A stretch of 64,000 bases of DNA from an uncultured Ruminococcus sp. Its GTDB lineage: Bacteria; Bacillota; Clostridia; Oscillospirales; Acutalibacteraceae. Shown one piece after another: positions 1-64,000 of this stretch (the stretch's first letter is position 1; each line of letters opens with the position of its first letter). A program made the position numbers and the translations under genes. The notes under the pieces are model-generated. The model worked only from the letters and a program-made list of their open reading frames with translations. It was not told where the DNA came from and did not search any database. The DNA lies in contig CADCCP010000004.1 of NCBI GenBank assembly GCA_902800005.1, forward strand, positions 3,773-67,772. Reading direction: 5' to 3'.

Positions 1-514
1 CATTGTCTATTGCCTGTTCTGACTGTGAAGAAGATATATACTGATACTCACTTGAATACGCCTCAAATGTAAACAGATCGGTCACTTTCAGTATTTTTGT
101 TTTCTCTCCGCAAGTCACAGCTATATCATTTGCTGTCAGATTCTCTGCATTGTATGACTTTGCAAGTGTCGGCTCTGTCACTATATCCACATATTCTACA
201 CTTATCATTCCATTCGACAGCTTTGCCATTTCAGCGACTATAACAGATGTCTGCTTGCAGTACGGATCACGGTTCTCATAATCCCTTTTCTCAGACATAA
301 ATGTTATCTTTACTTTTTTTCCCATATTCTCTGCTATCGTCTTTGACTGCTCTGAAAGCTGAAATGCCTGCATTGATGTTATGTCAGCCGTAAATGCAGG
401 ATATTTTGCCACAAGCACTCCGGATATGACATTCACCAGCACTATCGCAGCGACCGCAAGCACCGTTATGACCAATGATATGATACTTTTTTTTCTTTTC
501 CTGTTCATGCCCAT
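1..514 (-). CDS. GldG-like ABC-transporter accessory membrane protein (N-terminal part only; gene runs off the window)
   Basis: Open - strand frame from ATG at 514 (or 508): MGMNRKRKKSIISLVITVLAVAAIVLVNVISGVLVAKYPAFTADITS..., with an N-terminal membrane anchor. Its start overlaps the stop (505-507) of the upstream ABC-2 permease. The ATPase/ABC-2 permease/GldG-like order is a common operon layout. It is absent from the ORF track because it is truncated. Confidence 0.5.
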   Translation of the reverse strand, partial: MGMNRKRKKSIISLVITVLAVAAIVLVNVISGVLVAKYPAFTADITSMQAFQLSEQSKTIAENMGKKVKITFMSEKRDYENRDPYCKQTSVIVAEMAKLSNGMISVEYVDIVTEPTLAKSYNAENLTANDIAVTCGEKTKILKVTDLFTFEAYSSEYQYISSSQSEQAIDN

Positions 515-1224
515 CTTCTCCTTTCAATTACCCTGTCGGTAAACAAAAGAAACATTGCCGCTATGCTGATGAAAAATACCACATCTGACAGCGATACTAT
601 CCCCAATGCAAAATTACTGTACTTTGTCTGGAAGGACAAGGATTCCAATATGCCTTTAAAAAACGGTGTGCTGACCGTTGAAGAAATACTGTCCACCATG
701 CTTATAACGACATTTACTGCAAATGAACCTACGGCAGCTATAACGATATTTTCCGTCAGAGATGATATGAACAAGCCTATTGCAATAAATGCCGAACCCA
801 TCATCACCATTGCAAGCACATTGCCGAAAATGACACTCCAATCAGGTGACGCTATGAATGAAAGCACTATCCCCTCTATGATATATGACGAAAGACATAT
901 CAACAACATCACCAATGCAGACAGATATTTTGCAATAACAATAGCAGGTATGCTTACGGGTGCGGTCAACAATGCCTGATCTGTTTTATATTTCTTGTCC
1001 TCTGAAAACAATTTCATCGTAATTAACGGTATCACGAACAGTACAATAAAAAACATACTTTGAAATACAGAATACATATTTGACGTACCTGTATTCAGAC
1101 ACTGAACGTAAAAGAAAAATCCGCTGAAACTCATGAATGCTGCTGTGACAACATATCCTACAGGCGAACTGAAATATGATGACAATTCTCTTTTCAATAT
1201 TGCAAACATATTATACCTCCTCAT
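505..1224 (-). CDS. ABC-2 type transporter permease
   Basis: 239 aa, about 6 hydrophobic helices. Overlaps the upstream ABC ATPase gene by 14 nt (operon). Confidence 0.75.
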   Translation of the reverse strand: MRRYNMFAILKRELSSYFSSPVGYVVTAAFMSFSGFFFYVQCLNTGTSNMYSVFQSMFFIVLFVIPLITMKLFSEDKKYKTDQALLTAPVSIPAIVIAKYLSALVMLLICLSSYIIEGIVLSFIASPDWSVIFGNVLAMVMMGSAFIAIGLFISSLTENIVIAAVGSFAVNVVISMVDSISSTVSTPFFKGILESLSFQTKYSNFALGIVSLSDVVFFISIAAMFLLFTDRVIERRRWA

Positions 1225-2146
1225 TTCCCGAAATGATATTCAGGAATGTTTCTTCCAGTGAGCGTCCTTCGGGCTGCATTAAAAGTATGATACCGTCTGC
1301 ACGGGCTATCGCTTTTGAGACGGCTCTCCTTACATCTGCCGTACTCTCCACGATAAATTCATAACAGCCTTTTTCCGATTCACCCATTTTTTTAACTTCA
1401 GTCACTCTGTCAACACTCTTTAATACAGAATATAAATTCTGTTCTCTGCCCTCTGCAACTATCTTTATTTTTCTTGTTTCGCTGCCGAGCTGTGTCAGAC
1501 TGTCCGTTTCACCGTCTGCAACTATTTTACCATTGTTAATAACAAGTATCTTATCGCATACCGCCTGCACCTCAGACAATACATGAGATGACAAAATAAC
1601 TGTATGCTTTTTACCCAAGTCTCTTACCAATTTTCTTATTTCAATTATCTGTGCAGGATCAAGTCCCGATGTAGGCTCGTCCAATATCAATACAGGAGGA
1701 TAACCCAATAATGCCTGTGCAATTCCGACTCTCTGTTTATATCCCTTTGACAAGTTCTTGATTATCCTGTCACCGACATCATCTATCTGCACCATCTCGC
1801 ATATCTCTTTGATATGCTCTTTCATGGACAATCTGACCTTCTTCAATTTATACATAAATTCCAGATATTTCTCCACCGTCATATCATTGTACAACGGCGG
1901 TACTTCGGGCAAATATCCTATATTCTTTTTTGCTTCAAGCGGTTCTTCCAGAATGTCATGTCCGTTTATTTTTACCGTTCCCGAATCGCTTGATATATAA
2001 CCTGTGATAATATTCATTGTAGTAGATTTTCCCGCACCGTTAGATCCGAGAAATCCAAGTATATCTCCCTCATTCAATTTAAAGCTGATATTGTCAAGGG
2101 CAAGATGTTTTCCGTAATGCTTTGTAATATTCTCTACCTCTATCAT
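1211..2146 (-). CDS. ABC transporter ATP-binding protein
   Basis: Walker A GSNGAGKST, signature LSKGYKQR, Walker B LILDEPTSGLD; 311 aa. Confidence 0.9.
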   Translation of the reverse strand: MIEVENITKHYGKHLALDNISFKLNEGDILGFLGSNGAGKSTTMNIITGYISSDSGTVKINGHDILEEPLEAKKNIGYLPEVPPLYNDMTVEKYLEFMYKLKKVRLSMKEHIKEICEMVQIDDVGDRIIKNLSKGYKQRVGIAQALLGYPPVLILDEPTSGLDPAQIIEIRKLVRDLGKKHTVILSSHVLSEVQAVCDKILVINNGKIVADGETDSLTQLGSETRKIKIVAEGREQNLYSVLKSVDRVTEVKKMGESEKGCYEFIVESTADVRRAVSKAIARADGIILLMQPEGRSLEETFLNIISGNEEV

Positions 2147-2159
2147 AAAAATTCACCTC

Positions 2160-2942
2160 TCAAATCTCTATCTCCAATACAACGGGACAATGGTCACTTC
2201 CGTGAACGTCCGACAAAATATCCGCATTTGTAATTTTATCTTTTATCCTGTCGGATACGATAAAGTAATCTATTCTCCATCCTGCATTGTTTTTTCTTGC
2301 ATTGAAACGGTATGACCACCAACTGTATCTGCCTGTATCGTTCGGGTGAAGATACCTGAATGTATCGACAAATCCGGAATTTAAAAGTTCTTCGATTTTA
2401 CCTCTCTCCTGATCGGAAAAACCTGCATTTCCCCTGTTGGCTTTGGGATTTTTCAAGTCAATTTCATTATGTGCCACATTCAAATCTCCGCAATATATAA
2501 CAGGCTTTTCCTTATCCAATTTCATAAGGTATTCCCTTAAATCGCTCTCCCACTGCATACGGTAATCTATTCTTAACAAACCGTCTTTTGCATTGGGCGT
2601 GTACACGTTCACGAGATAAAAATTCCCCATGTCAAGAGTTATCATTCTGCCTTCATGTGAATGTTCCTCTATCTCCATTCCGTTATAAACCACTGACAAA
2701 GGCTCTTTCACTGTAAATACCGCTGTACCCGAATATCCCTTTTTCTCCGCACTGTTGAAATACTTTTTATAATCGTCAAGAGGGACTTCCGCCTGATGTT
2801 CCTGCATTTTCGTTTCCTGCAAACATATAAAATCCGCTTTCTGTTCATTCACAAATTCAATGAAACCTTTCTGCATACAGGCTCTCAGTCCGTTGACATT
2901 CCATGATATGAATTTCGTTTTGACCATTCCTTTCTCTTTCAT
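2160..2942 (-). CDS. xth: exodeoxyribonuclease III (Xth/ExoA family AP endonuclease)
   Basis: FISWNVNGLRA, CLQETK, GDLNVAHNEIDL and SDHCPV motifs typical of the ExoIII/APE1 family. The start could instead be the internal MVKTK (2927). Confidence 0.9.
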   Translation of the reverse strand: MKEKGMVKTKFISWNVNGLRACMQKGFIEFVNEQKADFICLQETKMQEHQAEVPLDDYKKYFNSAEKKGYSGTAVFTVKEPLSVVYNGMEIEEHSHEGRMITLDMGNFYLVNVYTPNAKDGLLRIDYRMQWESDLREYLMKLDKEKPVIYCGDLNVAHNEIDLKNPKANRGNAGFSDQERGKIEELLNSGFVDTFRYLHPNDTGRYSWWSYRFNARKNNAGWRIDYFIVSDRIKDKITNADILSDVHGSDHCPVVLEIEI

Positions 2943-3002
2943 ATACTACACGATTATAACACAAACTATTTTATATAAGCAAGTCACTTATGAAATTTAA
3001 CA

Positions 3003-3030
3003 TTGAATTTTAGAAATATTTTGGTATAAT
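3003..3030 (+). promoter_or_regulatory. sigma-70-type promoter of the asparaginase-like gene
   Basis: TTGAAT (3003-3008), 16-nt spacer ending in TGg, then TATAAT (3025-3030), i.e. an extended -10. Confidence 0.55.
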
Positions 3031-3103
3031 GAGGAATGATAAATTAGGAATGAGGAATGAAAATCGAAAATCCCAAAACATTCCTCATTCCTCATTCCTC
3101 ATT
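3031..3103 (+). repeat. heptad-periodic inverted repeat (GGAATGA type) in a 5' UTR
   Basis: Left arm AGGAATGAGGAATGA (3046-3060) pairs with TCATTCCTCATTCCT inside the right arm (3079-3103, CATTCCT x3). The loop is aaatcgaaaatcccaaaac. The element lies between the promoter and the RBS of the 3123 gene. Confidence 0.8.
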
Positions 3104-3122
3104 TAAACGGAGATGATGTTTT

Positions 3123-4076
3123 ATGAAAAAAATACTTGTTGCCATGACGGGCGGTACAATAGGCTGTTACTCCCAAAACGGCATTATTTCTCTTAAAAAA
3201 AATAACTGCCGTGCAGTTGAACTCTTTCAAAAGCAATTCCCCGACAGTGCAGATTTTGAAATCGTACAGCCACTCAACATTTTAAGCGAAAATCTCGACA
3301 AATCCCATTGGGAAACACTTGTCAACTTTCTATGTGAAACGGACATTTCTCAATTTGACGGTATTATCATCACTCACGGCAGTGATACACTTTCCTATAC
3401 TTCCGCCATGCTCGCTATCTGTTTAAGACATTTTAAAATTCCCGTTGTCATCACTGCCGCCAATTATATTCCCGATGATAAAAGAAGTAATGCCGTTGAA
3501 AATATCCGTTCTGCCGTTGCTGTAATAAATGAATTTCCGCACGGTATTTTCACCGTCTATCAAAATCCCAATGACGATTTCACAACGGTTTATCTTTCAA
3601 CAGATATTCATGAAGCCGACAGATTTCTCGGTAAATTTTCTTCTTTCAAAAATTCACCTTTCGGAAAAGTCGTCAACGGCACTTTCACGAAAATTTCAAT
3701 TGACCGACTGCCCGAAGTTGCACAGCCTGTTTTTAACGGAAAACTTTCTTTAAAAAATGACGTTCTTATTATATGCCCGTATCCGTCAATGCTTTACTCG
3801 GCAATAAACATTCCCGAAAGCGTAAAAGCCGTTCTGCACATCACATACCATTCCTGTACGGCGAAAACTCTCGGAAATGAAAATGCCCTTGACTTTCTCG
3901 CACTCTGCAAGGCAAAAAATATTCCGTTTTACATGACTGCCGTGAAAGACAGCTCTCTCTATGAAACAAGCAATATTCTTTTGCAAAACGGTGCAATTCC
4001 CCTTTACGATATGTCAAATGAAATGTCCTTTTGCACACTTCTCGGAAAATACAATAACGGTCAGGAAATTTCCTGA
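3123..4076 (+). CDS. L-asparaginase family protein
   Basis: N-terminal MTGGTIG threonine-nucleophile motif and HGSDTLSYTS motif; 317 aa. Confidence 0.75.
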   Translation: MKKILVAMTGGTIGCYSQNGIISLKKNNCRAVELFQKQFPDSADFEIVQPLNILSENLDKSHWETLVNFLCETDISQFDGIIITHGSDTLSYTSAMLAICLRHFKIPVVITAANYIPDDKRSNAVENIRSAVAVINEFPHGIFTVYQNPNDDFTTVYLSTDIHEADRFLGKFSSFKNSPFGKVVNGTFTKISIDRLPEVAQPVFNGKLSLKNDVLIICPYPSMLYSAINIPESVKAVLHITYHSCTAKTLGNENALDFLALCKAKNIPFYMTAVKDSSLYETSNILLQNGAIPLYDMSNEMSFCTLLGKYNNGQEIS

Positions 4077-4087
4077 CCGTTTTGCTG

Positions 4088-5866
4088 TTAGTAGGATTTA
4101 AAATATCTTGTTTTTGCCGAAAGAAAATATTTTGGAATGATCTCTACACTTACATTTTCATTTTTGTCTTTCACTTCAAACGAATATTCAAATGTTTTAT
4201 TATCTCCCAAAGTTACCTGTTCCACGTTATCGGAAACATATTCCCCTCTGCTGTCTTTGATGTCATATACAAAATACCCCGTCTTTTCGGAAATTTCGGG
4301 AATATTAAGTTTACAGTTCATAAATACTTTTAATTCCATATAATGACGACCGTAACTTTCCATTTCCGAATAACCCTTTGATGTACTGAATGTCAAATTT
4401 TCTTTTGAAACTTCCGTACCGTCAATACAGTAAGATACAGGCTGATAAACACCGTAATTTTGCGTTTCCAAAATACCCGTTCCGTTGATAATAAACACAT
4501 CTTTGCTGTAAACATTTCCGTTTTCCGTGACGATTTCTTCCAGCGACACCATAAACGGCTTTTTGAGATCGGAAGTTATTTTAACTTGATAAGTATTCCC
4601 GACTTTTTCAGGCTCACTTATTTCAATAACAGGTTCATTTTCATCAACATCCGAATTTTTCGGATAAAGCAGTTCTTTCTCTATGATATTGCCGTTTTCG
4701 TCCTGCTTGAAATAAATGATACAATGACTGTCATCGGAACATGAAATTGTTTGATATTTATCCGGTTTGAAATTATGATGCCGTGTATTGATATAATCCG
4801 AATAATCGGCTGAATGTATCAGTTTAAAACCATTAATAATTTCATAAAAATCGTCATTTATGTCAATGATTTTTTTTGCTTGTTCAAGAGTCATTTTCGG
4901 CGGTACTTCATACGCCATTTTTATCGGTATATATCCTATCACATTCATATCAAATTCCACTTTGTCATCTTTCGCTTCATGCTCATCAGAGCTTGCATAA
5001 ATATAACTGCTATTCCCATAATTCCATATCCTTGAAAAAACGTATTTTGATTTATCCGATTTTTCCCCATTTATGATTTCCCGATAACCGTAAAGCAAAT
5101 AACCTTGCTGTTTACTGTCATCTTTCAAACTGATTTCTTCACTGCCCGAAAAAATATAATATGTTTTTCGTGCCATGCTGTCGAATGAACTTGATTGACT
5201 GACTTCAAGCGTTTCCTTAACTTTATAGTCATCTTCCGTCATGGATTCCGCTTCAATAAAAAATTTCGGAATGATTTTCAATTCAAATTCATCATTTTCA
5301 TCGCACTGTCCTAAATAATGACTGCCCGAACCTTTCCCGTCAACAACGGCAGTAATTTGCATAAGTTTATTGTCACCATTTTGAACATAGTATGCAAGCA
5401 ATCCGTTTTTATTTATATCCGTTTCAAAATCAAAATAAGCCCTTGCATAATATTTATCACGATTTTTCTCTTTTTTGTATTCCACATCACAGCTTTTCAA
5501 ATTGCTTTCGGAAACACTCTCCCCTATAAAGTAATGTTCGGGAGAGTAAACATCATAACCCGATTCGATTGCCTCGCCGTTTTCCATGAAAACATAAACT
5601 TCATTATATGCGTCCATGTAAGCGGATGTTGCACTGCACATCACTAAAAACGGCTCTTTATATTCCGATGTGAATTTAACGGCATTTTTCCCATTGGCAG
5701 CAACTATATATTCTGTATTGATTTTTACGTCGGGAAAATCTTTCTTTACACTGACCTCCGATACAACAATATTTTCGGGCATTGATGAGATCTCCGTATT
5801 TTCTCCGCATGAAACAAGCACAACTGCACTTACTGCCAACATCATACACAATATTCTTTTCAGCAT
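4088..5866 (-). CDS. lipoprotein of unknown function with internally duplicated terminal modules
   Basis: Signal peptide plus lipobox (AVVLVSCGEN) and a GGGGGAG RBS. No recognisable catalytic motif. Confidence 0.7.
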   Translation of the reverse strand: MLKRILCMMLAVSAVVLVSCGENTEISSMPENIVVSEVSVKKDFPDVKINTEYIVAANGKNAVKFTSEYKEPFLVMCSATSAYMDAYNEVYVFMENGEAIESGYDVYSPEHYFIGESVSESNLKSCDVEYKKEKNRDKYYARAYFDFETDINKNGLLAYYVQNGDNKLMQITAVVDGKGSGSHYLGQCDENDEFELKIIPKFFIEAESMTEDDYKVKETLEVSQSSSFDSMARKTYYIFSGSEEISLKDDSKQQGYLLYGYREIINGEKSDKSKYVFSRIWNYGNSSYIYASSDEHEAKDDKVEFDMNVIGYIPIKMAYEVPPKMTLEQAKKIIDINDDFYEIINGFKLIHSADYSDYINTRHHNFKPDKYQTISCSDDSHCIIYFKQDENGNIIEKELLYPKNSDVDENEPVIEISEPEKVGNTYQVKITSDLKKPFMVSLEEIVTENGNVYSKDVFIINGTGILETQNYGVYQPVSYCIDGTEVSKENLTFSTSKGYSEMESYGRHYMELKVFMNCKLNIPEISEKTGYFVYDIKDSRGEYVSDNVEQVTLGDNKTFEYSFEVKDKNENVSVEIIPKYFLSAKTRYFKSY

Positions 5867-5943
5867 ATTATCTCCCCCAGTTTTTAAAAAAGTGCCAGCC
5901 GAAAAAATATCCGACTGACACTCTAAAAAAATTGCTAATTGAA

Positions 5944-6807
5944 TTATGCCTTGTTAACTGAACCGAAAAGTTCCATTTTTTCTTTAACGGTAGCCTTGAT
6001 AGCTTCAAAGCCCGGTGCAAGAAGTTTTCTGGGATCAAATCCCTTGCCGTCAAGGTCTTTACCGGCTTCGATATACTTTCTTGTAGCTTCCTGGAATGAC
6101 AACTGACACTCTGTATTTACGTTTATCTTTGATACGCCGAGTTCGATAGCTTTCTTTATCATATCGGCAGGGATACCTGTACCGCCGTGAAGAACGAGAG
6201 GCATTTCACCTGTTTTTTCCTGAATAGCTGCGAGAGTTTCAAAGCTGAGTCCTTTCCAGTTAGCCGGATATTTGCCGTGAATGTTGCCGATACCTGCTGC
6301 AAGCATATCTACGCCCAGATCAGCTATTGTCTTGCACTCATCGGGATCTGCACATTCGCCCATGCCTACAACGCCGTCTTCTTCACCGCCGATAGAACCT
6401 ACTTCACACTCTATTGACAATCCGAGATTGTGTGCAACATTAACGAGTTCCTTTGATTTAGCGAGGTTTTCTTCAAACGGATAATGTGAACCGTCAAACA
6501 TGATGGAAGTAAAGCCTGCTTTTACGCACTTGTAGCAGCCTTCGTATGTACCGTGGTCAAGGTGGAGTGCAACGGGAACAGTAATTCCAAGAGATTCGTC
6601 CATAGCCTTTACCATAGCGGCAACTGTCTTAAAGCCTGTCATGTACTTGCCTGCACCCTCAGATACACCGAGAATAACAGGTGAATTGAGTTCCTGTGCA
6701 GTGAGAAGGATAGCCTTTGTCCATTCAAGGTTATTGATGTTGAACTGACCTACTGCATAATGACCTGCCTTTGCCTTTTTGAGCATTTCTGCTGCATTTA
6801 CCAACAT
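5944..6807 (-). CDS. fba: class II fructose-1,6-bisphosphate aldolase
   Basis: 287 aa with LHLDHG, GxxSIMFDGS and LVLHGGTG motifs of class II FBA. Confidence 0.92.
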   Translation of the reverse strand: MLVNAAEMLKKAKAGHYAVGQFNINNLEWTKAILLTAQELNSPVILGVSEGAGKYMTGFKTVAAMVKAMDESLGITVPVALHLDHGTYEGCYKCVKAGFTSIMFDGSHYPFEENLAKSKELVNVAHNLGLSIECEVGSIGGEEDGVVGMGECADPDECKTIADLGVDMLAAGIGNIHGKYPANWKGLSFETLAAIQEKTGEMPLVLHGGTGIPADMIKKAIELGVSKINVNTECQLSFQEATRKYIEAGKDLDGKGFDPRKLLAPGFEAIKATVKEKMELFGSVNKA

Positions 6808-7015
6808 TGTAAATCACTCTCCATGAATTTTTTTCCGTACACGAAATTATTCGCATACTTTTTATTTATTATACTATAAATAAAACAAAATTAAAAGCAA
6901 AATTTAAAAATTTTTTTAATTTTTTTGTAAATTTTACATATATATTGACTTTTGCCGAAAAAAGCGGTATTTTATATATGTTAATTTTTTAGAAAAAAGA
7001 TAAGGGGATATTCAA

Positions 7016-8212
7016 ATGCTTACATTGGATAAAGTTTATCATGCATCATACGTTCTGAAAGACGTTATCAGACCGACAGACATGATAAAAGCTACTAATC
7101 TTGCAGACGACTTTGAACTGTATCTCAAAACCGAGAACTTGCAGATAACAGGTGCTTTCAAAGCAAGAGGTGCTTATTACAAAATTTCACAGCTCTCCGA
7201 TGAGGAACGTGCAAGAGGTGTTATTGCCTGCTCTGCAGGAAATCATGCACAGGGCGTTGCACTTGCCGCTTCAAAATACGGCATCAAATCTCTGATATGT
7301 ATGCCCGACTCTGCACCTATCTCAAAAGTTGAGGCTACCAAAAGTTACGGTGCAGAAGTATGTCTTGTAGAAGGCACTTATGACGATGCACATGATAAAG
7401 CTGTTGAGCTTCAGCAAAAGACAGGTGCAACTTTTATTCACCCGTTTGACGATGAACTCGTTATTGCAGGTCAGGGTACTATCGGTCTTGAGATCCTTGA
7501 ACAGCTTGCAGACGTTGATGCCATAATCGTACCTATAGGCGGCGGCGGTTTGATAAGCGGTGTTGCATTTGCCGTAAAATCACTCAACCCGAATGTCAAA
7601 ATATACGGCGTACAGTCTGCCGGTGCCCCCTCTATGTATATATCTATGGCTCACGGTCAGATCGAAACTTTACCCGGTGTCAACACATTTGCAGACGGTA
7701 TCGCTGTAAAAACTCCCGGTGAACTCACATTTGACATTTGCAGCAAATACGTTGATGAGATAATGACCGTCACAGATGATGAAACTGCAACTGCTATTCT
7801 CTCTCTTATCGAAAAGCAAAAACTCATTTCAGAGGGTGCAGGTGCTGTATCCGTTGCGGCAGCTCTCTTTAACAAGTTCCCGCTCAAAGGTAAAAAAGTC
7901 TGCTGTCTGGTATCGGGCGGTAATATCGATGTTACCATTCTTTCAAGAGTTATTGACAGGGGCTTGCAGAAAACAGGCAGACTCGCTGAATTTACCGTTG
8001 CCCTTACGGACAAGCCAGGTGAACTCAATACCGTTTCAAGGATCATTTCCAAACTCGGTGCAAACGTCGTTGCCGTCAGCCATGACAGGGCAGACCTCAA
8101 TACAGACATAAATTCATGTTATCTTCGTCTGTCGCTTGAGACTCGCAACCACGAGCATATACAGAAAATAAAGGACGAACTCGCCAGACACGGCTACAAG
8201 ATCGTTCAATAA
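7016..8212 (+). CDS. ilvA: threonine ammonia-lyase (threonine dehydratase) with C-terminal ACT-like domain
   Basis: PLP lysine motif TGAFKARGA, SAGNHAQGVA and the GGGGL glycine loop; 398 aa. Followed by ridA. Confidence 0.85.
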   Translation: MLTLDKVYHASYVLKDVIRPTDMIKATNLADDFELYLKTENLQITGAFKARGAYYKISQLSDEERARGVIACSAGNHAQGVALAASKYGIKSLICMPDSAPISKVEATKSYGAEVCLVEGTYDDAHDKAVELQQKTGATFIHPFDDELVIAGQGTIGLEILEQLADVDAIIVPIGGGGLISGVAFAVKSLNPNVKIYGVQSAGAPSMYISMAHGQIETLPGVNTFADGIAVKTPGELTFDICSKYVDEIMTVTDDETATAILSLIEKQKLISEGAGAVSVAAALFNKFPLKGKKVCCLVSGGNIDVTILSRVIDRGLQKTGRLAEFTVALTDKPGELNTVSRIISKLGANVVAVSHDRADLNTDINSCYLRLSLETRNHEHIQKIKDELARHGYKIVQ

Positions 8213-8214
8213 AA

Positions 8215-8318
8215 AGTGTGGAGAGTGAAGAGTGGAGAGTGGAGTTTATTTAAAACCGATTTTTTCTTGAAATTCGGGTTAAAAACCGCTCCACTCTCCA
8301 CTCTCAACACTCCACTCT
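8215..8318 (+). repeat. heptad-periodic inverted repeat (GAGTGGA type) between ilvA and ridA
   Basis: Left arm is four 7-mers GTGTGGA GAGTGAA GAGTGGA GAGTGGA (8216-8243). Right arm is TCCACTC TCCACTC TCAACAC TCCACTC (8290-8317). The inner 15 bp pair perfectly, with a 45-nt spacer. Confidence 0.85.
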
Positions 8319-8339
8319 AAACGGAAAGGAAGTATTTTT

Positions 8340-8714
8340 ATGTCAGAAGTAGTTTACACAAAAAACGCCCCCGATGCAATAGGTCCTTATTCACAGGCTA
8401 TCAAAACTAACGGACTTGTTTTTACATCAGGACAAATTGCCATCAATCCCGCAACAGGAAATGTTGAATCCGACACTATCGAGGGACAAACAGAACAGGT
8501 CATGCAGAATCTCAAAAATCTGCTTGAAGCATCAGGTTCATCTCTTGAAAAGGCTGTAAAAACAGTTTGTTTCCTTGCAGATATGAATGACTTCGGAGCT
8601 TTCAATGCTATCTATGGAAAGTACTTTACAGGCAAACCTGCACGTTCATGTGTAGCTGTCAAGACTCTCCCCAAAAATGTCCTCTGTGAAGTTGAAGTTA
8701 TCGCCGAGTGCTGA
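8340..8714 (+). CDS. ridA: RidA family reactive-intermediate (enamine/imine) deaminase
   Basis: 124 aa YjgF/RidA pattern (APDAIGPYSQA, ARSCVAV, VEVIAE), located downstream of threonine dehydratase. Confidence 0.85.
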   Translation: MSEVVYTKNAPDAIGPYSQAIKTNGLVFTSGQIAINPATGNVESDTIEGQTEQVMQNLKNLLEASGSSLEKAVKTVCFLADMNDFGAFNAIYGKYFTGKPARSCVAVKTLPKNVLCEVEVIAEC

Positions 8715-8794
8715 AAACAATAATTTCAAAATGCCTTGCCGAGTGATTTCGGCATGGCATTTTTTATAAACTCATCAAATAAGGAGATATTTCC

Positions 8795-9487
8795 ATGCTT
8801 AAATTTTTCGGAAACGGCTCTGCTTTTGCAGACACCAACACCTGTGCATACTTCATACAAAACCATGACATGATCATTATCGATTTTTCTCAAAGTGCTT
8901 TCCCGAAATTCAGAAACCTTGATTTTTCGGACATAAGTAAAATATACATACTCGTTACACACACTCACGGCGACCATATAAGCGGTATCGGTACACTTAT
9001 ACATTATGCGTATTTCATTTTAAAAATCCCCGTTACCGTTGTAGCACCGTGCAGTGATGTTGCAGATGAATTAAAAGAACTTTTAAATCGCATTGAGGGG
9101 TGTATTCCTGACGGTTATAAGGTAATTTTGCCCTATGAAGTCAATCAAAATTGGTTTACTGCGGCAATACCTACGGAACATTCCGAACAACATATCAAAA
9201 AATGTTTCGGATATGCCCTTTCCATCAATTCATCTTCGGTCATTTATACAGGCGATACAAAAATATTATCCCCCTATCTCCCATATCTTCACGGCAATAA
9301 TACATATCTTTACACCGAAATATCCGCCCATAACAGCGGCGTACATCTTTACATAAATGACTTTTTTGACACTTTAAATGAACTTTGTCAAAACGGCATT
9401 AAGGTATATCTTATGCACATTGACGACAAAGCCGCCATTGAACAGAAAATTAAAGGTACTGCTCTTAAAATCGTCGATACAATATAA
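8795..9487 (+). CDS. MBL-fold metallo-hydrolase
   Basis: HTHGDH (HxHxDH) motif; 230 aa. Confidence 0.7.
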   Translation: MLKFFGNGSAFADTNTCAYFIQNHDMIIIDFSQSAFPKFRNLDFSDISKIYILVTHTHGDHISGIGTLIHYAYFILKIPVTVVAPCSDVADELKELLNRIEGCIPDGYKVILPYEVNQNWFTAAIPTEHSEQHIKKCFGYALSINSSSVIYTGDTKILSPYLPYLHGNNTYLYTEISAHNSGVHLYINDFFDTLNELCQNGIKVYLMHIDDKAAIEQKIKGTALKIVDTI

Positions 9488-9491
9488 AAAA

Positions 9492-9528
9492 CGGTCTGTA
9501 TGACATTCCATACAGACCGCTGTTTTTA
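9492..9528 (+). terminator. rho-independent terminator
   Basis: CGGTCTGTATG / CATACAGACCG stem (11 bp) followed by CTGTTTTTA. Confidence 0.8.
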
Positions 9529-9567
9529 TTTGATGTTTTTTTCGCAAACTTTGAGTTCCGACTTAAT

Positions 9568-9604
9568 TGTACATTGCACATTGCACATTGTACATTGCAC
9601 ATTG
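9568..9604. repeat. tandem heptamer array (TACATTG/CACATTG x5)
   Basis: Reads tgTACATTGCACATTGCACATTGTACATTGCACATTG, with no partner arm nearby. It lies between convergent genes. The reverse complement CAATGTG is the unit of the tyrS-leader hairpin. Confidence 0.8.
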
Positions 9605-9612
9605 AATTAGAA

Positions 9613-9864
9613 TTACTCTTCTTTTTTGCCGAACATATTGAAACGGAAAAGTTTTGATTCATCTTCGGAGTTCTGGCACTCAAGATGTGCATTCATGATC
9701 TTGCCGCCTTCAATGAGTTTTGCAAGTCCGATAAGTTGGCAGAGCTTGCTTTTGAGGTTAAGACGGTCGCCTTCGCCCGTTACGAGAAATACATCACCCT
9801 CGCAAGTGTCCACTACTGACAAAAATTCCTGTACATCTACCTTATGAAGTTCGATTGAAGCCAT
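9613..9864 (-). CDS. small HPr-like protein (tentative)
   Basis: 83 aa starting at MASIELHK, with an AAGGAGG RBS 8 nt upstream. LNLKSKLCQLIGLA resembles the HPr Ser46 region (VNLKSIMGVMSLGI), and a His lies 29 residues upstream (28 in HPr). The ORF-track start at 9909 lacks an RBS. Confidence 0.45.
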   Translation of the reverse strand: MASIELHKVDVQEFLSVVDTCEGDVFLVTGEGDRLNLKSKLCQLIGLAKLIEGGKIMNAHLECQNSEDESKLFRFNMFGKKEE

Positions 9865-9937
9865 ATTTAAAACCTCCTTAAAATTATATCCGTTGATTTC
9901 TTTCTTCAACAGGTTTTTTTCATCACCTGTTGCCTTT

Positions 9938-9965
9938 ATTATAACATATTTTTCCGACTTGTCAA
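9938..9965 (-). promoter_or_regulatory. consensus sigma-70 promoter of the HPr-like gene
   Basis: On the - strand: TTGACA, 16 nt ending in TGt, then TATAAT. Confidence 0.6.
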
Positions 9966-10036
9966 CACTTTTTCAAAAATATTTTGTGAATCATATCAAA
10001 ACAATTCGGTTGAAATTTGTGCAAATTCACTCAATT

Positions 10037-10708
10037 TCAGACATATATTTCTCCATCAGAAATTTTCACTTGTCTTTCAGCCATATCTGCAACGCTTTTA
10101 TCATGCGTTATCAACACGACTGTCGCACCGTTTTTATGCAGGCTTTTCAGAATATCCATTATTTCATTCCCCGAATTCATATCAAGATTTCCCGTCGGTT
10201 CGTCTGCAAGGATAATTTCGGGTTCTGCCGCAACTGCCCTTGCAATAGCAACTCTTTGTTGCTGACCGCCCGACAGTTCACAAGGCTTATGAGAAAGCCT
10301 TTTTTTCAATCCGACCTTTTCAAGAGAATCCAGTGCCATTTGTCGTCGGGCTGATCTTTTGATACCCCTGTATATCAGAGGCAATTCCACGTTTTCCAGT
10401 GCATTAAGTGTCGGTATCAAATTGAAATTCTGAAAAATAAAGCCTATCACTTGATTTCTGACAAATGACAATTCCCTTTCGGTCATTCTTGAAACATCTA
10501 TGCCGTCAAGGATATATTCACCGCTCGTAACCGTATCAAGACAGCCGAGTATATTCATCAAAGTAGACTTTCCCGAACCCGACTGTCCTGTTATTGAAAC
10601 AAACTCTCCCCTGCCTATCTCCAAACCGATATTATTCAACGCATGAACTATATTATTTTTTGAAACATACGTCTTGCAAACGTCCGATAAAACTATCACA
10701 TTTTCCAT
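10037..10708 (-). CDS. ABC transporter ATP-binding protein (MacB/LolD/FtsE-like)
   Basis: GQSGSGKST, LSGGQQQRVAIARA and ILADEPTGNLD motifs; 223 aa. No FtsX-type permease gene is adjacent. Confidence 0.85.
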   Translation of the reverse strand: MENVIVLSDVCKTYVSKNNIVHALNNIGLEIGRGEFVSITGQSGSGKSTLMNILGCLDTVTSGEYILDGIDVSRMTERELSFVRNQVIGFIFQNFNLIPTLNALENVELPLIYRGIKRSARRQMALDSLEKVGLKKRLSHKPCELSGGQQQRVAIARAVAAEPEIILADEPTGNLDMNSGNEIMDILKSLHKNGATVVLITHDKSVADMAERQVKISDGEIYV

Positions 10709-10753
10709 GTCAAAACCACCTCAATGTTATTTTGCCATGAACACATGATTTTA

Positions 10754-10969
10754 TCAGATATTTTCAAGAAGTTCCTTCAGTTTTGCCACCTCATCACTGT
10801 TTAATGAAGTGCCTTTGCCCATTTTTTCATGGTTAGGCGACCATTCTCTTATATCCAATTTTGCCGCTGCACCGTTCCACGATACCATATTTACTTCTTT
10901 TCTCCAACCGCTTTTACTTTCGGAAAGAACTCCTATTTCTTTTTCTATCTCATATCTAAAATCTGCCAT
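10754..10969 (-). CDS. YdbC/PC4-like small ssDNA-binding-fold protein (tentative)
   Basis: 71 aa from ATG (MADFRYEIEKEIGVL...WRKEVNMVSWNG...LDIREW), with a GGGGG RBS 9-10 nt upstream. The family call comes from remembered YdbC-like sequences. Confidence 0.5.
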   Translation of the reverse strand: MADFRYEIEKEIGVLSESKSGWRKEVNMVSWNGAAAKLDIREWSPNHEKMGKGTSLNSDEVAKLKELLENI

Positions 10970-10984
10970 TTCATTCACCCCCTT

Positions 10985-12586
10985 TCATTCTGCATTGTTC
11001 AGCAGATTCCTGCACATCAGGAATATCAGAAATGATATTATCATGTTCCATATAAATACAGGCAATCCCATCATTGTTGCAGCTATGATCGAAAGTTCGC
11101 CTGCATTTGAAAGACTCATAAGTCCCAGCATTATTCCGGGTATCATCAATAAAAATATCAATGACATATAAAAAGTGATAAATACACCTCTGTTGCCGTT
11201 CATGCCGACTATCCTTTGTGCAAGGACATTTGCCGCTATATACACGCATCCGAAACTGCCGTATACAAGTATACTTGTCACAATATCGGGTATTTGTCCT
11301 CCGACTATCAGTGCAAGTACCAGATAGGCTATCGTACCATCAGTGAAAGGCTTTATTATACTCGTTGCAGATGCCATTATCAGTTTTTTGACGGGACTGT
11401 CGGGAATTAAAAATATATACGGCTTTGACAATTCTTTCACCCAATCTCCTGCCGCACTGAAAAAGAATTGAAGATAGGAACATATAATTGTCGTTCCAAG
11501 ATAAATTACAGTTGTTCTGTAAATGCCGTCCATTATCTGATCTATAACTAATCCCGTTACAAGTGCCACTCCCAAAAGTACCGCTGTGCTGATATTCAAA
11601 AAAATAAATCTTGAACGTCTTTCGCCTTCTTTGAGATGTTTATAGAATATGGCATTTGCACCGCTGCCTTTTTTGATGCCGATATTGGAATCTTTCAGTT
11701 TCTGCGAACTCATGCCAAAACTTTCACCCATATTGCCTGTTCTGAGGGATTCCCTGAAAGCGTAATTGCTTTCAGCCTGTCCGAGAACATCTTCATAGTA
11801 ATCAAGTTTTGTATAGACAAATACAAGTATGCAGGCTATCAATGACACGAAAAGCAATATCCCGTATACAGCGATATTCGCATAATTGCCGTCAATGATA
11901 CCGAATATAACTCCGTGTATCCAGCCTATCGGACTGTATTCAAGCATGGGCTGTGAAACGGCATAAAGCAGATTTTCAACGGTCATTCCGTTGGTGAACA
12001 TATATATACCCACAACTGCCAACGGATATACAGGTATCGCATAAATTATATATTTCATGACTTTTGCACGTTTCTGATGACCGCTTGACAAACAGAATAT
12101 CATCAATGTCATCATCTGTACAAGAATGAACATGACAATTATGCCGAGTATCAGCCATACAGCATCTTCCGCCGTAAGCCTGAATATATTCATAGCCATA
12201 CCGCCGTATGCCGAAAAACATATAGCAAGAAACAGCATTGAAGCAAGCTGTCTGCCGACACCGTATATGAGTATTTTTTTCTCCGACATGGGTGCAACGA
12301 ATATATTATTGACATCACTCATTGAAAAAAAACTTGTTCCCGAACTCAAGCCTTTGAGCATAATGGGAATACTTATAAAATGCAGGAGTGCCAAGTAACC
12401 GCCGTATAATGCCCTTGTATCCTTTTCAACGCTGTAGGTTGCGGTACTGTTGGCATATCCCATTAAAACGGCACTGATGATACTTAAAAAGAAAATACCG
12501 TACATCACCAACATCAAAGGATGTCTGAAAGCGTCTATGACCGCATTTTTGACGGTCTTTCGGACTATGTAGAAAATAGCTCCCAT
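10985..12586 (-). CDS. polytopic membrane protein, putative ABC-exporter permease
   Basis: 533 aa with at least 10 predicted TM helices. It starts 4 nt after the stop of the upstream ABC ATPase and has a GGGGAAG RBS. Confidence 0.7.
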   Translation of the reverse strand: MGAIFYIVRKTVKNAVIDAFRHPLMLVMYGIFFLSIISAVLMGYANSTATYSVEKDTRALYGGYLALLHFISIPIMLKGLSSGTSFFSMSDVNNIFVAPMSEKKILIYGVGRQLASMLFLAICFSAYGGMAMNIFRLTAEDAVWLILGIIVMFILVQMMTLMIFCLSSGHQKRAKVMKYIIYAIPVYPLAVVGIYMFTNGMTVENLLYAVSQPMLEYSPIGWIHGVIFGIIDGNYANIAVYGILLFVSLIACILVFVYTKLDYYEDVLGQAESNYAFRESLRTGNMGESFGMSSQKLKDSNIGIKKGSGANAIFYKHLKEGERRSRFIFLNISTAVLLGVALVTGLVIDQIMDGIYRTTVIYLGTTIICSYLQFFFSAAGDWVKELSKPYIFLIPDSPVKKLIMASATSIIKPFTDGTIAYLVLALIVGGQIPDIVTSILVYGSFGCVYIAANVLAQRIVGMNGNRGVFITFYMSLIFLLMIPGIMLGLMSLSNAGELSIIAATMMGLPVFIWNMIISFLIFLMCRNLLNNAE

Positions 12587-12589
12587 ATT

Positions 12590-13300
12590 TCACTTCCCCT
12601 TTTCCGTTATACTGAAAAACAGTTCTTCCAAATTTTCACCGCTCTGTTCAACAATTTTTCTGTCACGTTCAGCTTCGATCCTGCCGTTCATCATGATGAA
12701 AACTTTATCCCAGAATTCTTCCACGCTTTCAAGCATATGTGTACTTATTATAACAGATGTCCCGTTACCTCTCATTTCGGAAAGCATGGCTTTGAGTTCT
12801 TTGATGGCATGGGGATCAAGTCCGACAAACGGTTCGTCAAATAAAACCGCCTTTGGCTGTATCAGCAATGCACAGCAAATACTTATTTTTTGCTGCATAC
12901 CCTTTGAAAGTTCCTTTCCGAACTTGTTTCTTTTGTCGTCAAGTTCCATTCTGTTTATAAGTTTCTCTGCACGTTCTTCCCAATTTTCAAGCCTGTAAGC
13001 ACGGGCAATAAACTCCATATGTTCCCATACCGTCAGCAATTCAAACGGTGCGGGGATCTCGGGGATATATCCCAATATTCTTTTAGCGTCTGCGGATTTA
13101 TTGTTATGACCGCAGATCTCTATTTCTCCCGAAAACCTCAGCAGACCTGCAATACACTTGATAGCCGTAGATTTTCCTGCACCGTTAGGTCCTGCAAGAA
13201 CGGCTATTTCACCATCACTGACCGTAAATGACAAATTATCATTTGCCTTGAAACGCCCGTATTTTTTAGTAAGATGTGATACATTTATCATGCCTTTCAC
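12590..13300 (-). CDS. ABC transporter ATP-binding protein
   Basis: GPNGAGKST, LSKGMQQK and LFDEPFVGLD motifs; 236 aa. Confidence 0.85.
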   Translation of the reverse strand: MKGMINVSHLTKKYGRFKANDNLSFTVSDGEIAVLAGPNGAGKSTAIKCIAGLLRFSGEIEICGHNNKSADAKRILGYIPEIPAPFELLTVWEHMEFIARAYRLENWEERAEKLINRMELDDKRNKFGKELSKGMQQKISICCALLIQPKAVLFDEPFVGLDPHAIKELKAMLSEMRGNGTSVIISTHMLESVEEFWDKVFIMMNGRIEAERDRKIVEQSGENLEELFFSITEKGK

Positions 13301-13376
13301 TTCCGTAAAATTTATTTTTTTACAGTTATTATAACATGATTTTCTTTGACTTGTATATATTTTTGTAAAATTTTTA

Positions 13377-13410
13377 TAAAAAAATAAAGCCTGCTTTAAA
13401 AGCAGACTTT
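13377..13410 (-). terminator. rho-independent terminator of the lipoprotein gene
   Basis: On the - strand: AAAGTCTGCT tttaa AGCAGGCTTT followed by ATTTTTT. Confidence 0.65.
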
Positions 13411-13417
13411 ATTCATA

Positions 13418-14128
13418 TCACTTTTCGGAATGATCCTTTGACACCTTTAAGATATTTTCATCTTTAATGGTATCGGAAACTTTTTTAAAGGTAAAAGTTG
13501 TTTTGCCCCTGTCGGACTGCATGACCTCTGCATAAGGCTTGTTGTCTTTGAAATAGTATGTCACGGTAATATTTTCGCCTGCACCGTCTGACATCTTTAC
13601 ACTATATTTTTCAAAATCCAACTCTTTTCCGTCAAAATCCGCTGTACCCGAATCGGCTATTTTCAGTGATTCACTCATACCTAAATTCATATCTGTCGTA
13701 TATGCCTTGATAAAGCTGTCAACGGTCTTTTTATATTCCGATACGGTATAGGTCTTTTCACTGTCATCTATATTATATATCTTGTCGGCATTGATTATAT
13801 AATGCACTTTCTTTCCGTCAGGTTCTTCCATTTCAAGCATGGCACTCCTATTTTTTTTACTGCCTGCTACCCTGTATTGATAGACCTGTTTTCCACTCGA
13901 TTTTTCCTTGCCCTCTACCGTCATGCTCACTTCAATATCCACTGTATCGGATTTCCAAAGCTCCATGAAAGTGCTCTCAAGAAGCTCTCCTATATCTTTT
14001 TGAACAGATATTTGCTGAGGTATCTCTGCAGGCGTTTTACTTGTATCAACAGAACTTTCCGTATTACTGCCCGATGTACACCCCGACAACATTAAAATTA
14101 TACTTAACAATAAAGTTGCTTTTTTCAA
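13418..14128 (-). CDS. lipoprotein, unknown function
   Basis: Signal peptide plus lipobox (IILMLSGCTSG); 236 aa. Confidence 0.65.
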   Translation of the reverse strand: MKKATLLLSIILMLSGCTSGSNTESSVDTSKTPAEIPQQISVQKDIGELLESTFMELWKSDTVDIEVSMTVEGKEKSSGKQVYQYRVAGSKKNRSAMLEMEEPDGKKVHYIINADKIYNIDDSEKTYTVSEYKKTVDSFIKAYTTDMNLGMSESLKIADSGTADFDGKELDFEKYSVKMSDGAGENITVTYYFKDNKPYAEVMQSDRGKTTFTFKKVSDTIKDENILKVSKDHSEK

Positions 14129-14290
14129 GAAAACATCCCCTTTGAAATTTTAACCGCATTTTACCACATTGTTACCGCATAGTCAACCAAAATATTTTTA
14201 TTCTTTTATATCATTGACATTCTGTCTATTTTGTTGTTAAATAATATTGACGATATAGTTTACTGTGTACAAAAGAAAGAAGTGACCATT

Positions 14291-15934
14291 ATGCTGGAAC
14301 TATACGGAAAAAGCGTTTCCAAAGGCATCGCTATCGGTAAAATATATTTTCATTCTAATATCGGAAATATACCAAAATACGAAGTTGAAGATACACAAAA
14401 AGAACTGGAAAGATATAAAAAGGCTCTCCTGCTTGCAAAGGATCATCTGATGTCTGTTTACAGGGATTCATTGGAAACTCTGGGTGAAAATGAATCTGCT
14501 ATATTCAAAACTCATATCATGATACTTCAGGATTCCAAATTTGTCGAAAACGTCAAGCATTGCATATCCGTTCAGAAACTCAATGCGGAATTTGCGGTAT
14601 ATACCACCGCAATGAAACTGGCAGATATATTTAAACAGCTCGATGACGAATATCTTCAGCAGAGATATTATGATATAATAGATGCCGCCAATACCCTTAT
14701 AGATATTCTCAGACCAAAGCCGAATACCGACAGACACAGCGGTCCTGTCATCATTGCCGCTCCCGAACTCCTGCCGAGTGGGACCGTCAAATTCAGCAAG
14801 GAAGACCTTTTGGGTTTCATTACGAACAACGGCTCAAAAAATTCCCATGCAGCCATACTTGCAAGAACTATGGAACTGCCGGCGGTCACGCACATCTCTG
14901 GAAACCTTTCCGAATTTGACGGTATGACTGCCATCATCGACGGTCAGAGCGGTAAGCTCTTTATCCAGCCGGACAGCAATACACTTGCCCTCTACACTGC
15001 AAGAAAAAACAGACAAAACCGTGAACGCCTCAATCTCAAGCGTCAGTCAGGACTTCCATCGAAAACAAAAAACGGTCAGTTTATCCGCCTTTCTGCCAAT
15101 ATCACCGATACCGATATTTCGGATGCCCACAGCACTGATGCCGATGGCATCGGTCTTTTCAGAACAGAATATCTCTTTGTCAACAGGGATTCCCCTCCTG
15201 CCGAAGATGAACAATTTGAATTCTACAGATCGATCATCAAACAATTCCCTGACTCCGTGACAACTGTCTCTGCCGCCAATCTCTCATGCGGTAAGGGTAT
15301 CGGATACCTTGACCTGCCTGATGAAAAAAACAGCTCTATGGGATATAGTGGTACTCGTGTACTGCTTTCAAATCCCGACATTATGAAAACTCAGTTAAAA
15401 GCCCTTCTCCGTGCCTCAGCATACGGAAAACTCCGTATACTTTTCCCAATGATAAACAGCACCGATGAGATCGACTATATCAAGAGAACCATCAAGGAAC
15501 TGAAAACAGAACTTCGTTTAAAAAATATTCCTTTCGGAAATCATGTACAGATAGGAGCAGTCATCGAAACCCCTGCCTCTGCCATCATTTCGGACGATCT
15601 TGCAAGAGCCGTTGACTTTGCCGCCATAGACACCCATGCCCTCACCCAATATACCCTCGCCATAGACCACGAAAACAGAAAACTTGAATATTTCTATGAA
15701 CCCTATCATAAATCTGTTCTCAGACTTATAAAACTCGTCTGCGACAACTTCCATAAAAACAGAAAACCTGTTTCCATATTCGGCGAACTTGCCTGTGATA
15801 CTTATATCACTCCTTTGTTCCTTGCCCTTCGTGCAGATGAGCTTGCAGTCGTTCCTTCAAAGCTCCTTGCCGTGAAAGCCGCCATCCGTGAAACAGATAC
15901 GACCGACTGTTCAAAAATTCTTGCCAAACTTTAA
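14291..15934 (+). CDS. PTS Enzyme I (PEP-protein phosphotransferase) homologue with a degenerate PEP-binding domain
   Basis: His-domain motif GSKNSHAAILARTMELPAV, plus GIGLFRTEYLF, LRILFPMI and VIETPA are conserved. Several C-terminal catalytic positions appear substituted (see findings). Start taken at MLELYGK. Confidence 0.8.
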   Translation: MLELYGKSVSKGIAIGKIYFHSNIGNIPKYEVEDTQKELERYKKALLLAKDHLMSVYRDSLETLGENESAIFKTHIMILQDSKFVENVKHCISVQKLNAEFAVYTTAMKLADIFKQLDDEYLQQRYYDIIDAANTLIDILRPKPNTDRHSGPVIIAAPELLPSGTVKFSKEDLLGFITNNGSKNSHAAILARTMELPAVTHISGNLSEFDGMTAIIDGQSGKLFIQPDSNTLALYTARKNRQNRERLNLKRQSGLPSKTKNGQFIRLSANITDTDISDAHSTDADGIGLFRTEYLFVNRDSPPAEDEQFEFYRSIIKQFPDSVTTVSAANLSCGKGIGYLDLPDEKNSSMGYSGTRVLLSNPDIMKTQLKALLRASAYGKLRILFPMINSTDEIDYIKRTIKELKTELRLKNIPFGNHVQIGAVIETPASAIISDDLARAVDFAAIDTHALTQYTLAIDHENRKLEYFYEPYHKSVLRLIKLVCDNFHKNRKPVSIFGELACDTYITPLFLALRADELAVVPSKLLAVKAAIRETDTTDCSKILAKL

Positions 15935-15943
15935 GGAGAAACA

Positions 15944-16591
15944 ATGGATAAAAAAGAAAAAGCTATCAAAGCTGTTGAACTTCTTGAAAATGAATATCCC
16001 GAAGCATTATGCTCGCTTGAATACACTGATCCCCTGCAATTACTCATTGCCACTCGTCTTGCCGCCCAATGCACCGACAAGCGTGTTAATATGGTGACTC
16101 CTGCACTTTTTGAAAAATACCAAAATGTGCATGACTTCGCAAATGCCGATGTCGAGGAAATCGGAAAATATATATATTCCTGCGGATTTTACAAAACTAA
16201 GTCAAAGGATATTGTCGAGATGTGCAAAATGATAATATCGGACTTTAACGGTACTGTTCCCGATACCGTTGAAAAATTGACGAAACTCCCAGGTATCGGC
16301 AGAAAAACCGCTAATCTTATCGTCGGTGACATCTATAAAAAGCCTGCTGTTGTAGTCGATACACACTGCATACGCATTACTCAAAGACTCGGTCTGCATG
16401 ATACAAAAAATCCCGAAAAAATAGAAAATATCCTGCGTGAACTCCTCCCCCCCGACAAGTCAAACGATTTCTGTCACCGTCTTGTACTTCACGGCAGAGC
16501 GGTATGCGATTCAAGAAAGCCTAAATGTGAAAAATGCTGTATGAAAAACATCTGTACATATTTTGAAAAATCTCAACTTCCCGTTGAATGA
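15944..16591 (+). CDS. nth: endonuclease III
   Basis: HhH-GPD motif LPGIGRKTANLI and a C-terminal 4Fe-4S cluster loop CDSRKPKCEKCCMKNIC. Confidence 0.9.
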   Translation: MDKKEKAIKAVELLENEYPEALCSLEYTDPLQLLIATRLAAQCTDKRVNMVTPALFEKYQNVHDFANADVEEIGKYIYSCGFYKTKSKDIVEMCKMIISDFNGTVPDTVEKLTKLPGIGRKTANLIVGDIYKKPAVVVDTHCIRITQRLGLHDTKNPEKIENILRELLPPDKSNDFCHRLVLHGRAVCDSRKPKCEKCCMKNICTYFEKSQLPVE

Positions 16592-16683
16592 TACGCTGAA
16601 CGGTTGATAAGATAAATTATGATTTTCTTGTATTTATCAAATATTTCCTATATAATTATAAAAAAATGCAGGAGCTGTGCTTT

Positions 16684-17484
16684 ATGATAAAAGAAAAAAT
16701 CGTTGACCTTCATGCGCCCTATCCCAAAAGTAAAAAAAGATTGGTGCGTGTATACATACCCGAACATGAAGAAAATCAGAAACTTCCCGTCATCTACATG
16801 ACGGACGGTCAGAATTTATTTGAAGAAGAAAATTGCAAATACGGCTGTTGGCATATCCGTGAAGCCGTCAGAGAGGAATTTGAAAAATCAGGCAAATCCG
16901 CTATTATAGTCGGTATATATAACGATATTCCCCATAAACGTGCAAGTGAATTGACACCCAAATCTATAGGCAAATTTCAATTTCCTGATCTCATCTCAAA
17001 AATTATGATGTCATTATTTTTTAAACCCACAGGAGAAGTTTTTGATGACTTCATAATAAACACTCTCAAGCCCCATATAGAAGAACATTTTCCCGTCAAA
17101 ACAGGAAGAAATAATACTGCTTTTTGCGGAAGTTCAATGGGCGGTCTTATGTCATTTTTTACGGGCTTGAATAATCCCGATGTATTTTCAATGACGGGCG
17201 TTTTTTCACCTAATATAATGATGTATTACAAAGAGGATATTAAAACTTGGATACAGTCCCGACTCTCCGAAAATACAACTTATCTCTATATGTATGTAGG
17301 ACAGGGAAATGACATGGAATCTCAGCTTTATCCAGCTTTTGAACAGACCTGTGAAACTCTTAAAGAAGTCTATCCCGAAAAATTTCTCAAAATCGTCATC
17401 AAGGAAAACGGTATGCACCATGAATCTTCATGGGAACCTGTTTTCAAAGATTTCCTGCACATATTCCTTGAAAATACCGATTAA
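16684..17484 (+). CDS. putative esterase (alpha/beta hydrolase, esterase-D/enterochelin-esterase-like)
   Basis: GSSMGG nucleophile elbow; 266 aa. Start chosen at the second ATG, 9 nt after GGAG. Confidence 0.65.
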   Translation: MIKEKIVDLHAPYPKSKKRLVRVYIPEHEENQKLPVIYMTDGQNLFEEENCKYGCWHIREAVREEFEKSGKSAIIVGIYNDIPHKRASELTPKSIGKFQFPDLISKIMMSLFFKPTGEVFDDFIINTLKPHIEEHFPVKTGRNNTAFCGSSMGGLMSFFTGLNNPDVFSMTGVFSPNIMMYYKEDIKTWIQSRLSENTTYLYMYVGQGNDMESQLYPAFEQTCETLKEVYPEKFLKIVIKENGMHHESSWEPVFKDFLHIFLENTD

Positions 17485-17489
17485 ACATC

Positions 17490-17525
17490 AAGACCGATTT
17501 TCTTCATTGAAAACCGGTCTTTTTT
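17490..17525. terminator. bidirectional hairpin terminator between convergent genes
   Basis: AAGACCG...CGGTCTT stem followed by TTTTT. The loop contains the stop codon (17504-17506) of the - strand NTase gene. Confidence 0.6.
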
Positions 17526-17965
17526 GCAAGTCTTGCAAGCTGTCGTTTATTCTTCTCTTTATCACTCTTTGAAAGCAGTATCATTATTCCCTCTGTGTCA
17601 TACATCTTTATCCCCTGTATATCCGTTTCATGCACTTTCATTTCAAAATAATTCAATCCCTCTATCTCATACGTTATATCAATATTCTTTCCGTCACATA
17701 TCCCTCTGATATAAAATCTGCCTTTCAGCTTTCCAAAATCAAACTTTTCATCAATTCTATCCTGCCATGAATACACTTCATATCCGTTGTCTTTGAGAAT
17801 ACCAATGATATTCAAAATATTCTCAATTTCATCACTTGCATAAAAATCCGCATCACTCGGTTTTCTCTCTAAAATTTCGGGGTGCTGAAACATCAAACTT
17901 AAACTCCCTATCAATCTACATTCCGCATTATTTGTGAGTATCTCAGCTATTCTCAAATATTCCAT
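17504..17965 (-). CDS. minimal nucleotidyltransferase-fold protein
   Basis: 153 aa. IGSLSLMF...(18 aa)...SDADF fits the Pol-beta NTase pattern hG[GS]...D.D. Overlaps the upstream radical-SAM gene by 23 nt. Confidence 0.6.
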   Translation of the reverse strand: MEYLRIAEILTNNAECRLIGSLSLMFQHPEILERKPSDADFYASDEIENILNIIGILKDNGYEVYSWQDRIDEKFDFGKLKGRFYIRGICDGKNIDITYEIEGLNYFEMKVHETDIQGIKMYDTEGIMILLSKSDKEKNKRQLARLAKKTGFQ

Positions 17966-18920
17966 TTATGTCAACCTCATTCATCATATTCCAATTCACG
18001 CACAATTTACCGTCGGGATATAATATCAGCTTTTGCAAGTGATTTTCCGAAATCCTCTTTTCCATTTCCTCGTAATCCGACATTTCAAAACACACTTTCA
18101 TTCCTCTATACTTATATTCAAACGAATAGTAATAATATCCCTGAACGATACTTTTCAATATAAATTCCCTTTCATCAAGCCGTGAAAGAATTTCAGATAA
18201 ATCTATCCTGTTTTTGATTATGTATTCCGCTGTATTACCCATGTCAACACATTTATCAAATACCGCAAGTTCCCTGAAAACCACATCTGAAATGCCCGTT
18301 GACTTGGCAAAATCAAGATATTGCTTTATTCCCTGATAATCGGAAATTCCCGTTTTCTGAAAAACACATACCATTCTCATATTGAAATTTTTGGAAAGCT
18401 GTCCGATCGTTTCAGTGAACACTCTATTATATTTTATCTTCTCATTCCTGTTGAAACACATTATCGAATTATTCACATTCTCGTCAAAGTGATGTCTTGA
18501 ACACTCTATCCTTGTAAAGCCTATTTTATCCAAAATATTCTTCAAGTCATATTTGCAAAATCCCGACAAATTGGAATACATGACTTTTTCACCGATATTT
18601 TTGTAATTCAAAACCATTTCGGCTATCAATGCAAGAATTTCGGGACTTTCCGTAGGTTCTTTGCCCGACAGCGATAAAAATACATCTCTGTCCGAAAGTA
18701 TATCAAGTACATTTTTCAGCCTTTCACGATAATCACCGCATATATTACGGCAAATCATAGCTTTACCGTTCCTGCTTAATCTCTCCGAACAAAATCTGCA
18801 ATTTGCACTGCATTCATTATAAATATACGGCGTAAATGAAATAATTTTTGCAGTATCTCTTTTTTCCACTTGTACTCCGCTTTTTTCCGCTATCTCTCTG
18901 TAATCTCCGTAAAACTTCAT
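17943..18920 (-). CDS. radical SAM protein, unknown subfamily
   Basis: CSANCRFC (CxxxCxxC) near the N-terminus and an SGKEP (GGEP-like) motif. Start is ATG at 18920, 6 nt after AAGAGGTG; the ORF-track start is a GTG inside that RBS. Confidence 0.8.
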
Positions 18921-19009
18921 GTCGTCCACCTCTTATTATCTTAAAGATATTATCAATAGAATTATATCATAACATATTTTCCATTGTCAAGTGCAAATCA
19001 AAAAAATCA

Positions 19010-19038
19010 TTGACAAACTATTCAATAACCGTTATACT
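19010..19038 (+). promoter_or_regulatory. consensus sigma-70 promoter of tyrS
   Basis: TTGACA (19010-15), 17 nt, TATACT (19033-38). Confidence 0.65.
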
Positions 19039-19053
19039 AATCTTTATAAAACG

Positions 19054-19113
19054 ATTAGCAATGTGCAATGTGCAGTCATTTAATTGCACGTTGCCGATTG
19101 CTAATTATTTTTT
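19054..19113 (+). promoter_or_regulatory. leader hairpin plus U-run (terminator-like) built from CAATGTG heptads
   Basis: ATTAGCAATGTGCAATGTGCA (19054-74) pairs with TGCACGTTGCCGATTGCTAAT (19085-105), followed by TATTTTTT. It lies 23 nt before the tyrS ATG. Confidence 0.7.
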
Positions 19114-19135
19114 AGATGAAAGGAAAGATATAAAA

Positions 19136-20365
19136 ATGGGAGTATTTGAAGAATTACAGGAAAGAGGGCTTATCGCCCAGATGACAGACGAAAATGAAAT
19201 AAAGGAGCTTATCAATTCTGGCAAGGCTGTTTTTTACATAGGTTTTGATCCGACTGCCGACAGTCTGCACGTTGGTCACTTTATGGCATTGAGTTTAATG
19301 AAACGTCTGCAAATGGCAGGAAACAAGCCTATCGCTCTTATCGGCGGCGGTACGGGCATGATCGGCGATCCTTCCGGTAAAACCGATATGCGTAAAATGC
19401 TTACCAAAGAGGATATTGAACACAACTGTGAATGTTTCAAAAAACAGATGAGCCGTTTCATTGATTTCTCCGAAGGAAAGGCTATGATGGTAAACAATGC
19501 TGACTGGCTTTTGAACTTGAATTACGTTGAACTTCTCCGTGAAGTAGGTGCTTGTTTCAGCGTAAACAGAATGCTTACCGCTGAATGTTACAAGCAGAGA
19601 ATGGAAAGAGGATTGAGTTTCCTTGAATTCAACTACATGATAATGCAGAGTTACGACTTTCTCTCACTTTACAGACAGTACGGCTGTAATTTGCAGTTCG
19701 GCGGTGACGATCAGTGGAGCAATATGCTTGGCGGTACTGAGCTTATCAGAAGAAAACTCGGTAAAGATGCTTATGCTATGACTATAAATCTTCTCCTCAA
19801 TTCAGAGGGTAAGAAAATGGGCAAAACTGAAAAGGGTGCTGTATGGCTCGATCCCGAAAAGACAAGTCCGTTTGATTTCTTCCAGTATTGGAGAAACGTA
19901 TCTGACGCAGATGTCATAAAGTGCCTGAAAATGCTGACATTCGTTCCCATGAGTGAGATAAACGAACTTGCAAAACTCGAAGGCAGCGAACTCAACAAGG
20001 CAAAAGAAATTCTCGCATTTGAATTGACTAAACTCGTTCACGGCGAAGAAGAAGCTCAAAAAGCCCTTGAAGGTGCAAGAGCATTGTTCTCCTCAAAGTC
20101 CGATACAGATAATATGCCCTCAACGGAACTTGATGAAAGCATATTCACCGATGGTAAAATAGGCATTATCGACTTGCTTTCCGCAACAGGTCTTGTTCCC
20201 TCAAAGGGTGAGGCAAGAAGACTTATACAGCAGGGCGGTATTGCCGTAGATGATGTTAAAATAACGGACTTTAAAGCCGAAATTTTAAAAGATGATTTTG
20301 CAAAGGGCTATGTAGTCATCAAGAAAGGCAAAAAGGTATTCCACAAAGCCATCATAAAAGAGTGA
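19136..20365 (+). CDS. tyrS: tyrosine--tRNA ligase
   Basis: HVGH (HIGH) motif, KMGKT (KMSKS) motif and a C-terminal S4 domain; 409 aa from [12 protein letters not shown]. Confidence 0.93.
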
Positions 20366-20470
20366 AGTGTGGAGAGTGGAGAGTGAAGAATAGAGAAAAA
20401 ATCACCAAACCGATCTGCACAAAAGCGGAATTTGTAATAACTCCACTCTCAACTCTCCACTCTCAACTCT
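20359..20470 (+). repeat. heptad-periodic inverted repeat (GAGTGGA type) between tyrS and nusB
   Basis: Left arm GAGTGAA GTGTGGA GAGTGGA GAGTGAA GAATAGA (20360-20394); the tyrS TGA stop lies in the first heptad. Right arm TCCACTC TCAACTC TCCACTC TCAACTC (20442-20469). Confidence 0.85.
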
Positions 20471-20484
20471 TAAAGAATGGGGGT

Positions 20485-20916
20485 ATGTTCATGGATAGAG
20501 AAACCAATATACAAAAAAGACGTGAGGACAGACAACAGGCTTTACAACTTGTATATGAAAGAATGTTCAGAGATGATACATTGGAAGATGTGCGTGCAGA
20601 CGCTCTTGATGCTCGTGATGAAGAAGTCAGCGACTATGCAAAACAGCTTATCGAGGGCATTGAAGCACATAAAGATGAAATTGACGAACTCATTGAAAAA
20701 AATCTCAAAGGCTGGAAAATCAACAGAATTTCCAAAATCGCTCTTGCAGCTATGAGAATTTCCGTTTATGAAATGAAGTATATAAAAAGCGTTCCCGTAA
20801 GTGTTTCTATAAATGAAGCCGTCAGCATGACAAAGAAATTTGCCGCAGATAAAGACGGTTCATTTGTCAATGGAGTATTGGGAGCGGTCGCAAAAAATCT
20901 TTCGGGTGAAAAGTGA
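20485..20916 (+). CDS. nusB: transcription antitermination factor NusB
   Basis: About 143 aa matching the NusB pattern (RRxxRxxALQxLY..., INEAVxxxKxF). Start at 20485 or 20491, after the repeat element. Confidence 0.85.
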   Translation: MFMDRETNIQKRREDRQQALQLVYERMFRDDTLEDVRADALDARDEEVSDYAKQLIEGIEAHKDEIDELIEKNLKGWKINRISKIALAAMRISVYEMKYIKSVPVSVSINEAVSMTKKFAADKDGSFVNGVLGAVAKNLSGEK

Positions 20917-21863
20917 TGTATTTTCTTGGAATAGATACAAGCAATTACACGACTTCGGCAGCTATTTATGACAGTGAAAATAAAGTTGTCGTACATAAAA
21001 AAATGCTTTTGCCCGTCAAGCAAGGTGAATGCGGTTTAAGACAAAGTGATGCTGTTTTTCACCATGTACAGCAGTTACCGAAAGTTATAGATGAACTTTT
21101 CAGCGACTTTCACGGAGATATAACCGCTGTCGGCGTATCCGCTAAACCCAGAGATGTTGAGGGTTCATATATGCCATGCTTTACTGTCGGTCAAGGTACG
21201 GCTAAAATACTTTCACAAGTTTTAAATTTACCTTTATATGAATTTTCACATCAAAACGGACATATAGCCGCCGCTTTATACTCGTCAAAGCATACCGAAC
21301 TTGTCGGAAAAAAATTTCTTGCTTTTCACGTTTCGGGCGGTACGACTGAAAGTGTTATAGTCAAGCCCCATGATGAAAATATATTTCAAGTCGAACTTGT
21401 CGGAAAAACACTTGACTTAAATGCAGGTCAGCTTATTGACAGGATAGGCGTTATGCTTGGCTTGGGATTTCCTTGCGGACGGGAATTGGAAAAACTCGCT
21501 TTAAAGAGTTCCGCAAACATAAAGGCAAAGGTTACTTTAAAAGATACCGACTGTTGCTTGTCGGGCATAGAAAATATATGCCGAAAGGCTTTTTCTGAGG
21601 GTACGTCAAGGGAGGACGTTTCATTGATGTGCCTTAAATACGTTGAAAAAGCCGTTTCGGGAATGTGTGAAAGAATACTTTCAAAATACGGTGAAATGCC
21701 CGTGATATTTGCAGGCGGTGTCATGTCCGATAAAATCATCAGGGACAGCCTTTCCGCAAAATTCAATGCGTACTTTGCCGAACCCGAATTTTCCGCTGAC
21801 AATGCAGGCGGTACGGCATTTTTGACTTATCTCAAACATAAAATATGGGTGCAGGGATTTTGA
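20916..21863 (+). CDS. TsaD/Kae1-family (ASKHA fold) protein, divergent paralogue
   Basis: GIDTSNYTTS, SHQNGH (HxxxH metal site) and FHVSGGTTE motifs. The start overlaps the nusB stop (TGATG). Confidence 0.65.
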   Translation: MYFLGIDTSNYTTSAAIYDSENKVVVHKKMLLPVKQGECGLRQSDAVFHHVQQLPKVIDELFSDFHGDITAVGVSAKPRDVEGSYMPCFTVGQGTAKILSQVLNLPLYEFSHQNGHIAAALYSSKHTELVGKKFLAFHVSGGTTESVIVKPHDENIFQVELVGKTLDLNAGQLIDRIGVMLGLGFPCGRELEKLALKSSANIKAKVTLKDTDCCLSGIENICRKAFSEGTSREDVSLMCLKYVEKAVSGMCERILSKYGEMPVIFAGGVMSDKIIRDSLSAKFNAYFAEPEFSADNAGGTAFLTYLKHKIWVQGF

Positions 21864-21918
21864 TCCCTGCCGAGGTCAAGGGCGAGTAGCCCTTGTGGGG
21901 TTTGGGGCAACGCCCCAA
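21851..21918 (+). repeat. three consecutive short GC-rich hairpins
   Basis: GCAGGGAttttgATCCCTGC (21851-70), CAAGGGCgagtaGCCCTTG (21877-95) and TTGGGGCaaCGCCCCAA (21902-18). The first contains the stop codon of the preceding CDS. Confidence 0.75.
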
Positions 21919-21944
21919 CAATAAAGAAAGGAGTGACAATTACT

Positions 21945-23294
21945 ATGGGTAGACTTTTCGGAACAGACGGTGCAAGAGGTATCGCAAATAAAGAACTTAC
22001 TTGTGAATTGGCTATGAATATAGGCAGGGCTGCCGCTATGGTTCTGATAAACGGCAACGCTCGCCCTAAGATCCTTATAGGCAAAGATACAAGACTTTCA
22101 AGTGATATGCTTGAAGGTGCTTTGACAGCCGGTTTATGTTCTATCGGTGCAGATGTTGAACTGCTTGGAGCAGTCCCTACACCTGCCGTTGCCTATCTCA
22201 TTAAAAAATATAATGCCGATGCAGGTATCATGATCTCCGCATCTCACAATTCTTTTGAATTTAACGGCATCAAGATTTTTTCAAGTGACGGCTATAAACT
22301 GCCCGATGAACTTGAAGCTGAAATAGAATCCATTGTTCTCGATAAATCAAAACCGTTCACTGTACCTGTCGGTGACGGCTTGGGAAAAGTTACAAAAGCC
22401 GGAAACGCCGTTTCCGACTATATCGAACACATTATTTCAACCGTTCCTCAAAGACTTGACGGAATGAAAATCGCTATTGACTGCTCAAACGGCTCTGCTT
22501 CAACTACTGCAAAGGAACTTTTTACAAAACTCGGTGCAGACTGTCATATACTTTACGCTGAACCTGACGGTATCAATATCAATGACAAATGCGGTTCGAC
22601 ACATCTCGAAAATCTGCAAAAATATGTTGTTGAAAACGGTCTTGAAATGGGCGTTGCATTTGACGGCGATGCAGACAGATGTCTTGCCGTTGACGAGAAC
22701 GGAAATATTATTGACGGTGATTTCATTATGGCGATATGTGCTATGGACTTGTATTCAAGAGGAAAACTCGCTAAAAACACCGCTGTCGGAACGGTCATGT
22801 CAAATATGGGCTTCGGAAAGTTCTGCGAAGACAACAATATCAGATTTGTTTCAACAAATGTCGGTGACAGATATGTTTTAGAGGCTATGCTCAGAGAGGG
22901 CTACAACTTCGGCGGCGAACAATCGGGACACGTCATTTTCCTTGACTATTCAACAACGGGTGACGGTCAATTGACCGCTGCTCAGCTTTTGAGCCTCGTC
23001 CACAGAAGAAATGCCAAAATGTCAAGTATTGCCACTCTTATGACACACTATCCGCAAATACTCATCAATGTAAAAGTCACAAATGAGGGCAAAGTGCAGT
23101 TCTATAAAAATCAGGACATCAAAAATAAAATAGAGTCCGTTAAAAATGAACTCGGCTCTGACGGAAGGATACTTGTAAGACTTTCAGGTACAGAACCGCT
23201 TGTCAGAGTTATGCTGGAAGGTCTTGATAAAGAAAAAATAACCCGTCTTGCAAATGAAACTGCCGATCTCATCAGAGAAAAAATAGGTCAGTGA
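21945..23294 (+). CDS. glmM: phosphoglucosamine mutase
   Basis: MGRLFGTDGARG N-terminus, SASHN phosphoserine loop, FDGDADR and GEQSGH motifs. Confidence 0.93.
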   Translation: MGRLFGTDGARGIANKELTCELAMNIGRAAAMVLINGNARPKILIGKDTRLSSDMLEGALTAGLCSIGADVELLGAVPTPAVAYLIKKYNADAGIMISASHNSFEFNGIKIFSSDGYKLPDELEAEIESIVLDKSKPFTVPVGDGLGKVTKAGNAVSDYIEHIISTVPQRLDGMKIAIDCSNGSASTTAKELFTKLGADCHILYAEPDGININDKCGSTHLENLQKYVVENGLEMGVAFDGDADRCLAVDENGNIIDGDFIMAICAMDLYSRGKLAKNTAVGTVMSNMGFGKFCEDNNIRFVSTNVGDRYVLEAMLREGYNFGGEQSGHVIFLDYSTTGDGQLTAAQLLSLVHRRNAKMSSIATLMTHYPQILINVKVTNEGKVQFYKNQDIKNKIESVKNELGSDGRILVRLSGTEPLVRVMLEGLDKEKITRLANETADLIREKIGQ

Positions 23295-23407
23295 AATTTG
23301 CACAAAAAGATATTTCAATGCTGACAAAAGTTCTATTTAAAAAAATCGTGCATTTGAAGCTGATTGTGTTATAATATTACTATCAAGGACACAGGAGTGT
23401 TTTTAAG

Positions 23408-24343
23408 ATGGCTAATGTTGACATATCGGTGATAATCCCCTCCAAAAATAATAAAAATACAACTGCAAAGATCATTAATAAAATATCGGAAAATACAAAA
23501 GGTCTTGAAGTAGAATATATCGTCATAGATATGAATTCCACTGATAACAGTGTACTCTCCGCTTTAAATGAGATCAAAAAGCATAATCTGCGTGGATGTG
23601 TCATTCAAAGCGGCGGTGGTACTGTCAGTTCTGCTCTCAATACGGGCATCTACAAATCAGACGGTAAATATATCACTTTCGTGTATCCGAGCAGACTTTA
23701 TAAAAGTGACTATATTTCTTCCTATTACAATACCATTGAAGAAAAAAATGCCGACCTTGTATTTTCCGCTCCCAAAACTGAGCTCGTCAGTGCGGAAATG
23801 GACAGTATCGGCGGTTCCGAATTGGCAGTAGGTCTTGTGCGTTCAGTAATAAGCATGGATTTTTGTGCCGTGATGATAAGACGTGAATATCTTCTTGAAA
23901 ATCACATAAAATTTTACGAGGACTGCACAACAGGCTATGCAGAGGCTTTCGTTTTCAATGCACTCATATTTGAGCCGAAGATAGCTTACTCCGATATAAA
24001 ACTTGAACGTGACCGCATGGACATTCCGCAAAAAGATGAACTTTCACCCAAAAACAGCGTATTCTCCAGAATAGATGCCATGCTGAAAGTCTATGAAACG
24101 GTACAGCTTTCAAAAAAAGGTGATACCTCCCTTAATAATGCCTTTGAATACAATAAAATGCCGTCTGTCGTCATGTCGTGCGTAGACACGCTTTTAAAAG
24201 ACGGTTTCCCCTATTCCGCTATAAAAAATTCCCTCAAACTCAAAGGCTATGACAAATTACTGAAATTTTCAAGGCACACTCCCCCTAAACTCCGTATCAG
24301 GATTTTAAAATGGCGTTTTATGCCTAAGCTTTATAAACCGTGA
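23408..24343 (+). CDS. family 2 glycosyltransferase
   Basis: N-terminal VIIPSKNN...IVIDMNSTD GT-A pattern; 311 aa. Confidence 0.75.
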   Translation: MANVDISVIIPSKNNKNTTAKIINKISENTKGLEVEYIVIDMNSTDNSVLSALNEIKKHNLRGCVIQSGGGTVSSALNTGIYKSDGKYITFVYPSRLYKSDYISSYYNTIEEKNADLVFSAPKTELVSAEMDSIGGSELAVGLVRSVISMDFCAVMIRREYLLENHIKFYEDCTTGYAEAFVFNALIFEPKIAYSDIKLERDRMDIPQKDELSPKNSVFSRIDAMLKVYETVQLSKKGDTSLNNAFEYNKMPSVVMSCVDTLLKDGFPYSAIKNSLKLKGYDKLLKFSRHTPPKLRIRILKWRFMPKLYKP

Positions 24344-24432
24344 AATTTCTTTCACGGTTTCTTTTTTTATACAAACATTTGTTGATACAAAAACAAATTT
24401 ATGTTATAATACATAAGGAGTGTGATGTAAAA

Positions 24433-24948
24433 ATGAAAATCTTAGGCATAGATCCCGGTTATGCCATTATCGGCTATGGTGTCATTGAATTTTCGGGCGG
24501 TCGCTACAAACCTCTCGATCTCGGTGCAGTTACCACTGATGCCGATACTCCTTTCGGACTTCGCTTACAGCAAATTTACAACGGTATCCTTTCCGTTATA
24601 ATTAAAAATAATCCCGATGAAATGGCTATTGAAAAACTCTATTTCCAAAACAATCAAAAAACAGCCATTCCCGTTGCGGAAGCAAGAGGTGTTATTCTCC
24701 TTGCCGCCCAAAATAATAACATTCCCGTCAGCGAATACACACCTTTACAAGTCAAATCCGCCGTCACTGGCTACGGACAAGCACATAAACCGCAAGTCAT
24801 GGAAATGACAAGACGGCTTCTCAAACTTGATAAAGTCCCCAAACCCGATGATACAGCCGACGCTCTCGCTATTGCAATATGCCATGCACAGAGTTCGGCT
24901 ACCAATTTGAAAAATCTTTTGAATCAAAGAGGTGTCATTATAAGATGA
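24433..24948 (+). CDS. ruvC: crossover junction endodeoxyribonuclease RuvC
   Basis: MKILGIDPGYAIIGYG with D7 and a C-terminal DAADALAIA-like motif. Start is the internal ATG at 24433. Confidence 0.9.
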   Translation: MKILGIDPGYAIIGYGVIEFSGGRYKPLDLGAVTTDADTPFGLRLQQIYNGILSVIIKNNPDEMAIEKLYFQNNQKTAIPVAEARGVILLAAQNNNIPVSEYTPLQVKSAVTGYGQAHKPQVMEMTRRLLKLDKVPKPDDTADALAIAICHAQSSATNLKNLLNQRGVIIR

Positions 24949-25550
24949 TATACAGCCTTAACGGAAAACTTATTCACAGTGAACGTGATTTTGCCGTGAT
25001 AGAATGCGGCGGTGTCGGCTACAAGTGCATGACAAGCCTCAACACCATCAAAACCATGCCGCATATCAATGAAAATACCATGCTTTACACTCACATGATA
25101 GTCAAAGAAGATAACATTGAACTTTGCGGATTCCGCACAAAAGAAGAACTCAATACATTTAAGATTCTTATATCCGTCAGTGGTGTCGGTGCAAAAGTCG
25201 CTGTTGCTATATTATCGGAATTAACACCCGAACAATTTGCACTTGCCGTTGCCAACGGCGATACAAAATCCCTTACCCGTGCGGCAGGTGTCGGAAATAA
25301 ACTTGCACAGCGTATCGTTCTTGAACTTAAAGACAAAATAAAAAAACTTGCAATTCTCCCCGAAACTGTTCAGACAGGCTCCGCAGTTGTTTCAGTAACG
25401 GGCGGAAATATCTCACAAGCTATCGGTGCATTGGCTGTTCTGGGATATTCCCCTGATGATGTCATGCCCTTCATGAACGGCATTTCTAACGATATGTCAG
25501 TTGAACAGATAATCTCCTCTACCCTTAAAGCTATCGGAAAGAAAGGATAA
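24945..25550 (+). CDS. ruvA: Holliday junction helicase subunit RuvA
   Basis: [10 protein letters not shown]-terminus and HhH motifs ([20 protein letters not shown]). ATGA overlap with ruvC. Confidence 0.9.
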
Positions 25551-25554
25551 AATT

Positions 25555-26613
25555 ATGTCTGAAATGGATTTTGAAAACAGATATGAGGACAGGATCGTTG
25601 CTCCCACTGAAATTATGGGTGATGAGGGCGATAACCCTTTACGTCCCCGAAATCTGAAAGATTACATCGGTCAGGAAAAGGCTAAACAAAATTTAGCTGT
25701 ATTCATGGCTGCCGCTAAACAACGTCATGAAAGTCTTGACCACGTTTTATTATACGGTCCTCCCGGACTTGGCAAAACTACCCTTTCGGGCATTATTGCC
25801 AATGAAATGGGCGTTAATTTAAGGATAACGTCAGGCCCCGCCATTGAAAAACCCGGTGATCTTGCCGCTATATTAACAAATCTCAATGACGGTGATGTCC
25901 TTTTCATAGACGAGATACACCGCATTTCACGAGCCGTTGAAGAAATTTTATATCCCGCTATGGAAGATTTTGCTATCGACATTGTGACGGGCAAAGGGCA
26001 AATGGCAGCAGCCTATCACTTGCCTTTGCCAAGATTTACGCTTGTCGGTGCAACCACAAGGGCAGGGCAACTAACCGCACCTTTGCGTGACAGGTTCGGT
26101 GTATGTCTGAGATTAGAGTTGTATACACCGCAGGAACTTGCTAAAATCGTTACAAGAAGTGCAGGTATTTTAAATATTCCCATTGAACCGGACGGAGCTT
26201 TGGAAATAGCCTCACGTTCAAGAGGTACACCGAGAATTGCCAATCGTATGTTAAAGCGTGTCAGGGACTTTGCACAAGTCTTGTCTAACGGCATTATCAC
26301 TCTTGAAACGGCGAAAATTGCCCTTGAACGTCTTGAAATAGATGAACTCGGTCTTGATGCCAACGACAGACGTATGTTATCTGCGATCGTGAAATTTTAT
26401 AGAGGCGGACCTGTCGGCTTGGAAACGCTTGCGGCAGCTATCGGTGAAGAAGCCGTCACCATCGAAGATGTCATAGAACCGTATCTCATGCAGATAGGAT
26501 TTTTAAATAGAACTCCTCGTGGCAGATGTATCACAAAAGCGGCTTGTCTGCATTTAGGATATGACCTGCCCGATGCACAGGACGGTCAACTGAAAATCGA
26601 GGTATTCCAATGA
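25555..26613 (+). CDS. ruvB: Holliday junction helicase RuvB
   Basis: [21 protein letters not shown] and LFIDEIHR motifs. Confidence 0.95.
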
Positions 26614-27821
26614 GTACGATACTGACTGTTACACAGCTTAACAGATATGTCAAATCCGTCCTTGAAAGTGACGGCAAACTGCAAAATATATATTTGCGTG
26701 GAGAAATTTCAAATCTCACCATTCATTATACAGGGCATATATATTTTTCACTGAAAGCGGAAGATCAATGTACAATAAAAGCCGTGATGTTTGCAGGAAG
26801 AGCAAAATATCTGAAATTCACTCCCCAAAGCGGTATGAAAGTCATCATGCGTGGAAACATCACTCTTTACGAAAAAACGGGTTCTTATCAGATAAACGTG
26901 GAAGAAATGTATCCCGATGGTGCAGGGGCATTGAATTTAGCCTATGAACAACTGAAAGTCAAACTTCAAAACGAGGGCTTATTTGATGATTCTCATAAAA
27001 AGCCCTTGCCGAAATTTCCGCAGGCTATCGGTGTGATAACCTCTCCGACAGGGGCGGCTGTACAGGATATTTTTCGCATACTCAACAGACGTTATCCCAT
27101 AGGCGAGATCATCATGTGTCCCGTACTCGTACAGGGTGAAAATGCCGCTGAAGATTTAACAAATGCCGTTAAAAAATTCAATGCTCTCAAATGTGCAGAC
27201 GTTATCATTATAGGCAGAGGCGGCGGAAGTATAGAGGACTTATGGGCTTTCAATGATGAAAAATTGGCAAGGGCTATTTATGAATGTGAAATCCCCGTTG
27301 TATCGGCTGTCGGACATGAAACGGATTTCACAATATGCGATTTTGCGGCAGATGTCAGGGCTTCCACACCGTCGGCTGCCGCTGAATTGGTATCGGCTGT
27401 CACAAATGAAAATATGCTTGCCGAAACAGAGATACTTATGAATAAAATGCGGACTGCCATTCAAAGACGTTTGCAATATGAATCACAGCGTTATGAACGT
27501 GCAGCAAATTCACAGGTCATTCAAAATCCCGAAAACATCATCACAAGCAGGAAAATAAAGTTAGATATGCTCAATGAAAAACTGAAAGGCAATTATTCAA
27601 AAAAGCTGTCGGCTGAAAAAGAGAAGTTTGCAGAACTTACGGCTAAACTCGATACTTTAAGTCCTTTGAAAATTCTTGCAAGAGGTTATTCCGTTGCAAA
27701 GAAAGACGGGCATATCATCAACAGTGTTGAACAGGCAAATATCAATGATAAAATAGAGATAGTGCTGTCAGACGGACATCTTGACTGCACCGTTACAGGA
27801 GGTATGAAACATGAAATATGA
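26610..27821 (+). CDS. xseA: exodeoxyribonuclease VII large subunit
   Basis: N-terminal OB-fold pattern ([15 protein letters not shown]...GEISN) and [15 protein letters not shown]. Confidence 0.9.
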
Positions 27822-27993
27822 AGAAGCCATCGCTCAGCTTGAAGAAACTGTTAAACAGCTTGAAAGCGGCAAACTCTCTCTTGAAGAATCAATAGAGATG
27901 TTTGAAAAAGGCACGAACTTGGCAAAAGAATGTTATGAAACCCTCAAAAATGCCGAACAGAAAATTACTTTAATTTCAGAGTTGGAGGAATAA
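27811..27993 (+). CDS. xseB: exodeoxyribonuclease VII small subunit
   Basis: 60 aa, [26 protein letters not shown] pattern; overlaps xseA. Confidence 0.85.
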   Translation: MKYEEAIAQLEETVKQLESGKLSLEESIEMFEKGTNLAKECYETLKNAEQKITLISELEE

Positions 27994-27995
27994 AT

Positions 27996-28862
27996 ATGGA
28001 TATGCAGATGTTTGAAAATGAGCTTTTATCATACCTGCCTGATGCAGATGACAATATAAAAACCGTAATTTCATCTATGGAATACAGTCTGTCGGCAGGA
28101 GGCAAAAGGATCCGTCCTTTTCTTGTACTTGAATTTGCGAAACTCTGCGGCGGCTCTATGGAAAATGCCATGCCTTTTGCGTGTGCAGTCGAGATGATAC
28201 ACACTTATTCTCTCATACATGATGACTTGCCCTGCATGGATAACGACGATTTAAGACGTGGCAAGCCTACCAATCACAAAGTTTTCGGTGAAGCCGCTGC
28301 ATTGCTGGGCGGTGACGGTCTTTTGACTCTCGCATTTGAAACGGCTCTTTCCGAAAAAGCCGTTTCTCTCAACGGCTATGAAAAATGTGCAAAAGCAGCT
28401 TTATGCCTTGCAAAATATGCAGGAGCTGTCGGCATGATAGGCGGTCAGATAATCGACCTTGAAAGCGAAAATAAAACCATACCTCTTGAAACTTTGCAGA
28501 CAATGGACGAGAAAAAAACAGGTGCATTGATAGCGGCAGCTTGTGTCATGGGATGCATTTCGGCAGGAGCAAGCAATGAACAGATCAAGGCTGCAAAAGG
28601 CTATGCCATGAATATAGGGATCGCCTTTCAGATAGTTGACGATATGCTTGACGTAACTTCCGACACCGCTACTCTCGGTAAAACTGTCGGAAGCGACTTT
28701 GAAAACAATAAATCTACTTATGTATCTCTTTTAGGGCTTGACGAATGTAAAAAAATAAGCAGCGAACTTACAGATAAAGCTGTTGAATGTCTTGATAAAT
28801 TTGACGGAGATACAAGTGAACTCCGAAATTTTGCATATTATCTGCGTGACAGAAAAAAATAA
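27996..28862 (+). CDS. ispA: (2E,6E)-farnesyl diphosphate synthase / polyprenyl synthetase
   Basis: First DDxxD-type motif LIHDDLPCMDNDDLRRG and second motif FQIVDDMLD. Confidence 0.88.
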   Translation: MDMQMFENELLSYLPDADDNIKTVISSMEYSLSAGGKRIRPFLVLEFAKLCGGSMENAMPFACAVEMIHTYSLIHDDLPCMDNDDLRRGKPTNHKVFGEAAALLGGDGLLTLAFETALSEKAVSLNGYEKCAKAALCLAKYAGAVGMIGGQIIDLESENKTIPLETLQTMDEKKTGALIAAACVMGCISAGASNEQIKAAKGYAMNIGIAFQIVDDMLDVTSDTATLGKTVGSDFENNKSTYVSLLGLDECKKISSELTDKAVECLDKFDGDTSELRNFAYYLRDRKK

Positions 28863-28935
28863 TTGTATAAATCGGAATATTATAGTATTCAGCCTAACAA
28901 GTGAGGATTCCCACACCTTTACAGGCGGGAACGCT

Positions 28936-28978
28936 GTTTTGTTTGTCGTTGACAAACAAAACATGATAATGCTATAAT
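28936..28978 (+). promoter_or_regulatory. dxs promoter with a 12-bp perfect palindrome over the -35 box
   Basis: GTTTTGTTTGTC gtt GACAAACAAAAC (28936-28962). TTGACA (28949-54), 18 nt, TATAAT (28973-78). Confidence 0.55.
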
Positions 28979-29143
28979 AAAAGCGTCAGCAAGGGCGGAG
29001 TGCAGCGGTATCCCCTGCTGATGAGATTTCAATTCATACATGAGAACAGATCGGAACATCTTGAAGCAAGATGTAAAAGTCGTAACTCCATTTAACTGCC
29101 GTGCGTGGATTGAAACAAAACGATTTTTTGGAGCAGCTTAAAA

Positions 29144-31003
29144 ATGTCAGAAAATAGAATTTTAGATAATATCAGTTCTCCGTCAGATATTAAAAATCTC
29201 TCAGAGAACGATCTATATGAACTTGCGGACGAGATACGAACCGTCTTGATCGAGACCGTTTCTCAAAACGGCGGTCATTTAGCTTCAAATCTTGGTGTCG
29301 TTGAACTCACTCTTGCTATTCATAAAGTTTTCGATATGCCGAATGATAAGATAGTGTGGGATGTCGGTCATCAGGCATATACACACAAGATAATTACGGG
29401 ACGTAAAGATAAAATACACACTATCCGTAAGGAAAACGGTCTTTCCGGATTTCCGAAAAGAAGTGAAAGTCCTTATGACCATTTCGATACAGGTCACAGC
29501 AGCACTTCTATCTCGGCAGCTTTCGGTATTTCCTGTGCGGCTGACATCACAAAGGACAGCCATTATACGATAGCAGTTATCGGTGACGGTGCATTGTCAG
29601 GCGGTCTTGCATTCGAGGGACTCAACAATGCAGGCAGATATAAGAAAAATTTTATTATCATTCTAAATGACAATAAAATGTCCATTTCAAAAAATGTCGG
29701 CTCTATGGCAAAGTACCTGACAAAAACAAGAATAAAGCCATCTTATCTTGATGCAAAATCAAGAGTGCAGACATTTCTTGAAAAAATTCCCGTTGTAGGG
29801 AATTCCCTTGCCAACACGGTGAGAAAATTAAAAGACTGGGTAAGAGATGAATTTTTCGGTCACAGAAACAATATCTTTGAGCAAATAGGCTTTACTTATT
29901 ACGGTCCTTTTGACGGGCATAATATTCCTCAACTTGTGACAGCTCTAAAAGCAGCCAAAAGAAGAAAAGGTCCTGTATTGGTTCATGTATGTACAAAAAA
30001 AGGAAAGGGTTATGAATTTGCGGAAAAAAATCCCAAAGATTTTCACGGCATATCTTCCTTTGACATTGACACGGGTGAACCAAAAAGTTCCGCAAAAGGC
30101 TACTCATATATTTTCGGTCAATATCTTTGCAAACTTGCTGAAAAAGATAAAAATATATGTGCGATCACAGCCGCCATGTCATCGGGTACAGGTCTTGAAG
30201 GATTTGCCAAAAACTATAAAGACAGATTCTTTGATGTGGGGATAGCTGAAGAACACGCCGTCACCTTTGCAGGCGGTCTTGCAGCAGGTGAAGTGATACC
30301 TGTATTTGCCGTTTACTCAACCTTTTTGCAGAGAGCTTACGACCAAATCTTACATGATGCGGCTTTGCAAAATCTTCATGTAGTCCTTGCCATAGACCGT
30401 TCCGGCATTGTCGGTGAGGACGGTGAGACCCATCAGGGTATTTTTGATGTGGCTTTTCTCAATACCATTCCAAATGTGACCATTTATGCTCCGTCAAGCT
30501 TCAAAGAACTTGAACTCATGCTTGACAAGGCGATCTATGATACAAAAGGCACTGTTGCCGTCAGATACCCAAGAGGAAGCGAAAGCTATCTTCCCGATAA
30601 TTTTGAGCCGTCTGCCGAGCCTTACACACTTTACGGTGACATTGACAGTGATGATTTAGTGATAACCTACGGAAGAACTTTTTCCGATGTCTGTCTTGCC
30701 AGAGATGAGATCGACAGAAAAGTCTGTATTCTCAAACTCAACAGGATAAAGCCCGTTTCGGAAAAGGCTTTTGAGATCGCATTGAATTATAAAAGAGTAT
30801 TCTTTTTTGAGGAAGGCATCAAAAGCGGCGGTGTCGGTGAAAAATTCGGTTTTGCACTGTATCAGTCGGGCTTTCGGGGAAAATATCATCTTACGGCAAT
30901 AGAAAATTACGTTACTCAAAGTACAACAAGATCAGCTTTACATAAATGCGGTCTTGATACGGAAAGCATAAAACTTAAATTAGAAATTAGGAATGAGGAA
31001 TGA
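29144..31003 (+). CDS. dxs: 1-deoxy-D-xylulose-5-phosphate synthase
   Basis: GGHLASNLG, WDVGHQAY, GDGALSGG (TPP motif) and IAEEHAVTFAGG. Confidence 0.95.
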   Translation: MSENRILDNISSPSDIKNLSENDLYELADEIRTVLIETVSQNGGHLASNLGVVELTLAIHKVFDMPNDKIVWDVGHQAYTHKIITGRKDKIHTIRKENGLSGFPKRSESPYDHFDTGHSSTSISAAFGISCAADITKDSHYTIAVIGDGALSGGLAFEGLNNAGRYKKNFIIILNDNKMSISKNVGSMAKYLTKTRIKPSYLDAKSRVQTFLEKIPVVGNSLANTVRKLKDWVRDEFFGHRNNIFEQIGFTYYGPFDGHNIPQLVTALKAAKRRKGPVLVHVCTKKGKGYEFAEKNPKDFHGISSFDIDTGEPKSSAKGYSYIFGQYLCKLAEKDKNICAITAAMSSGTGLEGFAKNYKDRFFDVGIAEEHAVTFAGGLAAGEVIPVFAVYSTFLQRAYDQILHDAALQNLHVVLAIDRSGIVGEDGETHQGIFDVAFLNTIPNVTIYAPSSFKELELMLDKAIYDTKGTVAVRYPRGSESYLPDNFEPSAEPYTLYGDIDSDDLVITYGRTFSDVCLARDEIDRKVCILKLNRIKPVSEKAFEIALNYKRVFFFEEGIKSGGVGEKFGFALYQSGFRGKYHLTAIENYVTQSTTRSALHKCGLDTESIKLKLEIRNEE

Positions 31004-31004
31004 A
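30984..31004 (+). repeat. solo GGAATGA-type arm forming the 3' end of dxs
   Basis: aaattaggaatgaggaatgaa is identical over 21 nt to 3041-3061. It encodes the last residues IRNEE and the TGA stop of dxs. Confidence 0.85.
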
Positions 31005-31030
31005 CATTGCTATAAGGGGGGTGGATTTGA

Positions 31031-31840
31031 ATGTCTGCCAAAAAACGTCTTGATATACTTGTATATGAACGGGGCTTTGCGGAAAGCCGTGAAAAAGCAA
31101 AAGCAATAATTATGTCGGGCATTATCTACGTTGACAATCAGAAGTCCGACAAACCCGGTACAACTTATAATGAAGATGTCAAAATAGAAATGCGTGGAAA
31201 TAAACTGAAATATGTCAGTCGTGGCGGTCTGAAACTTGAAAAAGCCGTCGATGTATTCGGTCTTGATCTGCAAAATAAAATATGTATGGATATAGGTGCT
31301 TCAACGGGCGGTTTTACTGACTGTATGCTGCAGAACGGAGCTAAAAAAGTCTATTCCATAGATGTCGGTCACGGTCAGCTTGACTGGAAACTCAGAAACG
31401 ATGAAAGAGTTGTAAATCTTGAACGTACCAACGTCCGTTACGTCACAAAAGAACTGATCCCCGATGAGATCGACTTTTTCAGTGTTGACGTTTGTTTCAT
31501 ATCGCTTTGTCTGGTGTTGCCTGCCGTAAGACCTCTGCTTAAAAAAGATTGTACAGCCGTGTGTCTTATAAAACCGCAGTTTGAAGCAGGCAGAAATAAT
31601 GTCGGCAAAAACGGTGTCGTCAGGGATAAGAATGTCCACAAAGAAGTTATCAAAAAAATATATGATTTCTGCCTTGCCAACGGTTTTGATGTACTTGACT
31701 TGGACTTTTCTCCAATAAAAGGTCCGGAGGGAAATATTGAATATCTTCTTTATATCAGAAAATCGGATATTCCCTCTGCACTCAAAGAAATAAATATATA
31801 TGAGGTCGTGGAAAACTCCCACAACTCTCTCGACAAGTAA
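31031..31840 (+). CDS. tlyA: TlyA family rRNA (cytidine-2'-O)-methyltransferase
   Basis: N-terminal S4 domain (KRLDILVYERGFAESREKA) and the SAM motif DIGASTGGFTD. Confidence 0.87.
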   Translation: MSAKKRLDILVYERGFAESREKAKAIIMSGIIYVDNQKSDKPGTTYNEDVKIEMRGNKLKYVSRGGLKLEKAVDVFGLDLQNKICMDIGASTGGFTDCMLQNGAKKVYSIDVGHGQLDWKLRNDERVVNLERTNVRYVTKELIPDEIDFFSVDVCFISLCLVLPAVRPLLKKDCTAVCLIKPQFEAGRNNVGKNGVVRDKNVHKEVIKKIYDFCLANGFDVLDLDFSPIKGPEGNIEYLLYIRKSDIPSALKEINIYEVVENSHNSLDK

Positions 31841-31852
31841 ACGGTGATTATC

Positions 31853-32722
31853 ATGAGCAGAATAAAAAGTATTGCTATCATGCCTAATCTGACAAAAAAA
31901 GATGCCTATGAAACGTCTCTCAGGGCAGTCAAGATGCTGACCGATATGGGATTTCGTCTGTTGATGGAATGCTCTCTCAGCAGACTTTATGATTCCGATA
32001 ATATCCTGTTTTTCGGAAGTGAATTCACCATGCTGAAATCATGCGATATGGTGCTGACTATCGGCGGTGACGGTACTATAATCCATGCTGCAAGAGAGGC
32101 TGCTCCCCTTGATAAGCCGCTTTTGGGCATCAACACGGGCAGATTGGGATTTGTTGCCGAACTCGAACCCAATGAACTCGATATGCTTCAAAGGATCGCT
32201 GACGGCAATTACAGCATTGAAAAAAGAATGATGCTGAAGATCACACATAAAAACAATGAATATGATGCCATGAATGATGCAGTCATTTCAAGAGGCTCTC
32301 TTTCAAGACTCATCGATATAGATGTATCACTTGCAGAGGACGGCGGCTATATATGCAGTTATCGTGCAGACGGGCTTATTATTTCAACTCCGACAGGCTC
32401 AAGTGCTTATTCGCTGGCAGCAGGAGGTCCTGTAGTCGAGCCTGCCATGAAGTGCATTGTCATGACACCCGTATGTTCACACTCGCTTTTTGCAAGACCT
32501 GTCGTGTTCAGCCACAGATCCCGTCTTGCGGTCAGTGCCTCCTGCGATGACAATACACAAGTCTATTTGACTCTTGACGGTGCAAAAACCATTACAATAG
32601 CCCGTTCTGATGTGATACATATCACCTCTTCAAAAACAGAGACTAAATTCATAAAACTCAAAGACAAAACTTTTTATAAAGTCCTTAACGATAAGTTTAC
32701 AGAGAAAGGCAGACAGGCATGA
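31853..32722 (+). CDS. nadK: NAD kinase
   Basis: GGDGT motif (TIGGDGTIIHAAR) and ISTPTGSSAYSLAAGGP. Confidence 0.88.
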   Translation: MSRIKSIAIMPNLTKKDAYETSLRAVKMLTDMGFRLLMECSLSRLYDSDNILFFGSEFTMLKSCDMVLTIGGDGTIIHAAREAAPLDKPLLGINTGRLGFVAELEPNELDMLQRIADGNYSIEKRMMLKITHKNNEYDAMNDAVISRGSLSRLIDIDVSLAEDGGYICSYRADGLIISTPTGSSAYSLAAGGPVVEPAMKCIVMTPVCSHSLFARPVVFSHRSRLAVSASCDDNTQVYLTLDGAKTITIARSDVIHITSSKTETKFIKLKDKTFYKVLNDKFTEKGRQA

Positions 32723-33186
32723 AAATAGAACGACAAAACAAAATACTTGAACTGATAAAGAACAACGATATTGAAACACAGTCCGAACTGCTTGAAAAGC
32801 TCAATGCGGCAGGCTTCACCGCAACACAGGCGACCGTTTCAAGAGACATCAAAGAAATGCGTCTCATCAAGATACCAAGCAGCAAGGGCGAATACAAATA
32901 TGCGGCAGACACCGTATCCGAAGAAGAACAACAGGCACATTCCTATCTGTTTTCGACTGCCGTTACAAGCATCGACTATTCTCACGGACTCGTTGTCATC
33001 AAAACAAATGTAGGCATGGCTCAGGCAGTCTGTGCGGCACTCGATTCCAAAAACCGTGCAGGTGTCATGGGGACTATCGCCGGAGACGATACCATATTTG
33101 TCGCCACACGCTCGGATTCCGCTTCTGCCGGGCTTGTTTCCGACCTCAAAAAACTCATGTCCTCAAAAATCAGGAACGAGAAATGA
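32719..33186 (+). CDS. argR: arginine repressor
   Basis: Winged-helix N-terminus (RQNKILELIKNNDIETQSELLEKL...ATVSRDIKEM) and C-terminal GTIAGDDTIFV. Confidence 0.9.
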   Translation: MKIERQNKILELIKNNDIETQSELLEKLNAAGFTATQATVSRDIKEMRLIKIPSSKGEYKYAADTVSEEEQQAHSYLFSTAVTSIDYSHGLVVIKTNVGMAQAVCAALDSKNRAGVMGTIAGDDTIFVATRSDSASAGLVSDLKKLMSSKIRNEK

Positions 33187-33199
33187 GGAGTGAGAAATT
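33169..33199 (+). repeat. purine-rich heptad run bridging the argR stop and the recN start
   Basis: AGGAACG AGAAATG AGGAGTG AGAAATT (33172-33199). It supplies the argR codons IRNEK, the TGA stop, and the GGAG RBS of recN (ATG at 33200). Confidence 0.7.
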
Positions 33200-34855
33200 A
33201 TGTTAAAAAATCTGTATATAGAAAATATTGCCGTCATAGAAAAAACAAGCATTGATTTTACAGGCGGTCTGAATGTTTTGACAGGTGAGACCGGTGCAGG
33301 AAAATCCATTGTCATAGATTCTATAAATGCCGTTCTGGGAAACAGGACTTCCCGTGACCTCATCAGAAACGGTGCTGAAACTGCCTTCGTCAGTGCGGAA
33401 TTTGAGGACATTTCCCCTAAAGCCGAACAGGTACTCAATGAATACGGCTTTGAAACGGATGACGGTACAGTTATGATACAAAGAGAAATTTCTCAAAATT
33501 CCAAAGGAAAGTGCCGTATCAACGGCAGACCTGCAACTGTCGGCACTCTCAAAGCTGTCGGTACTTATCTTATAAATATCCACGGTCAGCATGAAAGCTA
33601 TGAACTTATGTCCCCCGATCTGCACATCAACTACATTGATAAACTCGGCGGTCTGCAAGCTGACATTGACGAATATGTCAAAGTCTATAAAGAATATCAT
33701 GCATTGCAGTCACAGCTTGATAAAGCAGAGTTTGACGAGGCGGAAAGAAACCGTAAAATTGATCTGCTTCAATATCAGGTGGACGAACTTGAACAAGCTG
33801 ATATGTATGTGGGCGAATATGAAGAACTCAAAGAACAGCGTACTCTCATTGAAAATAAGGAAAAGATCGCCAATGCCCTCAATGAAGCCCATTCTCTTTT
33901 GAATGGCGGTGAGGACACGGGCGGTATTCTTGAACAGCTTGAAACGGCGTGTTCGTCAATTGAAAGCATTATGGAGTATATGCCCGACACGGAAGATGTT
34001 TATAAGCGTATACAAAGTGCATTATATGAACTTGAGGACTGCACGAGCGAGATCACCGGACTTGCAGACTCTGCCGACTCCGATGTCGGTGACTTGGAAG
34101 AGATCGAGGACAGAATAGACCTCATTCAAAGGCTTTCGAGAAAATACGGCAATTCCATAGAGGAAATGCTTCAATTCCTTGCAAACGCCAGACAGGAATT
34201 GGACTATCTTGAGAGATATGAGGAAAACCGTGAACAGCTTAAAGCAAACTGCCAAAAGGCATTGAAACAGGCTGAAAAGCTTGCCGAAGGTCTTTCACAG
34301 AAACGTAAAGAAATTGCTGTACAGTTTTCTGCCCGTGTCAAAGAGGAAATGACATTTCTTGATATGCCGAATGTCGAACTTGTTGTCAGCCAAAAGAAAT
34401 GCACTTTGAACTCTCTCGGCTGTGATGACATTGAGATACTTATATCAACGAATGTCGGTGAAGAACCAAAGCCTGTTGCAAAGATCGCTTCGGGCGGTGA
34501 ACTTTCAAGAATGATGCTTGCAATTAAAAACGTGCTTGCCGACAAGGACGAAATTGATACACTCATCTTTGATGAAGTCGATACGGGCATCAGCGGAAGT
34601 GCCGCTCAGAAAGTCGGCTTGAAATTAAAGGAAGTTTCAAAGAGCCGTCAGGTATTGTGTGTCACCCATCTTGCACAGATCGCAGCTTTGGCTGACAGTC
34701 ACTTTAAAATTCGGAAAAATGTCAGTGACGGCAAGACATATACCAATGTCACCCCCCTTGACCATGACGGCAGACGTGACGAACTGGCAAGGATCATCGG
34801 CGGCGTTGAGATCACTCAGGCTACCCTTGACTATGCCGAAGAAATGCTTAAATAA
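33200..34855 (+). CDS. recN: DNA repair protein RecN
   Basis: Walker A GETGAGKS, long coiled coil, and C-terminal ASGGELSRMMLA / LIFDEVDTGISG. Confidence 0.93.
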   Translation: MLKNLYIENIAVIEKTSIDFTGGLNVLTGETGAGKSIVIDSINAVLGNRTSRDLIRNGAETAFVSAEFEDISPKAEQVLNEYGFETDDGTVMIQREISQNSKGKCRINGRPATVGTLKAVGTYLINIHGQHESYELMSPDLHINYIDKLGGLQADIDEYVKVYKEYHALQSQLDKAEFDEAERNRKIDLLQYQVDELEQADMYVGEYEELKEQRTLIENKEKIANALNEAHSLLNGGEDTGGILEQLETACSSIESIMEYMPDTEDVYKRIQSALYELEDCTSEITGLADSADSDVGDLEEIEDRIDLIQRLSRKYGNSIEEMLQFLANARQELDYLERYEENREQLKANCQKALKQAEKLAEGLSQKRKEIAVQFSARVKEEMTFLDMPNVELVVSQKKCTLNSLGCDDIEILISTNVGEEPKPVAKIASGGELSRMMLAIKNVLADKDEIDTLIFDEVDTGISGSAAQKVGLKLKEVSKSRQVLCVTHLAQIAALADSHFKIRKNVSDGKTYTNVTPLDHDGRRDELARIIGGVEITQATLDYAEEMLK

Positions 34856-34944
34856 GTGCGGAGCAAGTGACTGTTCCGACTTTTTGCAGAAAACTGCACT
34901 TATAAAAAAGTGGATATTGAAAGTCAAGCGGAGAATTTAACAGC

Positions 34945-34972
34945 TGCACTCTCAACACTCCACTCTACATTG
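34945..34972 (+). repeat. solo pyrimidine-rich heptad arm upstream of the HIT gene RBS
   Basis: TGCACTC TCAACAC TCCACTC TACATTG, the same units as the right arm at 8290-8317. Only a degenerate partner lies upstream. Confidence 0.6.
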
Positions 34973-34987
34973 AAAGGAGTTTTTTAA

Positions 34988-35329
34988 ATGGATTGTTTAT
35001 TTTGCGAGATCGTGAAGGGAAATATCCCCTCAAAGAAGGTCTATGAAGATGAAAGCGTTTTTGCTTTCTGGGACATTGCACCGATGGCACCTGTTCATGT
35101 ACTGATAGTGCCGAAAATGCACATTTCCTCTGTCAATGAAGTGACAAGCGAAAACAGTGCCGTTATCTCCCACATCTATGAAGTTGCCGCACAGCTTGCC
35201 AAAGAACTCGGCGTTGCCGAAGACGGTTACAGGATCGTCACCAACTGCGGTAAAAATGCAGGTCAGACTGTTTTTCATCTGCATTTTCATCTGCTCGGCG
35301 GCACTGCACTCAAAGTTGAAATGTGCTGA
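34988..35329 (+). CDS. HIT family (histidine triad) nucleotide-binding protein
   Basis: HLHFHLLGG histidine triad; 113 aa. Confidence 0.88.
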   Translation: MDCLFCEIVKGNIPSKKVYEDESVFAFWDIAPMAPVHVLIVPKMHISSVNEVTSENSAVISHIYEVAAQLAKELGVAEDGYRIVTNCGKNAGQTVFHLHFHLLGGTALKVEMC

Positions 35330-35348
35330 TAACATGGAGGTTTAAAAA

Positions 35349-37457
35349 ATGGAGCGACCGTTTGCAGTCATTGGGATATGTTATATAACTGCACTGGCGG
35401 TCGCTCTGATTTTCGGCTATGGCAGTTTTATCATTCTTTGTGCAGTGTTTCTTGTGGGTTTTGCGGTGTGCCTTATCTCAAAAAAGTCAAGAAAATTTGC
35501 GATCATCTTCATGACCGCCTTTACAGCAGTTTTGATGCTGTGGGGATATACCGATGCTTATATCATGCCGAATTCATCACTCAAAGGCGAAAATGTTGAA
35601 ATTACAGGTGAACTTGTCGAACTGCCGTACAAATATTATGACCGTTATTACTACAAAATCAAAACAAGTCAGCAAACTGTCCTTGTATCATCGAGATACA
35701 AGATAAAAATAGAGCCTTATGATACTTTAAAGGCAACTGTACGTTTCTACGGTGAAACAGATGTATCTCAGGACTTATATAACTTTTCCAAAGGCATTAC
35801 CATTCGTGCAAGCATTGACACGTTAAAACCAAAAACTGTCATAAAAAATGACAATAAACCTTTGTATTACCATGCACTCATAGCAAGGCAATATATCACC
35901 GACAGGATAAATGCACTTTTGCCGGAACGTGAAGCAGGCTTTGTAAATGCCCTGCTGACAGGTGATAAATATCAGCTCAAAAATGATGATAAGCAGATAC
36001 TGCGTAAGGCAGGTATTTCTCATATTGTTGCTATATCGGGCTTTCACGTTGCCGTCATGACACATTTACTATTTGGATTTTTCATGTTTATAACATACAG
36101 GAGAAAAAAATTATCCTCTGTTCTGTGCATTGTTTTCTTGTTCCTGTACATGGCGATAGAGGGATTTCATTTACCTGTTGTTCGTGCAGGGATTATGCAG
36201 GCTTTCATTCTAACCGCCAATGTCGTTTCAAGAAGATCCGACTCTTTCAATATACTCGGCTTATCTGCACTTGTGATATGCTTTATAAATCCGTATGCAG
36301 TCGCTGATGTGAGTTTTATAATGTCTTTCAGTGCCACTTTCGGTATTCTTCTCATCAGCCGTAAAATTGTCGCCCGGACACTTGAACGCATTTCTGCCGA
36401 CAAACTTGAAATCCTCATAAAAGCTCTTGTCAATATCTTTGCAGTATCTCTTTCGGCATATATTTTTATATTGCCTGCTGTTATCGTATTTTTTAAACAG
36501 ACCGCTGTCTATGCAGTCATTACCAATCTTTTTGTGAGCCTTGCCGTGACATTTCTCATATACACTGCTGTTTTCATGGTCATTACAGGCTTTCCTCTGC
36601 TTGCATGGACAGCCTGCTTTCTGACAGATCACATTTTTAACGTGGCAAAGGCTGTTGCAGACCTGCCCTTCTCCCTTATCGTCACTTCACAGGAATTTGT
36701 ACCTTTTTGGCTCATGACCGCCGTTATTGCAGGCTTGACGATCATATTTCTGAAACTCCGTGAAAAAGCCGTCAAGTATTATGCGATCGTGACCGTCATG
36801 TCATTTATTGTCCTCTCTGTCGGTGACAGCTTTATGAAAAACGGCAGTACAAAAATATCCGTTCTTGATGCAGGTGACGGCATATCGTGTATTGTCGGCT
36901 ATGACAATAAAACATATCTGCTTTCATGCGGTGGAAGCTACTACAGGGCAAATGCACTTAATGACTATCTGACGGACAGCGGTGTTGACAGGATAACATA
37001 TATGCTTCTGCTTGATGACAGGCAAGCCTGCACCGGATATGCAAAACGTGTTCTTGAAAACTATGAGATCGAAACTGTACAGGTCTTTGATGAAGCACAG
37101 TACACTGAAAACATAAAACTGCTTTTATCCGATGCGGACGGAAAAACCGATAAACCGACTGTCTGCATAGATGATGTGGAAATACAGGTCAAAAAAAAGA
37201 AAAACTGCATGGCTGTAAAAGCAGATTTCGGCAATTTGAGGATACTTATTGCACACAGCAAAACCGATTGTGCAGATCTGCCTGAAAACTGGCTCGACAC
37301 GGATATTTTCATATTCAACGGCAATATCGAAAATATAAACATGGTTCATTCATTGGTCAAGATCGTATCAGATGAAAGTGATACGGGCAATTATGCTTTA
37401 AGGGCATACAAAAACGGAAATATCAACATCAGGAGGGAAAACGGTTGGCTAAACTGA
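35349..37457 (+). CDS. comEC: ComEC/Rec2 family DNA internalisation channel protein
   Basis: 702 aa polytopic protein with competence-domain motifs (GISHIVAISGFHV) and a C-terminal MBL-like region. Confidence 0.85.
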   Translation: MERPFAVIGICYITALAVALIFGYGSFIILCAVFLVGFAVCLISKKSRKFAIIFMTAFTAVLMLWGYTDAYIMPNSSLKGENVEITGELVELPYKYYDRYYYKIKTSQQTVLVSSRYKIKIEPYDTLKATVRFYGETDVSQDLYNFSKGITIRASIDTLKPKTVIKNDNKPLYYHALIARQYITDRINALLPEREAGFVNALLTGDKYQLKNDDKQILRKAGISHIVAISGFHVAVMTHLLFGFFMFITYRRKKLSSVLCIVFLFLYMAIEGFHLPVVRAGIMQAFILTANVVSRRSDSFNILGLSALVICFINPYAVADVSFIMSFSATFGILLISRKIVARTLERISADKLEILIKALVNIFAVSLSAYIFILPAVIVFFKQTAVYAVITNLFVSLAVTFLIYTAVFMVITGFPLLAWTACFLTDHIFNVAKAVADLPFSLIVTSQEFVPFWLMTAVIAGLTIIFLKLREKAVKYYAIVTVMSFIVLSVGDSFMKNGSTKISVLDAGDGISCIVGYDNKTYLLSCGGSYYRANALNDYLTDSGVDRITYMLLLDDRQACTGYAKRVLENYEIETVQVFDEAQYTENIKLLLSDADGKTDKPTVCIDDVEIQVKKKKNCMAVKADFGNLRILIAHSKTDCADLPENWLDTDIFIFNGNIENINMVHSLVKIVSDESDTGNYALRAYKNGNINIRRENGWLN

Positions 37458-38491
37458 CATCCGAACAGGACTTTAAAAAGGAGATCGCAAAAGCTGACTT
37501 CAAACGGCTTTATCTTATTTACGGGGAAGAAAAATATCTTGTCGGACACTATACAAACTCCCTTGTAAATAAAGTTACGAATAAAAAGATAAATACATTT
37601 GATTTTATCAGGTTCGGTGCAAATGCAGATTTACAAGAGTTATGCACAGCCTGCGAACAGATACCCGTATCTGCACAATACAAGTGCATACTTGTCAGTG
37701 ACTTTGACTTTGAAAGCCTCTCCGAAAGCGATTTCAAGGAACTTGACAGCTACTGCAGGGATATTTCACCAAGCACTGTACTGATATTTTCCATGCCCAC
37801 ACTTGTCATTGATGCAAAGAAAAACGGTAAATTTAAAAGATTCTCAGCAACTGCCGAAAAAGTCGGCATATCTGCGGAATTTGCTAAAAAAGACAGCATT
37901 TCGCTTGAAAGACAGCTTGTTTCATGGGCAGAAAAAACAGGCTGTACACTGACACAGTACAATGCTTCAAAGATAATTGCCATGTGCGGAACTGACATGA
38001 CACTTTTGAGAAATGAACTGCAAAAGCTGACCGCTTATGCAAACGGCTCTGAAATAACGGAGGACATGATAAAACTGCTTGTCGTGAAGAACACCGAAAC
38101 ACGCATATTTGCCTTGTCGGACTGTATCATGGCAGGCAATTTTCAGGGAGCTTACAGTCAGCTTGCACAGCTTTTTGAACAAAATGAAAAGCCTGAAATA
38201 ATCCTTTCCACTTTAGGATCTGTTTACATAGATATGTACAGGATGAGAGTCGCCAATGAAAGCGGTAAAACAATGACAGATGTATCATCGGATTTCAAGT
38301 ACGGTAAACGTGATTTTGTCTTGAAAAAAGCCAATGCAAATTCAAAAAGATATTCCACAACGGCTTTGAGAAAGGCTCTTGATATTATTCTTCAGACGGA
38401 TATAAAATTGAAAAGCACCAGAAACGATACAAAAATACTGCTTGAAACGCTCATAACAAAACTCATGCTTGCACTTCGGGAGGGAATATGA
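37445..38491 (+). CDS. holA: DNA polymerase III subunit delta
   Basis: LYLIYGEEKYLV N-terminus, about 348 aa, canonical position after comEC. TTG start. Confidence 0.82.
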   Translation: MAKLTSEQDFKKEIAKADFKRLYLIYGEEKYLVGHYTNSLVNKVTNKKINTFDFIRFGANADLQELCTACEQIPVSAQYKCILVSDFDFESLSESDFKELDSYCRDISPSTVLIFSMPTLVIDAKKNGKFKRFSATAEKVGISAEFAKKDSISLERQLVSWAEKTGCTLTQYNASKIIAMCGTDMTLLRNELQKLTAYANGSEITEDMIKLLVVKNTETRIFALSDCIMAGNFQGAYSQLAQLFEQNEKPEIILSTLGSVYIDMYRMRVANESGKTMTDVSSDFKYGKRDFVLKKANANSKRYSTTALRKALDIILQTDIKLKSTRNDTKILLETLITKLMLALREGI

Positions 38492-39099
38492 TAAAAGTAA
38501 AAGAGGCTATCATCGTTGAGGGAAAACACGATAAGATCAAACTTGCAAATTTCATAGACGGGCTTATCATCACGACCGACGGTTTCGGCATTTTCAAAAA
38601 CAGGGAAAAACAAATGCTTATCCGTCACCTTGCCGAAACAAGAGGTATACTTATCTTAACCGACAGCGATGGTGCAGGCTTTGTTATAAGGAATTTTCTG
38701 AAAGGTGCAGTACCTAACGACAAAATAAAAAATGCCTATATTCCCGACATCTTCGGCAAGGAAAAAAGAAAATCTCAACCTTCAAAAGAGGGTAAACTTG
38801 GTGTCGAGGGAATATCTGAGGAGATATTGTGCCGTGTGATAGCAGATTCCGGAGCGGAATGTGAATTGAATAAAAATATAAAGTCTGTCGGTGATATAAC
38901 AAAGGCAGACCTGTTTGAAAACGGTCTTACAGGTACGCCTAATTCCTCTGTCAACAGGGCTGCTTTGAAACAGGCTATGCACTTGCCCGAAAATCTGACA
39001 TCAAATGCACTTTTGGACATACTCAACTGCACCATGACAAAAACAGAGTTTGAACAGCTCTGCAAAGAAATTTTTGGAAAGGATAAGGAAAATGCTTGA
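38488..39099 (+). CDS. rnmV: ribonuclease M5 (Toprim)
   Basis: IIVEGKHDKIKL and ILTDSDGAGFVIR Toprim motifs. Confidence 0.85.
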   Translation: MIKVKEAIIVEGKHDKIKLANFIDGLIITTDGFGIFKNREKQMLIRHLAETRGILILTDSDGAGFVIRNFLKGAVPNDKIKNAYIPDIFGKEKRKSQPSKEGKLGVEGISEEILCRVIADSGAECELNKNIKSVGDITKADLFENGLTGTPNSSVNRAALKQAMHLPENLTSNALLDILNCTMTKTEFEQLCKEIFGKDKENA

Positions 39100-40000
39100 A
39101 GTAACGCTTTTAGGCACAGGCGGCACAATGCCCCTCAAAGACAGATGGCTGTCATCATGCCTTATAAAGCACATGGGACACTCTATACTCATCGACTGCG
39201 GAGAGGGTACGCAAATCGCCCTCAAGCACTCCGAAAATAAATTTAAACCTATCGACATTATCTGCATCACACACTTTCATGCCGACCATATATCGGGCTT
39301 ACCGGGATTTCTGCTTTCCATGAGCAATGAGGGACGTGACCAACCTGTCACGATCATAGGACCTGCCGGCTTGAAAAAAGTTGTAAATGCCTTATGCATT
39401 ATTGCTCCAAATCTGCCTTTTGATCTGAAACTCCTTGAATATCCTGCGGATATATCCGAATTTGAGTTCGGCGATATAAAGATCACACCGTTCTCTGCCA
39501 AACACAGTGTCGTATGCACAGGCTACAACTTCAAACTCAAAAGAGTCGGCAAATTTGATGTAGAAAAAGCGAAAAAAAATAATGTTCCCATGAAGATATG
39601 GGGACAGCTCCAAAAACATGAAACTGTCATATTTGAGGATACGGAGTATAAACAAAGCATGGTCTTGGGTAGTGCAAGAAAGGGCTTGAAAGTGACGTAC
39701 TGCACCGACAGCAGACCGACCGAAAACATATTGAACCATGCAAGAAATGCCGATCTGCTGATATGCGAGGGAATGTTCGGAGATGACGATAAACTTGCAA
39801 GAGCCGTTGAAACAGGTCACTGCCTGTTTTCGGAAGCGGCACAGCTTGCTAAAAAGGCTGATGTCAAAAAACTCTGGCTTACACATTACAGCCCGTCACT
39901 GACAGAACCTGACTTATATCTTGATACCGTCACAGATATTTTCCCAAATGCAGAACTCGGATTTGACGGAAAATCCGAAACACTTAATTTTCCCGAATAA
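39092..40000 (+). CDS. rnz: ribonuclease Z / MBL-fold tRNA 3' endonuclease
   Basis: MLEVTLLGTGGTMP N-terminus and THFHADH motif. The start overlaps the rnmV stop. Confidence 0.8.
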   Translation: MLEVTLLGTGGTMPLKDRWLSSCLIKHMGHSILIDCGEGTQIALKHSENKFKPIDIICITHFHADHISGLPGFLLSMSNEGRDQPVTIIGPAGLKKVVNALCIIAPNLPFDLKLLEYPADISEFEFGDIKITPFSAKHSVVCTGYNFKLKRVGKFDVEKAKKNNVPMKIWGQLQKHETVIFEDTEYKQSMVLGSARKGLKVTYCTDSRPTENILNHARNADLLICEGMFGDDDKLARAVETGHCLFSEAAQLAKKADVKKLWLTHYSPSLTEPDLYLDTVTDIFPNAELGFDGKSETLNFPE

Positions 40001-40026
40001 GATCAAGTTTTTTGAAAAGAGGGTTC

Positions 40027-40060
40027 GGGGGAGACCTTTTTTACAAAAAAGGTCTCCCCC
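40027..40060. terminator. GC-rich perfect hairpin, bidirectional terminator
   Basis: GGGGGAGACCTTTTTT ac AAAAAAGGTCTCCCCC. Confidence 0.8.
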
Positions 40061-40123
40061 GCCTTTACTTTTGGAAAATTTCGGAGTATAATAAATATAA
40101 CTCACATGGAAAGGATAATTATT

Positions 40124-40996
40124 ATGGGAAAACTTGGAAGAAACGAACCGTGTTGGTGCGGAAGCGGCAAAAAATACAAAAAATGCCATGAGGAATTTGA
40201 CGAGAAAATAGCTTTCATCAAGAGCAAAGGTCATGAAGTGCCTGACCGCTCCATCATCAAAACTCCTCAGCAAATAGAGGCTATCAAAGAAAGCTGTAAA
40301 ATAAATATAGCCGTTCTGGACTATGTTGCAGAAAATATCCGTGCAGGCATGACCACTCAGGAAATTGATGACCTTGTTGCAAGCAAGACCGCTGAATTAG
40401 GCGGTATCCCTGCACCGCTCAATTATGAGGGCTATCCCAAAAGTGTTTGCACATCCATAAATGAAGTCGTTTGTCACGGAATACCCTCAGATAAGGTCGT
40501 TCTCAAAGAAGGCGATATTGTAAATGTAGACTGCTCAACTATTTACAAAGGCTATTTTTCGGATTCATCAAGAATGTTCTGCATAGGAGAGGTCTCGCCC
40601 GAAAAGAAAAAGCTTGTTGATGTCGTTAAAGAGTGCGTTGAGATAGGTCTGGAAAAAGTGCAGCCGTGGGGATTTCTTGGAGATATGGGACAGGCAGTGC
40701 ATGAACACGCTGTCAAAAACGGCTACAGCGTTGTAAGAGAAATAGGCGGTCACGGTGTCGGACTTGAATTCCATGAAGACCCCTGGGTGAGTTACGTTTC
40801 AAAGGCAGGAGAGGAAATGCTTCTCGTACCGGGCATGATATTTACCATAGAGCCTATGGTGAATATGGGTACGGAAAAAGTCACCGTTGACAAAGATGAC
40901 GGCTGGACGGTCACAACTGCCGATAAAAAGCCCTCTGCACAATGGGAGATCATGGTGCTTGTCACGGAATACGGACATGAAGTTCTCTGTTACTAA
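40124..40996 (+). CDS. map: type I methionine aminopeptidase with N-terminal SEC-C zinc motif
   Basis: GRNEPCWCGSGKKYKKCH, then MetAP motifs (VCHGIP, DCS..YKGYFSD, GHGVG, EPM). Confidence 0.9.
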   Translation: MGKLGRNEPCWCGSGKKYKKCHEEFDEKIAFIKSKGHEVPDRSIIKTPQQIEAIKESCKINIAVLDYVAENIRAGMTTQEIDDLVASKTAELGGIPAPLNYEGYPKSVCTSINEVVCHGIPSDKVVLKEGDIVNVDCSTIYKGYFSDSSRMFCIGEVSPEKKKLVDVVKECVEIGLEKVQPWGFLGDMGQAVHEHAVKNGYSVVREIGGHGVGLEFHEDPWVSYVSKAGEEMLLVPGMIFTIEPMVNMGTEKVTVDKDDGWTVTTADKKPSAQWEIMVLVTEYGHEVLCY

Positions 40997-41004
40997 GAAA
41001 ATCC

Positions 41005-41039
41005 TCGGTCTGATGATTATTTTCAGACCGAATTTTTTT
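41005..41039 (+). terminator. rho-independent terminator
   Basis: TCGGTCTGA...TCAGACCGA followed by ATTTTTTT. Confidence 0.8.
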
Positions 41040-41137
41040 ATTTGGTAATTTTTATAAAAAATATTCCGTTTGTTAATTGAAATCCCGTTAAAAAGATAGT
41101 ATAATATTATCTATCTTATTTATGGAGGTTTAAAAAA

Positions 41138-42700
41138 ATGGTTAAACAAAACCGCTCGAAAAGAGTATTTGCCGCTTTTCTTGCCCTGACATTCATGGCT
41201 GTATGGCTGACAATGACGTTATGCACGACAGCCGTTTATGCAGAAGAACAGAATGACGGCACGATCAACGGAGTTGACGACCTTGTGGGAAAAACCATAG
41301 GCGTTCAGCTCGGTACAACAGGTGATACCTTTGCAACGGACTATGAAAAAGACGGTACGGCAAATCTTGAAAGATATACAAAAGCCGCTGATGCTATTCA
41401 AGCACTTAATCAAAACAAAATAGACTGTGTTATCATAGACGAACAGCCGGCACTTTCATTTGTGGCAGTAAATTCAAATCTTTCGATACTTGAAGAAGAA
41501 TTTGCCGTTGAAGAATATGCCCTGAGTATCAAAAAAGGAAGAACAGAACTCCTTGATAAAATAAACAATGCTCTTGCAAAACTCAAGGCTGACGGTACTC
41601 TTGATAAAATAAATACAAATTACATCGGCACAGATGAAGAAAAAGGCTCTATGCCCTATCAGAAAAAGGACGTTCAGAGAACAGGTAAACTTGTCGTTGC
41701 GACAAATGCGGAATTTCCGCCTTACGAATATGTAAATAACGGTCAGATAGTCGGAATCGACATGGATATTATGCAGGCAGTCTGTGATGAACTCGGCTTT
41801 GATATGGAAATAGAAAACATGGCTTTTGATTCCATTCTCCCTGCGATACAGTCAGGCAAAGCTGATGTCGGTGCAGCAGGCATGACCGTTACTGAGGCAA
41901 GAAAAAAGAATGTTGATTTTTCCGATCCCTATACTGTGTCCAAACAGGTCATTATCATAAATAAAGGTACTGCCGCCATTTCCGACAGTGACAAGGAAAA
42001 TACAAAAACACTGTCATTCAGCGATAAACTCCATCAGAATTTCATTGAGGACAACAGATGGCAGTATATCTTATCAGGTCTGGGAAATACCCTTCTTATC
42101 ACCGTTCTTGCAATAGCGATAGGTCTTATCATAGGAACTCTCGTAGCAGTTGTAAGAACCGTACATGACCAACAGAATAAATTGAAGATACTCAACTTTA
42201 TATGCAAACTTTATCTTGCCGTTATCAGAGGCACTCCTGCCATGATACAGCTTTTGATAATTTACTACGTCATATTTGCATCAGTAAATGTCAATAAGAT
42301 ACTCGTTGCAGTAGTCGCATTCGGCTTGAACTCCGGTGCATACGTTGCAGAAGTTATCCGTTCAGGTATCAATGCCGTTGACAAGGGACAGTTTGAAGCA
42401 GGCAGATGTCTTGGTCTTAACTATCGTCAGACTATGTCAAATATCATAATGCCCCAGGCTTTCAAAAATATGCTTCCTGCTCTGTGCAATGAGTTCATAA
42501 GCCTTCTCAAAGAAACTGCAATAAGCGGTTACATAGGCTTGCAGGACTTGACAAAGGGCGGCGATATTATCAGAAGTCAGACCTTTGAAGCATTCATTCC
42601 GCTGGTAGCTGTTGCACTTATATATCTTGTAATGGTACTGCTTTTGTCCTACGGTGTCGGCAGACTGGAAAGGAGATTGAAAAACAATGAAATCAGATAA
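41138..42700 (+). CDS. amino-acid ABC transporter, fused substrate-binding domain and permease (GlnP/HisM type)
   Basis: Signal peptide, then SBP_bac_3-like segments and a C-terminal polar amino-acid permease with an EAA loop ([11 protein letters not shown]). Confidence 0.85.
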
Positions 42701-43433
42701 CAAAGAAATTCTTATTGAAGTTGACGGCTTGAAAAAATCCTTCGGTGACCATGAAGTCCTCAAAGACATCAGCACGACTGTTTCCAAAGGTGAGGTCATA
42801 GCAATAATAGGTCCGTCAGGCTGCGGAAAATCCACTTTCCTGCGTTCTCTCAATCTCCTTGAACAGCCCACAGGCGGCACTATCAAATTTGAAGGTACTG
42901 ACATAACCGACAAATCTGTTGATATAAATAAAATGCGTGAAAAAATGGGAATGGTGTTCCAGCAGTTCAATTTGTTTCCGAATATGACTATAAAGAAAAA
43001 TATCATGCTTGCCCCCGTCAAGCTCGGCAAAATGACAAAAGAGGAAGCTGAAAAAAAAGCTGAAGAACTTCTGAAAAGAATAGGTCTCTCCGATAAGGCT
43101 GATGCTTATCCCGACAGTCTTTCGGGCGGTCAGAAACAGCGTGTGGCTATTATCAGGGCTTTGGCAATGAATCCCGATGTAATGCTTTTTGACGAGCCGA
43201 CTTCCGCCCTCGATCCCGAAATGGTCGGTGAAGTCCTCTCCCTCATGAAAGAGCTTGCACAGAGCGGTATGACAATGGTAATAGTTACTCATGAAATGGG
43301 TTTTGCAAAAGAGGTAGCTGACAGAGTGATGTTCTTCAATGACGGCATTATCGCAGAAGAAAATACCCCTGCAAAACTCTTTGCCGATCCACAAAATCAG
43401 CGTCTGAAAGAATTTCTTTCAAAAGTCCTTTAA
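42687..43433 (+). CDS. glnQ: amino-acid ABC transporter ATP-binding protein
   Basis: [25 protein letters not shown] and [13 protein letters not shown] motifs. Confidence 0.9.
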
Positions 43434-43440
43434 TAAAGAA

Positions 43441-43475
43441 CAGTGCATATCCCAAAAAGATATGCACTGTTTTTT
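43441..43475 (+). terminator. rho-independent terminator
   Basis: CAGTGCATATC...GATATGCACTG followed by TTTTTT. Confidence 0.8.
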
Positions 43476-43513
43476 ATGCGTGAAAAAGCAAAATATAAAA
43501 TATCCGCTCCACA

Positions 43514-43693
43514 CTATCGGAATATCTCCTGCATTCCGTCAAGAATACTTTCGACCGTGTTGATAGCCTTGCTTGCTTTTTTCTTGTTTCGACGGCTGTC
43601 ACTCATCATCACCGAACTGACAAACCCGAACATCATGCCTGCTACAAGCCCTGCTCCCACGCCCTTTAATGTCGTCATGGTATCTTTCCCCAT
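43514..43693 (-). CDS. small (59 aa) single-TM protein, missing from the ORF track
   Basis: MGKDTMTTLKGVGAGLVAGMMFGFVSSVMMSDSRRNKKKASKAINTVESILDGMQEIFR, with a GGAGAG RBS 5 nt upstream of the ATG. It falls just below the 60-aa track cutoff. Confidence 0.45.
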   Translation of the reverse strand: MGKDTMTTLKGVGAGLVAGMMFGFVSSVMMSDSRRNKKKASKAINTVESILDGMQEIFR

Positions 43694-43959
43694 CTCTATC
43701 TCTCCTTTTTATTTTCTTCAAATATATTTTTCCCTGTTTATCGCACTTTTACTATGGTTACAATTAACAATATTTTGAAAAAATTTTTCCATCTTTTAGA
43801 CAATTAACAGTTTTTTTGGATTTCATACATAAATTCTACATCTTTTATTTGACAAACTGCATAAAAAGGATTATAATTTACTCAAAGGGAATGAGAAAAA
43901 AACTCATGCCCGTGTATATAAGCAATAAAATAAATTTTATCAGAAAGAGGGATTTTATC

Positions 43960-44277
43960 ATGCCCAGAGCAAAGAAAGCTGCTACGGATGCCGCTGTTGA
44001 AACAGCAGAAGTTAAAGAAGAAGTCAAAGAAGTTAAGGCTAAGAAGCCCGCTGAAAAGAAGGCTGCAAAGGCTAAAGAACCCGAAGTAAATGTTGTTGTT
44101 GAGTATCTTGACAAAAATGTCGCTGTGAAAGACCTCGTTGAAGCTGTCAAAGAGGCTTACAAGGCTAACGGCAATACTGATACTATCGAAACGATCGATG
44201 TTTACTATCAGCCCGAATACAACAAGGTATACTATGTTGTTAACGGCAAAGCTCAGGAAGAACCTGTTACTGTCTGA
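43960..44277 (+). CDS. small Lys/Glu-rich protein, unknown function
   Basis: 105 aa from MPRAKKAATD, with an AGAGGGA RBS and a terminator after it. The longer ORF-track start has no RBS. Confidence 0.55.
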   Translation: MPRAKKAATDAAVETAEVKEEVKEVKAKKPAEKKAAKAKEPEVNVVVEYLDKNVAVKDLVEAVKEAYKANGNTDTIETIDVYYQPEYNKVYYVVNGKAQEEPVTV

Positions 44278-44296
44278 TTTGAATTTAAAATATCCT

Positions 44297-44333
44297 GTGT
44301 CCGCATGGCTCGCCCATGTCGGACACTTTTTTT
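44297..44333 (+). terminator. rho-independent terminator
   Basis: GTGTCCG(CATGGctcgcCCATG)tCGGACAC followed by TTTTTTT. Confidence 0.8.
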
Positions 44334-44802
44334 ATATTTTTTTGACTTTTTTATTGATTATATCCGAAGAATGTGTTAAAATCAATATAAATAATATGTA
44401 AGGGTATTCTTTATTGTATACTTTTACACGAAATCTTTATAAAACAGGAGGCCTTTTCTCATGGTTAAACACATAGTCTTTTGGAAAGTTAAAGACAATG
44501 CTGAAAAACAACAGAATATTGACCGCATGATCGATATGCTCAAGTCCCTTGTCGGCAAAATAGAGGGACTTATCAGCGTTGAGGTCGGCTACAACTTCAA
44601 TCATTCGTCCGATTATGATGTGGTTCTCTATGCATCATTCACTAATCCCTCTGCTCTCAAGTATTACCAGAACCACCCTGAACACCTTAAATGCAAGGAC
44701 TTCATTTCTCAGGTAACTGTTGACCGTACTTGTGCAGACTACTTCTTTGAAAGCAACATGACTGCTGAAACAGAACCTACCGAGATCCCCGAAAGTGCAG
44801 AA

Positions 44803-44970
44803 GAAACTCCTGCTACTCCCGAAGTCACAGTAGAAACCCCCGCTGCTCCCGAAACCACAGCGGAAACTCCTGCCTCTCCCGAAATCACAGTAGAAACTCC
44901 TGCTGTTCCTGAAATAACAGTAGAAACTCCTGCTGTTCCCGAAGTCAAAGCGGAAACTCCTGCTAATCCC
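44803..44970 (+). repeat. 30-bp in-frame tandem repeat, 5.6 copies (ETPAxPExTV)
   Basis: Units begin at 44803, 44833, 44863, 44893, 44923 and 44953 (gaaactcctgctNNtcccgaaNtcacagta). Confidence 0.9.
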
Positions 44971-45571
44971 TTCGGTGTGACATTCAATACAGGTTCAGAA
45001 CAATCCTCTCTTCCCAATATACAGCCCGATACCAATTCCGTAGAAGAGGATATTGTTCAGCAGTTCCAAGATGTTCAGCCTTCTGTTCAAGGCTACAATC
45101 CCCAAATAAAAACTGAAGATCAACTTGATGTCGACAAGTCTGTAGAAAATTATCAGACTCCCGACCTTTCCTTCATAAAGGCTCAGGGTAAAACTGAGTT
45201 CAAACAAACCAAATTTGAAAACGATCTCAACGATCAGGCTGACAAGGATCATGCACAACCGCTTGAACCTATTGATTTCAGTTATGTTCCCCTTGCCGCT
45301 CCCATGAAGTTCGATCCTGATTCCAATTCCTACAACTTCGGCGACTATGTACAGCAACCTTCTAAGGAAATGACTATGAACGATACCCCTGTTTCAACAC
45401 CGGTTGCACCTCAAAAGCCTGCTGCTCCCACACGTATGCAAACCACTCCACGCACACCCGTTCGCTCTGCCACCAAGCCCCCTGTCAATGCCCAGGTCAA
45501 CCCCGTTTCAACCGAGCATTCCAAGATAAAGGAAACTACAAATGCATTCGGCAAAAAGAAAATTGACGTTG

Positions 45572-45665
45572 AAGTTACTCCTTTGGAACAGCGTGCAGAT
45601 GTATGGACTTGCCCGAACAAGTTACTCCTTTGGAACAGCGTGCAGATGTATGGACTTGCCCGAAC
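45572..45665 (+). repeat. perfect 47-bp tandem duplication
   Basis: aagttactcctttggaacagcgtgcagatgtatggacttgcccgaac occurs twice back to back. A third copy of its first 41 nt is at 45913-45953. Confidence 0.95.
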
Positions 45666-46011
45666 TGCGGTAAAGTTATGCCTAATTATGTCGGTACTTG
45701 TGGCTGCGGTGAAGTAAAACCCTTTGATTTCGGTGACGATGTTCCTGCCGCTCCTATGACATATCAGCCTGCTCCTCAGCAGACCGCTCCTCAGAGAACT
45801 GCAACACGTCCCATGAAAACCCCTCAAAATGCACAGGTAAATCCCGTTTCAACGGAACACTCCAAGATAAAGGAAACTACAAATGCATTCGGCAAAAAGA
45901 AAATTGACGTTGAAGTTACTCCTTTGGAACAGCGTGCAGATGTATGGACTTGCGGCTGCGGTGAAGTAAAACCTTTTGAATTCTGATTCCGATAATTGAT
46001 TACATAATTTT

Positions 46012-46048
46012 CAGCCCTCAAAGAAAAAACTTTGGGGGCTGTTTTTTT
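46012..46048 (+). terminator. rho-independent terminator
   Basis: CAGCCCTCAAAG...CTTTGGGGGCTG followed by TTTTTTT. Confidence 0.8.
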
Positions 46049-46050
46049 GC

Positions 46051-46086
46051 ATAAAAAGGCATAGCAGCCGTTGCTGACTGCTATGC
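46051..46086 (-). terminator. rho-independent terminator of ackA
   Basis: On the - strand: GCATAGCAG tcagcaacgg CTGCTATGC followed by CTTTTTAT. Confidence 0.7.
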
Positions 46087-46097
46087 GAATTTTTTGA

Positions 46098-47300
46098 TTA
46101 TTTCTGGACAAGTGCCATTGTATCCCTTGCGATAACGAGTTCTTCATTGGTCGGGATAACGAATACATCTACTGTTGAATCGGGAGTTGAGATCTTGCCT
46201 TCTACGCCACGAATTGCTTTTGAATTGAGTTCGGGATCAACTTTGACACCCATGTATGACAGATTATTGCACACGTTGATACGATGTGAACATTGGTTTT
46301 CACCGATACCTGCCGTAAATACGATAGCATCTACGCCGCCGAGAGCTGCTGTATAGCTGCCGATATATTTCAATATCTGGTATTCAAGAATGTCGATAGC
46401 AAGCTGTGCACGGGCATTTCCGCTTTCAGCGGCTGCGGTCACGTCACGGTCATCTGATGATACGCCGGATATACCCAAGAAGCCGGATTTTTTATTCAGA
46501 AGGGTATCCATTTCTGACGGTGTAAAGCCCTCTTTTTCAGCTATGAAAGTAACGACTGACGGATCAAGACAGCCTGTTCTTGTACCCATCATTATACCGT
46601 CAAGGGGAGTCAATCCCATACTTGTATCAATAACTTTACCGTCTTTTATAGCGGTGATAGATGAGCCGTTGCCCAAGTGACAGGTGATTATTTTAAGGTC
46701 TTTTATATCCTTGCCCATGAGTTCTGCACAACGGTTTGAAACGTACCTGTGAGATGTTCCGTGAAAACCGTATCTTCTTACAGCGTACTTTTCATAGTAT
46801 TCATAGGGAACGGGATATGTAAAGGCTTTCGGGGGCATGGTGGAATGGAAAGCAGTGTCAAATACGACAACTTCAGGAACTTCCGTACCGAAAACGTCAA
46901 GGCAAGCTCTGATACCCTGAACATGAGCGGCATTGTGGAGAGGAGCAAGGGGTATAAGGCTCTCAATGCCCTTAATGACATCTTCATTTACAAGCACAGA
47001 TTCACTGAACAAAGCACCGCCCTGCACTATTCTGTGACCGATAGCGGAAACCTCGTCAAGATTCTTGATAACGCCGTATTCTTCGCTGATAAGGGCATTT
47101 TTTATCTGCACGAATGCTTCCGTATGGTTGTTCATGACAACATCTGTTTCATAAACTCTGCCGTCACCCGTAGTGTGCTTGAAGTGACCGTCCACACCTA
47201 TTCTTTCGCAGTTGCCTTTTGCGATAACGCTTTCATCTTCCATATCAATGAGCTGATACTTCATAGACGAACTGCCCGCATTGATAACAAGTATTTTCAT
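46098..47300 (-). CDS. ackA: acetate kinase
   Basis: MKILVINAGSSSMKYQL, GHRIVQGG, FHGTSH and TCHLGNGSS motifs. Confidence 0.95.
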   Translation of the reverse strand: MKILVINAGSSSMKYQLIDMEDESVIAKGNCERIGVDGHFKHTTGDGRVYETDVVMNNHTEAFVQIKNALISEEYGVIKNLDEVSAIGHRIVQGGALFSESVLVNEDVIKGIESLIPLAPLHNAAHVQGIRACLDVFGTEVPEVVVFDTAFHSTMPPKAFTYPVPYEYYEKYAVRRYGFHGTSHRYVSNRCAELMGKDIKDLKIITCHLGNGSSITAIKDGKVIDTSMGLTPLDGIMMGTRTGCLDPSVVTFIAEKEGFTPSEMDTLLNKKSGFLGISGVSSDDRDVTAAAESGNARAQLAIDILEYQILKYIGSYTAALGGVDAIVFTAGIGENQCSHRINVCNNLSYMGVKVDPELNSKAIRGVEGKISTPDSTVDVFVIPTNEELVIARDTMALVQK

Positions 47301-47418
47301 TGAAACAAAACCTCCTGTTGATTTTTTATTTGCAAAAATTTATTTCAATGATATAATAATACTACAAATACAAATGAAATTCAATATTTTTTGTTAAATT
47401 TAGTAAGGAGATTTTTTG

Positions 47419-48579
47419 ATGAAAGTGTCGTCACTGATATGTGAATACAATCCTTTTCACAACGGACATAAATATATGCTTGAAAAGATGCGTGAAAACG
47501 GCAGTGAATATATAGTAGCCTGCATGAGCGGAAATTTCACTCAAAGAGGAGATGTTGCGATATTTGACAAGTACAGCCGTACAAAGACTGCCCTTGAAAA
47601 CGGTGTTGATCTGGTTATAGAATTGCCCGTCACATACGCCTGTGCTACCGCAGAAAAATTTGCATTGGGTGGAGTTTATATTTTAAACTCTCTCGGCTGC
47701 GTAAATGAGATATATTTCGGAAGTGAGTGCGGTGAAATTACGGCTCTGCAAAATACCGTTGATATTCTCGGTTCAGGCAAGTTTTCCGATGGTGTAAAAA
47801 AATATCTGTCACTCGGTCAGACATTTGCAAAAGCCCGTGAAAATGCCGTCAGAGAAATTTCCGAAATATCTGCGGAAATTTTAAAAAGTCCCAACAACAT
47901 TCTTGCAACGGAGTATATCAGGGCTTTGAAAAGCCTGAACTCCCCCATTTCTCCAAGAACGATTAAGCGTGAAGGCTCGGAGCATGACAGTCTGACCGCT
48001 GTTGATAATATTGCTTCAGCAACGCTTATCCGAAAAATGATACTTGAAAACAGTTCTGACTTTCAGAAATACGTTCCTTTCACGGATATTCCCGATATAC
48101 ATTCATCTTCAAAACTTGAAACGGCTTTTTTATACAAACTCAGGATGATGTCACTTGAAGATTTTAAAAGCCTGCCCGATATAAGTGAAGGTCTTGAAAA
48201 CCGTCTTTACAGTGCCGTCAGGAACGCTGTTTCTGTGGAAGAAGTCCTGTCGCTCGTCAAAACAAAACGATATACCCTTGCAAGATCAAGACGTATTTTA
48301 TTATATGCCTTTTTGGATATAAACAAAGAAGATCAACGTATTTTACCGAAATATATAAAAATTCTGGGCTTTAATTCCAAAGGACAAAATATTCTCCGTA
48401 CCATGCGTGAAACGGCACAACTGCCTGTTGTCATGAGATATTCCGATGTAAAAAAACTCTCCCCCGATGCCAAATATATCTATTCCCTTGAAAGCCGCTG
48501 TGATGACATATATGCCCTTTCGGGTGAAAACACTCTCCCATGCGGAAGCAATATGACAAACAATATTATTTTTCCATAA
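47419..48579 (+). CDS. tmcAL: tRNA(Met) cytidine acetate ligase (YlbM/TmcAL family nucleotidyltransferase)
   Basis: EYNPFHNGHKYM N-terminal HxGH motif, about 386 aa, AAGGAG RBS. Confidence 0.8.
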   Translation: MKVSSLICEYNPFHNGHKYMLEKMRENGSEYIVACMSGNFTQRGDVAIFDKYSRTKTALENGVDLVIELPVTYACATAEKFALGGVYILNSLGCVNEIYFGSECGEITALQNTVDILGSGKFSDGVKKYLSLGQTFAKARENAVREISEISAEILKSPNNILATEYIRALKSLNSPISPRTIKREGSEHDSLTAVDNIASATLIRKMILENSSDFQKYVPFTDIPDIHSSSKLETAFLYKLRMMSLEDFKSLPDISEGLENRLYSAVRNAVSVEEVLSLVKTKRYTLARSRRILLYAFLDINKEDQRILPKYIKILGFNSKGQNILRTMRETAQLPVVMRYSDVKKLSPDAKYIYSLESRCDDIYALSGENTLPCGSNMTNNIIFP

Positions 48580-48582
48580 ATT

Positions 48583-49512
48583 TTAATAGATCATATATAA
48601 CATATTGATGGTCAGACCTGCCGCTGTACCAAACAAGGCAATTTTATCTCCACGTTTTACAGTTCCCTCATGTATCGCTGTATAGAGTCCCATAGGTATC
48701 GCTGCAGAGATCATATTACCCCACTCTTTCACCCTGTCAATGTATTTTTCTTTCGGAACTCCCAATCTGTCCATGATAAGCCTGAGTGCTTTGCTTGCCT
48801 GATGGGGTATGAAGAAATCTATGTCATCAATATTTGTTCCCGTTTCAGAAAGAAACTCTTCTAAAAAATCAGGTATCTTCTTTGCCGCCAACTTCAAAAC
48901 ACGTTTGCCTTTCATGTCAAAATAATAGTCCTCTTTATTTTCGTCCGTCATTTTAAAGGCAGTCATCAAGCCGCAGCCGCCCCTTATTTCCGTATCATGC
49001 ACACCTTCAGAAAATGTACACTGCTTTGAACTTATCACACCGCTTTCACCATGACAAGCACTTACAACAAATGCTGTTGCCGTGTCCGAAAAAAGTTCAT
49101 AGCTTTCTTTTTGACTCGGATTCAGAGCTGCCGAAGCCGTGTCACCCGAAAAAATAAGTATATTTTTATAATTACCGCTGTCAATGAGATATGACGACAT
49201 ATCCAAAGCCGTTATAAAGCTCGTGCATGAGGAATTGACATCAAAGGCAGGAATAGATGTACCTTTGGCAATACGTTCATGCAGGAGTGATGCATTACAC
49301 GGGATAGCCTGTAAAGGCGTAGCTGTACCGCCTATTATCAAATCTATATTTTCAATGGACAAGCCTGCATTATCAAGAGCCTCTTTTACAGCCATCTCCG
49401 CAAGGTCAAGCAGCGTCTGACCGTCTTTCATACGGTATCTTGTCTGATCTCCGAAATGTACCGTATTTTCGGGCAGTGCCGCTCCACACCCCGTTATCCT
49501 TATATTTCTCAT
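48583..49512 (-). CDS. KAS III (FabH)-like condensing enzyme
   Basis: Cys-His-Asn triad contexts NSSCTSF, IPHQAS and WGNMISAAIP; 309 aa. Last gene of the operon. Confidence 0.85.
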   Translation of the reverse strand: MRNIRITGCGAALPENTVHFGDQTRYRMKDGQTLLDLAEMAVKEALDNAGLSIENIDLIIGGTATPLQAIPCNASLLHERIAKGTSIPAFDVNSSCTSFITALDMSSYLIDSGNYKNILIFSGDTASAALNPSQKESYELFSDTATAFVVSACHGESGVISSKQCTFSEGVHDTEIRGGCGLMTAFKMTDENKEDYYFDMKGKRVLKLAAKKIPDFLEEFLSETGTNIDDIDFFIPHQASKALRLIMDRLGVPKEKYIDRVKEWGNMISAAIPMGLYTAIHEGTVKRGDKIALFGTAAGLTINMLYMIY

Positions 49513-50786
49513 ACTTTCACATCTCCCGTCCGTTCAACTCTCTTTAACTTCCTGTTCTTGTCGTATATGTATTTCTCAAAACGAATTTTAGGCAATTCAA
49601 AATGATCGTCCTCAGCCAATTTTTTAAATTCACTTGTTATCTTTTCTTTCATTTGTTCATCAACATCGGCATAAATAATTATACTTTCGTCAGCCTGCTG
49701 AACGATCCTGTAATCCCTGATGTTTCCTGCAAATAAAATGCAGCGTCTGATAAAATCGGGAAAAATTTTTACTTCCTTTTCATCTCCGTGAAAAATAAAT
49801 ATATCGTCTTCCCTGCCCTCTATTTTTTCCAACGCTGTGCAGGAGCTTCCACACGGACATTTTCCTTTTTTCTCAACGAGAACGTCATTAAGTCTGTATC
49901 TTATTATCGGCTGTGAAGTTCTCTCAAAATCCGTTATTATCGGTATAAAGCGTTTTTCATCGACATATTCCTTCTCTATGAAAACTATATCTTCATTCAG
50001 ATGTAAAGTTCCGTATTTGCACGTTGCCGCAAGACAGCCCTCTGTACATTGATATACCTGATGTATCACCGACACTCCAAATGATTTTTTTATTCTCTCT
50101 TCATCCTCTTTTTCAAGCACCTCTGCAATGGATATTACGGTTTCGGGGTGAATATCTATCTTCTTTTTGTCAATAGCGGCAGCTATCATCAACAGTGCAG
50201 ACGGCTGAGCGACCAATATATCTGCACCGTTTTTACCGAGTTTTTCAATATTTTTATCCATGTCGGCATAAATGTCGTAAAACTCAAAACGGATATTATT
50301 TGAACCGACAGACTGATATAAATTTGAGTTTGCCCGCATGAAAAATGCGACTCTGTATTTTCCGAGAATACCGTGTGAAAGGAATTTTGCCAATACAAAG
50401 CCTGCCCATTTTTCCGTTTCGGTCTTTTCAACAAGAAATGCTCCTCTGCTGTGTGACGTACCCGAACTCAAGCCGACTGTTATATTTTTCAGCTTGTCAT
50501 CAAACTCCCTTGTACGCTCCGCATTTACGGCAAATTCCAATGCTTCATCTTTATTTATGCCGACGGTGTTTATCGTGTCGAAATTCTCCATCATGATACC
50601 CTTGTCTATGATGGGGAAATCTTTCAGTCGGTGTCCCTTGTATTTACGGTAAAATTCAGACTTTTCCGTGACAAAGGCGAGATGTTTTTTTAATTTCTTC
50701 TGTTGATAGGCTTCAAGTTTCTGACGATCGGAAAAACGTCTGTGCCTGAATCGCAGATATGTAAAAAGTATCCTTAACTTACTCAT
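49509..50786 (-). CDS. PaaK / F390-synthetase / LuxE-like adenylate-forming enzyme
   Basis: GLSSGTSHSRG P-loop-like motif, about 425 aa. ATG at 50786 lies 9 nt after GGAGG and overlaps the MBL stop (ATGAGTAA). Confidence 0.7.
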   Translation of the reverse strand: MSKLRILFTYLRFRHRRFSDRQKLEAYQQKKLKKHLAFVTEKSEFYRKYKGHRLKDFPIIDKGIMMENFDTINTVGINKDEALEFAVNAERTREFDDKLKNITVGLSSGTSHSRGAFLVEKTETEKWAGFVLAKFLSHGILGKYRVAFFMRANSNLYQSVGSNNIRFEFYDIYADMDKNIEKLGKNGADILVAQPSALLMIAAAIDKKKIDIHPETVISIAEVLEKEDEERIKKSFGVSVIHQVYQCTEGCLAATCKYGTLHLNEDIVFIEKEYVDEKRFIPIITDFERTSQPIIRYRLNDVLVEKKGKCPCGSSCTALEKIEGREDDIFIFHGDEKEVKIFPDFIRRCILFAGNIRDYRIVQQADESIIIYADVDEQMKEKITSEFKKLAEDDHFELPKIRFEKYIYDKNRKLKRVERTGDVKV

Positions 50787-51591
50787 AGACTTTTTCCTCC
50801 ATGCCACCGTGAGAAAAAATTATCTTCACATCGGAATATTCAGCGGAAAATTTCTGCAAAGCCCTGACGGTTTCGGAATATTTTCTGAAATCATCCTGTA
50901 TCAGTCTCGGCAGGAAATTCATTTTCGGCACTTCTTCCATAATATCCTCTCCCCAACAAGAATCCGCTGCAAAAAATATTTTATATTCGGGCAGATATAT
51001 TCCCATCTGTCCGTTTGCATGACCGTCAAGACGTACCCCAAACACAGAACCGTCACCGAATATATCATACACTTCACTGAAAAATCCACTAAGCATATTC
51101 TTTTCACTTGTCGGCGTGACGGTCTTTACTTTTATTTTTCCGTGAGGTATCATGTTTTTAAAAGTCAGAGAAAGAGTTTTTCCCTCTTTCATCTTTGCAA
51201 GAACATCTTTTGTAGTGATAAGCCTGTAATTTGAAAATCTGTTCAATGCACCGATATGATCGGGGTGTGCATGGGAAATTATGATATATTTTATACTATC
51301 GGGTGAAATGCCGTCATTCCTCAGCCTGACATCTATTATTTCCGACGGTTCGACAAAAGTTTTATTCAGAGAATTATAAATAAACGATACAAAACCGTTT
51401 TTGTAAACAAGTTCACTGTAACCCGTGTCAAAAAGGATATTTCCGAATTTTGCATGATGTAAATATACGACGAGTGCGGGAAATTTTCGGACATCTCTTT
51501 CATGCCCGTGAAAAACTATCCCTAAATCATTCTGACAGTATCCGCAGGCATACATCTTAATTCTTGTGATTTTCTTTCCACCATTTTCCAT
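50779..51591 (-). CDS. MBL-fold metallo-hydrolase
   Basis: HAHPDH motif. ATG at 51591 lies 10 nt after GGAGGGG and overlaps the SDR gene by 35 nt. Confidence 0.75.
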   Translation of the reverse strand: MENGGKKITRIKMYACGYCQNDLGIVFHGHERDVRKFPALVVYLHHAKFGNILFDTGYSELVYKNGFVSFIYNSLNKTFVEPSEIIDVRLRNDGISPDSIKYIIISHAHPDHIGALNRFSNYRLITTKDVLAKMKEGKTLSLTFKNMIPHGKIKVKTVTPTSEKNMLSGFFSEVYDIFGDGSVFGVRLDGHANGQMGIYLPEYKIFFAADSCWGEDIMEEVPKMNFLPRLIQDDFRKYSETVRALQKFSAEYSDVKIIFSHGGMEEKVYE

Positions 51592-52552
51592 ACTCGTTTA
51601 TCCCCTCCGCAAGACTTATAACAGGCTTATAGCCTAATTTTTTCTTAGCCTTTTCGATATTCAGAGTCTGTGAAAAGGCAAGCGTACAAACTGTATATTT
51701 TGTAAGCATCGGTTCACCCTTCAATTTAAATGTCCTGTAAAACCACTCCGAAAATACAGATACACTGTAAAGCAATCCGAAGGGCAGTTTCAGATATTTG
51801 GGTTTTTCGCCTATCGAGTCAAGAAACTGTTCTAAAATAGCACGAAATTCCATAGGTTCTCCGTTGGTGATATTAAAAATTTCTCCGTTGATGTTCTGAG
51901 TGACCGCCCCAAGATAACATGCATAAGCAACATTTTTAACGTGTGTTATGTCAACAAAATTTTTTCCGCCGTTCAGCAAAGGTATGCCTATTTTGGAATT
52001 TGCACGAAGCACTCTCGGAATAAGACTTGTATCACCTATGCCGAAAAGTCCCCTCGGACGTATCACAACAGTGTAAAGTCCCTTTTTATTATACTCTTTT
52101 ATAATATCCTCTGCCATTATCTTTGACTTGATGTAATAATTGAGTTCATTTGATTTGTCAACATCATGTTCATGTATGTCAAAACGGTCTTTTTTAGCGG
52201 AATAAACGCTCGGTGAGGATATATATACAAGTCTTTTTACTCCGTTTTCAATGCACAGCTCACATATATTTTTAGTACCCTTCACATTCGCATTGTAGAA
52301 ATCCTCCCACTTGCCCCACACGGTAGACAATGCCCCTGCATGAATGACACATTCCACGCCCTCAAAATATTTTGCACATTCCGCTTTATTTGTAAAATCT
52401 CCTTTACAAAAAGTGATGCCTTTTTTTTGAAGCTCCGCACCTGTTTTTGCATTTCTGCCGAGGGCGAGAACTTCAAAACCCTTTTCTTTCAGAAGCGGTG
52501 CAAGGTATTTTCCCAAAAATCCCGTTGCACCTGTGACAAGTATTTTTTTCAT
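51557..52552 (-). CDS. NAD(P)-dependent epimerase/dehydratase, 3beta-HSD-type extended SDR
   Basis: VTGATGFLGKYL Rossmann motif and YxxxK (YIKSK); 331 aa. Confidence 0.82.
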   Translation of the reverse strand: MKKILVTGATGFLGKYLAPLLKEKGFEVLALGRNAKTGAELQKKGITFCKGDFTNKAECAKYFEGVECVIHAGALSTVWGKWEDFYNANVKGTKNICELCIENGVKRLVYISSPSVYSAKKDRFDIHEHDVDKSNELNYYIKSKIMAEDIIKEYNKKGLYTVVIRPRGLFGIGDTSLIPRVLRANSKIGIPLLNGGKNFVDITHVKNVAYACYLGAVTQNINGEIFNITNGEPMEFRAILEQFLDSIGEKPKYLKLPFGLLYSVSVFSEWFYRTFKLKGEPMLTKYTVCTLAFSQTLNIEKAKKKLGYKPVISLAEGINEYGKWWKENHKN

Positions 52553-53694
52553 TTCATATGCCCCTCCAAAATATCCATCAATTTTTCCATCTCAACCGTT
52601 GAAAATGTTTTGATAAGCTTTTCATTTCGCTGAAAAGTGTTTATTATATCCGTACTTTCTGCATAAAGTTTACCGTGACTTTTCATGCCTCCGCCGATAT
52701 TTTCAAACATCTCCGCATTAGCAGCCTGTTCACCCTGTTGGGGAACGATAAGACAAGGTACACCCGCCGCCGCTGCTTCGCAAAGGCTATTCATGCCGCC
52801 TGCCGTGATAAAGAGTTTTGCACGGCTGAGAACTGCCGTCTGATCTGCAAACTTTGTAAGCACTATATTATGCGGAAACGACATTTCAGACAATTTACCA
52901 TAGCTTGCTCCGCACGATACAAGCAATCTGTAATGTGTGCCGTCAAACTCTTTTATCAGTTTCTTGTAGAAAGACCGACTTTTATTAAAGACCGTTCCCA
53001 AAGAAACATATATGAGATTATCGCTGTCAAGCACATCTCCCCTCTTGCCCGCACGCAAACGTGATGTGCTTCCCAAAAAGAAACAGTCCTCTCCAAAATT
53101 ATCTCCATCGGGATGCATACATCTCGGAAACGTGAATATATTCAAATTTTCACGGTTCATCAAAAGAGAGAGCATATCTGTTTTATCCGTGTGATAAAGC
53201 TCTTTAAGTTTTTTTCGGGCTTTCACGATATTTCCAAAGCGGTAAAGGCGTGAAATAGTCCTTAGAGCAAAATTCCTGCTGTACACTTTAAAAGTATTTG
53301 TATCCGTACCGTAAATAGTCTGTATGGTATTCACCGATACTGCAGGGATATTTAAAAAACTCGCCGTCACCCTTCCCCACAGCGAAAGCGTATCATGCAT
53401 GATAAGCACAGGTGAAATTTCTTTTGCCTCCTCGATCAGCTTTGGCAGGGCATATAAGGAGAATTTCAGTATAAGCTCTGTCAAAGGGATAATATCACTT
53501 CCTATTGAAGTATCAAAACAAATATTTCCGCTGTCGTACTCCCTGAAAATCGCACCGCTGTTTTCGATCATCTCTTTAAATTCCGATGTGGAATATGCGG
53601 TCACTTCATGCCCCCTGTCAATAAGACTGCTCAGAACAGGCAAAGCAGGATTGATATGACCGTGAGCAGGCACTGTATAGAATATCACTTTCAT
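52549..53694 (-). CDS. GT1-family (MGT/UDP-glycosyltransferase-like) glycosyltransferase
   Basis: MKVIFYTVPAHGHINP N-terminus and a C-terminal nucleotide-sugar motif GGMNSLCEAAAAGVPCLIVPQQGEQAANA. The ORF-track TTG start at 53778 is the -35 box. Confidence 0.85.
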   Translation of the reverse strand: MKVIFYTVPAHGHINPALPVLSSLIDRGHEVTAYSTSEFKEMIENSGAIFREYDSGNICFDTSIGSDIIPLTELILKFSLYALPKLIEEAKEISPVLIMHDTLSLWGRVTASFLNIPAVSVNTIQTIYGTDTNTFKVYSRNFALRTISRLYRFGNIVKARKKLKELYHTDKTDMLSLLMNRENLNIFTFPRCMHPDGDNFGEDCFFLGSTSRLRAGKRGDVLDSDNLIYVSLGTVFNKSRSFYKKLIKEFDGTHYRLLVSCGASYGKLSEMSFPHNIVLTKFADQTAVLSRAKLFITAGGMNSLCEAAAAGVPCLIVPQQGEQAANAEMFENIGGGMKSHGKLYAESTDIINTFQRNEKLIKTFSTVEMEKLMDILEGHMK

Positions 53695-53749
53695 TTTTAT
53701 CCGCATCCTTTCCTGAAAGCTACTTTGCATTACTAAGTAGCTTGATACT

Positions 53750-53778
53750 ACTATATCATGTCTGTTTAGAATTGTCAA
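53750..53778 (-). promoter_or_regulatory. consensus promoter of the five-gene operon
   Basis: On the - strand: TTGACA (53778-73), 17 nt, TATAGT (53755-50). The leader contains a 9-bp hairpin AAGCTACTT/AAGTAGCTT (53716-53744) just before the RBS. Confidence 0.65.
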
Positions 53779-53915
53779 TTATTTTTTTACATATGAACAT
53801 AAAAAATGCTATGAGAAAGATTTTTTCTCATAGCTTGTTTAGTGATTTTTCAACTTGACTTATCACGGGAAAATATTATAATAAAAATGGTAATAAAAGA
53901 ACGGAGTTGTAAAAA

Positions 53916-54431
53916 ATGGCAGAATTGAATATTGTTTTGGTAGAGCCTGAGATACCTCAGAATACAGGAAATATTGCAAGGACTTGTGCAGTTACAGGTG
54001 CAAAGCTGCATATAGTGAAACCTATGGGATTCACCCCCACAGACAAGCATCTCAAACGGGCAGGTCTGGATTATTGGAATTATCTTGACCTGACGTATTA
54101 TGAAAATTTGGAAGACTTCTTTGAAAGGACAAAAGGCGGCACTTATTACTATTTTTCCAAAAAGGCAAAGTATGCCTATACAGAGATAGACTATCCTGAT
54201 AAATGTTATATCGTTTTCGGAAAGGAAACAAAAGGCTTGCCCGAAAAACTTTTATATAACAATCCCGAAACGACTGTAAGGATACCCATGATCGATGGAG
54301 CGAGATGTTTGAATTTATCGAGTGCGGCGGCTGTAGGTGCTTACGAAGTGTTAAGGCAGTGGGGATTTCCGGAACTCGTCAATGACGGCAGGCTGAAAGA
54401 ATATGATTGGAGAATGAGCAATGAGAAGTGA
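53916..54431 (+). CDS. trmL: tRNA (cytidine/uridine-34 2'-O)-methyltransferase TrmL (SpoU/TrmH family)
   Basis: LVEPEIPQNTGNIARTC, FGKETKGLP and RIPM...RCLNLSSAA motifs; 171 aa. Confidence 0.85.
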   Translation: MAELNIVLVEPEIPQNTGNIARTCAVTGAKLHIVKPMGFTPTDKHLKRAGLDYWNYLDLTYYENLEDFFERTKGGTYYYFSKKAKYAYTEIDYPDKCYIVFGKETKGLPEKLLYNNPETTVRIPMIDGARCLNLSSAAAVGAYEVLRQWGFPELVNDGRLKEYDWRMSNEK

Positions 54432-55110
54432 CGATTTTCTTGACAGATATAAAAAATTGGAAGAAGCACTTAACTTGAAGTACGGGCTTGATGAAAAGAC
54501 ATTCGGCAGTCCCGTGGTGAAGTTCATAAATGACAGGGAAGGCAAAAATTACAGAGAGAAGTTGGACTTATGCAGAGAGATAAGAAACTTTCTGTCACAT
54601 CATGCAGACATAGGCGGAGAACCTATCATAGAGCCGTCCGAGAGCATCATCAATTTTCTTGATGAAGTGATACAGTTTGTAGAGAGACCTCCTCTTGCAA
54701 GGGGCTTTTGTACGCTTTATGAAAATGTACTGAAAACAACTCCCTCTCAGAAAGCACAGACTGTCATGAAAAAAATGCAGAGAATGGGTTTTTCACACAT
54801 ACCTGTGGTATCTGAGGGGGAGTTTATAGGTGTTTTCAGTGTCAGCACAGTCTTCAGCTATGCACTTAAATACGGCATTACGGAAGAATTGACGATAGGG
54901 GATTTTGAAGAATTTTTACCGCCTGACAAGCATGAAAATGAGAAATTCAAATTCATGCACAAGGATGTAAGTTTGTTTGAAGTAAGGTCGGAATTTGAGA
55001 AAAAGCCCTTCCGAAGCAAAAAATTAGCAGTAATATTTCTGACAGAGAACGGCACTCCCAACGGTAAAATAGTCGGCTTGCTCACTCCATGGGACGTTAT
55101 AAATGCATAA
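54421..55110 (+). CDS. CBS-pair protein with N-terminal helical HEPN-like domain
   Basis: N-terminal 90 aa contain REIRNFLSHH (Rx4H). The C-terminal half has two CBS-like units (MGFSHIPVVSEGEFIGVFS; KIVGLLTPWDV). Overlaps trmL by 11 nt. Confidence 0.65.
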   Translation: MRSDDFLDRYKKLEEALNLKYGLDEKTFGSPVVKFINDREGKNYREKLDLCREIRNFLSHHADIGGEPIIEPSESIINFLDEVIQFVERPPLARGFCTLYENVLKTTPSQKAQTVMKKMQRMGFSHIPVVSEGEFIGVFSVSTVFSYALKYGITEELTIGDFEEFLPPDKHENEKFKFMHKDVSLFEVRSEFEKKPFRSKKLAVIFLTENGTPNGKIVGLLTPWDVINA

Positions 55111-55134
55111 TTCATAATGCATAATGCATAATTA
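55105..55134. repeat. tandem heptamer array (GCATAAT/TCATAAT x4)
   Basis: GCATAAT TCATAAT GCATAAT GCATAAT TA. It contains the stop codons of both convergent genes (TAA 55108-10; TTA 55132-34). Confidence 0.8.
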
Positions 55135-55854
55135 TTTTTGGCAGAAGGTTTTTATTGAGTCGGAAACAAATTCAGCTGTACCTGCGGCGTGTTTGTCAAT
55201 GTTTGCTTTGAAACGCTCATCACAAACATACATTTGTCCCAAACCTGCAAGAATGTCATTGGTACAGGTGTAGAAATTGGCAGTTATGAAGTCTTTGAGT
55301 TTTTGCACAAGTGCTTGTACATCACTGTCAGAAGATTTCAATCCGTTTTTCATGCAGACCGAAAATTCTCCAAAAATGCCGTCAAAGTCTGCATAAACAT
55401 CAGTTTTGATATTTTTGGACTGAAATTCCTTGTAGGCGGATGTATTGCCCCAACGGGATTCAGCTTCTTCTTTGAAATCGCTGACAGCATTTTCATATTG
55501 TGTGTTGTCGAAAGTATCTTTCATATTGATCTCTCCTTTTTGTTCGATAGTTTCAAGGGCTGAAATGATTTTTTCCAGCCTTTGTTTTTTGAGGGTGAGA
55601 AGATGTTTCTGATGTCGGACAGCAGTATATTTGTCGTAGTCGGGAGATGAAAGTATATCGCATATCTCTTTGAGCGGGAAGTCAAGCTCTCGGTAAAACA
55701 ATATCTCCTGCATACGTTCAAGCGACTTTTCATCATAATATCTGTAACCGTTGTTTTTGTCGGTAAAGGACGGTTTAAGCAGACCTGTTTTATCATAATA
55801 GTGCAGTGTCCTGACGGTAACGCCCGTTAATTCCGCAAATTCCTTTATAAGCAT
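55132..55854 (-). CDS. MerR family regulator with TipAS-like C-terminal domain
   Basis: MLIKEFAELTGVTVRTLHYYDKTGLL HTH and a long C-terminal helical domain; 240 aa from the ATG. Confidence 0.82.
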   Translation of the reverse strand: MLIKEFAELTGVTVRTLHYYDKTGLLKPSFTDKNNGYRYYDEKSLERMQEILFYRELDFPLKEICDILSSPDYDKYTAVRHQKHLLTLKKQRLEKIISALETIEQKGEINMKDTFDNTQYENAVSDFKEEAESRWGNTSAYKEFQSKNIKTDVYADFDGIFGEFSVCMKNGLKSSDSDVQALVQKLKDFITANFYTCTNDILAGLGQMYVCDERFKANIDKHAAGTAEFVSDSIKTFCQK

Positions 55855-55919
55855 TTTCAAGTTTCTCACCTCTTAAACAAGTATAAACTATGACGTAAGG
55901 TCAATGTCAATGGTTTTAA

Positions 55920-55957
55920 TAAAAAAACTCCGAAAAGTTTTTTGAGCTTTTCGGAGT
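55920..55957 (-). terminator. rho-independent terminator of prs
   Basis: On the - strand: ACTCCGAAAAG ctcaaaaaa CTTTTCGGAGT followed by TTTTTTT. Confidence 0.8.
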
Positions 55958-55967
55958 TTTCTATAAG

Positions 55968-56930
55968 TCAGTTCACGAATATGGAAGAAACAGGCTTGTC
56001 CGTATAAATTCTCTCGATAGCCTCTGCAAACACGGGGGCAATGGGGAGTATCGTGAATTTGTCAAGCATTTTTTCTTCGGGCAGGCTTATCGTATCAAGA
56101 AGCACGACTTCTTTCATTACACTGTCTTTCATTCTCTGTATAGCGGGACCTGAAAGAACGGCATGGGTAGCACCGGCATAAACTTCTGTAGCACCGCCTC
56201 TTTCGATAACAGCCTTTGCAGCATTGCAGAGAGTGCCGGCGGTATCTATCATGTCATCAACAAGAATAACTTTCTTACCCTTGACTTCACCGATAATGCT
56301 CATAACTTCACATTCATTCGGTCTGGGACGGCGTTTATCGATGATAGCTATGGAACAGCCCAGTCTTGCGGCAAAGTTTCTTGCTCTTGTTACAGAACCC
56401 AAGTCGGGCGATACGACTACATAATCATCGGGCTTTCCGTTGATCTTATCTTTGAAGTAGTTGGCGAGGATCGGTGCACCTACAAGATGATCGACGGGGA
56501 TATTGAAAAATCCCTGTATCTGAGCGGCGTGAAGATCCATTGTAAGAACACGGTCGGCACCTGCGGTGGTGATAAGATCGGCAACGAGTTTTGCAGAGAT
56601 CGGATCTCTTGCCTTTGCCTTTCTGTCCTGACGGGCATATCCGAAATACGGAATGACCGCTGTGATCCTTGCGGCAGATGCACGCTTCATGGCATCGATC
56701 ATAATGAGCAATTCCATTATGTTGTCATTGACGGGCGTGGAGGTGGACTGCACGATAAAACACTCCGAGCCTCTTACAGACTCATGCAGAGATACAGCTA
56801 CCTCACCGTCACTGAAATGAGTCACTTCCGAGTTGCCGACAGGCAATCCCAATTTTTTAGCGATCTGTTCTGCAACAGGTCTGTTGGAATTGCAGGTAAA
56901 AATTTTAATGTCCTTGCCGTGAAAATTCAT
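55968..56930 (-). CDS. prs: ribose-phosphate pyrophosphokinase
   Basis: YFGYARQDRK and VILVDDMIDTAGT PRPP-binding motifs; 320 aa. Confidence 0.95.
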   Translation of the reverse strand: MNFHGKDIKIFTCNSNRPVAEQIAKKLGLPVGNSEVTHFSDGEVAVSLHESVRGSECFIVQSTSTPVNDNIMELLIMIDAMKRASAARITAVIPYFGYARQDRKAKARDPISAKLVADLITTAGADRVLTMDLHAAQIQGFFNIPVDHLVGAPILANYFKDKINGKPDDYVVVSPDLGSVTRARNFAARLGCSIAIIDKRRPRPNECEVMSIIGEVKGKKVILVDDMIDTAGTLCNAAKAVIERGGATEVYAGATHAVLSGPAIQRMKDSVMKEVVLLDTISLPEEKMLDKFTILPIAPVFAEAIERIYTDKPVSSIFVN

Positions 56931-57108
56931 TTTAAAACTCCTCCAATTTTTGATTTTGGATAAAACTCTATAAGTAACATTTTAATACCTATTCGACAAA
57001 AAATCAAGTTTTTATGCCCATAACCTGCACTTTTTTTGAATAATCGTGCTATTTTGCGAAAAAAAGGCATTTATCCTTTAAAATATGATTGATTATGCAC
57101 AATATTTT

Positions 57109-58071
57109 TTACAGGCTTTGACTTTTAAGGCAGGAATTTCCTACAGACATATTGTCAGAAATACTGCAATCTGTGATGAATGCAGAAGGTCCGATAAGGC
57201 AAAATGAACCTATTTTTGTATTTCCGCAGATAACGCTTGACGGAAGAATGACGGTATTGCATCCTATTTCAACATCAGTACCGATCATAACACCGTCTGT
57301 GCAGGGGATGTTCACACCGTTTTTCATATGTTTGTGAAGTATCCTTTTTCTTGCAATATCGTTGAGCTGTGCAAGCTGTATGCAATCGTTTGCACCGAGT
57401 ACGGAATCTGCATTTTTCGCCTTGTATGCAAGAACAGTTTTTCCTGTCTGCTTGATGGCAAAGATAGTGTCTGTAAGATAATACTCCCCTGTTTTCGCAC
57501 TCTTTTTGAGTGTCTTGAGGGCATCGAGCAGGGCATCGACTTCAAAACGATATACACCCGAATTAACTTCTTTTATCTTTCTTATCTCATCGGTAGCTTC
57601 TTTTTCTTCAACGATAGCTTGGAGCATGGAATTTTCATGAATGATCCTTCCGTAGCCTGTAGGATCTTCTATCTCGGCTGATACGACTGTACAACTGTTT
57701 TTTCCGCTGACGGCAAGGACTTCTTTTATTGTGTCCGCATCAATGAACGGTGCATCACCGTTCAATATGACCACATCACCGCCACGATGTCTTTCAAGAA
57801 AATCCGTTGCCTGCATGACAGCATGACCTGTACCGAGCCTTTCGGACTGAAAGACACGTTCAACTTCAAAGGGAAGTGTATCAAGATAGGCTTCCACAAA
57901 TTCATGTTTGCTTCCGGTCACAACGCATATATCATTTATACCTGCTTCCCTTACGGCATCTATCACCCATTTTATCATAGGCTTGAACATGACCTCTGCA
58001 AGCACTTTCGGACGTTTGGAGTTCATTCTCTTTCCTTCACCGCCTGCCAATATTACCGCACTTGTATCCAT
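57109..58071 (-). CDS. glmU: GlmU-like UDP-GlcNAc pyrophosphorylase, short form lacking most of the acetyltransferase domain
   Basis: AVILAGGEGKRM, LGTGHAV and canonical glmU-prs synteny. It has only about 70 aa of left-handed beta-helix after the linker and stops at 320 aa. Confidence 0.75.
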   Translation of the reverse strand: MDTSAVILAGGEGKRMNSKRPKVLAEVMFKPMIKWVIDAVREAGINDICVVTGSKHEFVEAYLDTLPFEVERVFQSERLGTGHAVMQATDFLERHRGGDVVILNGDAPFIDADTIKEVLAVSGKNSCTVVSAEIEDPTGYGRIIHENSMLQAIVEEKEATDEIRKIKEVNSGVYRFEVDALLDALKTLKKSAKTGEYYLTDTIFAIKQTGKTVLAYKAKNADSVLGANDCIQLAQLNDIARKRILHKHMKNGVNIPCTDGVMIGTDVEIGCNTVILPSSVICGNTKIGSFCLIGPSAFITDCSISDNMSVGNSCLKSQSL

Positions 58072-58099
58072 ATCAAAACCTCCGTTTTAAAAATTTTTT

Positions 58100-58816
58100 T
58101 CAGAAAATATTATATGCATTTTTCATCATGTCTTCTTTTTCAAGTATCTTTCTTGACATATTATACCAGTTCATGCAGTTGTCAAGTATTATCGCATCAC
58201 TTGAAACAACTATACCGTTTATCTGTTTGAGTGCATAGTCAACTTCATTCATAATGATAACTTCTGTTTCAAAGCTGTATTTTTCAAAAGTTTCTTTGAT
58301 TTTTTTACCGAGCCTTCCCGAATTGGAGACGGGTGAATCAAGGTAAAATACGGCTTTTTTTATTCTGCTCTCACTCAGAAATTCCCCTATGGCATTAACA
58401 GCCAAGTCCGTTTTATCTATAAGCCTGTAAGTGCCACGCAAGCCCGCCAGATCTCTTACAGTACCGTCCATGCACTCAAACACGGGTGAGCCAGAAAAAG
58501 CGACTTCAAGTGTGATGACGGTATTGAAGCCGTCTATGAAAAGCACAGCACCTTCCGGCAAAACAGAAATTTCCTTTTGTTTCCGCACTTCAAGCTGAAT
58601 ATCAGAGGATATTGACCTCACCAATGCAAGCCTTTGTCTTTCGGAAAGTGTATAGTGGTTTCCAACAAAAACAGAAGCATTTTTTATCGGATAGCCTTGA
58701 TCGACAAGATATTTTATATCCCGTGAAGCTGTTCTAAGTATCTTCAATGCCTCTTCGGAAAAAAATTTCTCATCTTCGGGGACATATCCCCTTGCAACAG
58801 TTTTTATGTCTGACAC
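58100..58816 (-). CDS. hypothetical protein (DUF434-like N-terminus, PIN/NYN-like C-terminal half)
   Basis: 238 aa with LFIDGFNTVITLE (compare the DGYN motif of YacP/NYN nucleases). GTG start immediately after GGGG, so the start is uncertain. Confidence 0.5.
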   Translation of the reverse strand: MSDIKTVARGYVPEDEKFFSEEALKILRTASRDIKYLVDQGYPIKNASVFVGNHYTLSERQRLALVRSISSDIQLEVRKQKEISVLPEGAVLFIDGFNTVITLEVAFSGSPVFECMDGTVRDLAGLRGTYRLIDKTDLAVNAIGEFLSESRIKKAVFYLDSPVSNSGRLGKKIKETFEKYSFETEVIIMNEVDYALKQINGIVVSSDAIILDNCMNWYNMSRKILEKEDMMKNAYNIF

Positions 58817-58833
58817 CCCTTTTTTAAAGAAAA

Positions 58834-58910
58834 ATAAATAGTGAATAACGAATCATACAGAACCACCGCTCTGCCATACATATTCATTACTCACTATCCA
58901 TTATTCATTG
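58834..58910 (-). repeat. heptad-periodic inverted repeat (GAATAAT/GTGAATA type) between tRNA-Leu and the next gene
   Basis: On the + strand the arms are ATAAATAGTGAATAACGAATCATA (58834-57) and CATATTCATTACTCACTATCCATTATTCATTG (58879-910). Pairing is imperfect and the arm has 7-nt periodicity (ATTCATT ACTCACT ATCCATT ATTCATT). Confidence 0.7.
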
Positions 58911-58914
58911 ATAC

Positions 58915-59014
58915 TGCCGGTAACCGGACTCGAACCGGTACGGATTCGAACCGGTACGGATTTTACTCCGAGGGATTTTAAGTCCCTTGCGTCTGCCTAT
59001 TTCGCCATACCGGC
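58915..59014 (-). tRNA. tRNA-Leu (anticodon UAA), 100 nt, with a 16-nt tandem duplication at the variable-arm/T-arm junction
   Basis: - strand sequence: GCCGGTA TG GCG AAATAGGCAGA CGC A AGGGA CTTAAAA TCCCT CGGAGTAAAATCCGT [ACCGGTTCGAATCCGT] ACCGG TTCGAGT CCGGT TACCGGC A. All stems are canonical once the bracketed copy is ignored. No CCA is encoded. Confidence 0.75.
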
Positions 59015-59218
59015 AAATTCAATACCGGTTTCATTATAATACATTAACTCCAAAATGTCAAGTTTTTTGTAAAAAACAATATGTTATCTTTAATCTGCAA
59101 ATTTGCTTAAAAAAATGCATTCCATATACGATTTTATGCAATTTATCAAAACGTAATTGACAAATCACTTGATGTGTTTTATAATGAATAAAAAAGATTC
59201 ACAGGAGGTTTTTTTGAT

Positions 59219-62200
59219 ATGAAGATAAGGAAATATCTTAAAAAAGCGGCTTGCATAGCAGCTTCGGCAGCAGTAATGACCGCTTCGAGTTCTGCAACGG
59301 TGTTTGCAAGGGACTATTACGGTTATGACTGTAAGTCAACCAAAATATCAGCTCCCAACTCCGTTCAGGGAGAAGTGGACGGACTTTCAAATGACCGAAA
59401 TACAAGCTACAATACACAGATGGCTGAAAGAAACGGCAGTATTTATATTGCCACATACAGAAATGTGCTTGTCAATGCGGGAGAGAGCCTTTCAAAAGCA
59501 TACGGACACGACTTTATGAGCGGTGAAGTCAGGGCGATAAACAACGTCATAACTAACGGCGATATTCCCGAAACAGGCGATGACGGCGGTGCATATCTGA
59601 TGAAATATGACAAGAAGTCGGGCAATTTCTCAAAGCTGTACACATTCCCCAACGGTACACGCATTACAGCGGCTATAACTTATGGTGAAGATGTGTATTT
59701 CAGCACATACGCTGTGTACGGTGAAAATATTAAAGGCTGTGTTTACAAATGTGACACGAATGACAAAATTGAAGAAGTGACCGATAATTTCGGTGCATTG
59801 AGTTCGGCTTCGCAGTGTATCTATAATAATAAACTGTATCTTGCAGGCATTCACGGCAAGGTCACCGATGTAACCTCTGCCACAGTTTTTTGCTTTGAAG
59901 AGGACGGTGGTCTCTTTCCGGTTGCCGATTACAACGATTTCGGTGAATATGCTTCCTCTGATCTGTTCACAGGCATATCAACAGTACCGTCTATGGCACT
60001 TACGAGCTATAAGGGATATATCTATTTAACAATGCCCCATAAATACGGTCCTGTCTTGTTCAGAGGACACTCTGCCGAATACGGCGAAAAAGCAAATGAA
60101 TACGGCTGGCACTGGGAAAAGATCGTTGGCACCGATCTTGGCGATTCTCTCGAAGTCGATGAATATGTGCTGAGAAAGGGCTATTCTTTCGGTCCGATAT
60201 ATGGTGCAACTGTTGTATTCAATGATGAACTTTATCTGTATAACTGCGATAACGTCATAAACGGATTTGTAGATGCCAATAAGGGAATAGCCGAAGAATT
60301 TTTCAGTGTGGATGATGTATATCCGAGCCAGTATCTCGGAATCCTTGACGATTCTCTCGTACATCATCAGAATTTGTGGAAGTTTAATGATAACACAGGT
60401 AAATTTGAAGTTTGCAAAGGATTTTCAGAACTTATGAAAAATACCTGCAACGAGTATGTATGGAGTGCCGAAGTTTACAACGGAGAGCTTTATCTTGCAA
60501 CGATGGACATGGCAACGGTTTACGGCTATCTCACAAAGTTTGCAGGCAAGACTATTGAAAAGATGACACCCGATGAACTTGAAAAACAGGTAGAATATCT
60601 GAAAGAACTTAAAAACTATCTTAGTGAAGAACACATCGACGCATTCGGTCAGAAAATGTCACGCAGACTTAACGAACTTTCAAAAGAAACAAATGAACTC
60701 ATTGAATATATTCAAAATTCCAACATCATTGACAGCGACATGATACAGAGATTTCAGGCAAAATTTGAGGATATAACAAAACAGCTTGAAAATCTTGCAA
60801 ATGATGTTGTGGCAGAGTTTGACGAGGAAACAATAAAGTCTGCATTGTCATACATTCAGTCAAAGTTAGACTCTGTCATGGAAAACGGTAAAGGATTTGC
60901 AAACGGTCTTGCTGACATCGTCGGCAGGGATAAAGCAGAACAGCTTAAAGAAAAAATCAAGGAGTTCATCAGCGAACTTGAAAATGATGAAGATCTGGAA
61001 GACCTTCCCGAGCAGCTGCAAGAGTTATTCTCATATTACAGCAAAATATCGGAGTATGCAGAAAAATCCATGAAAATCACTGAAACCATAGAAAATATGA
61101 CAGAGGATATTCTGAACAGTATTGATGGTGAATATGAAAGGGCAATGGCAAGAAGTTATATCACATTCGGCGTATTTGAGCAGTTGGGACTTTTAAAAGA
61201 ATATGAAGATAGTGATGTGTATGAAGAGAATATTGATCCCATTCTGGTGTTCGGAGCTGAAAAGGCTGCACAGATAGAGGAAAAATTGCCTGAATTTATC
61301 AGCCTGTACAATGACGCCGAATTGAATGAGCTTCTTGATAAATACATTGAGACCGGAACCGATGAAGCCCTTGCCGCTTTCGAGGAGAAAGACTCTGAAA
61401 TACAGAAGAAAATAAATGATATTATTGATGAACTCACGAAGGAACTTGATGAAGAAATAGCCTATGAAATAGAGCAATATATGTATTCACAGGCACTTTC
61501 TGTCAGTACGACTAACGGTGAAGAAGAATACATAGATGAAATATTCGGCAAGGAAAAAGCCGATGAAATTCGTCAGACCATCTTGGAAACTGCCGAACAG
61601 CTCGAAAATGATGAAGAATTCATGGCACTTGCAGAAGAACTCGAATCAAATATGACAGAGTTCTCTCCCGAAAATCTCGGCATAACAAAAACCATAGAAA
61701 AAATTGCAGAAAAATTCAATGAGAAATTGTCAGGCTTAGCAATAGACATTGATGAAGAAACCGTTGAAAAAATAGCACAGTATTTTGCTGAGAATCTTCC
61801 GTCACTCATACCGCAGGATATTGATATAAAGGAAATGCTCGGTCAGAAGAAAGTAACAAAACTTTCCATGATCGCCGCTAAATACATGATGAAATTCAAT
61901 AATGACGAAGAACTGCAAGAACTTATATCGTATGTACAGAATTGGCTGTCCGATTCTCCGCAGAGCATTGTCTGGGATATAAAAGATATATATTCTTCTA
62001 TCAACTGGAGCGGTCTGGAAACGTATTCCAAAATTGCATATATGGTAAACAACAATAATGCCGGTTTTGACCTTATAAAGACCTCTGACGGTGTGGATTT
62101 TGAGCTTGTCACAGATGACGGCTTCGGTGACAGATATAACTATGGTATACCGTCAATGCTTGCAACGGACGAGGGACTCTATATGGGTACAGCTAACCCG

Positions 62201-62470
62201 TTCTATGGAAGTCAGCTCTGGCTTTTGACCACCTCCACAGGCTCAAACAACATTCCCATTGATAACAAAGGACAGAACGGCAATTCCAACAACAATAACA
62301 GCAATACCAATAACAACAATACCGGCAATAACAATACCGGCAATGGCAACACAGGAAATACCGATTCACCTGCAACGGGTGACGGCAGAAATGTCGTTCC
62401 TGCACTTGCAGCACTCATGCTTTCATCTGCAGCAGTTATCGCCTTCAGAAAAAGAAGGTCTGCCAAATAA
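59219..62470 (+). CDS. sortase-anchored surface protein: beta-propeller interrupted by a large acidic helical repeat region
   Basis: Signal peptide (AASAAVMTASSSATVFA), recurring blade motifs (NGSIYIAT, GEDVYFST, NNKLYLAG, KGYIYLTM, NDELYLYN, NGELYLAT ... DEGLYMGT), an Asn-rich linker, then SPATG (62366-62380) plus a hydrophobic stretch and RKRRSAK. Confidence 0.8.
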   Translation: MKIRKYLKKAACIAASAAVMTASSSATVFARDYYGYDCKSTKISAPNSVQGEVDGLSNDRNTSYNTQMAERNGSIYIATYRNVLVNAGESLSKAYGHDFMSGEVRAINNVITNGDIPETGDDGGAYLMKYDKKSGNFSKLYTFPNGTRITAAITYGEDVYFSTYAVYGENIKGCVYKCDTNDKIEEVTDNFGALSSASQCIYNNKLYLAGIHGKVTDVTSATVFCFEEDGGLFPVADYNDFGEYASSDLFTGISTVPSMALTSYKGYIYLTMPHKYGPVLFRGHSAEYGEKANEYGWHWEKIVGTDLGDSLEVDEYVLRKGYSFGPIYGATVVFNDELYLYNCDNVINGFVDANKGIAEEFFSVDDVYPSQYLGILDDSLVHHQNLWKFNDNTGKFEVCKGFSELMKNTCNEYVWSAEVYNGELYLATMDMATVYGYLTKFAGKTIEKMTPDELEKQVEYLKELKNYLSEEHIDAFGQKMSRRLNELSKETNELIEYIQNSNIIDSDMIQRFQAKFEDITKQLENLANDVVAEFDEETIKSALSYIQSKLDSVMENGKGFANGLADIVGRDKAEQLKEKIKEFISELENDEDLEDLPEQLQELFSYYSKISEYAEKSMKITETIENMTEDILNSIDGEYERAMARSYITFGVFEQLGLLKEYEDSDVYEENIDPILVFGAEKAAQIEEKLPEFISLYNDAELNELLDKYIETGTDEALAAFEEKDSEIQKKINDIIDELTKELDEEIAYEIEQYMYSQALSVSTTNGEEEYIDEIFGKEKADEIRQTILETAEQLENDEEFMALAEELESNMTEFSPENLGITKTIEKIAEKFNEKLSGLAIDIDEETVEKIAQYFAENLPSLIPQDIDIKEMLGQKKVTKLSMIAAKYMMKFNNDEELQELISYVQNWLSDSPQSIVWDIKDIYSSINWSGLETYSKIAYMVNNNNAGFDLIKTSDGVDFELVTDDGFGDRYNYGIPSMLATDEGLYMGTANPFYGSQLWLLTTSTGSNNIPIDNKGQNGNSNNNNSNTNNNNTGNNNTGNGNTGNTDSPATGDGRNVVPALAALMLSSAAVIAFRKRRSAK

Positions 62471-62490
62471 TCACACAGCAGTATGAAACA

Positions 62491-62532
62491 AGGCTTGACA
62501 TCTGAAACTCTCAGATGTCAAGCCTTTTTTTA
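62491..62532 (+). terminator. rho-independent terminator
   Basis: AGGCTTGACATCTGA aactc TCAGATGTCAAGCCT followed by TTTTTTT. Confidence 0.85.
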
Positions 62533-62559
62533 TGTAATGGGGTTTTCACTTATCTGCTT

Positions 62560-62724
62560 TTATTCTTCTGTATTTTCGTTTTCCACATCATCTGATGAAA
62601 CGATACTTGTTGCCGTGTCATCTTCCGATACAACGGGAGCCGTATTTACAGCGGTCGCCGCTGCTGCCGTTATCATAAGTGTAAGTACCATTGCCGAAAT
62701 TTTTCTGTAATATCTGTTCTGCAC
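62560..62724 (-). CDS. possible small secreted acidic peptide (54 aa)
   Basis: GTG start 9 nt after AAGGAG: VQNRYYRKISAMVLTLMITAAAATAVNTAP|VVSEDDTATSIVSSDDVENENTEE. Below the ORF-track cutoff, and coding status is unproven. Confidence 0.3.
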   Translation of the reverse strand: MQNRYYRKISAMVLTLMITAAAATAVNTAPVVSEDDTATSIVSSDDVENENTEE

Positions 62725-62899
62725 TTGCAACAACTCCTTTGTTTTCTTTAAGTATAATATATCATGCTGTTTTATACTCGGTTTGAATTTCTTTTAAAAT
62801 ATTCTTGAATATTACCTTAAAAATCTTTAAGTTATTAACATTTTATGTTTTCGGGAATATAATGTATCAAAAGACAATTATTTCGGGAGATATTTCAAT

Positions 62900-63745
62900 A
62901 TGACCAATATAAACAATTTCGGGATCATCGGCGGTGACAAACGTCAGCTTTATTGTGCAAGGTCTGCCATAGATGACGGTTACGGCGTGTATATATGCGG
63001 TTTTGAAAAATGCGATACCCTGCTCGGAATGCAGCTTTCCGACTTAGAGGATACGCTGAGAAACTCTGATGCATTGATACTGCCCCTTCCCGTCACAAAG
63101 GACGGCATCACTCTGAATACTCCCCTTTCCAACGATATTATTTCCATTGACAAGCTCTTTGAACTCACAGACCACAAGCCTGTATTCTGCGGTATGGCAA
63201 ACAAACTTCCGCTTAAACGTGACAACATCTTTGACTACGGCACAAGAGAGGAATTTGCCGTTGCCAACGCTGTTCCCACAAGTGAGGGGGCTATAGAGAC
63301 CGCCATGCTGGAGTATGACGGTACTATCAACAGTTCAAAATGTCTCGTCACAGGCTACGGCAGGATCGGGCGTGTGCTTTCGGATATGCTTGCGGGACTC
63401 GGAGCGGACGTTACCGTCAGTGCAAGAAATCTCAAAGACCTTGAATTTATCAAAGCAAGAGGCTTCCATGCCGTGAATACAGGCGATCTTCACGGCAAAT
63501 TCGATATTATCTTCAATACCGTCCCTCATATCATCTTCAATGCCCGTATCCTTGCAAGAACAGCACAGAATGCCCTTGTAATAGACTTGGCTTCAATGCC
63601 CGGAGGCGTGGACTTCAAGGCGGCAGAAAGGCTCAATATCAAGGCTGTCCATGCACTGTCCTTACCCGGAAAAGTCGCTCCCAAAACCTCCGGCATAATT
63701 ATAAAAAATGCCGTCTACAACATTATCAGGGAGGAAAATCTATGA
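62900..63745 (+). CDS. dpaA: dipicolinate synthase subunit A
   Basis: 281 aa, Rossmann VTGYGRIGR, followed by dpaB with an ATGA overlap. Confidence 0.85.
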   Translation: MTNINNFGIIGGDKRQLYCARSAIDDGYGVYICGFEKCDTLLGMQLSDLEDTLRNSDALILPLPVTKDGITLNTPLSNDIISIDKLFELTDHKPVFCGMANKLPLKRDNIFDYGTREEFAVANAVPTSEGAIETAMLEYDGTINSSKCLVTGYGRIGRVLSDMLAGLGADVTVSARNLKDLEFIKARGFHAVNTGDLHGKFDIIFNTVPHIIFNARILARTAQNALVIDLASMPGGVDFKAAERLNIKAVHALSLPGKVAPKTSGIIIKNAVYNIIREENL

Positions 63746-64000
63746 AAACGGTGAAAGTAGGGTTTGCCATGTGCGGTTCATTCTGCACATTCTCAAAAGC
63801 CCTTGAACAAATGGAAATCCTTATAAAACTCGGTTATGATGTCATACCTGTCATGTCGTTCAATGCATACTCGACAGACACACGCTTCGGAAAGGCAAAT
63901 GATATTTGCGATAAGATCAGGGAACTCTGCCAAAAAGACATCATATGCACGATAAAGGATGCCGAGCCGATAGGACCTAAAAAGATAACGGACATAATGC
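63742..64000 (+). CDS. dpaB: dipicolinate synthase subunit B (5' part; runs off the window)
   Basis: MKTVKVGFAMCGSFCTFSKALEQMEILIKLGYDVIPVMS, a flavoprotein-like SpoVFB N-terminus. Confidence 0.82.
   Translation, partial: MKTVKVGFAMCGSFCTFSKALEQMEILIKLGYDVIPVMSFNAYSTDTRFGKANDICDKIRELCQKDIICTIKDAEPIGPKKITDIM

Follow-up and report, generated by a model that had tools for sequence, protein, structure and literature searches.

In the genome of an uncultured rumen Firmicute-like organism, the spacer between ilvA and ridA holds two facing runs of heptads that are mutually complementary and able to fold into one long hairpin. This element occupies positions 8215–8318 of a 64,000-nucleotide stretch of DNA, here termed the window, and raises the question of whether such hairpins are a novel type of element, as the initial annotation suggested, or belong to a repeat family already known. 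The ilvA-ridA heptad hairpin is a new example of heptanucleotide repeats, which are known from bacteria though poorly understood, and not a new kind of element. What is gained for the window is chiefly clarity: its heptad hairpins are a bacterial heptanucleotide-repeat phenomenon, hypervariable between strains.

The 5′ arm of the ilvA-ridA element (8215–8244) begins 2 nt past the ilvA stop codon and consists of four heptads of the form GWGTGRA (AGTGTGGAGAGTGAAGAGTGGAGAGTGGAG), with no C residue. The 3′ arm (8289–8318; CTCCACTCTCCACTCTCAACACTCCACTCT) has approximately four heptads, CTCCACT/CTCAACA, and no G residue; it stops 4 nt short of the ridA SD sequence (GGAAAGGAAG, 8323–8332). The heptad arms and the perfect 15 bp inner stem are as initially described, but the central segment (8245–8288) is 44 nt in length and not 45 nt. 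Inside it, a minor hairpin with imperfect pairing (ACCGATTTT/AAATTCGGGT) is predicted. The entire element has a predicted RNA fold of −56 kcal/mol (z = −7), and a sequence scan reveals no terminator and no promoter inside it.

Heptad pairs and solo arrays in the window

Further copies had been placed at 3031–3103, 20359–20470 and 58834–58910, and a pair is present at each of these loci. Between xth and ansA, an interrupted, C-free 5′ arm of the AATGAGG family (3028–3060) faces a G-free 3′ arm of 3.6 CATTCCT units (3079–3103), which stops 5 nt before the ansA SD, GGAG (predicted fold −34.1 kcal/mol, z −5.8). A promoter-like site at 3003–3030 (TTGAAT-16-TGgTATAAT), whose −10 box overlaps the first heptad of the 5′ arm, would put this pair in the ansA 5′UTR. 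The tyrS-nusB pair has a C-free 5′ arm (20358–20389) of the same GAGTGRA family as that of ilvA-ridA, with the tyrS TGA stop codon within its first heptad. Its G-free 3′ arm (20441–20470), 2.1 copies of a perfect 14-nt double unit, CTCCACT CTCAACT, stops 8 nt before the nusB SD (predicted fold −43.7 kcal/mol, z −4.5). On the minus strand, degenerate ARTGRRT heptads and their complement (58829–58853 and 58882–58906) form a 21-bp stem. This pair, at 58829–58906, is situated between tRNA-Leu and a gene whose start is either near 58816 or at a more downstream ATG (predicted fold −41.0 kcal/mol, z −5.3).

A fifth pair, on the plus strand at 19052–19108, is absent from the initial annotation. It consists of GCAATGT heptads and a degenerate complement (predicted fold −33.5 kcal/mol, z −5.5) and is followed by a U-run, UAUUUUUU, just upstream of the tyrS ribosome-binding site. 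No T-box was found upstream of tyrS, as a permissive Rfam scan of 18450–19200 gave spurious miRNA-hairpin matches only. An Rfam scan of the whole window at gathering scores returned tRNA-Leu only.

Solo arrays are also present. A G-free arm at 34947–34966 stops 5 nt before an SD and is identical over 20 nt to 8299–8318, at a locus 26 kb away. The segment at 34856–34870 (GTGCGGAGCAAGTGA) looks like its decayed partner, and the predicted fold of 34856–34966 is not significant (z −1.4). A C-free array of 3.9 AAATTAG/GAATGAG units (30977–31003) includes the stop codon that ends the 29144–31003 gene. These two arms, reported initially, are real; a third, at 33167–33198, is a weaker, C-poor run (AAATCAG, GAACGAG, AAATGAG, GAGTGAG) that spans a stop codon and supplies the gene at 33200 with its SD, GAGGAG. 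Two additional arrays had been overlooked. One, between convergent genes at 9566–9604, has 5.6 ATTGCAC/ATTGTAC units and is predicted to be unstructured as RNA (z −0.6); the other, at 55102–55132, has 4.4 AATGCAT units, within which two convergent genes both have their stop codons. Every array in the window is found in a spacer or overlaps a stop codon, and the genes flanking the elements are housekeeping genes or tRNA (ilvA/ridA, tyrS/nusB, asparaginase, tRNA). Heptad arrays also shift gene-start calls: naive open reading frame calling extended nusB and tyrS into the arrays.

Tandem Repeats Finder (TRF) and a custom scan gave nine period-7 arrays in the window versus 0.1 in dinucleotide shuffles, while periods 4–6, 8–11 and 13 gave none. 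Z-scores of the hairpins range from −4.5 to −7.1 in the predicted folds. The enrichment that the initial annotation expected is present within the window. The elements are a real family, periodic in heptads and with arms that complement each other, and they are non-coding. The layout of a convergent pair is a C-free, G-rich array at the left gene boundary, approximately 10–50 nt, and a G-free complement at the right; within the window this three-letter alphabet is strict (no C in purine-rich, or R, arms and no G in pyrimidine-rich, or Y, arms). Either transcript strand of the pairs is predicted to fold into a helix of 15–28 bp, and solo arrays are predicted to be unstructured. A long hairpin in a 5′UTR or between cistrons would be the obvious physical consequence, which agrees with the RNA-level element proposed initially.

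Two roles for such hairpins may be weighed at this point. The first is the SD:anti-SD decoy or insulator that had been favoured, in which a GGAG-rich arm mimics the SD and a CUCC-rich arm the anti-SD, and ribosome access downstream is thereby controlled. In its favour, GGAG, GAGG or AGGA is present in the R arms of three elements and CUCC in the Y arms, and SDs in this organism are strong. In one strain contig (L003, with two left and four right units), weak pairing is also predicted between the ridA SD region and those Y heptads that are in excess. The Y arms do end 4–14 nt before an SD in five of five cases, but in the ilvA-ridA spacer this position is forced, because the ancestral spacer is only 15–35 nt in length. 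That the purine-rich arm precedes the other when read in the direction of the downstream gene is automatic, because an inverted repeat of the form R arm–Y arm reads alike on both strands. The ATTGCAC, AATGCAT and ARTGRRT arrays of the same window are not SD-like, the SD is unpaired in the predicted minimum-energy folds of full pairs, and compensatory arm change is absent. In addition, GGAG is missing from (AGTGAAG)n, which is the form met most often in other genomes and, among the matches listed, abounds in Bacteroidota (Prevotella, Chitinophaga), a group in which SD pairing is little used. An SD mimic is therefore highly improbable.

The second role is that of terminators, attenuators or insulators, with RNA polymerase halted or slowed at the long hairpins. 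The U-run between the 19052–19108 hairpin and tyrS fits such a role, as do U-rich runs that follow the ilvA-ridA (CACUUUUUAUU) and tyrS-nusB (CUCUUUUAUG) hairpins on the minus strand and could stop antisense transcription. However, there is no sense-strand U-tract after the arms ending at 3103, 8318 and 20470, and a terminator scan found none for arm-to-arm hairpins, its single match being a 5-bp stem in the tyrS-nusB centre (20414–20429). The loops, at 18–51 nt, also speak against this reading, and the distance of 15–35 nt between ilvA and ridA in relatives argues for an operon. A role in termination is very unlikely.

Variation between strains and absence from relatives

The arrays are hypermutable in 7- or 14-nt steps between near-identical strains. 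Among contigs 98.3–99.8% identical to the window, whole-heptad length differences (7 or 14 nt) are found at four of four testable loci. The left arm of the ilvA-ridA element has two, four or five units among strain contigs with identical IlvA, and the right arm, which changes independently, has three or four. The xth-ansA 3′ arm has 2.6 units in contigs L001, L002, L004 and L008, and contig L257 has lost one 14-nt double unit from the tyrS-nusB 3′ arm with the left arm unchanged. The solo array at 9566–9604 varies most widely, with 3.6, 5.6, approximately 8 and at least 23 units. The two arms of a pair gain and lose units independently and compensatory change is not seen, contrary to the conserved arm pairing expected from the initial annotation. 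Heptad loci are thus ready-made strain-typing (VNTR) markers. Assemblies were also found to break at heptad arrays, and in practice such loci break short-read assemblies.

This degree of polymorphism raises the question of whether the arrays are selected, phase-variable contingency switches, in which heptad number would set the expression of an adjacent gene as at Haemophilus hmw1A. Copy number is highly polymorphic among strains, the hairpins are in a predicted 5′UTR or in intercistronic positions, and hmw is an experimentally proven analogue (PMC12721329). On the other hand, the flanking genes have housekeeping and not surface or host-interaction functions, some arrays are between convergent genes where no 5′UTR is involved, the elements are absent from relatives, and decayed copies exist (34856–34966). 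No sign of selection for an expression effect was seen at the window elements, and contingency switches, proposed here by analogy, are unlikely.

Relatives with 74–80% IlvA identity have an ilvA-ridA spacer of 15–35 nt with the same ribosome-binding site and no repeats, so that the presence/absence polymorphism sought in orthologous spacers is found. Judged from this comparison of spacer sequences, the stop codon and SD are ancestral and the ilvA-ridA element was added between them in a lineage-specific manner. Array density in the window is approximately 1 per 6 kb; relatives at 68–80% IlvA identity display only five distinct arrays in 664 kb. A second empty-site comparison found no AnsA/Xth orthologues in the relatives' loci, as synteny is not kept.

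Period, composition and arm order across genomes

The heptads are not unique to the window. The GAGTGRA-type family is found in more than 10 phyla among the matches listed, where its distribution is wide but sporadic, and the same architecture and orientation rule are present in many phyla. In 920 kb of listed pattern-match loci, period 7 accounts for 310 arrays versus at most 39 for any other period. IMG/VR loci have 224 period-7 arrays versus at most 38 per other period when period 14 (203 arrays) is set aside as a multiple of 7. Exactly one of G or C is missing in 81 of 148 unrelated arrays, compared with approximately 26% for random heptads by our own estimate. An A-R-T-G core is common to AGTGGAG, AATGAGG, AATGTGC, AATGCAT and ARTGRRT and is suggestive within this genome, but it is not claimed as a family signature because GGGAATC and ATCTTTC do not have it and AGTG was itself the basis on which the cross-phylum sample was collected. 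Other candidates (CRISPR, iterons, G-quadruplex and H-DNA) were set aside, given the wrong unit length, the lack of G-runs, and repeats that are inverted and not mirror repeats.

Arm order is strongly biased. Inverted pairs have their G-rich arm on the 5′ side in 47 of 50 cases (47:3), whatever the orientation of the flanking genes; this comprises 39 of 42 pairs in genome loci plus the window and all eight pairs in IMG/VR loci. Pair arms are 0–30 nt from open reading frame ends at many loci. Among solo arrays, the sense strand is the G-rich one by 66:26 after stops, with hardly any bias before starts (26:20). Rho-site avoidance and stop/start-codon content were rejected as causes of the arm-order rule, since the solo-array bias predicts approximately 70–80% and 94% is observed.

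That the rule is independent of flanking gene orientation would suit a DNA-level non-B structure, a cruciform or slipped DNA that would affect replication, recombination or supercoiling, the RNA being irrelevant. As inverted repeats the elements are sufficiently perfect for extrusion, and besides the assembly breaks, synteny in contig L004 breaks exactly at the end of an array. Yet spacers of 18–51 nt disfavour cruciform extrusion, the single rearrangement is anecdotal, and the surroundings of the Xanthomonas repeats are reported by Rehm et al. to be more and not less stable (PMC4692102). Non-B DNA is an extremely improbable basis for these elements.

GAGTGAA is also preferred over its permutations: (GAGTGAA)n exceeds those of the same composition by a factor of 4 to at least 28. 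It is present in 27 IMG/VR contigs, and Prevotella copies have an inner palindrome, AATTTGCTNCCGCC...GGCGGCAGCAAATT, conserved at 13 sites, viral contigs included. Perhaps, then, the pairs are mobile palindromic elements, REP/BIME- or MITE-like, with heptad-array ends, a trans-acting transposase or RAYT, and slippage as a secondary process. The viral contigs would offer a possible transfer route and a fixed terminal-inverted-repeat orientation would explain the arm-order rule. Moreover, the ilvA-ridA element is an insertion relative to relatives, and its arm family is at three loci in 64 kb, with the 20-nt arm segment identical at two. As with REP/BIME and MITEs, the window elements are short, dispersed, intergenic inverted repeats that can form hairpins and are present or absent between relatives. 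They differ in having arms of tandem heptads of variable number, unequal in length and subject to slippage. Alignment of four window elements reveals no shared core: the arms align and are TIR-like, but the centres are unrelated between loci, and a conserved inner palindrome is found only in the Prevotella sub-family. The window elements have no GTAG/CGTC REP tag, and a clear target-site duplication is missing: the flanks resemble each other in being A-rich and no further, TAAA being present at either side of two of four elements. Solo arrays of unrelated heptads are equally common. Mobility of this type is doubtful, and the unrelated centres bear out the initial view that the elements do not look like transposase-dependent MITEs.

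The reading preferred here, with a probability of roughly 70%, is that the window elements are replication-slippage heptanucleotide repeats (LSSR/STRR), several of them convergent and hairpin-forming, with a proposed consequence at the RNA level. Slipped-strand mispairing at replication would expand and contract the arrays, and the 7-nt preference would be that attributed by Mrazek et al. (2007) to polymerase contact length, as outlined in PMC4679880. Three-letter units, C-free or G-free, would be retained because they leave an array on its own incapable of self-pairing. Pairs may arise in a single event, e.g. inverted duplication or a template switch of an existing array, and then decay, one arm at a time, into solo arms. 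In mRNA, a pair would give a long perfect double-stranded stem. For ansA this would be at the 5′ end of the transcript, and for the others in the ilvA/ridA, tyrS/nusB and tRNA-Leu/next gene intervals; RNase III could plausibly cleave such a stem, or the stem could hinder decay. The number of heptads would set stem length and leave unpaired units, and expression of flanking genes may drift or be tuned, which is plausible by analogy with the Haemophilus hmw heptamer hairpin. If the stems are RNase III targets, housekeeping operons would carry mutable expression dials.

Plain slippage leaves several properties unexplained: the exclusive period 7, the G-rich arm 5′ in 47 of 50 pairs, the excess of (GAGTGAA)n over same-composition permutations, the identical 20-nt arm segment at two loci 26 kb apart, and the near-absence of heptads in relatives at 68–80% IlvA identity. 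The arrays could instead be the footprint of a dedicated period-7 process that lays convergent C-free/G-free arrays at gene boundaries. Its agent, e.g. an enzyme or mobile agent, would be restricted to certain lineages and capable of horizontal transfer. Such a process would account for the strict period and for the 47:3 arm order in every gene configuration, as well as for the recurrence of (GAGTGAA)n across phyla and viral contigs and the patchiness among relatives; both the process and its agent are quite unlikely. With slippage or with any other mechanism, three cross-phylum regularities have to be met: three-letter arms, the G-rich arm 5′, and GAGTGAA over its permutations.

Comparison with known heptanucleotide repeats

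The initial annotation had found no described element of this construction. The novelty is lost, however, because tandem heptads, 7-nt strain indels, positions at start and stop codons and convergent pairs have all been published for heptanucleotide repeats already described (PMC4679880; PMC4692102; PMC12721329). A literature search on the literal repeat strings returned unrelated eukaryotic primer matches only, and no explanation for the 7-nt period was found in the literature.

The Haemophilus influenzae hmw1A/hmw2A 5′UTR has an (ATCTTTC)n repeat (Rapun-Araiz et al., 2025; PMC12721329). It is a heptameric SSR, transcribed and varying in number by slippage, of which approximately 10 units form one arm of a long hairpin against a complementary G-rich arm; the window pairs are predicted to form long hairpins too, that of ansA in a putative 5′UTR. 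RNase III cleaves the (AUCUUUC)n hairpin and expression varies with repeat number; both are proven there, whereas the hairpins here are predicted from sequence. The hmw hairpin also differs in having the G-free repeat arm 5′ (Y..R) and a partner arm that is not a tandem repeat, and the regulated gene is an adhesin gene and not a housekeeping gene.

Xanthomonas GGGAATC and Nostoc GGGGA(C/T)T repeats (Rehm et al., 2015; PMC4692102) are likewise heptamer arrays. Approximately four units are preferred, and each Xanthomonas genome has 70–75 convergent pairs with the G-rich copy first, as is the case for five of five window pairs. The G-rich strand is sense just after stops and antisense just before open reading frames, and the repeats are mostly transcribed. 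They have G3–4 tracts that form G-quadruplexes, whereas the window units GAGTGGA, AATGAGG and ARTGRRT have no G-run of three or more and G-quadruplex formation is therefore not expected. The greater stability reported for the genomic neighbourhood in Xanthomonas is a further difference.

TAACTGA repeats are found in marine Beggiatoaceae, cyanobacteria and Bacteroidetes (MacGregor, 2015; PMC4679880). They resemble the window arrays in having two to six copies that adjoin start codons or overlap the end of the upstream open reading frame, stop codons in all frames, solo arrays predicted to be unstructured, an occurrence in distant phyla, and 7-nt strain indels, by which Cyanothece strains differ (PMC4679880). 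They differ in unit sequence, in being almost all direct (1 inverted case in 170), and in being often 1 nt from a start codon where an SD is absent.

The LSSRs of Mrazek, Guo and Shah (2007) are, according to the accounts drawn on here, the same as the cyanobacterial STRR heptamers of Mazel et al. (1990) (PMC4679880; PMC4692102). Heptamers are the dominant class among 5–11 nt SSRs in the 2007 work, the source also of the slippage/polymerase idea, as outlined in PMC4679880. The GAGTGRA, AATGAGG, ATTGCAC and AATGCAT units and a rumen Firmicute-like host are not among the cases described in these outlines. As outlined, LSSR/STRR arrays are tandem 7-nt units, mostly in two to six copies, intergenic and sporadic, with slippage proposed as their origin; the window elements share the tandem 7-nt arrays, whole-unit strain polymorphism, gene-boundary position and sporadic distribution of this family.

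Heptad arrays in the window

The ilvA-ridA spacer contains two facing heptad arrays, a C-free left arm (AGTGTGGAGAGTGAAGAGTGGAGAGTGGAG, 8215-8244) and a G-free right arm (CTCCACTCTCCACTCTCAACACTCCACTCT, 8289-8318), and Tandem Repeats Finder (TRF) assigns period 7 to both. A repeat finder reports a 49 nt inverted repeat with 78% complementarity. The perfect inner stem of 15 bp noted in the initial annotation is present, but the spacer between the arms measures 44 nt, not 45 nt. The RNA fold predicted for 8208-8345 has -56.1 kcal/mol (z -7.1). Scans of the element for promoter-like and terminator-like sites found none.

The further pairs and solo arms (runs lacking a facing partner) listed initially are all real. 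They comprise an AATGAGG/CATTCCT pair in the xth-ansA spacer (3028-3060/3079-3103), a pair of the same GAGTGRA family as at ilvA-ridA in the tyrS-nusB spacer (20358-20389/20441-20470), degenerate ARTGRRT heptads with a 21-bp stem (58829-58906) and solo arms at 30977-31003, 33167-33198 and 34947-34966. Three sites had been overlooked: an ATTGCAC array (x5.6, 9566-9604), an AATGCAT array (x4.4, 55102-55132) and a heptad pair upstream of tyrS (19052-19108). An all-period scan of the window gave nine period-7 arrays versus 0.1 in dinucleotide-preserving shuffles, and no arrays of periods 4-6, 8-11 or 13.

Arrays often occur in convergent pairs able to form long helices. Predicted folds have -34.1 kcal/mol (z -5.8) for the xth-ansA pair (3022-3130), -43.7 kcal/mol (z -4.5) for tyrS-nusB (20350-20495), -41.0 kcal/mol (z -5.3) for the ARTGRRT pair (58780-58915, minus strand) and -33.5 kcal/mol (z -5.5) for the pair upstream of tyrS (19030-19140). 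Solo arrays are predicted to be unstructured as RNA (z -0.6 to +0.2). The first heptad of the xth-ansA pair overlaps a promoter-like site, TTGAAT-16-TGgTATAAT (3003-3030), and thus the hairpin would occupy the 5′ end of ansA mRNA. Upstream of the tyrS RBS, a 26-bp hairpin of GCAATGT heptads is followed by a U-run (19039-19121, plus strand). T-box control of tyrS is common in Firmicutes; it is therefore notable that a T-box leader upstream of tyrS was undetected at gathering score and at E<=1.

Flanking genes are ordinary and include those for threonine ammonia-lyase IlvA, a RidA-family deaminase, exodeoxyribonuclease III, asparaginase, TyrS and NusB. Strong GGAGG-type SDs, TATAAT boxes, rho-independent terminators, an adjoining SpoIID gene and a G+C content of ~40% point to a Firmicute-like host. 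The pyrimidine-rich arm ends shortly before the downstream SD in five of five cases, as initially reported, but at 4-14 nt and not 5-20 nt. Arrays also supply coding signals: the stop codons of tyrS (20358-20365), of gene 29144-31003 (array 30977-31003) and of both convergent genes at 55110/55132 (array 55102-55132), and, at 33167-33198, the stop of gene 32719-33186 together with the GAGGAG SD of the gene at 33200. With naive ORF calling, nusB reaches back into the left arm of the tyrS-nusB element, and tyrS begins too early, taking in the heptads at 19058-19074 that precede its true start.

Other features of the window were also recorded. tRNA-Leu(UAA) (58915-59014, minus strand) has an internal 16-nt tandem duplication in the T-arm region (TRF 58925-58962, x2.4) and spans 100 nt by the Rfam model versus 84 nt by ARAGORN (58932-59015); this could reflect damage to the gene or a variant of the assembly. 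Near 18-20 kb the sign changes in both GC skew and gene-strand bias, next to a ~900-nt ORF-poor stretch (17966-18847); the region could be a replication origin, a terminus or a decayed gene. Gene 44461-45717 has coding repeats of 30/60/90 nt, and its 3′ end has a second copy in the spacer that follows. Repeat features lie at 44788-44964, 45572-45665, 45718-46097 and 62276-62344; the repeat set includes a 47-nt unit present in two exact copies, and a 1083-aa protein has AAC/CAA-rich coding repeats.

Length change and lineage specificity

The same IlvA is encoded on ten contigs from rumen and gut assemblies, whose identity to the window is 98.3-99.8%. Whole-heptad differences between strains occur at every comparable array locus. 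The ilvA-ridA pair has 4+4 heptads (left+right) in the window and L001, 5+3 in L002, 2+4 in L003, L005 and L007, and 4+3 in L004, L006, L009 and L010. The xth-ansA right arm has 3.6 units in the window and 2.6 in L001, L002, L004 and L008, the solo ATTGCAC array has 3.6, 5.6, ~8 or at least 23 units among strain contigs, and the tyrS-nusB right arm lacks one 14-nt double unit in contig L257, where the left arm is the same. Thus, the arms change independently, and the compensatory changes that the initial annotation proposed to look for are absent from the strain contigs. Since the arms are periodic, the hairpin still forms in a shifted register. Independent whole-heptad changes are characteristic of slipped-strand mispairing rather than of a selectively maintained structure; replication slippage probably lengthens and shortens the arrays. 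Assemblies frequently terminate within arrays. In L004, synteny is lost directly after the ATTGCAC array (~12570-12600), where a different gene follows, and L002 has an internal deletion (11780-11950) in the MBL-fold gene (window 8795-9487).

With IlvA as query, a scan of metagenomes gave 80 relative loci at 68-80% IlvA identity. Nine groups of relatives keep the ilvA-ridA adjacency with spacers of 15-35 nt, which have the same GAAAGGAAGT SD region as the window and no heptads. Orthologous spacers thus differ in presence or absence of the element, and the ~100-nt element is a lineage-specific addition between stop codon and SD, which is why it ends directly before the SD. The 664 kb of IlvA relatives show no period-7 enrichment, with only five distinct arrays. 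Some distant relatives have independent R..Y pairs (G-rich arm 5′): L136 carries (AAAGAGA)n...(CTCTCTC) directly downstream of ilvA (3801-3870), and L144/L146 carry AATTCGG...AATTCCG (~2245-2640). These elements are heptanucleotide simple-sequence arrays that are hypermutable in 7-nt steps and lineage-specific.

Distribution, arm order and origin of pairs

A pattern scan for three GWGTGRA units, with one genome per species, found at least 120 stretches (~17 expected by chance, by our own estimate). Copies beyond the window span many phyla: the matches listed come from Planctomycetota, Gemmatimonadota, Acidobacteriota, Chloroflexota, Verrucomicrobiota, Campylobacterota, Gammaproteobacteria, Endomicrobia, Bacteroidota (many Prevotella, and Chitinophaga), many rumen Clostridia and one archaeon. 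At the loci of these matches plus the window, 310 arrays have period 7 and no other period exceeds 39; 148 of the 310 consist of 98 other heptads, and in 81 of these 148 either G or C, but not both, is absent. Exact four-unit stretches in IMG/VR number 28 for GAGTGAA versus 7 for GAAGTAG, 6 for AATGAGG, 2 for GAGAGTA, 1 for AGGTGAA and 0 for GATGAGA, all permutations of the same composition. Thus, many heptads form arrays, and GAGTGAA is favoured.

A purine-rich arm does come first on the strand of the downstream gene, as initially stated, but this is automatic, an R..Y inverted repeat being identical on both strands. The true regularity is R..Y versus Y..R. At the same loci, inverted pairs within 300 nt are G-rich-arm-first in 39 cases and reversed in three, the order is seen in every flanking-gene configuration, and an independent IMG/VR set gave eight versus none. 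Among solo arrays lying no more than 60 nt from a stop codon, the sense strand is the G-rich one in 66 cases versus 26; close to start codons the preference is slight (26 C-rich, 20 G-rich).

In Prevotella (L020, L034, L050, L077, L089, L090, L097, L127) and IMG/VR (L222, L223, L229) loci, the arms flank a conserved inner palindrome, (AGTGAAG)n-AATTTGCTNCCGCC ... GGCGGCAGCAAATT-(CTTCACT)n. The 13 sites include some half-elements, and the set resembles a dispersed family of REP-like type. A mobile-element origin of the heptad pairs is conceivable from this sub-family and from a 20-nt arm segment, CACTCTCAACACTCCACTCT, identical at 8299-8318 and 34947-34966, 26 kb apart, which implies copying between loci; the window copies share no common core, which speaks against it. 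The spacer holding solo arm 34947-34966 opens with GTGCGGAGCAAGTGA (34856-34870), probably its decayed partner arm, and 34856-34966 looks like a decayed pair copy. Pairs probably arise in a single step and then lose one arm after the other to decay.

Function and published heptamer repeats

The initial observation of a heptad hairpin family is confirmed, and its interpretation is supported in part only. SD:anti-SD mimicry finds no support, in view of non-SD-like arrays in the window, Bacteroidota copies and SDs left unpaired in predicted folds. The RNA stem would likely be an RNase III substrate or decay barrier, with its length set by heptad number. At the window loci no sign of selection for an expression effect of heptad number was seen. 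The neighbouring genes have housekeeping roles, and some arrays lie between convergent genes. The puzzles belong to the whole heptad class and not to the ilvA-ridA locus alone: strict period 7, the 47:3 arm order, the GAGTGAA preference and the all-or-none distribution among relatives.

The construction had been thought undescribed, but published work already covers the heptamer class, its occurrence as inverted pairs and one worked-out mechanism. TAACTGA arrays adjoin start codons in Beggiatoaceae, cyanobacteria and Bacteroidetes, with 7-nt indels between strains (MacGregor, 2015, PMC4679880). As cited there, Mrazek et al. (2007) found heptanucleotides to be the most abundant class of 5-11 nt repeats, 7 nt being possibly the polymerase contact length during slippage. 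The Haemophilus hmw (AUCUUUC)n tract is one arm of a long 5′UTR hairpin that is cleaved by RNase III, and repeat number governs expression (Rapun-Araiz et al., 2025, PMC12721329). Xanthomonas GGGAATC arrays, most of which are transcribed, form 70-75 convergent pairs per genome with potential stem-loops and a preference for four units (Rehm et al., 2015, PMC4692102), and they follow the same sense/antisense position rule at stops and starts as the arrays described here.

Follow-up and report, generated by a model that had tools for sequence, protein, structure and literature searches.

A five-gene operon of an uncultured Ruminococcus sp. that joins a widespread four-enzyme core to a lineage-specific glycosyltransferase

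The OleABCD olefin/beta-lactone pathway, like the lipstatin (LstABCD) and nocardiolactone (NltABCD) clusters, co-encodes a KAS III-type enzyme, an adenylate-forming enzyme and an OleD-type NADPH reductase. A five-gene operon in the 64,000 nucleotide stretch of uncultured Ruminococcus sp. DNA analysed here (the window) carries the same combination, and lactone chemistry is plausible for it as well. The first-pass annotation had compared its enzymes with OleA, OleC and OleD, a comparison that stands as analogy only: the SDR does find its best families in OleD, but the KAS III is FabH/MxnB-like and not an OleA, the adenylase is PaaK/TIGR02304-type and not OleC-type, a lactonase-type MBL-fold hydrolase is present instead of OleB, a glycosyltransferase is added, and the proteins miss all curated Ole cut-offs. 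The operon is not an OleABCD member.

Other described systems share parts of this gene content. The Pseudomonas alkylquinolone pathway (PqsA-E) combines an adenylating enzyme (PqsA), KAS III-type enzymes (PqsD and PqsBC) and an MBL-fold hydrolase (PqsE, which releases the beta-keto acid), as does the operon, but PqsA is of the classical ANL kind, the window MBL fits the PqsE structure poorly, and the Pqs pathway includes neither an SDR nor a glycosyltransferase. Among solved structures, the alpha-pyrone-forming ketosynthases MxnB and CorB are closest in sequence to the window KAS III, with a conserved Cys-His-Asn triad. Both, however, belong to trans-AT PKS/NRPS assembly lines, where they act on a pair of carrier-bound chains, whereas the operon encodes no PKS, and they come out only slightly ahead of FabH in similarity. 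In the mycolic acid system (FadD32, Pks13, CmrA and trehalose transfer), a glycolipid arises by adenylation, a Claisen condensation, a release step onto or beside a sugar, and reduction of the beta-keto group. The same logic is proposed below for the operon, but the sequence relationship is at superfamily level at most, Pks13 belongs to the type I PKSs, and the two systems differ in taxa and scale. The adenylase has its fold and motifs in common with NatL2, AjiA1, ClxA, BagE and PaaK, but these are only 15-20% identical to it and act on aromatic acids, and it falls in a clade (TIGR02304) separate from the PaaK-type ligases. Finally, an uncharacterised core between narI and purU in E. coli encodes homologs of four of the window proteins (KAS III, SDR, MBL and adenylase 34, 34, 23 and 39% identical, respectively; 42, 39, 32 and 49% for those of B. 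mycoides). This Proteobacteria/Bacilli core has the same SDR-MBL-adenylase adjacency, but its KAS III gene precedes the SDR gene and retains a FabH-like CoA segment, and PAP2 plus two desaturase/hydroxylase-family proteins, a sulfotransferase, or ATP-grasp and GNAT-like proteins replace GT1. A literature search confined to one library found no publication on the cassette or its product, in agreement with the earlier statement that it is not any characterised pathway.

The GT1, SDR, MBL, adenylase and KAS III genes (Table 1) are translationally coupled on the minus strand and together span 48583-53694 in the ORF listing; their coordinates and overlaps of 4, 35, 8 and 4 nt are exactly those first described. 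A GGAGG-like Shine-Dalgarno sequence lies 7-11 nt upstream of each accepted start, and for the four internal starts it is located within the preceding gene. The adenylase start (ATG 50786) is backed by homolog lengths as well as its Shine-Dalgarno sequence, and the GT1 start (ATG 53694) by the start of the ortholog in the closest relative, locus L002. Two longer starts were rejected: GTG 50807 for the adenylase, which has no Shine-Dalgarno sequence (homologs are 421-425 aa), and TTG 53778 for GT1, which coincides with the -35 box. All five enzyme-family assignments were supported by profile and structure-relative searches, and the catalytic residues are intact and invariant across the aligned homologs. 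The five-gene operon is real and intact, and its single-operon architecture is supported.

Table 1. Features of the operon (positions in the window)
Feature	Position	Strand	Length or basis
GT1 glycosyltransferase gene	52549..53694	-	381 aa
SDR gene	51557..52552	-	331 aa
MBL gene	50779..51591	-	270 aa
Adenylase gene	49509..50786	-	425 aa
KAS III gene	48583..49512	-	309 aa
Putative sigma-70-type promoter	53750..53778	-	Consensus scan
9-bp perfect stem-loop	53717..53743	-	Predicted transcript 5' end; sequence and fold
Candidate terminator-like hairpin, 9 pairs	48396..48420	-	Pattern scan only; nearest strong one downstream of KAS III stop

The putative promoter has the -35 box TTGACA (53778-53773), a 17-nt spacer and an extended -10 element TGaTATAGT (hexamer 53755-53750), matches the consensus at 11 of 12 positions and is the top minus-strand match in the region; the single near-consensus promoter first reported at 53778-53750 (TTGACA-17-TATAGT) was found again. 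It is not conserved in L002, where the upstream neighbor differs. The 9-bp leader hairpin of the first-pass annotation does exist as a stem inside the 5' UTR of about 49 nt, but its stability (-10.5 kcal/mol, z = -1.65) does not exceed what chance gives (14 of 200 shuffles folded as well), it is not kept in the closest relative, and it matches no Rfam family; it might possibly act as a 5' mRNA stabilizer. The absence of an internal terminator agrees with a pattern scan of the operon, whose nine weak matches (5.1 +/- 2.4 in shuffles) include none that is strong. The KAS III stop (48583-48585) does lie 3 nt from that of the convergent tmcAL gene (48577-48579). The nearest strong downstream hairpin falls within tmcAL and could possibly be the operon end; a weaker one of 5 pairs is present at 48548-48535, and terminator-like matches are overall not more frequent than in shuffles. 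The region had been taken for an AT-rich accessory island, which its composition does not support: the cassette is neither AT-rich nor compositionally foreign, with a GC content of 39.8% (40.3% for the window; 34th percentile among equal-sized windows) and a tetranucleotide distance at the median.

The adenylase is a PaaK-type ANL adenylate-forming enzyme that scores 503.6 bits with TIGR02304 ("F390 synthetase-related protein"; cut-off 251.9) and only 16.7 bits with PF00501, and by profile it is a true member of that uncharacterised family. Its AF2 model (pLDDT 82.8) matches BT_0428, NatL2, PaaK1/2, AjiA1 and ClxA, and the SSGTS loop (P-loop) and C-terminal K413 are invariant (16/16). The KAS III is a thiolase-fold condensing enzyme (Pfam ACP_syn_III and ACP_syn_III_C) with an invariant C96/H237/N266 triad (73/73). 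It scores below the cut-offs of every FabH model and is missing the 18-residue segment from which FabH forms its CoA-adenine site, a deletion present in 71 of 73 homologs. MxnB (9e-46) and CorB (3.6e-41) are its best solved relatives, with the best FabH about equal (8e-41 for the Aquifex enzyme); PqsD and PqsC are also among its structure matches.

The SDR is of the extended, 3beta-HSD/OleD-like type (Pfam Epimerase and 3Beta_HSD); its top NCBIfam matches are the two OleD (2-alkyl-3-oxoalkanoate reductase) equivalogs, which score 222 and 218 bits (cut-off 580). TGxxGxxG, Y140/K144 and G32-R33 are invariant (52/52), the last an NADP(H)-type signature; the invariant Arg33 and the missing acidic residue after beta-2 suggest that the enzyme uses NADPH and acts reductively. 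The MBL-fold protein (Pfam Lactamase_B) is a dinuclear-metal hydrolase in which all seven metal ligands (H107, H109, D111, H112, H191, D210 and H261) are invariant (30/30). The first-pass annotation had left its activity as thioesterase or lactonase; structure comparison of the AF2 model (pLDDT 92.8) favors the lactonase structural type and not the thioesterase. The top 26 PDB matches are all lactonases, among them AhlX (TM 0.75-0.81 across chains and normalizations), GcL, AiiB, AiiA and 4-pyridoxolactonase, and in the comparison with PqsE the lactonases give TM values of 0.67-0.80 whereas the thioesterase PqsE gives just 0.45. Trp213 stands in place of AiiA Tyr194. GT1 is a GT-B UDP-sugar glycosyltransferase, YjiC/OleD(MGT)-like, with an invariant catalytic H13 (55/55); it reaches 213 bits with TIGR01426 MGT (cut-off 260), and its nearest solved structures are B. 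subtilis YjiC and the oleandomycin glycosyltransferases. These closest relatives, YjiC/OleD, are promiscuous with respect to aglycone.

The operon had been called an orphan, which in the sense of rare does not hold, since the four-gene core spans at least five phyla. Relatives of the adenylase are encoded in more than 480 species genomes, and co-occurrence of the genes elsewhere is strong: among 80 retrieved loci, the order SDR-MBL-adenylase-KAS III is identical in every complete one. These loci come from Lachnospiraceae, Ruminococcaceae, Saccharofermentans, Acetatifactor, Stomatobaculum, Saccharibacteria, Campylobacteraceae, Streptococcaceae and Aerococcaceae, and bacteria of the gut, rumen and mouth carry the cassette. 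Of the 80 loci, 55 have GT1 next to the core. Any other gene family is shared by 10 of them at most, and no transporter or regulator is conserved. SDR and MBL form a single ORF in about 23 loci, including those of the isolates Acetatifactor muris and Clostridium transplantifaecale, and in one (L043) GT1, SDR and MBL are all fused. E. coli (674 of 5426 complete genomes, about 12%), Ralstonia, Paracoccus and Bacillus have homologous cores with differing tailoring genes. In all variants the SDR-MBL-adenylase adjacency is invariant, and KAS III lies either after the adenylase or before the SDR. A tailoring GT1 is found near the core in Clostridia, Enterococcus (with an additional GT21) and Acholeplasma. 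In that place Paracoccus and Ketogulonicigenium have a sulfotransferase, E. coli and Ralstonia have PAP2 together with a sterol-desaturase-family protein and an acyl-CoA desaturase, and Bacilli have ATP-grasp and GNAT-like proteins. In Saccharibacteria-type loci the core is accompanied by PPTase, ACP, BCCP, biotin carboxylase, carboxyltransferase, FabD and FabF (and BirA in one), with no FabG, FabZ or FabI within their 8-kb flanks. These versions, with their own ACP, PPTase, FabD, FabF and acetyl-CoA carboxylase (ACC), support the suggestion that the Ruminococcus operon takes its substrates from the FAS pool of the host.

Also supported is the view of the cassette as one for small-molecule or lipid biosynthesis with terminal glycosylation. 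Our tentative preference (probability about 0.45) is for a self-contained operon that makes a small lipid-like molecule, the product being a glycosylated hydroxy-acyl compound (glycolipid). We infer the substrates, step order, adenylase role (starter or late activation) and product from family resemblance, as we do every chemical step. The adenylase would activate a carboxylic acid with ATP, and KAS III would make a C-C bond by Claisen condensation with malonyl- or beta-ketoacyl-ACP from the host fatty-acid synthase; its acyl donor is ambiguous because the FabH CoA-binding segment is missing. The SDR would reduce the beta-keto group to a hydroxyl, and the MBL, physically beside it, would cleave an ester, lactone or thioester that holds or cyclizes the intermediate. 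Since the MBL is lactonase-like and unlike known thioesterases, simple release from ACP is not the most natural reading. GT1 would then glycosylate the free hydroxyl (or carboxyl) with a hexose taken from a UDP-sugar. The SDR::MBL and GT1::SDR::MBL fusions are counted for this proposal as functional coupling, and the Saccharibacteria-type ACP/FabD/ACC co-location as malonyl-ACP dependence. The fixed SDR-MBL-adenylase adjacency is also compatible with other step orders, and no core component reaches the curated cut-off of any characterised equivalog family.

The operon could instead be a non-orthologous analog of the OleABCD/lipstatin/nocardiolactone beta-lactone route, in which KAS III would join two acyl chains, the SDR would reduce the 2-alkyl-3-keto acid like OleD, the adenylase would act last, like OleC, adenylating the beta-hydroxy acid to give a lactone or ester, and the MBL would process the lactone (an OleB-like step or self-protection). 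The parts list fits, as do the OleD equivalogs that head the SDR matches and the lactonase-like MBL; NatL2, AjiA1 and ClxA, PaaK-type relatives of the adenylase by fold, make esters or amides straight from acyl-AMP without CoA, and the Proteobacterial order KAS III-SDR-MBL-adenylase is colinear with condensation, reduction and activation. This route is nevertheless unlikely: KAS III scores about 61 bits against OleA structures and 144-160 against MxnB or FabH, the PF00501 score is not that of an OleC, the alpha/beta-hydrolase OleB is absent, a beta-lactone uses up the hydroxyl needed by GT1 or a sulfotransferase, and FabD and ACC point to decarboxylative, malonyl-dependent chemistry. The kinship of KAS III with the pyrone-forming MxnB and CorB raises the prospect of an alpha-pyrone or other lactone signal or antibiotic, for which a MxnB/CorB/PpyS-like KAS III would fuse two activated chains head-to-head and lactonize them, the SDR and MBL would alter or open the ring, and GT1 would glycosylate it. 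The MBL type suits such a product, and the extended clusters, which have FabF but no reductive FAS enzymes, may give poly-beta-keto chains, which lactonize readily. We consider it quite improbable, because Aquifex FabH comes so near, the Clostridial operon encodes neither a PKS nor a second carrier protein, and a lactone made and then hydrolyzed within one operon requires an extra rationale.

Gene order might also be read as reaction order, with the SDR oxidizing a lactol (e.g., sugar-derived) to a lactone, the MBL opening it and the adenylase activating the acid as a KAS III primer. Dehydrogenase-lactonase pairs and fusions are a classical motif, the MBL resembles 4-pyridoxolactonase, whose own pathway places it after a dehydrogenase, the SDR is a member of the nucleotide-sugar epimerase/dehydratase superfamily, and the three genes are always adjacent with KAS III at one end or the other. 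But gene order is weak evidence of reaction order, Arg33 without an acidic residue after beta-2 suggests a reductive, NADPH-dependent role, and the best SDR families are reductases of beta-keto acids; we give this scheme little credence. Scarcely credible is a catabolic or detoxification module that would break down or inactivate an exogenous lactone or lipophilic toxin independently of uptake, GT1 being the inactivating glycosyltransferase like Mgt/OleD. Macrolide-inactivating enzymes do belong to the GT1 family, and the MBL is similar to quorum-quenching lactonases and to AttM, from an operon for gamma-butyrolactone catabolism, but the condensing enzyme and adenylase are always co-inherited with the SDR and MBL, the dedicated ACP, PPTase, FabD, FabF and ACC of some versions are hallmarks of biosynthesis, and no transporter or regulator is conserved.

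The cassette is a widespread four-enzyme core plus a lineage-specific sugar transferase, GT1 being the tailoring enzyme of its lineage. The exchangeable tailoring genes around the core suggest that it makes a hydroxylated lipid scaffold, and most likely the Ruminococcus operon produces a hydroxylated acyl or lactone scaffold and then glycosylates it.

Although the operon in the window was at first described as an orphan, the cassette belongs to a widespread, conserved family. When one genome per GTDB species was scanned with a degenerate pattern, at least 480 loci encoding a relative of the cassette adenylase came to light, and 80 loci were retrieved and compared by tblastn and by clustering of all neighbouring ORFs. 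The core order SDR-MBL-adenylase-KAS III recurs across these and is present in every complete locus among them; GT1 adjoins the core in 55 of the 80, and the exact order of the window, GT1-SDR-MBL-adenylase-KAS III, is present in 30. Clustering of the neighbouring ORFs gave no further gene family recurring in more than 10 of the 80 loci, and therefore the Clostridial form has no conserved transporter, regulator or ACP. SDR and MBL are a single polypeptide in about 23 loci, all from Lachnospiraceae of the mouse gut (Acetatifactor muris and Clostridium transplantifaecale are isolates among them), and at one locus (L043) GT1, SDR and MBL are joined in a protein of 1083 aa that keeps every motif. 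Of all the evidence, these fusions argue most strongly that the enzymes work on one and the same molecule. The family is of a lipid-type biosynthetic kind, a variant of the KAS III/adenylase/reductase theme, and a full-text search, with most subscription journals outside its coverage, found no published characterisation of the cassette.

The gene positions, with starts corrected, are collected in the table. The overlaps of 4, 35, 8 and 4 nt between successive genes noted in the first-pass annotation match the ORF listing. Two candidate starts were discarded: TTG at 53778 for GT1 belongs to the -35 box, and GTG at 50807 for the adenylase has no Shine-Dalgarno sequence, its homologues being 421-425 aa long. 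All accepted starts have a GGAGG-like Shine-Dalgarno sequence 7-11 nt upstream, which for the four internal starts lies inside the preceding gene.

Positions of the cassette and its genes in the window
Feature	Position	Strand	Basis
Cassette ORF span as listed	48583-53778	minus	ORF listing before start-codon correction
GT1	52549-53694	minus	ORF, start corrected
SDR	51557-52552	minus	ORF, start corrected
MBL	50779-51591	minus	ORF, start corrected
Adenylase	49509-50786	minus	ORF, start corrected
KAS III	48583-49512	minus	ORF, start corrected

The single near-consensus promoter that had been seen ahead of the cassette was found again (TTGACA-17-TGaTATAGT, 53778-53750, 11 of 12 matches), and a pattern scan agreed that there is no strong terminator inside it; terminator-like matches in the region are not enriched relative to shuffles. 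The overlaps and coupling, the internal Shine-Dalgarno sites, the one strong promoter and the lack of a strong internal terminator predict that the five genes form one transcript. The KAS III stop does lie 3 nt from the convergent stop of tmcAL (plus strand), with no terminator between them (48535-48585); terminator-like hairpins that could serve the cassette transcript occur only within tmcAL (48548-48535 and 48420-48396, minus strand), and the convergent transcripts would therefore overlap. Within the KAS III coding sequence there is a further 11 of 12 promoter-like match (TTGACA-16-TATACT, 49157-49184, minus strand), probably a chance one because the region has 46 promoter-like matches where 20 are expected, which is typical of AT-rich DNA. 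In the divergent intergenic region upstream, a perfect palindrome with 12-bp arms (GCTATGAGAAAG-ATT-TTTTCTCATAGC, 53808-53834) separates the cassette promoter from that of trmL, likewise near-consensus (53855-53882, plus strand); it is scored as a bidirectional terminator-like hairpin, but a dimeric regulator could just as well use it as an operator.

Two details of the earlier description did not hold. The 9-bp stem in the leader is present (53743-53717) but is statistically unremarkable (z = -1.65); it is not kept in the nearest relative (locus L002), and no Rfam family matched the leader region. A riboswitch or attenuator was rejected on the missing Rfam match, the short UTR and a hairpin neither significant nor conserved. 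Nor is the cassette AT-rich: it has 39.8% GC versus 40.3% for the window (34th percentile), with a tetranucleotide distance equal to the median, and GC content, GC3 and tetranucleotide distance rule out an AT-rich or foreign island. The other observations were confirmed, and their interpretation is partly supported.

The cassette occupies different housekeeping settings, tmcAL/trmL in the window (the tmcAL/ackA side is common to the window and the congeneric MAG UBA1213) and, in Saccharofermentans-type genomes, a place between rimM and trmD. It is thus mobile on an evolutionary time scale, though compositionally native in this genome. In Saccharofermentans-type MAGs (loci L019, L021, L022, L024, L026, L027 and L028) it interrupts the otherwise highly conserved ffh-rpsP-KH-rimM-trmD-rplS operon and is followed by a gene for a low-complexity membrane protein with a zinc ribbon. 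Relative to L002, amino acid identity is 99% for ackA and 74-92% for the cassette; nucleotide identity falls smoothly (88% in ackA, 70-85% in the cassette), which rules out a recombination breakpoint between them, and the gradient fits congeneric species with a constrained ackA.

The adenylase scores 503.6 bits with TIGR02304 (cut-off 251.9; residues 10-426 on profile positions 2-426 of 430) and is a true member of this family, whose name, "F390 synthetase-related protein," carries no function; with PF00501 it scores 16.7 bits, under the 29.9 cut-off. Its AF2 model (pLDDT 82.8) has BT_0428, NatL2, PaaK1/2, AjiA1 and ClxA as top PDB matches (probability 1.00), and SSGTS 107-111 and K413 are invariant among homologues; the two domains, P-loop and C-terminal Lys of the model indicate a PaaK-type ANL fold. 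A profile search of 1.84 billion cluster representatives gave 590 clusters of this type at E <= 1e-30, and the family is therefore moderately sized. An exact-sequence look-up returned no record for the window adenylase or for Lactococcus P0137. One 642-aa family member from the representative search (P0317) has an N-terminal extension of about 200 residues and is possibly another fusion. A match on a P. amygdali megaplasmid is a solitary adenylase without the core and was left out of the evidence.

The KAS III has both KAS III Pfam domains and a C96/H237/N266 triad that is invariant in 73 of 73 homologues and aligns with that of MxnB, and it can be placed, by this Cys-His-Asn triad, in the KAS III-type condensing-enzyme superfamily. 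It lies below every curated FabH cut-off (NF005541, 285 bits versus 402; NF006829, 194.6 versus 249; TIGR00747, 167 versus 292). In 71 of the 73 cassette proteins an 18-residue segment is deleted that corresponds to E. coli FabH residues 19-36 with the CoA-adenine contacts Thr28, Trp32 and Arg36; it is kept in the E. coli island and B. mycoides homologues. A housekeeping FabH was rejected, as the protein is below the cut-offs, is without the CoA site and is always cassette-linked. Among solved structures it is closest to MxnB and CorB, ketosynthases that form pyrones, with scores about equal to the best FabH.

In the MBL the seven ligands of the dinuclear metal site (HxHxDH and the distal His/Asp/His) are all present and do not vary across homologues, and the top 26 PDB matches of its AF2 model (pLDDT 92.8) are all lactonases (TM 0.67-0.80); the MBL thioesterase PqsE gives TM 0.45, and the fold search disfavours a PqsE or glyoxalase-II-type thioesterase. 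It scores 56, 46 and 27 bits with the AiiA, AttM and AhlS equivalogs (cut-offs 390, 475 and 375) and has Trp213 in place of AiiA Tyr194. Its ligands and modelled fold thus suggest a lactonase-like protein, but the scores and Trp213 appear to place it outside the AHL-lactonase equivalogs. The SDR is of the extended type, and among curated families it scores highest with the OleD (2-alkyl-3-oxoalkanoate reductase) equivalogs NF042423 and NF042422 (222 and 218 bits, cut-off 580); Tyr140 and Lys144 are invariant across homologues, as is Gly32-Arg33 after beta-2, which may be an NADP(H) signature. The nearest relatives of the GT1 are B. subtilis YjiC and the oleandomycin glycosyltransferases (best structures YjiC and OleD/OleI); at 213 bits with MGT family TIGR01426 (cut-off 260), it appears to be a GT1 relative just beyond that curated subfamily. 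Its catalytic H13 is invariant and its C-terminal GG...E..Q motif is conserved; the His-to-Ala change in the "HGG" motif was dismissed as a sign of inactivation, since that site is variable (A 32, H 11, V 7 of 55) and His13 is not.

The best-supported reading is a five-step scheme in which the adenylase would activate a carboxylic acid, KAS III would carry out a Claisen condensation with malonyl- or beta-ketoacyl-ACP, the OleD-like SDR would reduce the beta-keto group, the lactonase-type MBL, adjacent or fused to it, would hydrolyse an ester, lactone or thioester, and GT1 would O-glycosylate the product. The adenylase may instead act last, OleC-like, activating the released hydroxy acid so that a lactone or ester can form, much as its PaaK relatives NatL2 and AjiA1 do, and the MBL may serve in lactone opening or in thioester release.

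Lactone-centred schemes are still live alternatives because the SDR-MBL-adenylase adjacency is invariant and the MBL fold is that of a lactonase. One is an OleABCD-like beta-lactone route: by analogy, the Ole, lipstatin and nocardiolactone systems share the logic of condensing, reducing and adenylating, just as PqsA/D/E resembles the cassette in its adenylase, KAS III and MBL release. However, the cassette KAS III scores about 57-62 bits with OleA structures (3row, 4kti, 5vxd and others) versus 160 with MxnB and 144 with FabH, and OleA is absent among the best 25 of its 31 NCBIfam matches; the SDR falls far short of the OleD equivalogs; OleC is a class I ANL beta-lactone synthetase (PF00501), whereas the cassette adenylase is of the PaaK/TIGR02304 type; and OleB, an alpha/beta-hydrolase and beta-lactone decarboxylase, has no counterpart in the operon or conserved alongside it. 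Another alternative is an alpha-pyrone or lactone product, toward which the MxnB/CorB relationship of KAS III points as a similarity of sequence. MxnB and CorB are head-to-head pyrone synthases that take two carrier-protein-bound beta-ketoacyl chains and then lactonise. In a third, the SDR would oxidise a lactol, the MBL would open the resulting lactone and the adenylase would prime KAS III. Judged by profiles and folds, the cassette appears to contain no OleA, OleB, OleC, OleD-equivalog, FabH or AHL-lactonase-equivalog member, and uncharacterised TIGR02304 is the only curated family with a true member in it.

Variant cores bear on the five-step scheme. Saccharibacteria-type loci have the order PPTase-SDR-MBL-adenylase-KAS III-ACP-(BCCP-biotin carboxylase-carboxyltransferase)-FabD-FabF-(GT1), with BirA in one and a FadD-like ligase near another, and no FabG, FabZ or FabI within their 8-kb flanks. 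This form brings its own holo-ACP and malonyl supply where host FAS may be missing, which argues for malonyl-ACP-dependent condensation and supports the earlier proposal of a FAS-pool supply for the Clostridial operon. Six of these loci (L053, L055, L051, L080, L078 and L076), whose clusters include ACP, FabD, FabF and ACC, have near-identical arrangements, are very AT-rich with Lys/Asn/Ile-rich proteins, and bear titles naming different phyla. Some are binned as Erysipelotrichaceae or Bacteroidaceae; such similar arrangements under different phyla suggest mis-binning of some of the contigs.

Elsewhere the partners differ. The homologous core of E. coli and Ralstonia is joined by PAP2, an acyl-CoA desaturase and a sterol-desaturase-family protein. 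Of 5426 complete E. coli genomes, 674 have this island, which lies between narI and purU, at 95-100% identity, and we found no literature on it. In E. coli KE48 (NZ_CP141085.1, locus L081, 6200-13081) its seven genes are KAS III, SDR, MBL, TIGR02304 adenylase, PAP2, sterol-desaturase-family protein and acyl-CoA desaturase; this record is labelled a plasmid, yet it holds the core chromosomal genes narGHJI, purU, rssAB, galU and hns. In Paracoccus and Ketogulonicigenium the core is accompanied by TetR and a divergent sulfotransferase, and in Bacillus, Paenibacillus and Pontibacillus by a GNAT-like protein and an ATP-grasp, while Acholeplasma oculi has the order SDR-MBL-adenylase-KAS III-GT1. In Enterococcus saccharolyticus (locus L089, 2523-12247) the five genes of the window operon are all present and are preceded by an extra SDR of the classical type, a ceramide-glucosyltransferase-type GT21 and a 206-aa protein without Pfam match; a 605-aa Sulfatase-family (LtaS-like) gene follows, which hints at a connection with the chemistry of membrane glycolipids or lipoteichoic acid. 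From these swappable O-conjugating and membrane-lipid-modifying partners we infer that the core product is hydroxylated and lipid-like. A broader and decidedly tentative reading is that the core is a widespread, unrecognised lactone/hydroxy-acid pathway, convergent with the Ole/beta-lactone system and with a PaaK-type adenylase and a lactonase-type MBL as its building blocks, that makes a new lipid class with a lineage-swapped head: a glycoside in gut, rumen and oral Firmicutes (including the window operon), a sulfate in Rhodobacterales, and a phospho- or desaturated form in E. coli and Ralstonia.

Glycolipids that bacteria display or secrete often affect membrane properties, host immune recognition and interbacterial interactions, which would make a new and widespread class worth identifying. 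Should the inference be correct, many host-associated bacteria use one conserved enzyme set to make a hitherto unknown family of lipids, either hydroxylated or lactones; they include Clostridia of the rumen and gut, Stomatobaculum and Saccharibacteria of the mouth, Enterococcus, Acholeplasma and about one-eighth of complete E. coli genomes. The question is directly testable because cultured carriers exist. For enzymology, the cassette would give the TIGR02304 adenylases their first function, and it offers a natural SDR-MBL fusion and an MBL of lactonase type within a biosynthetic pathway.
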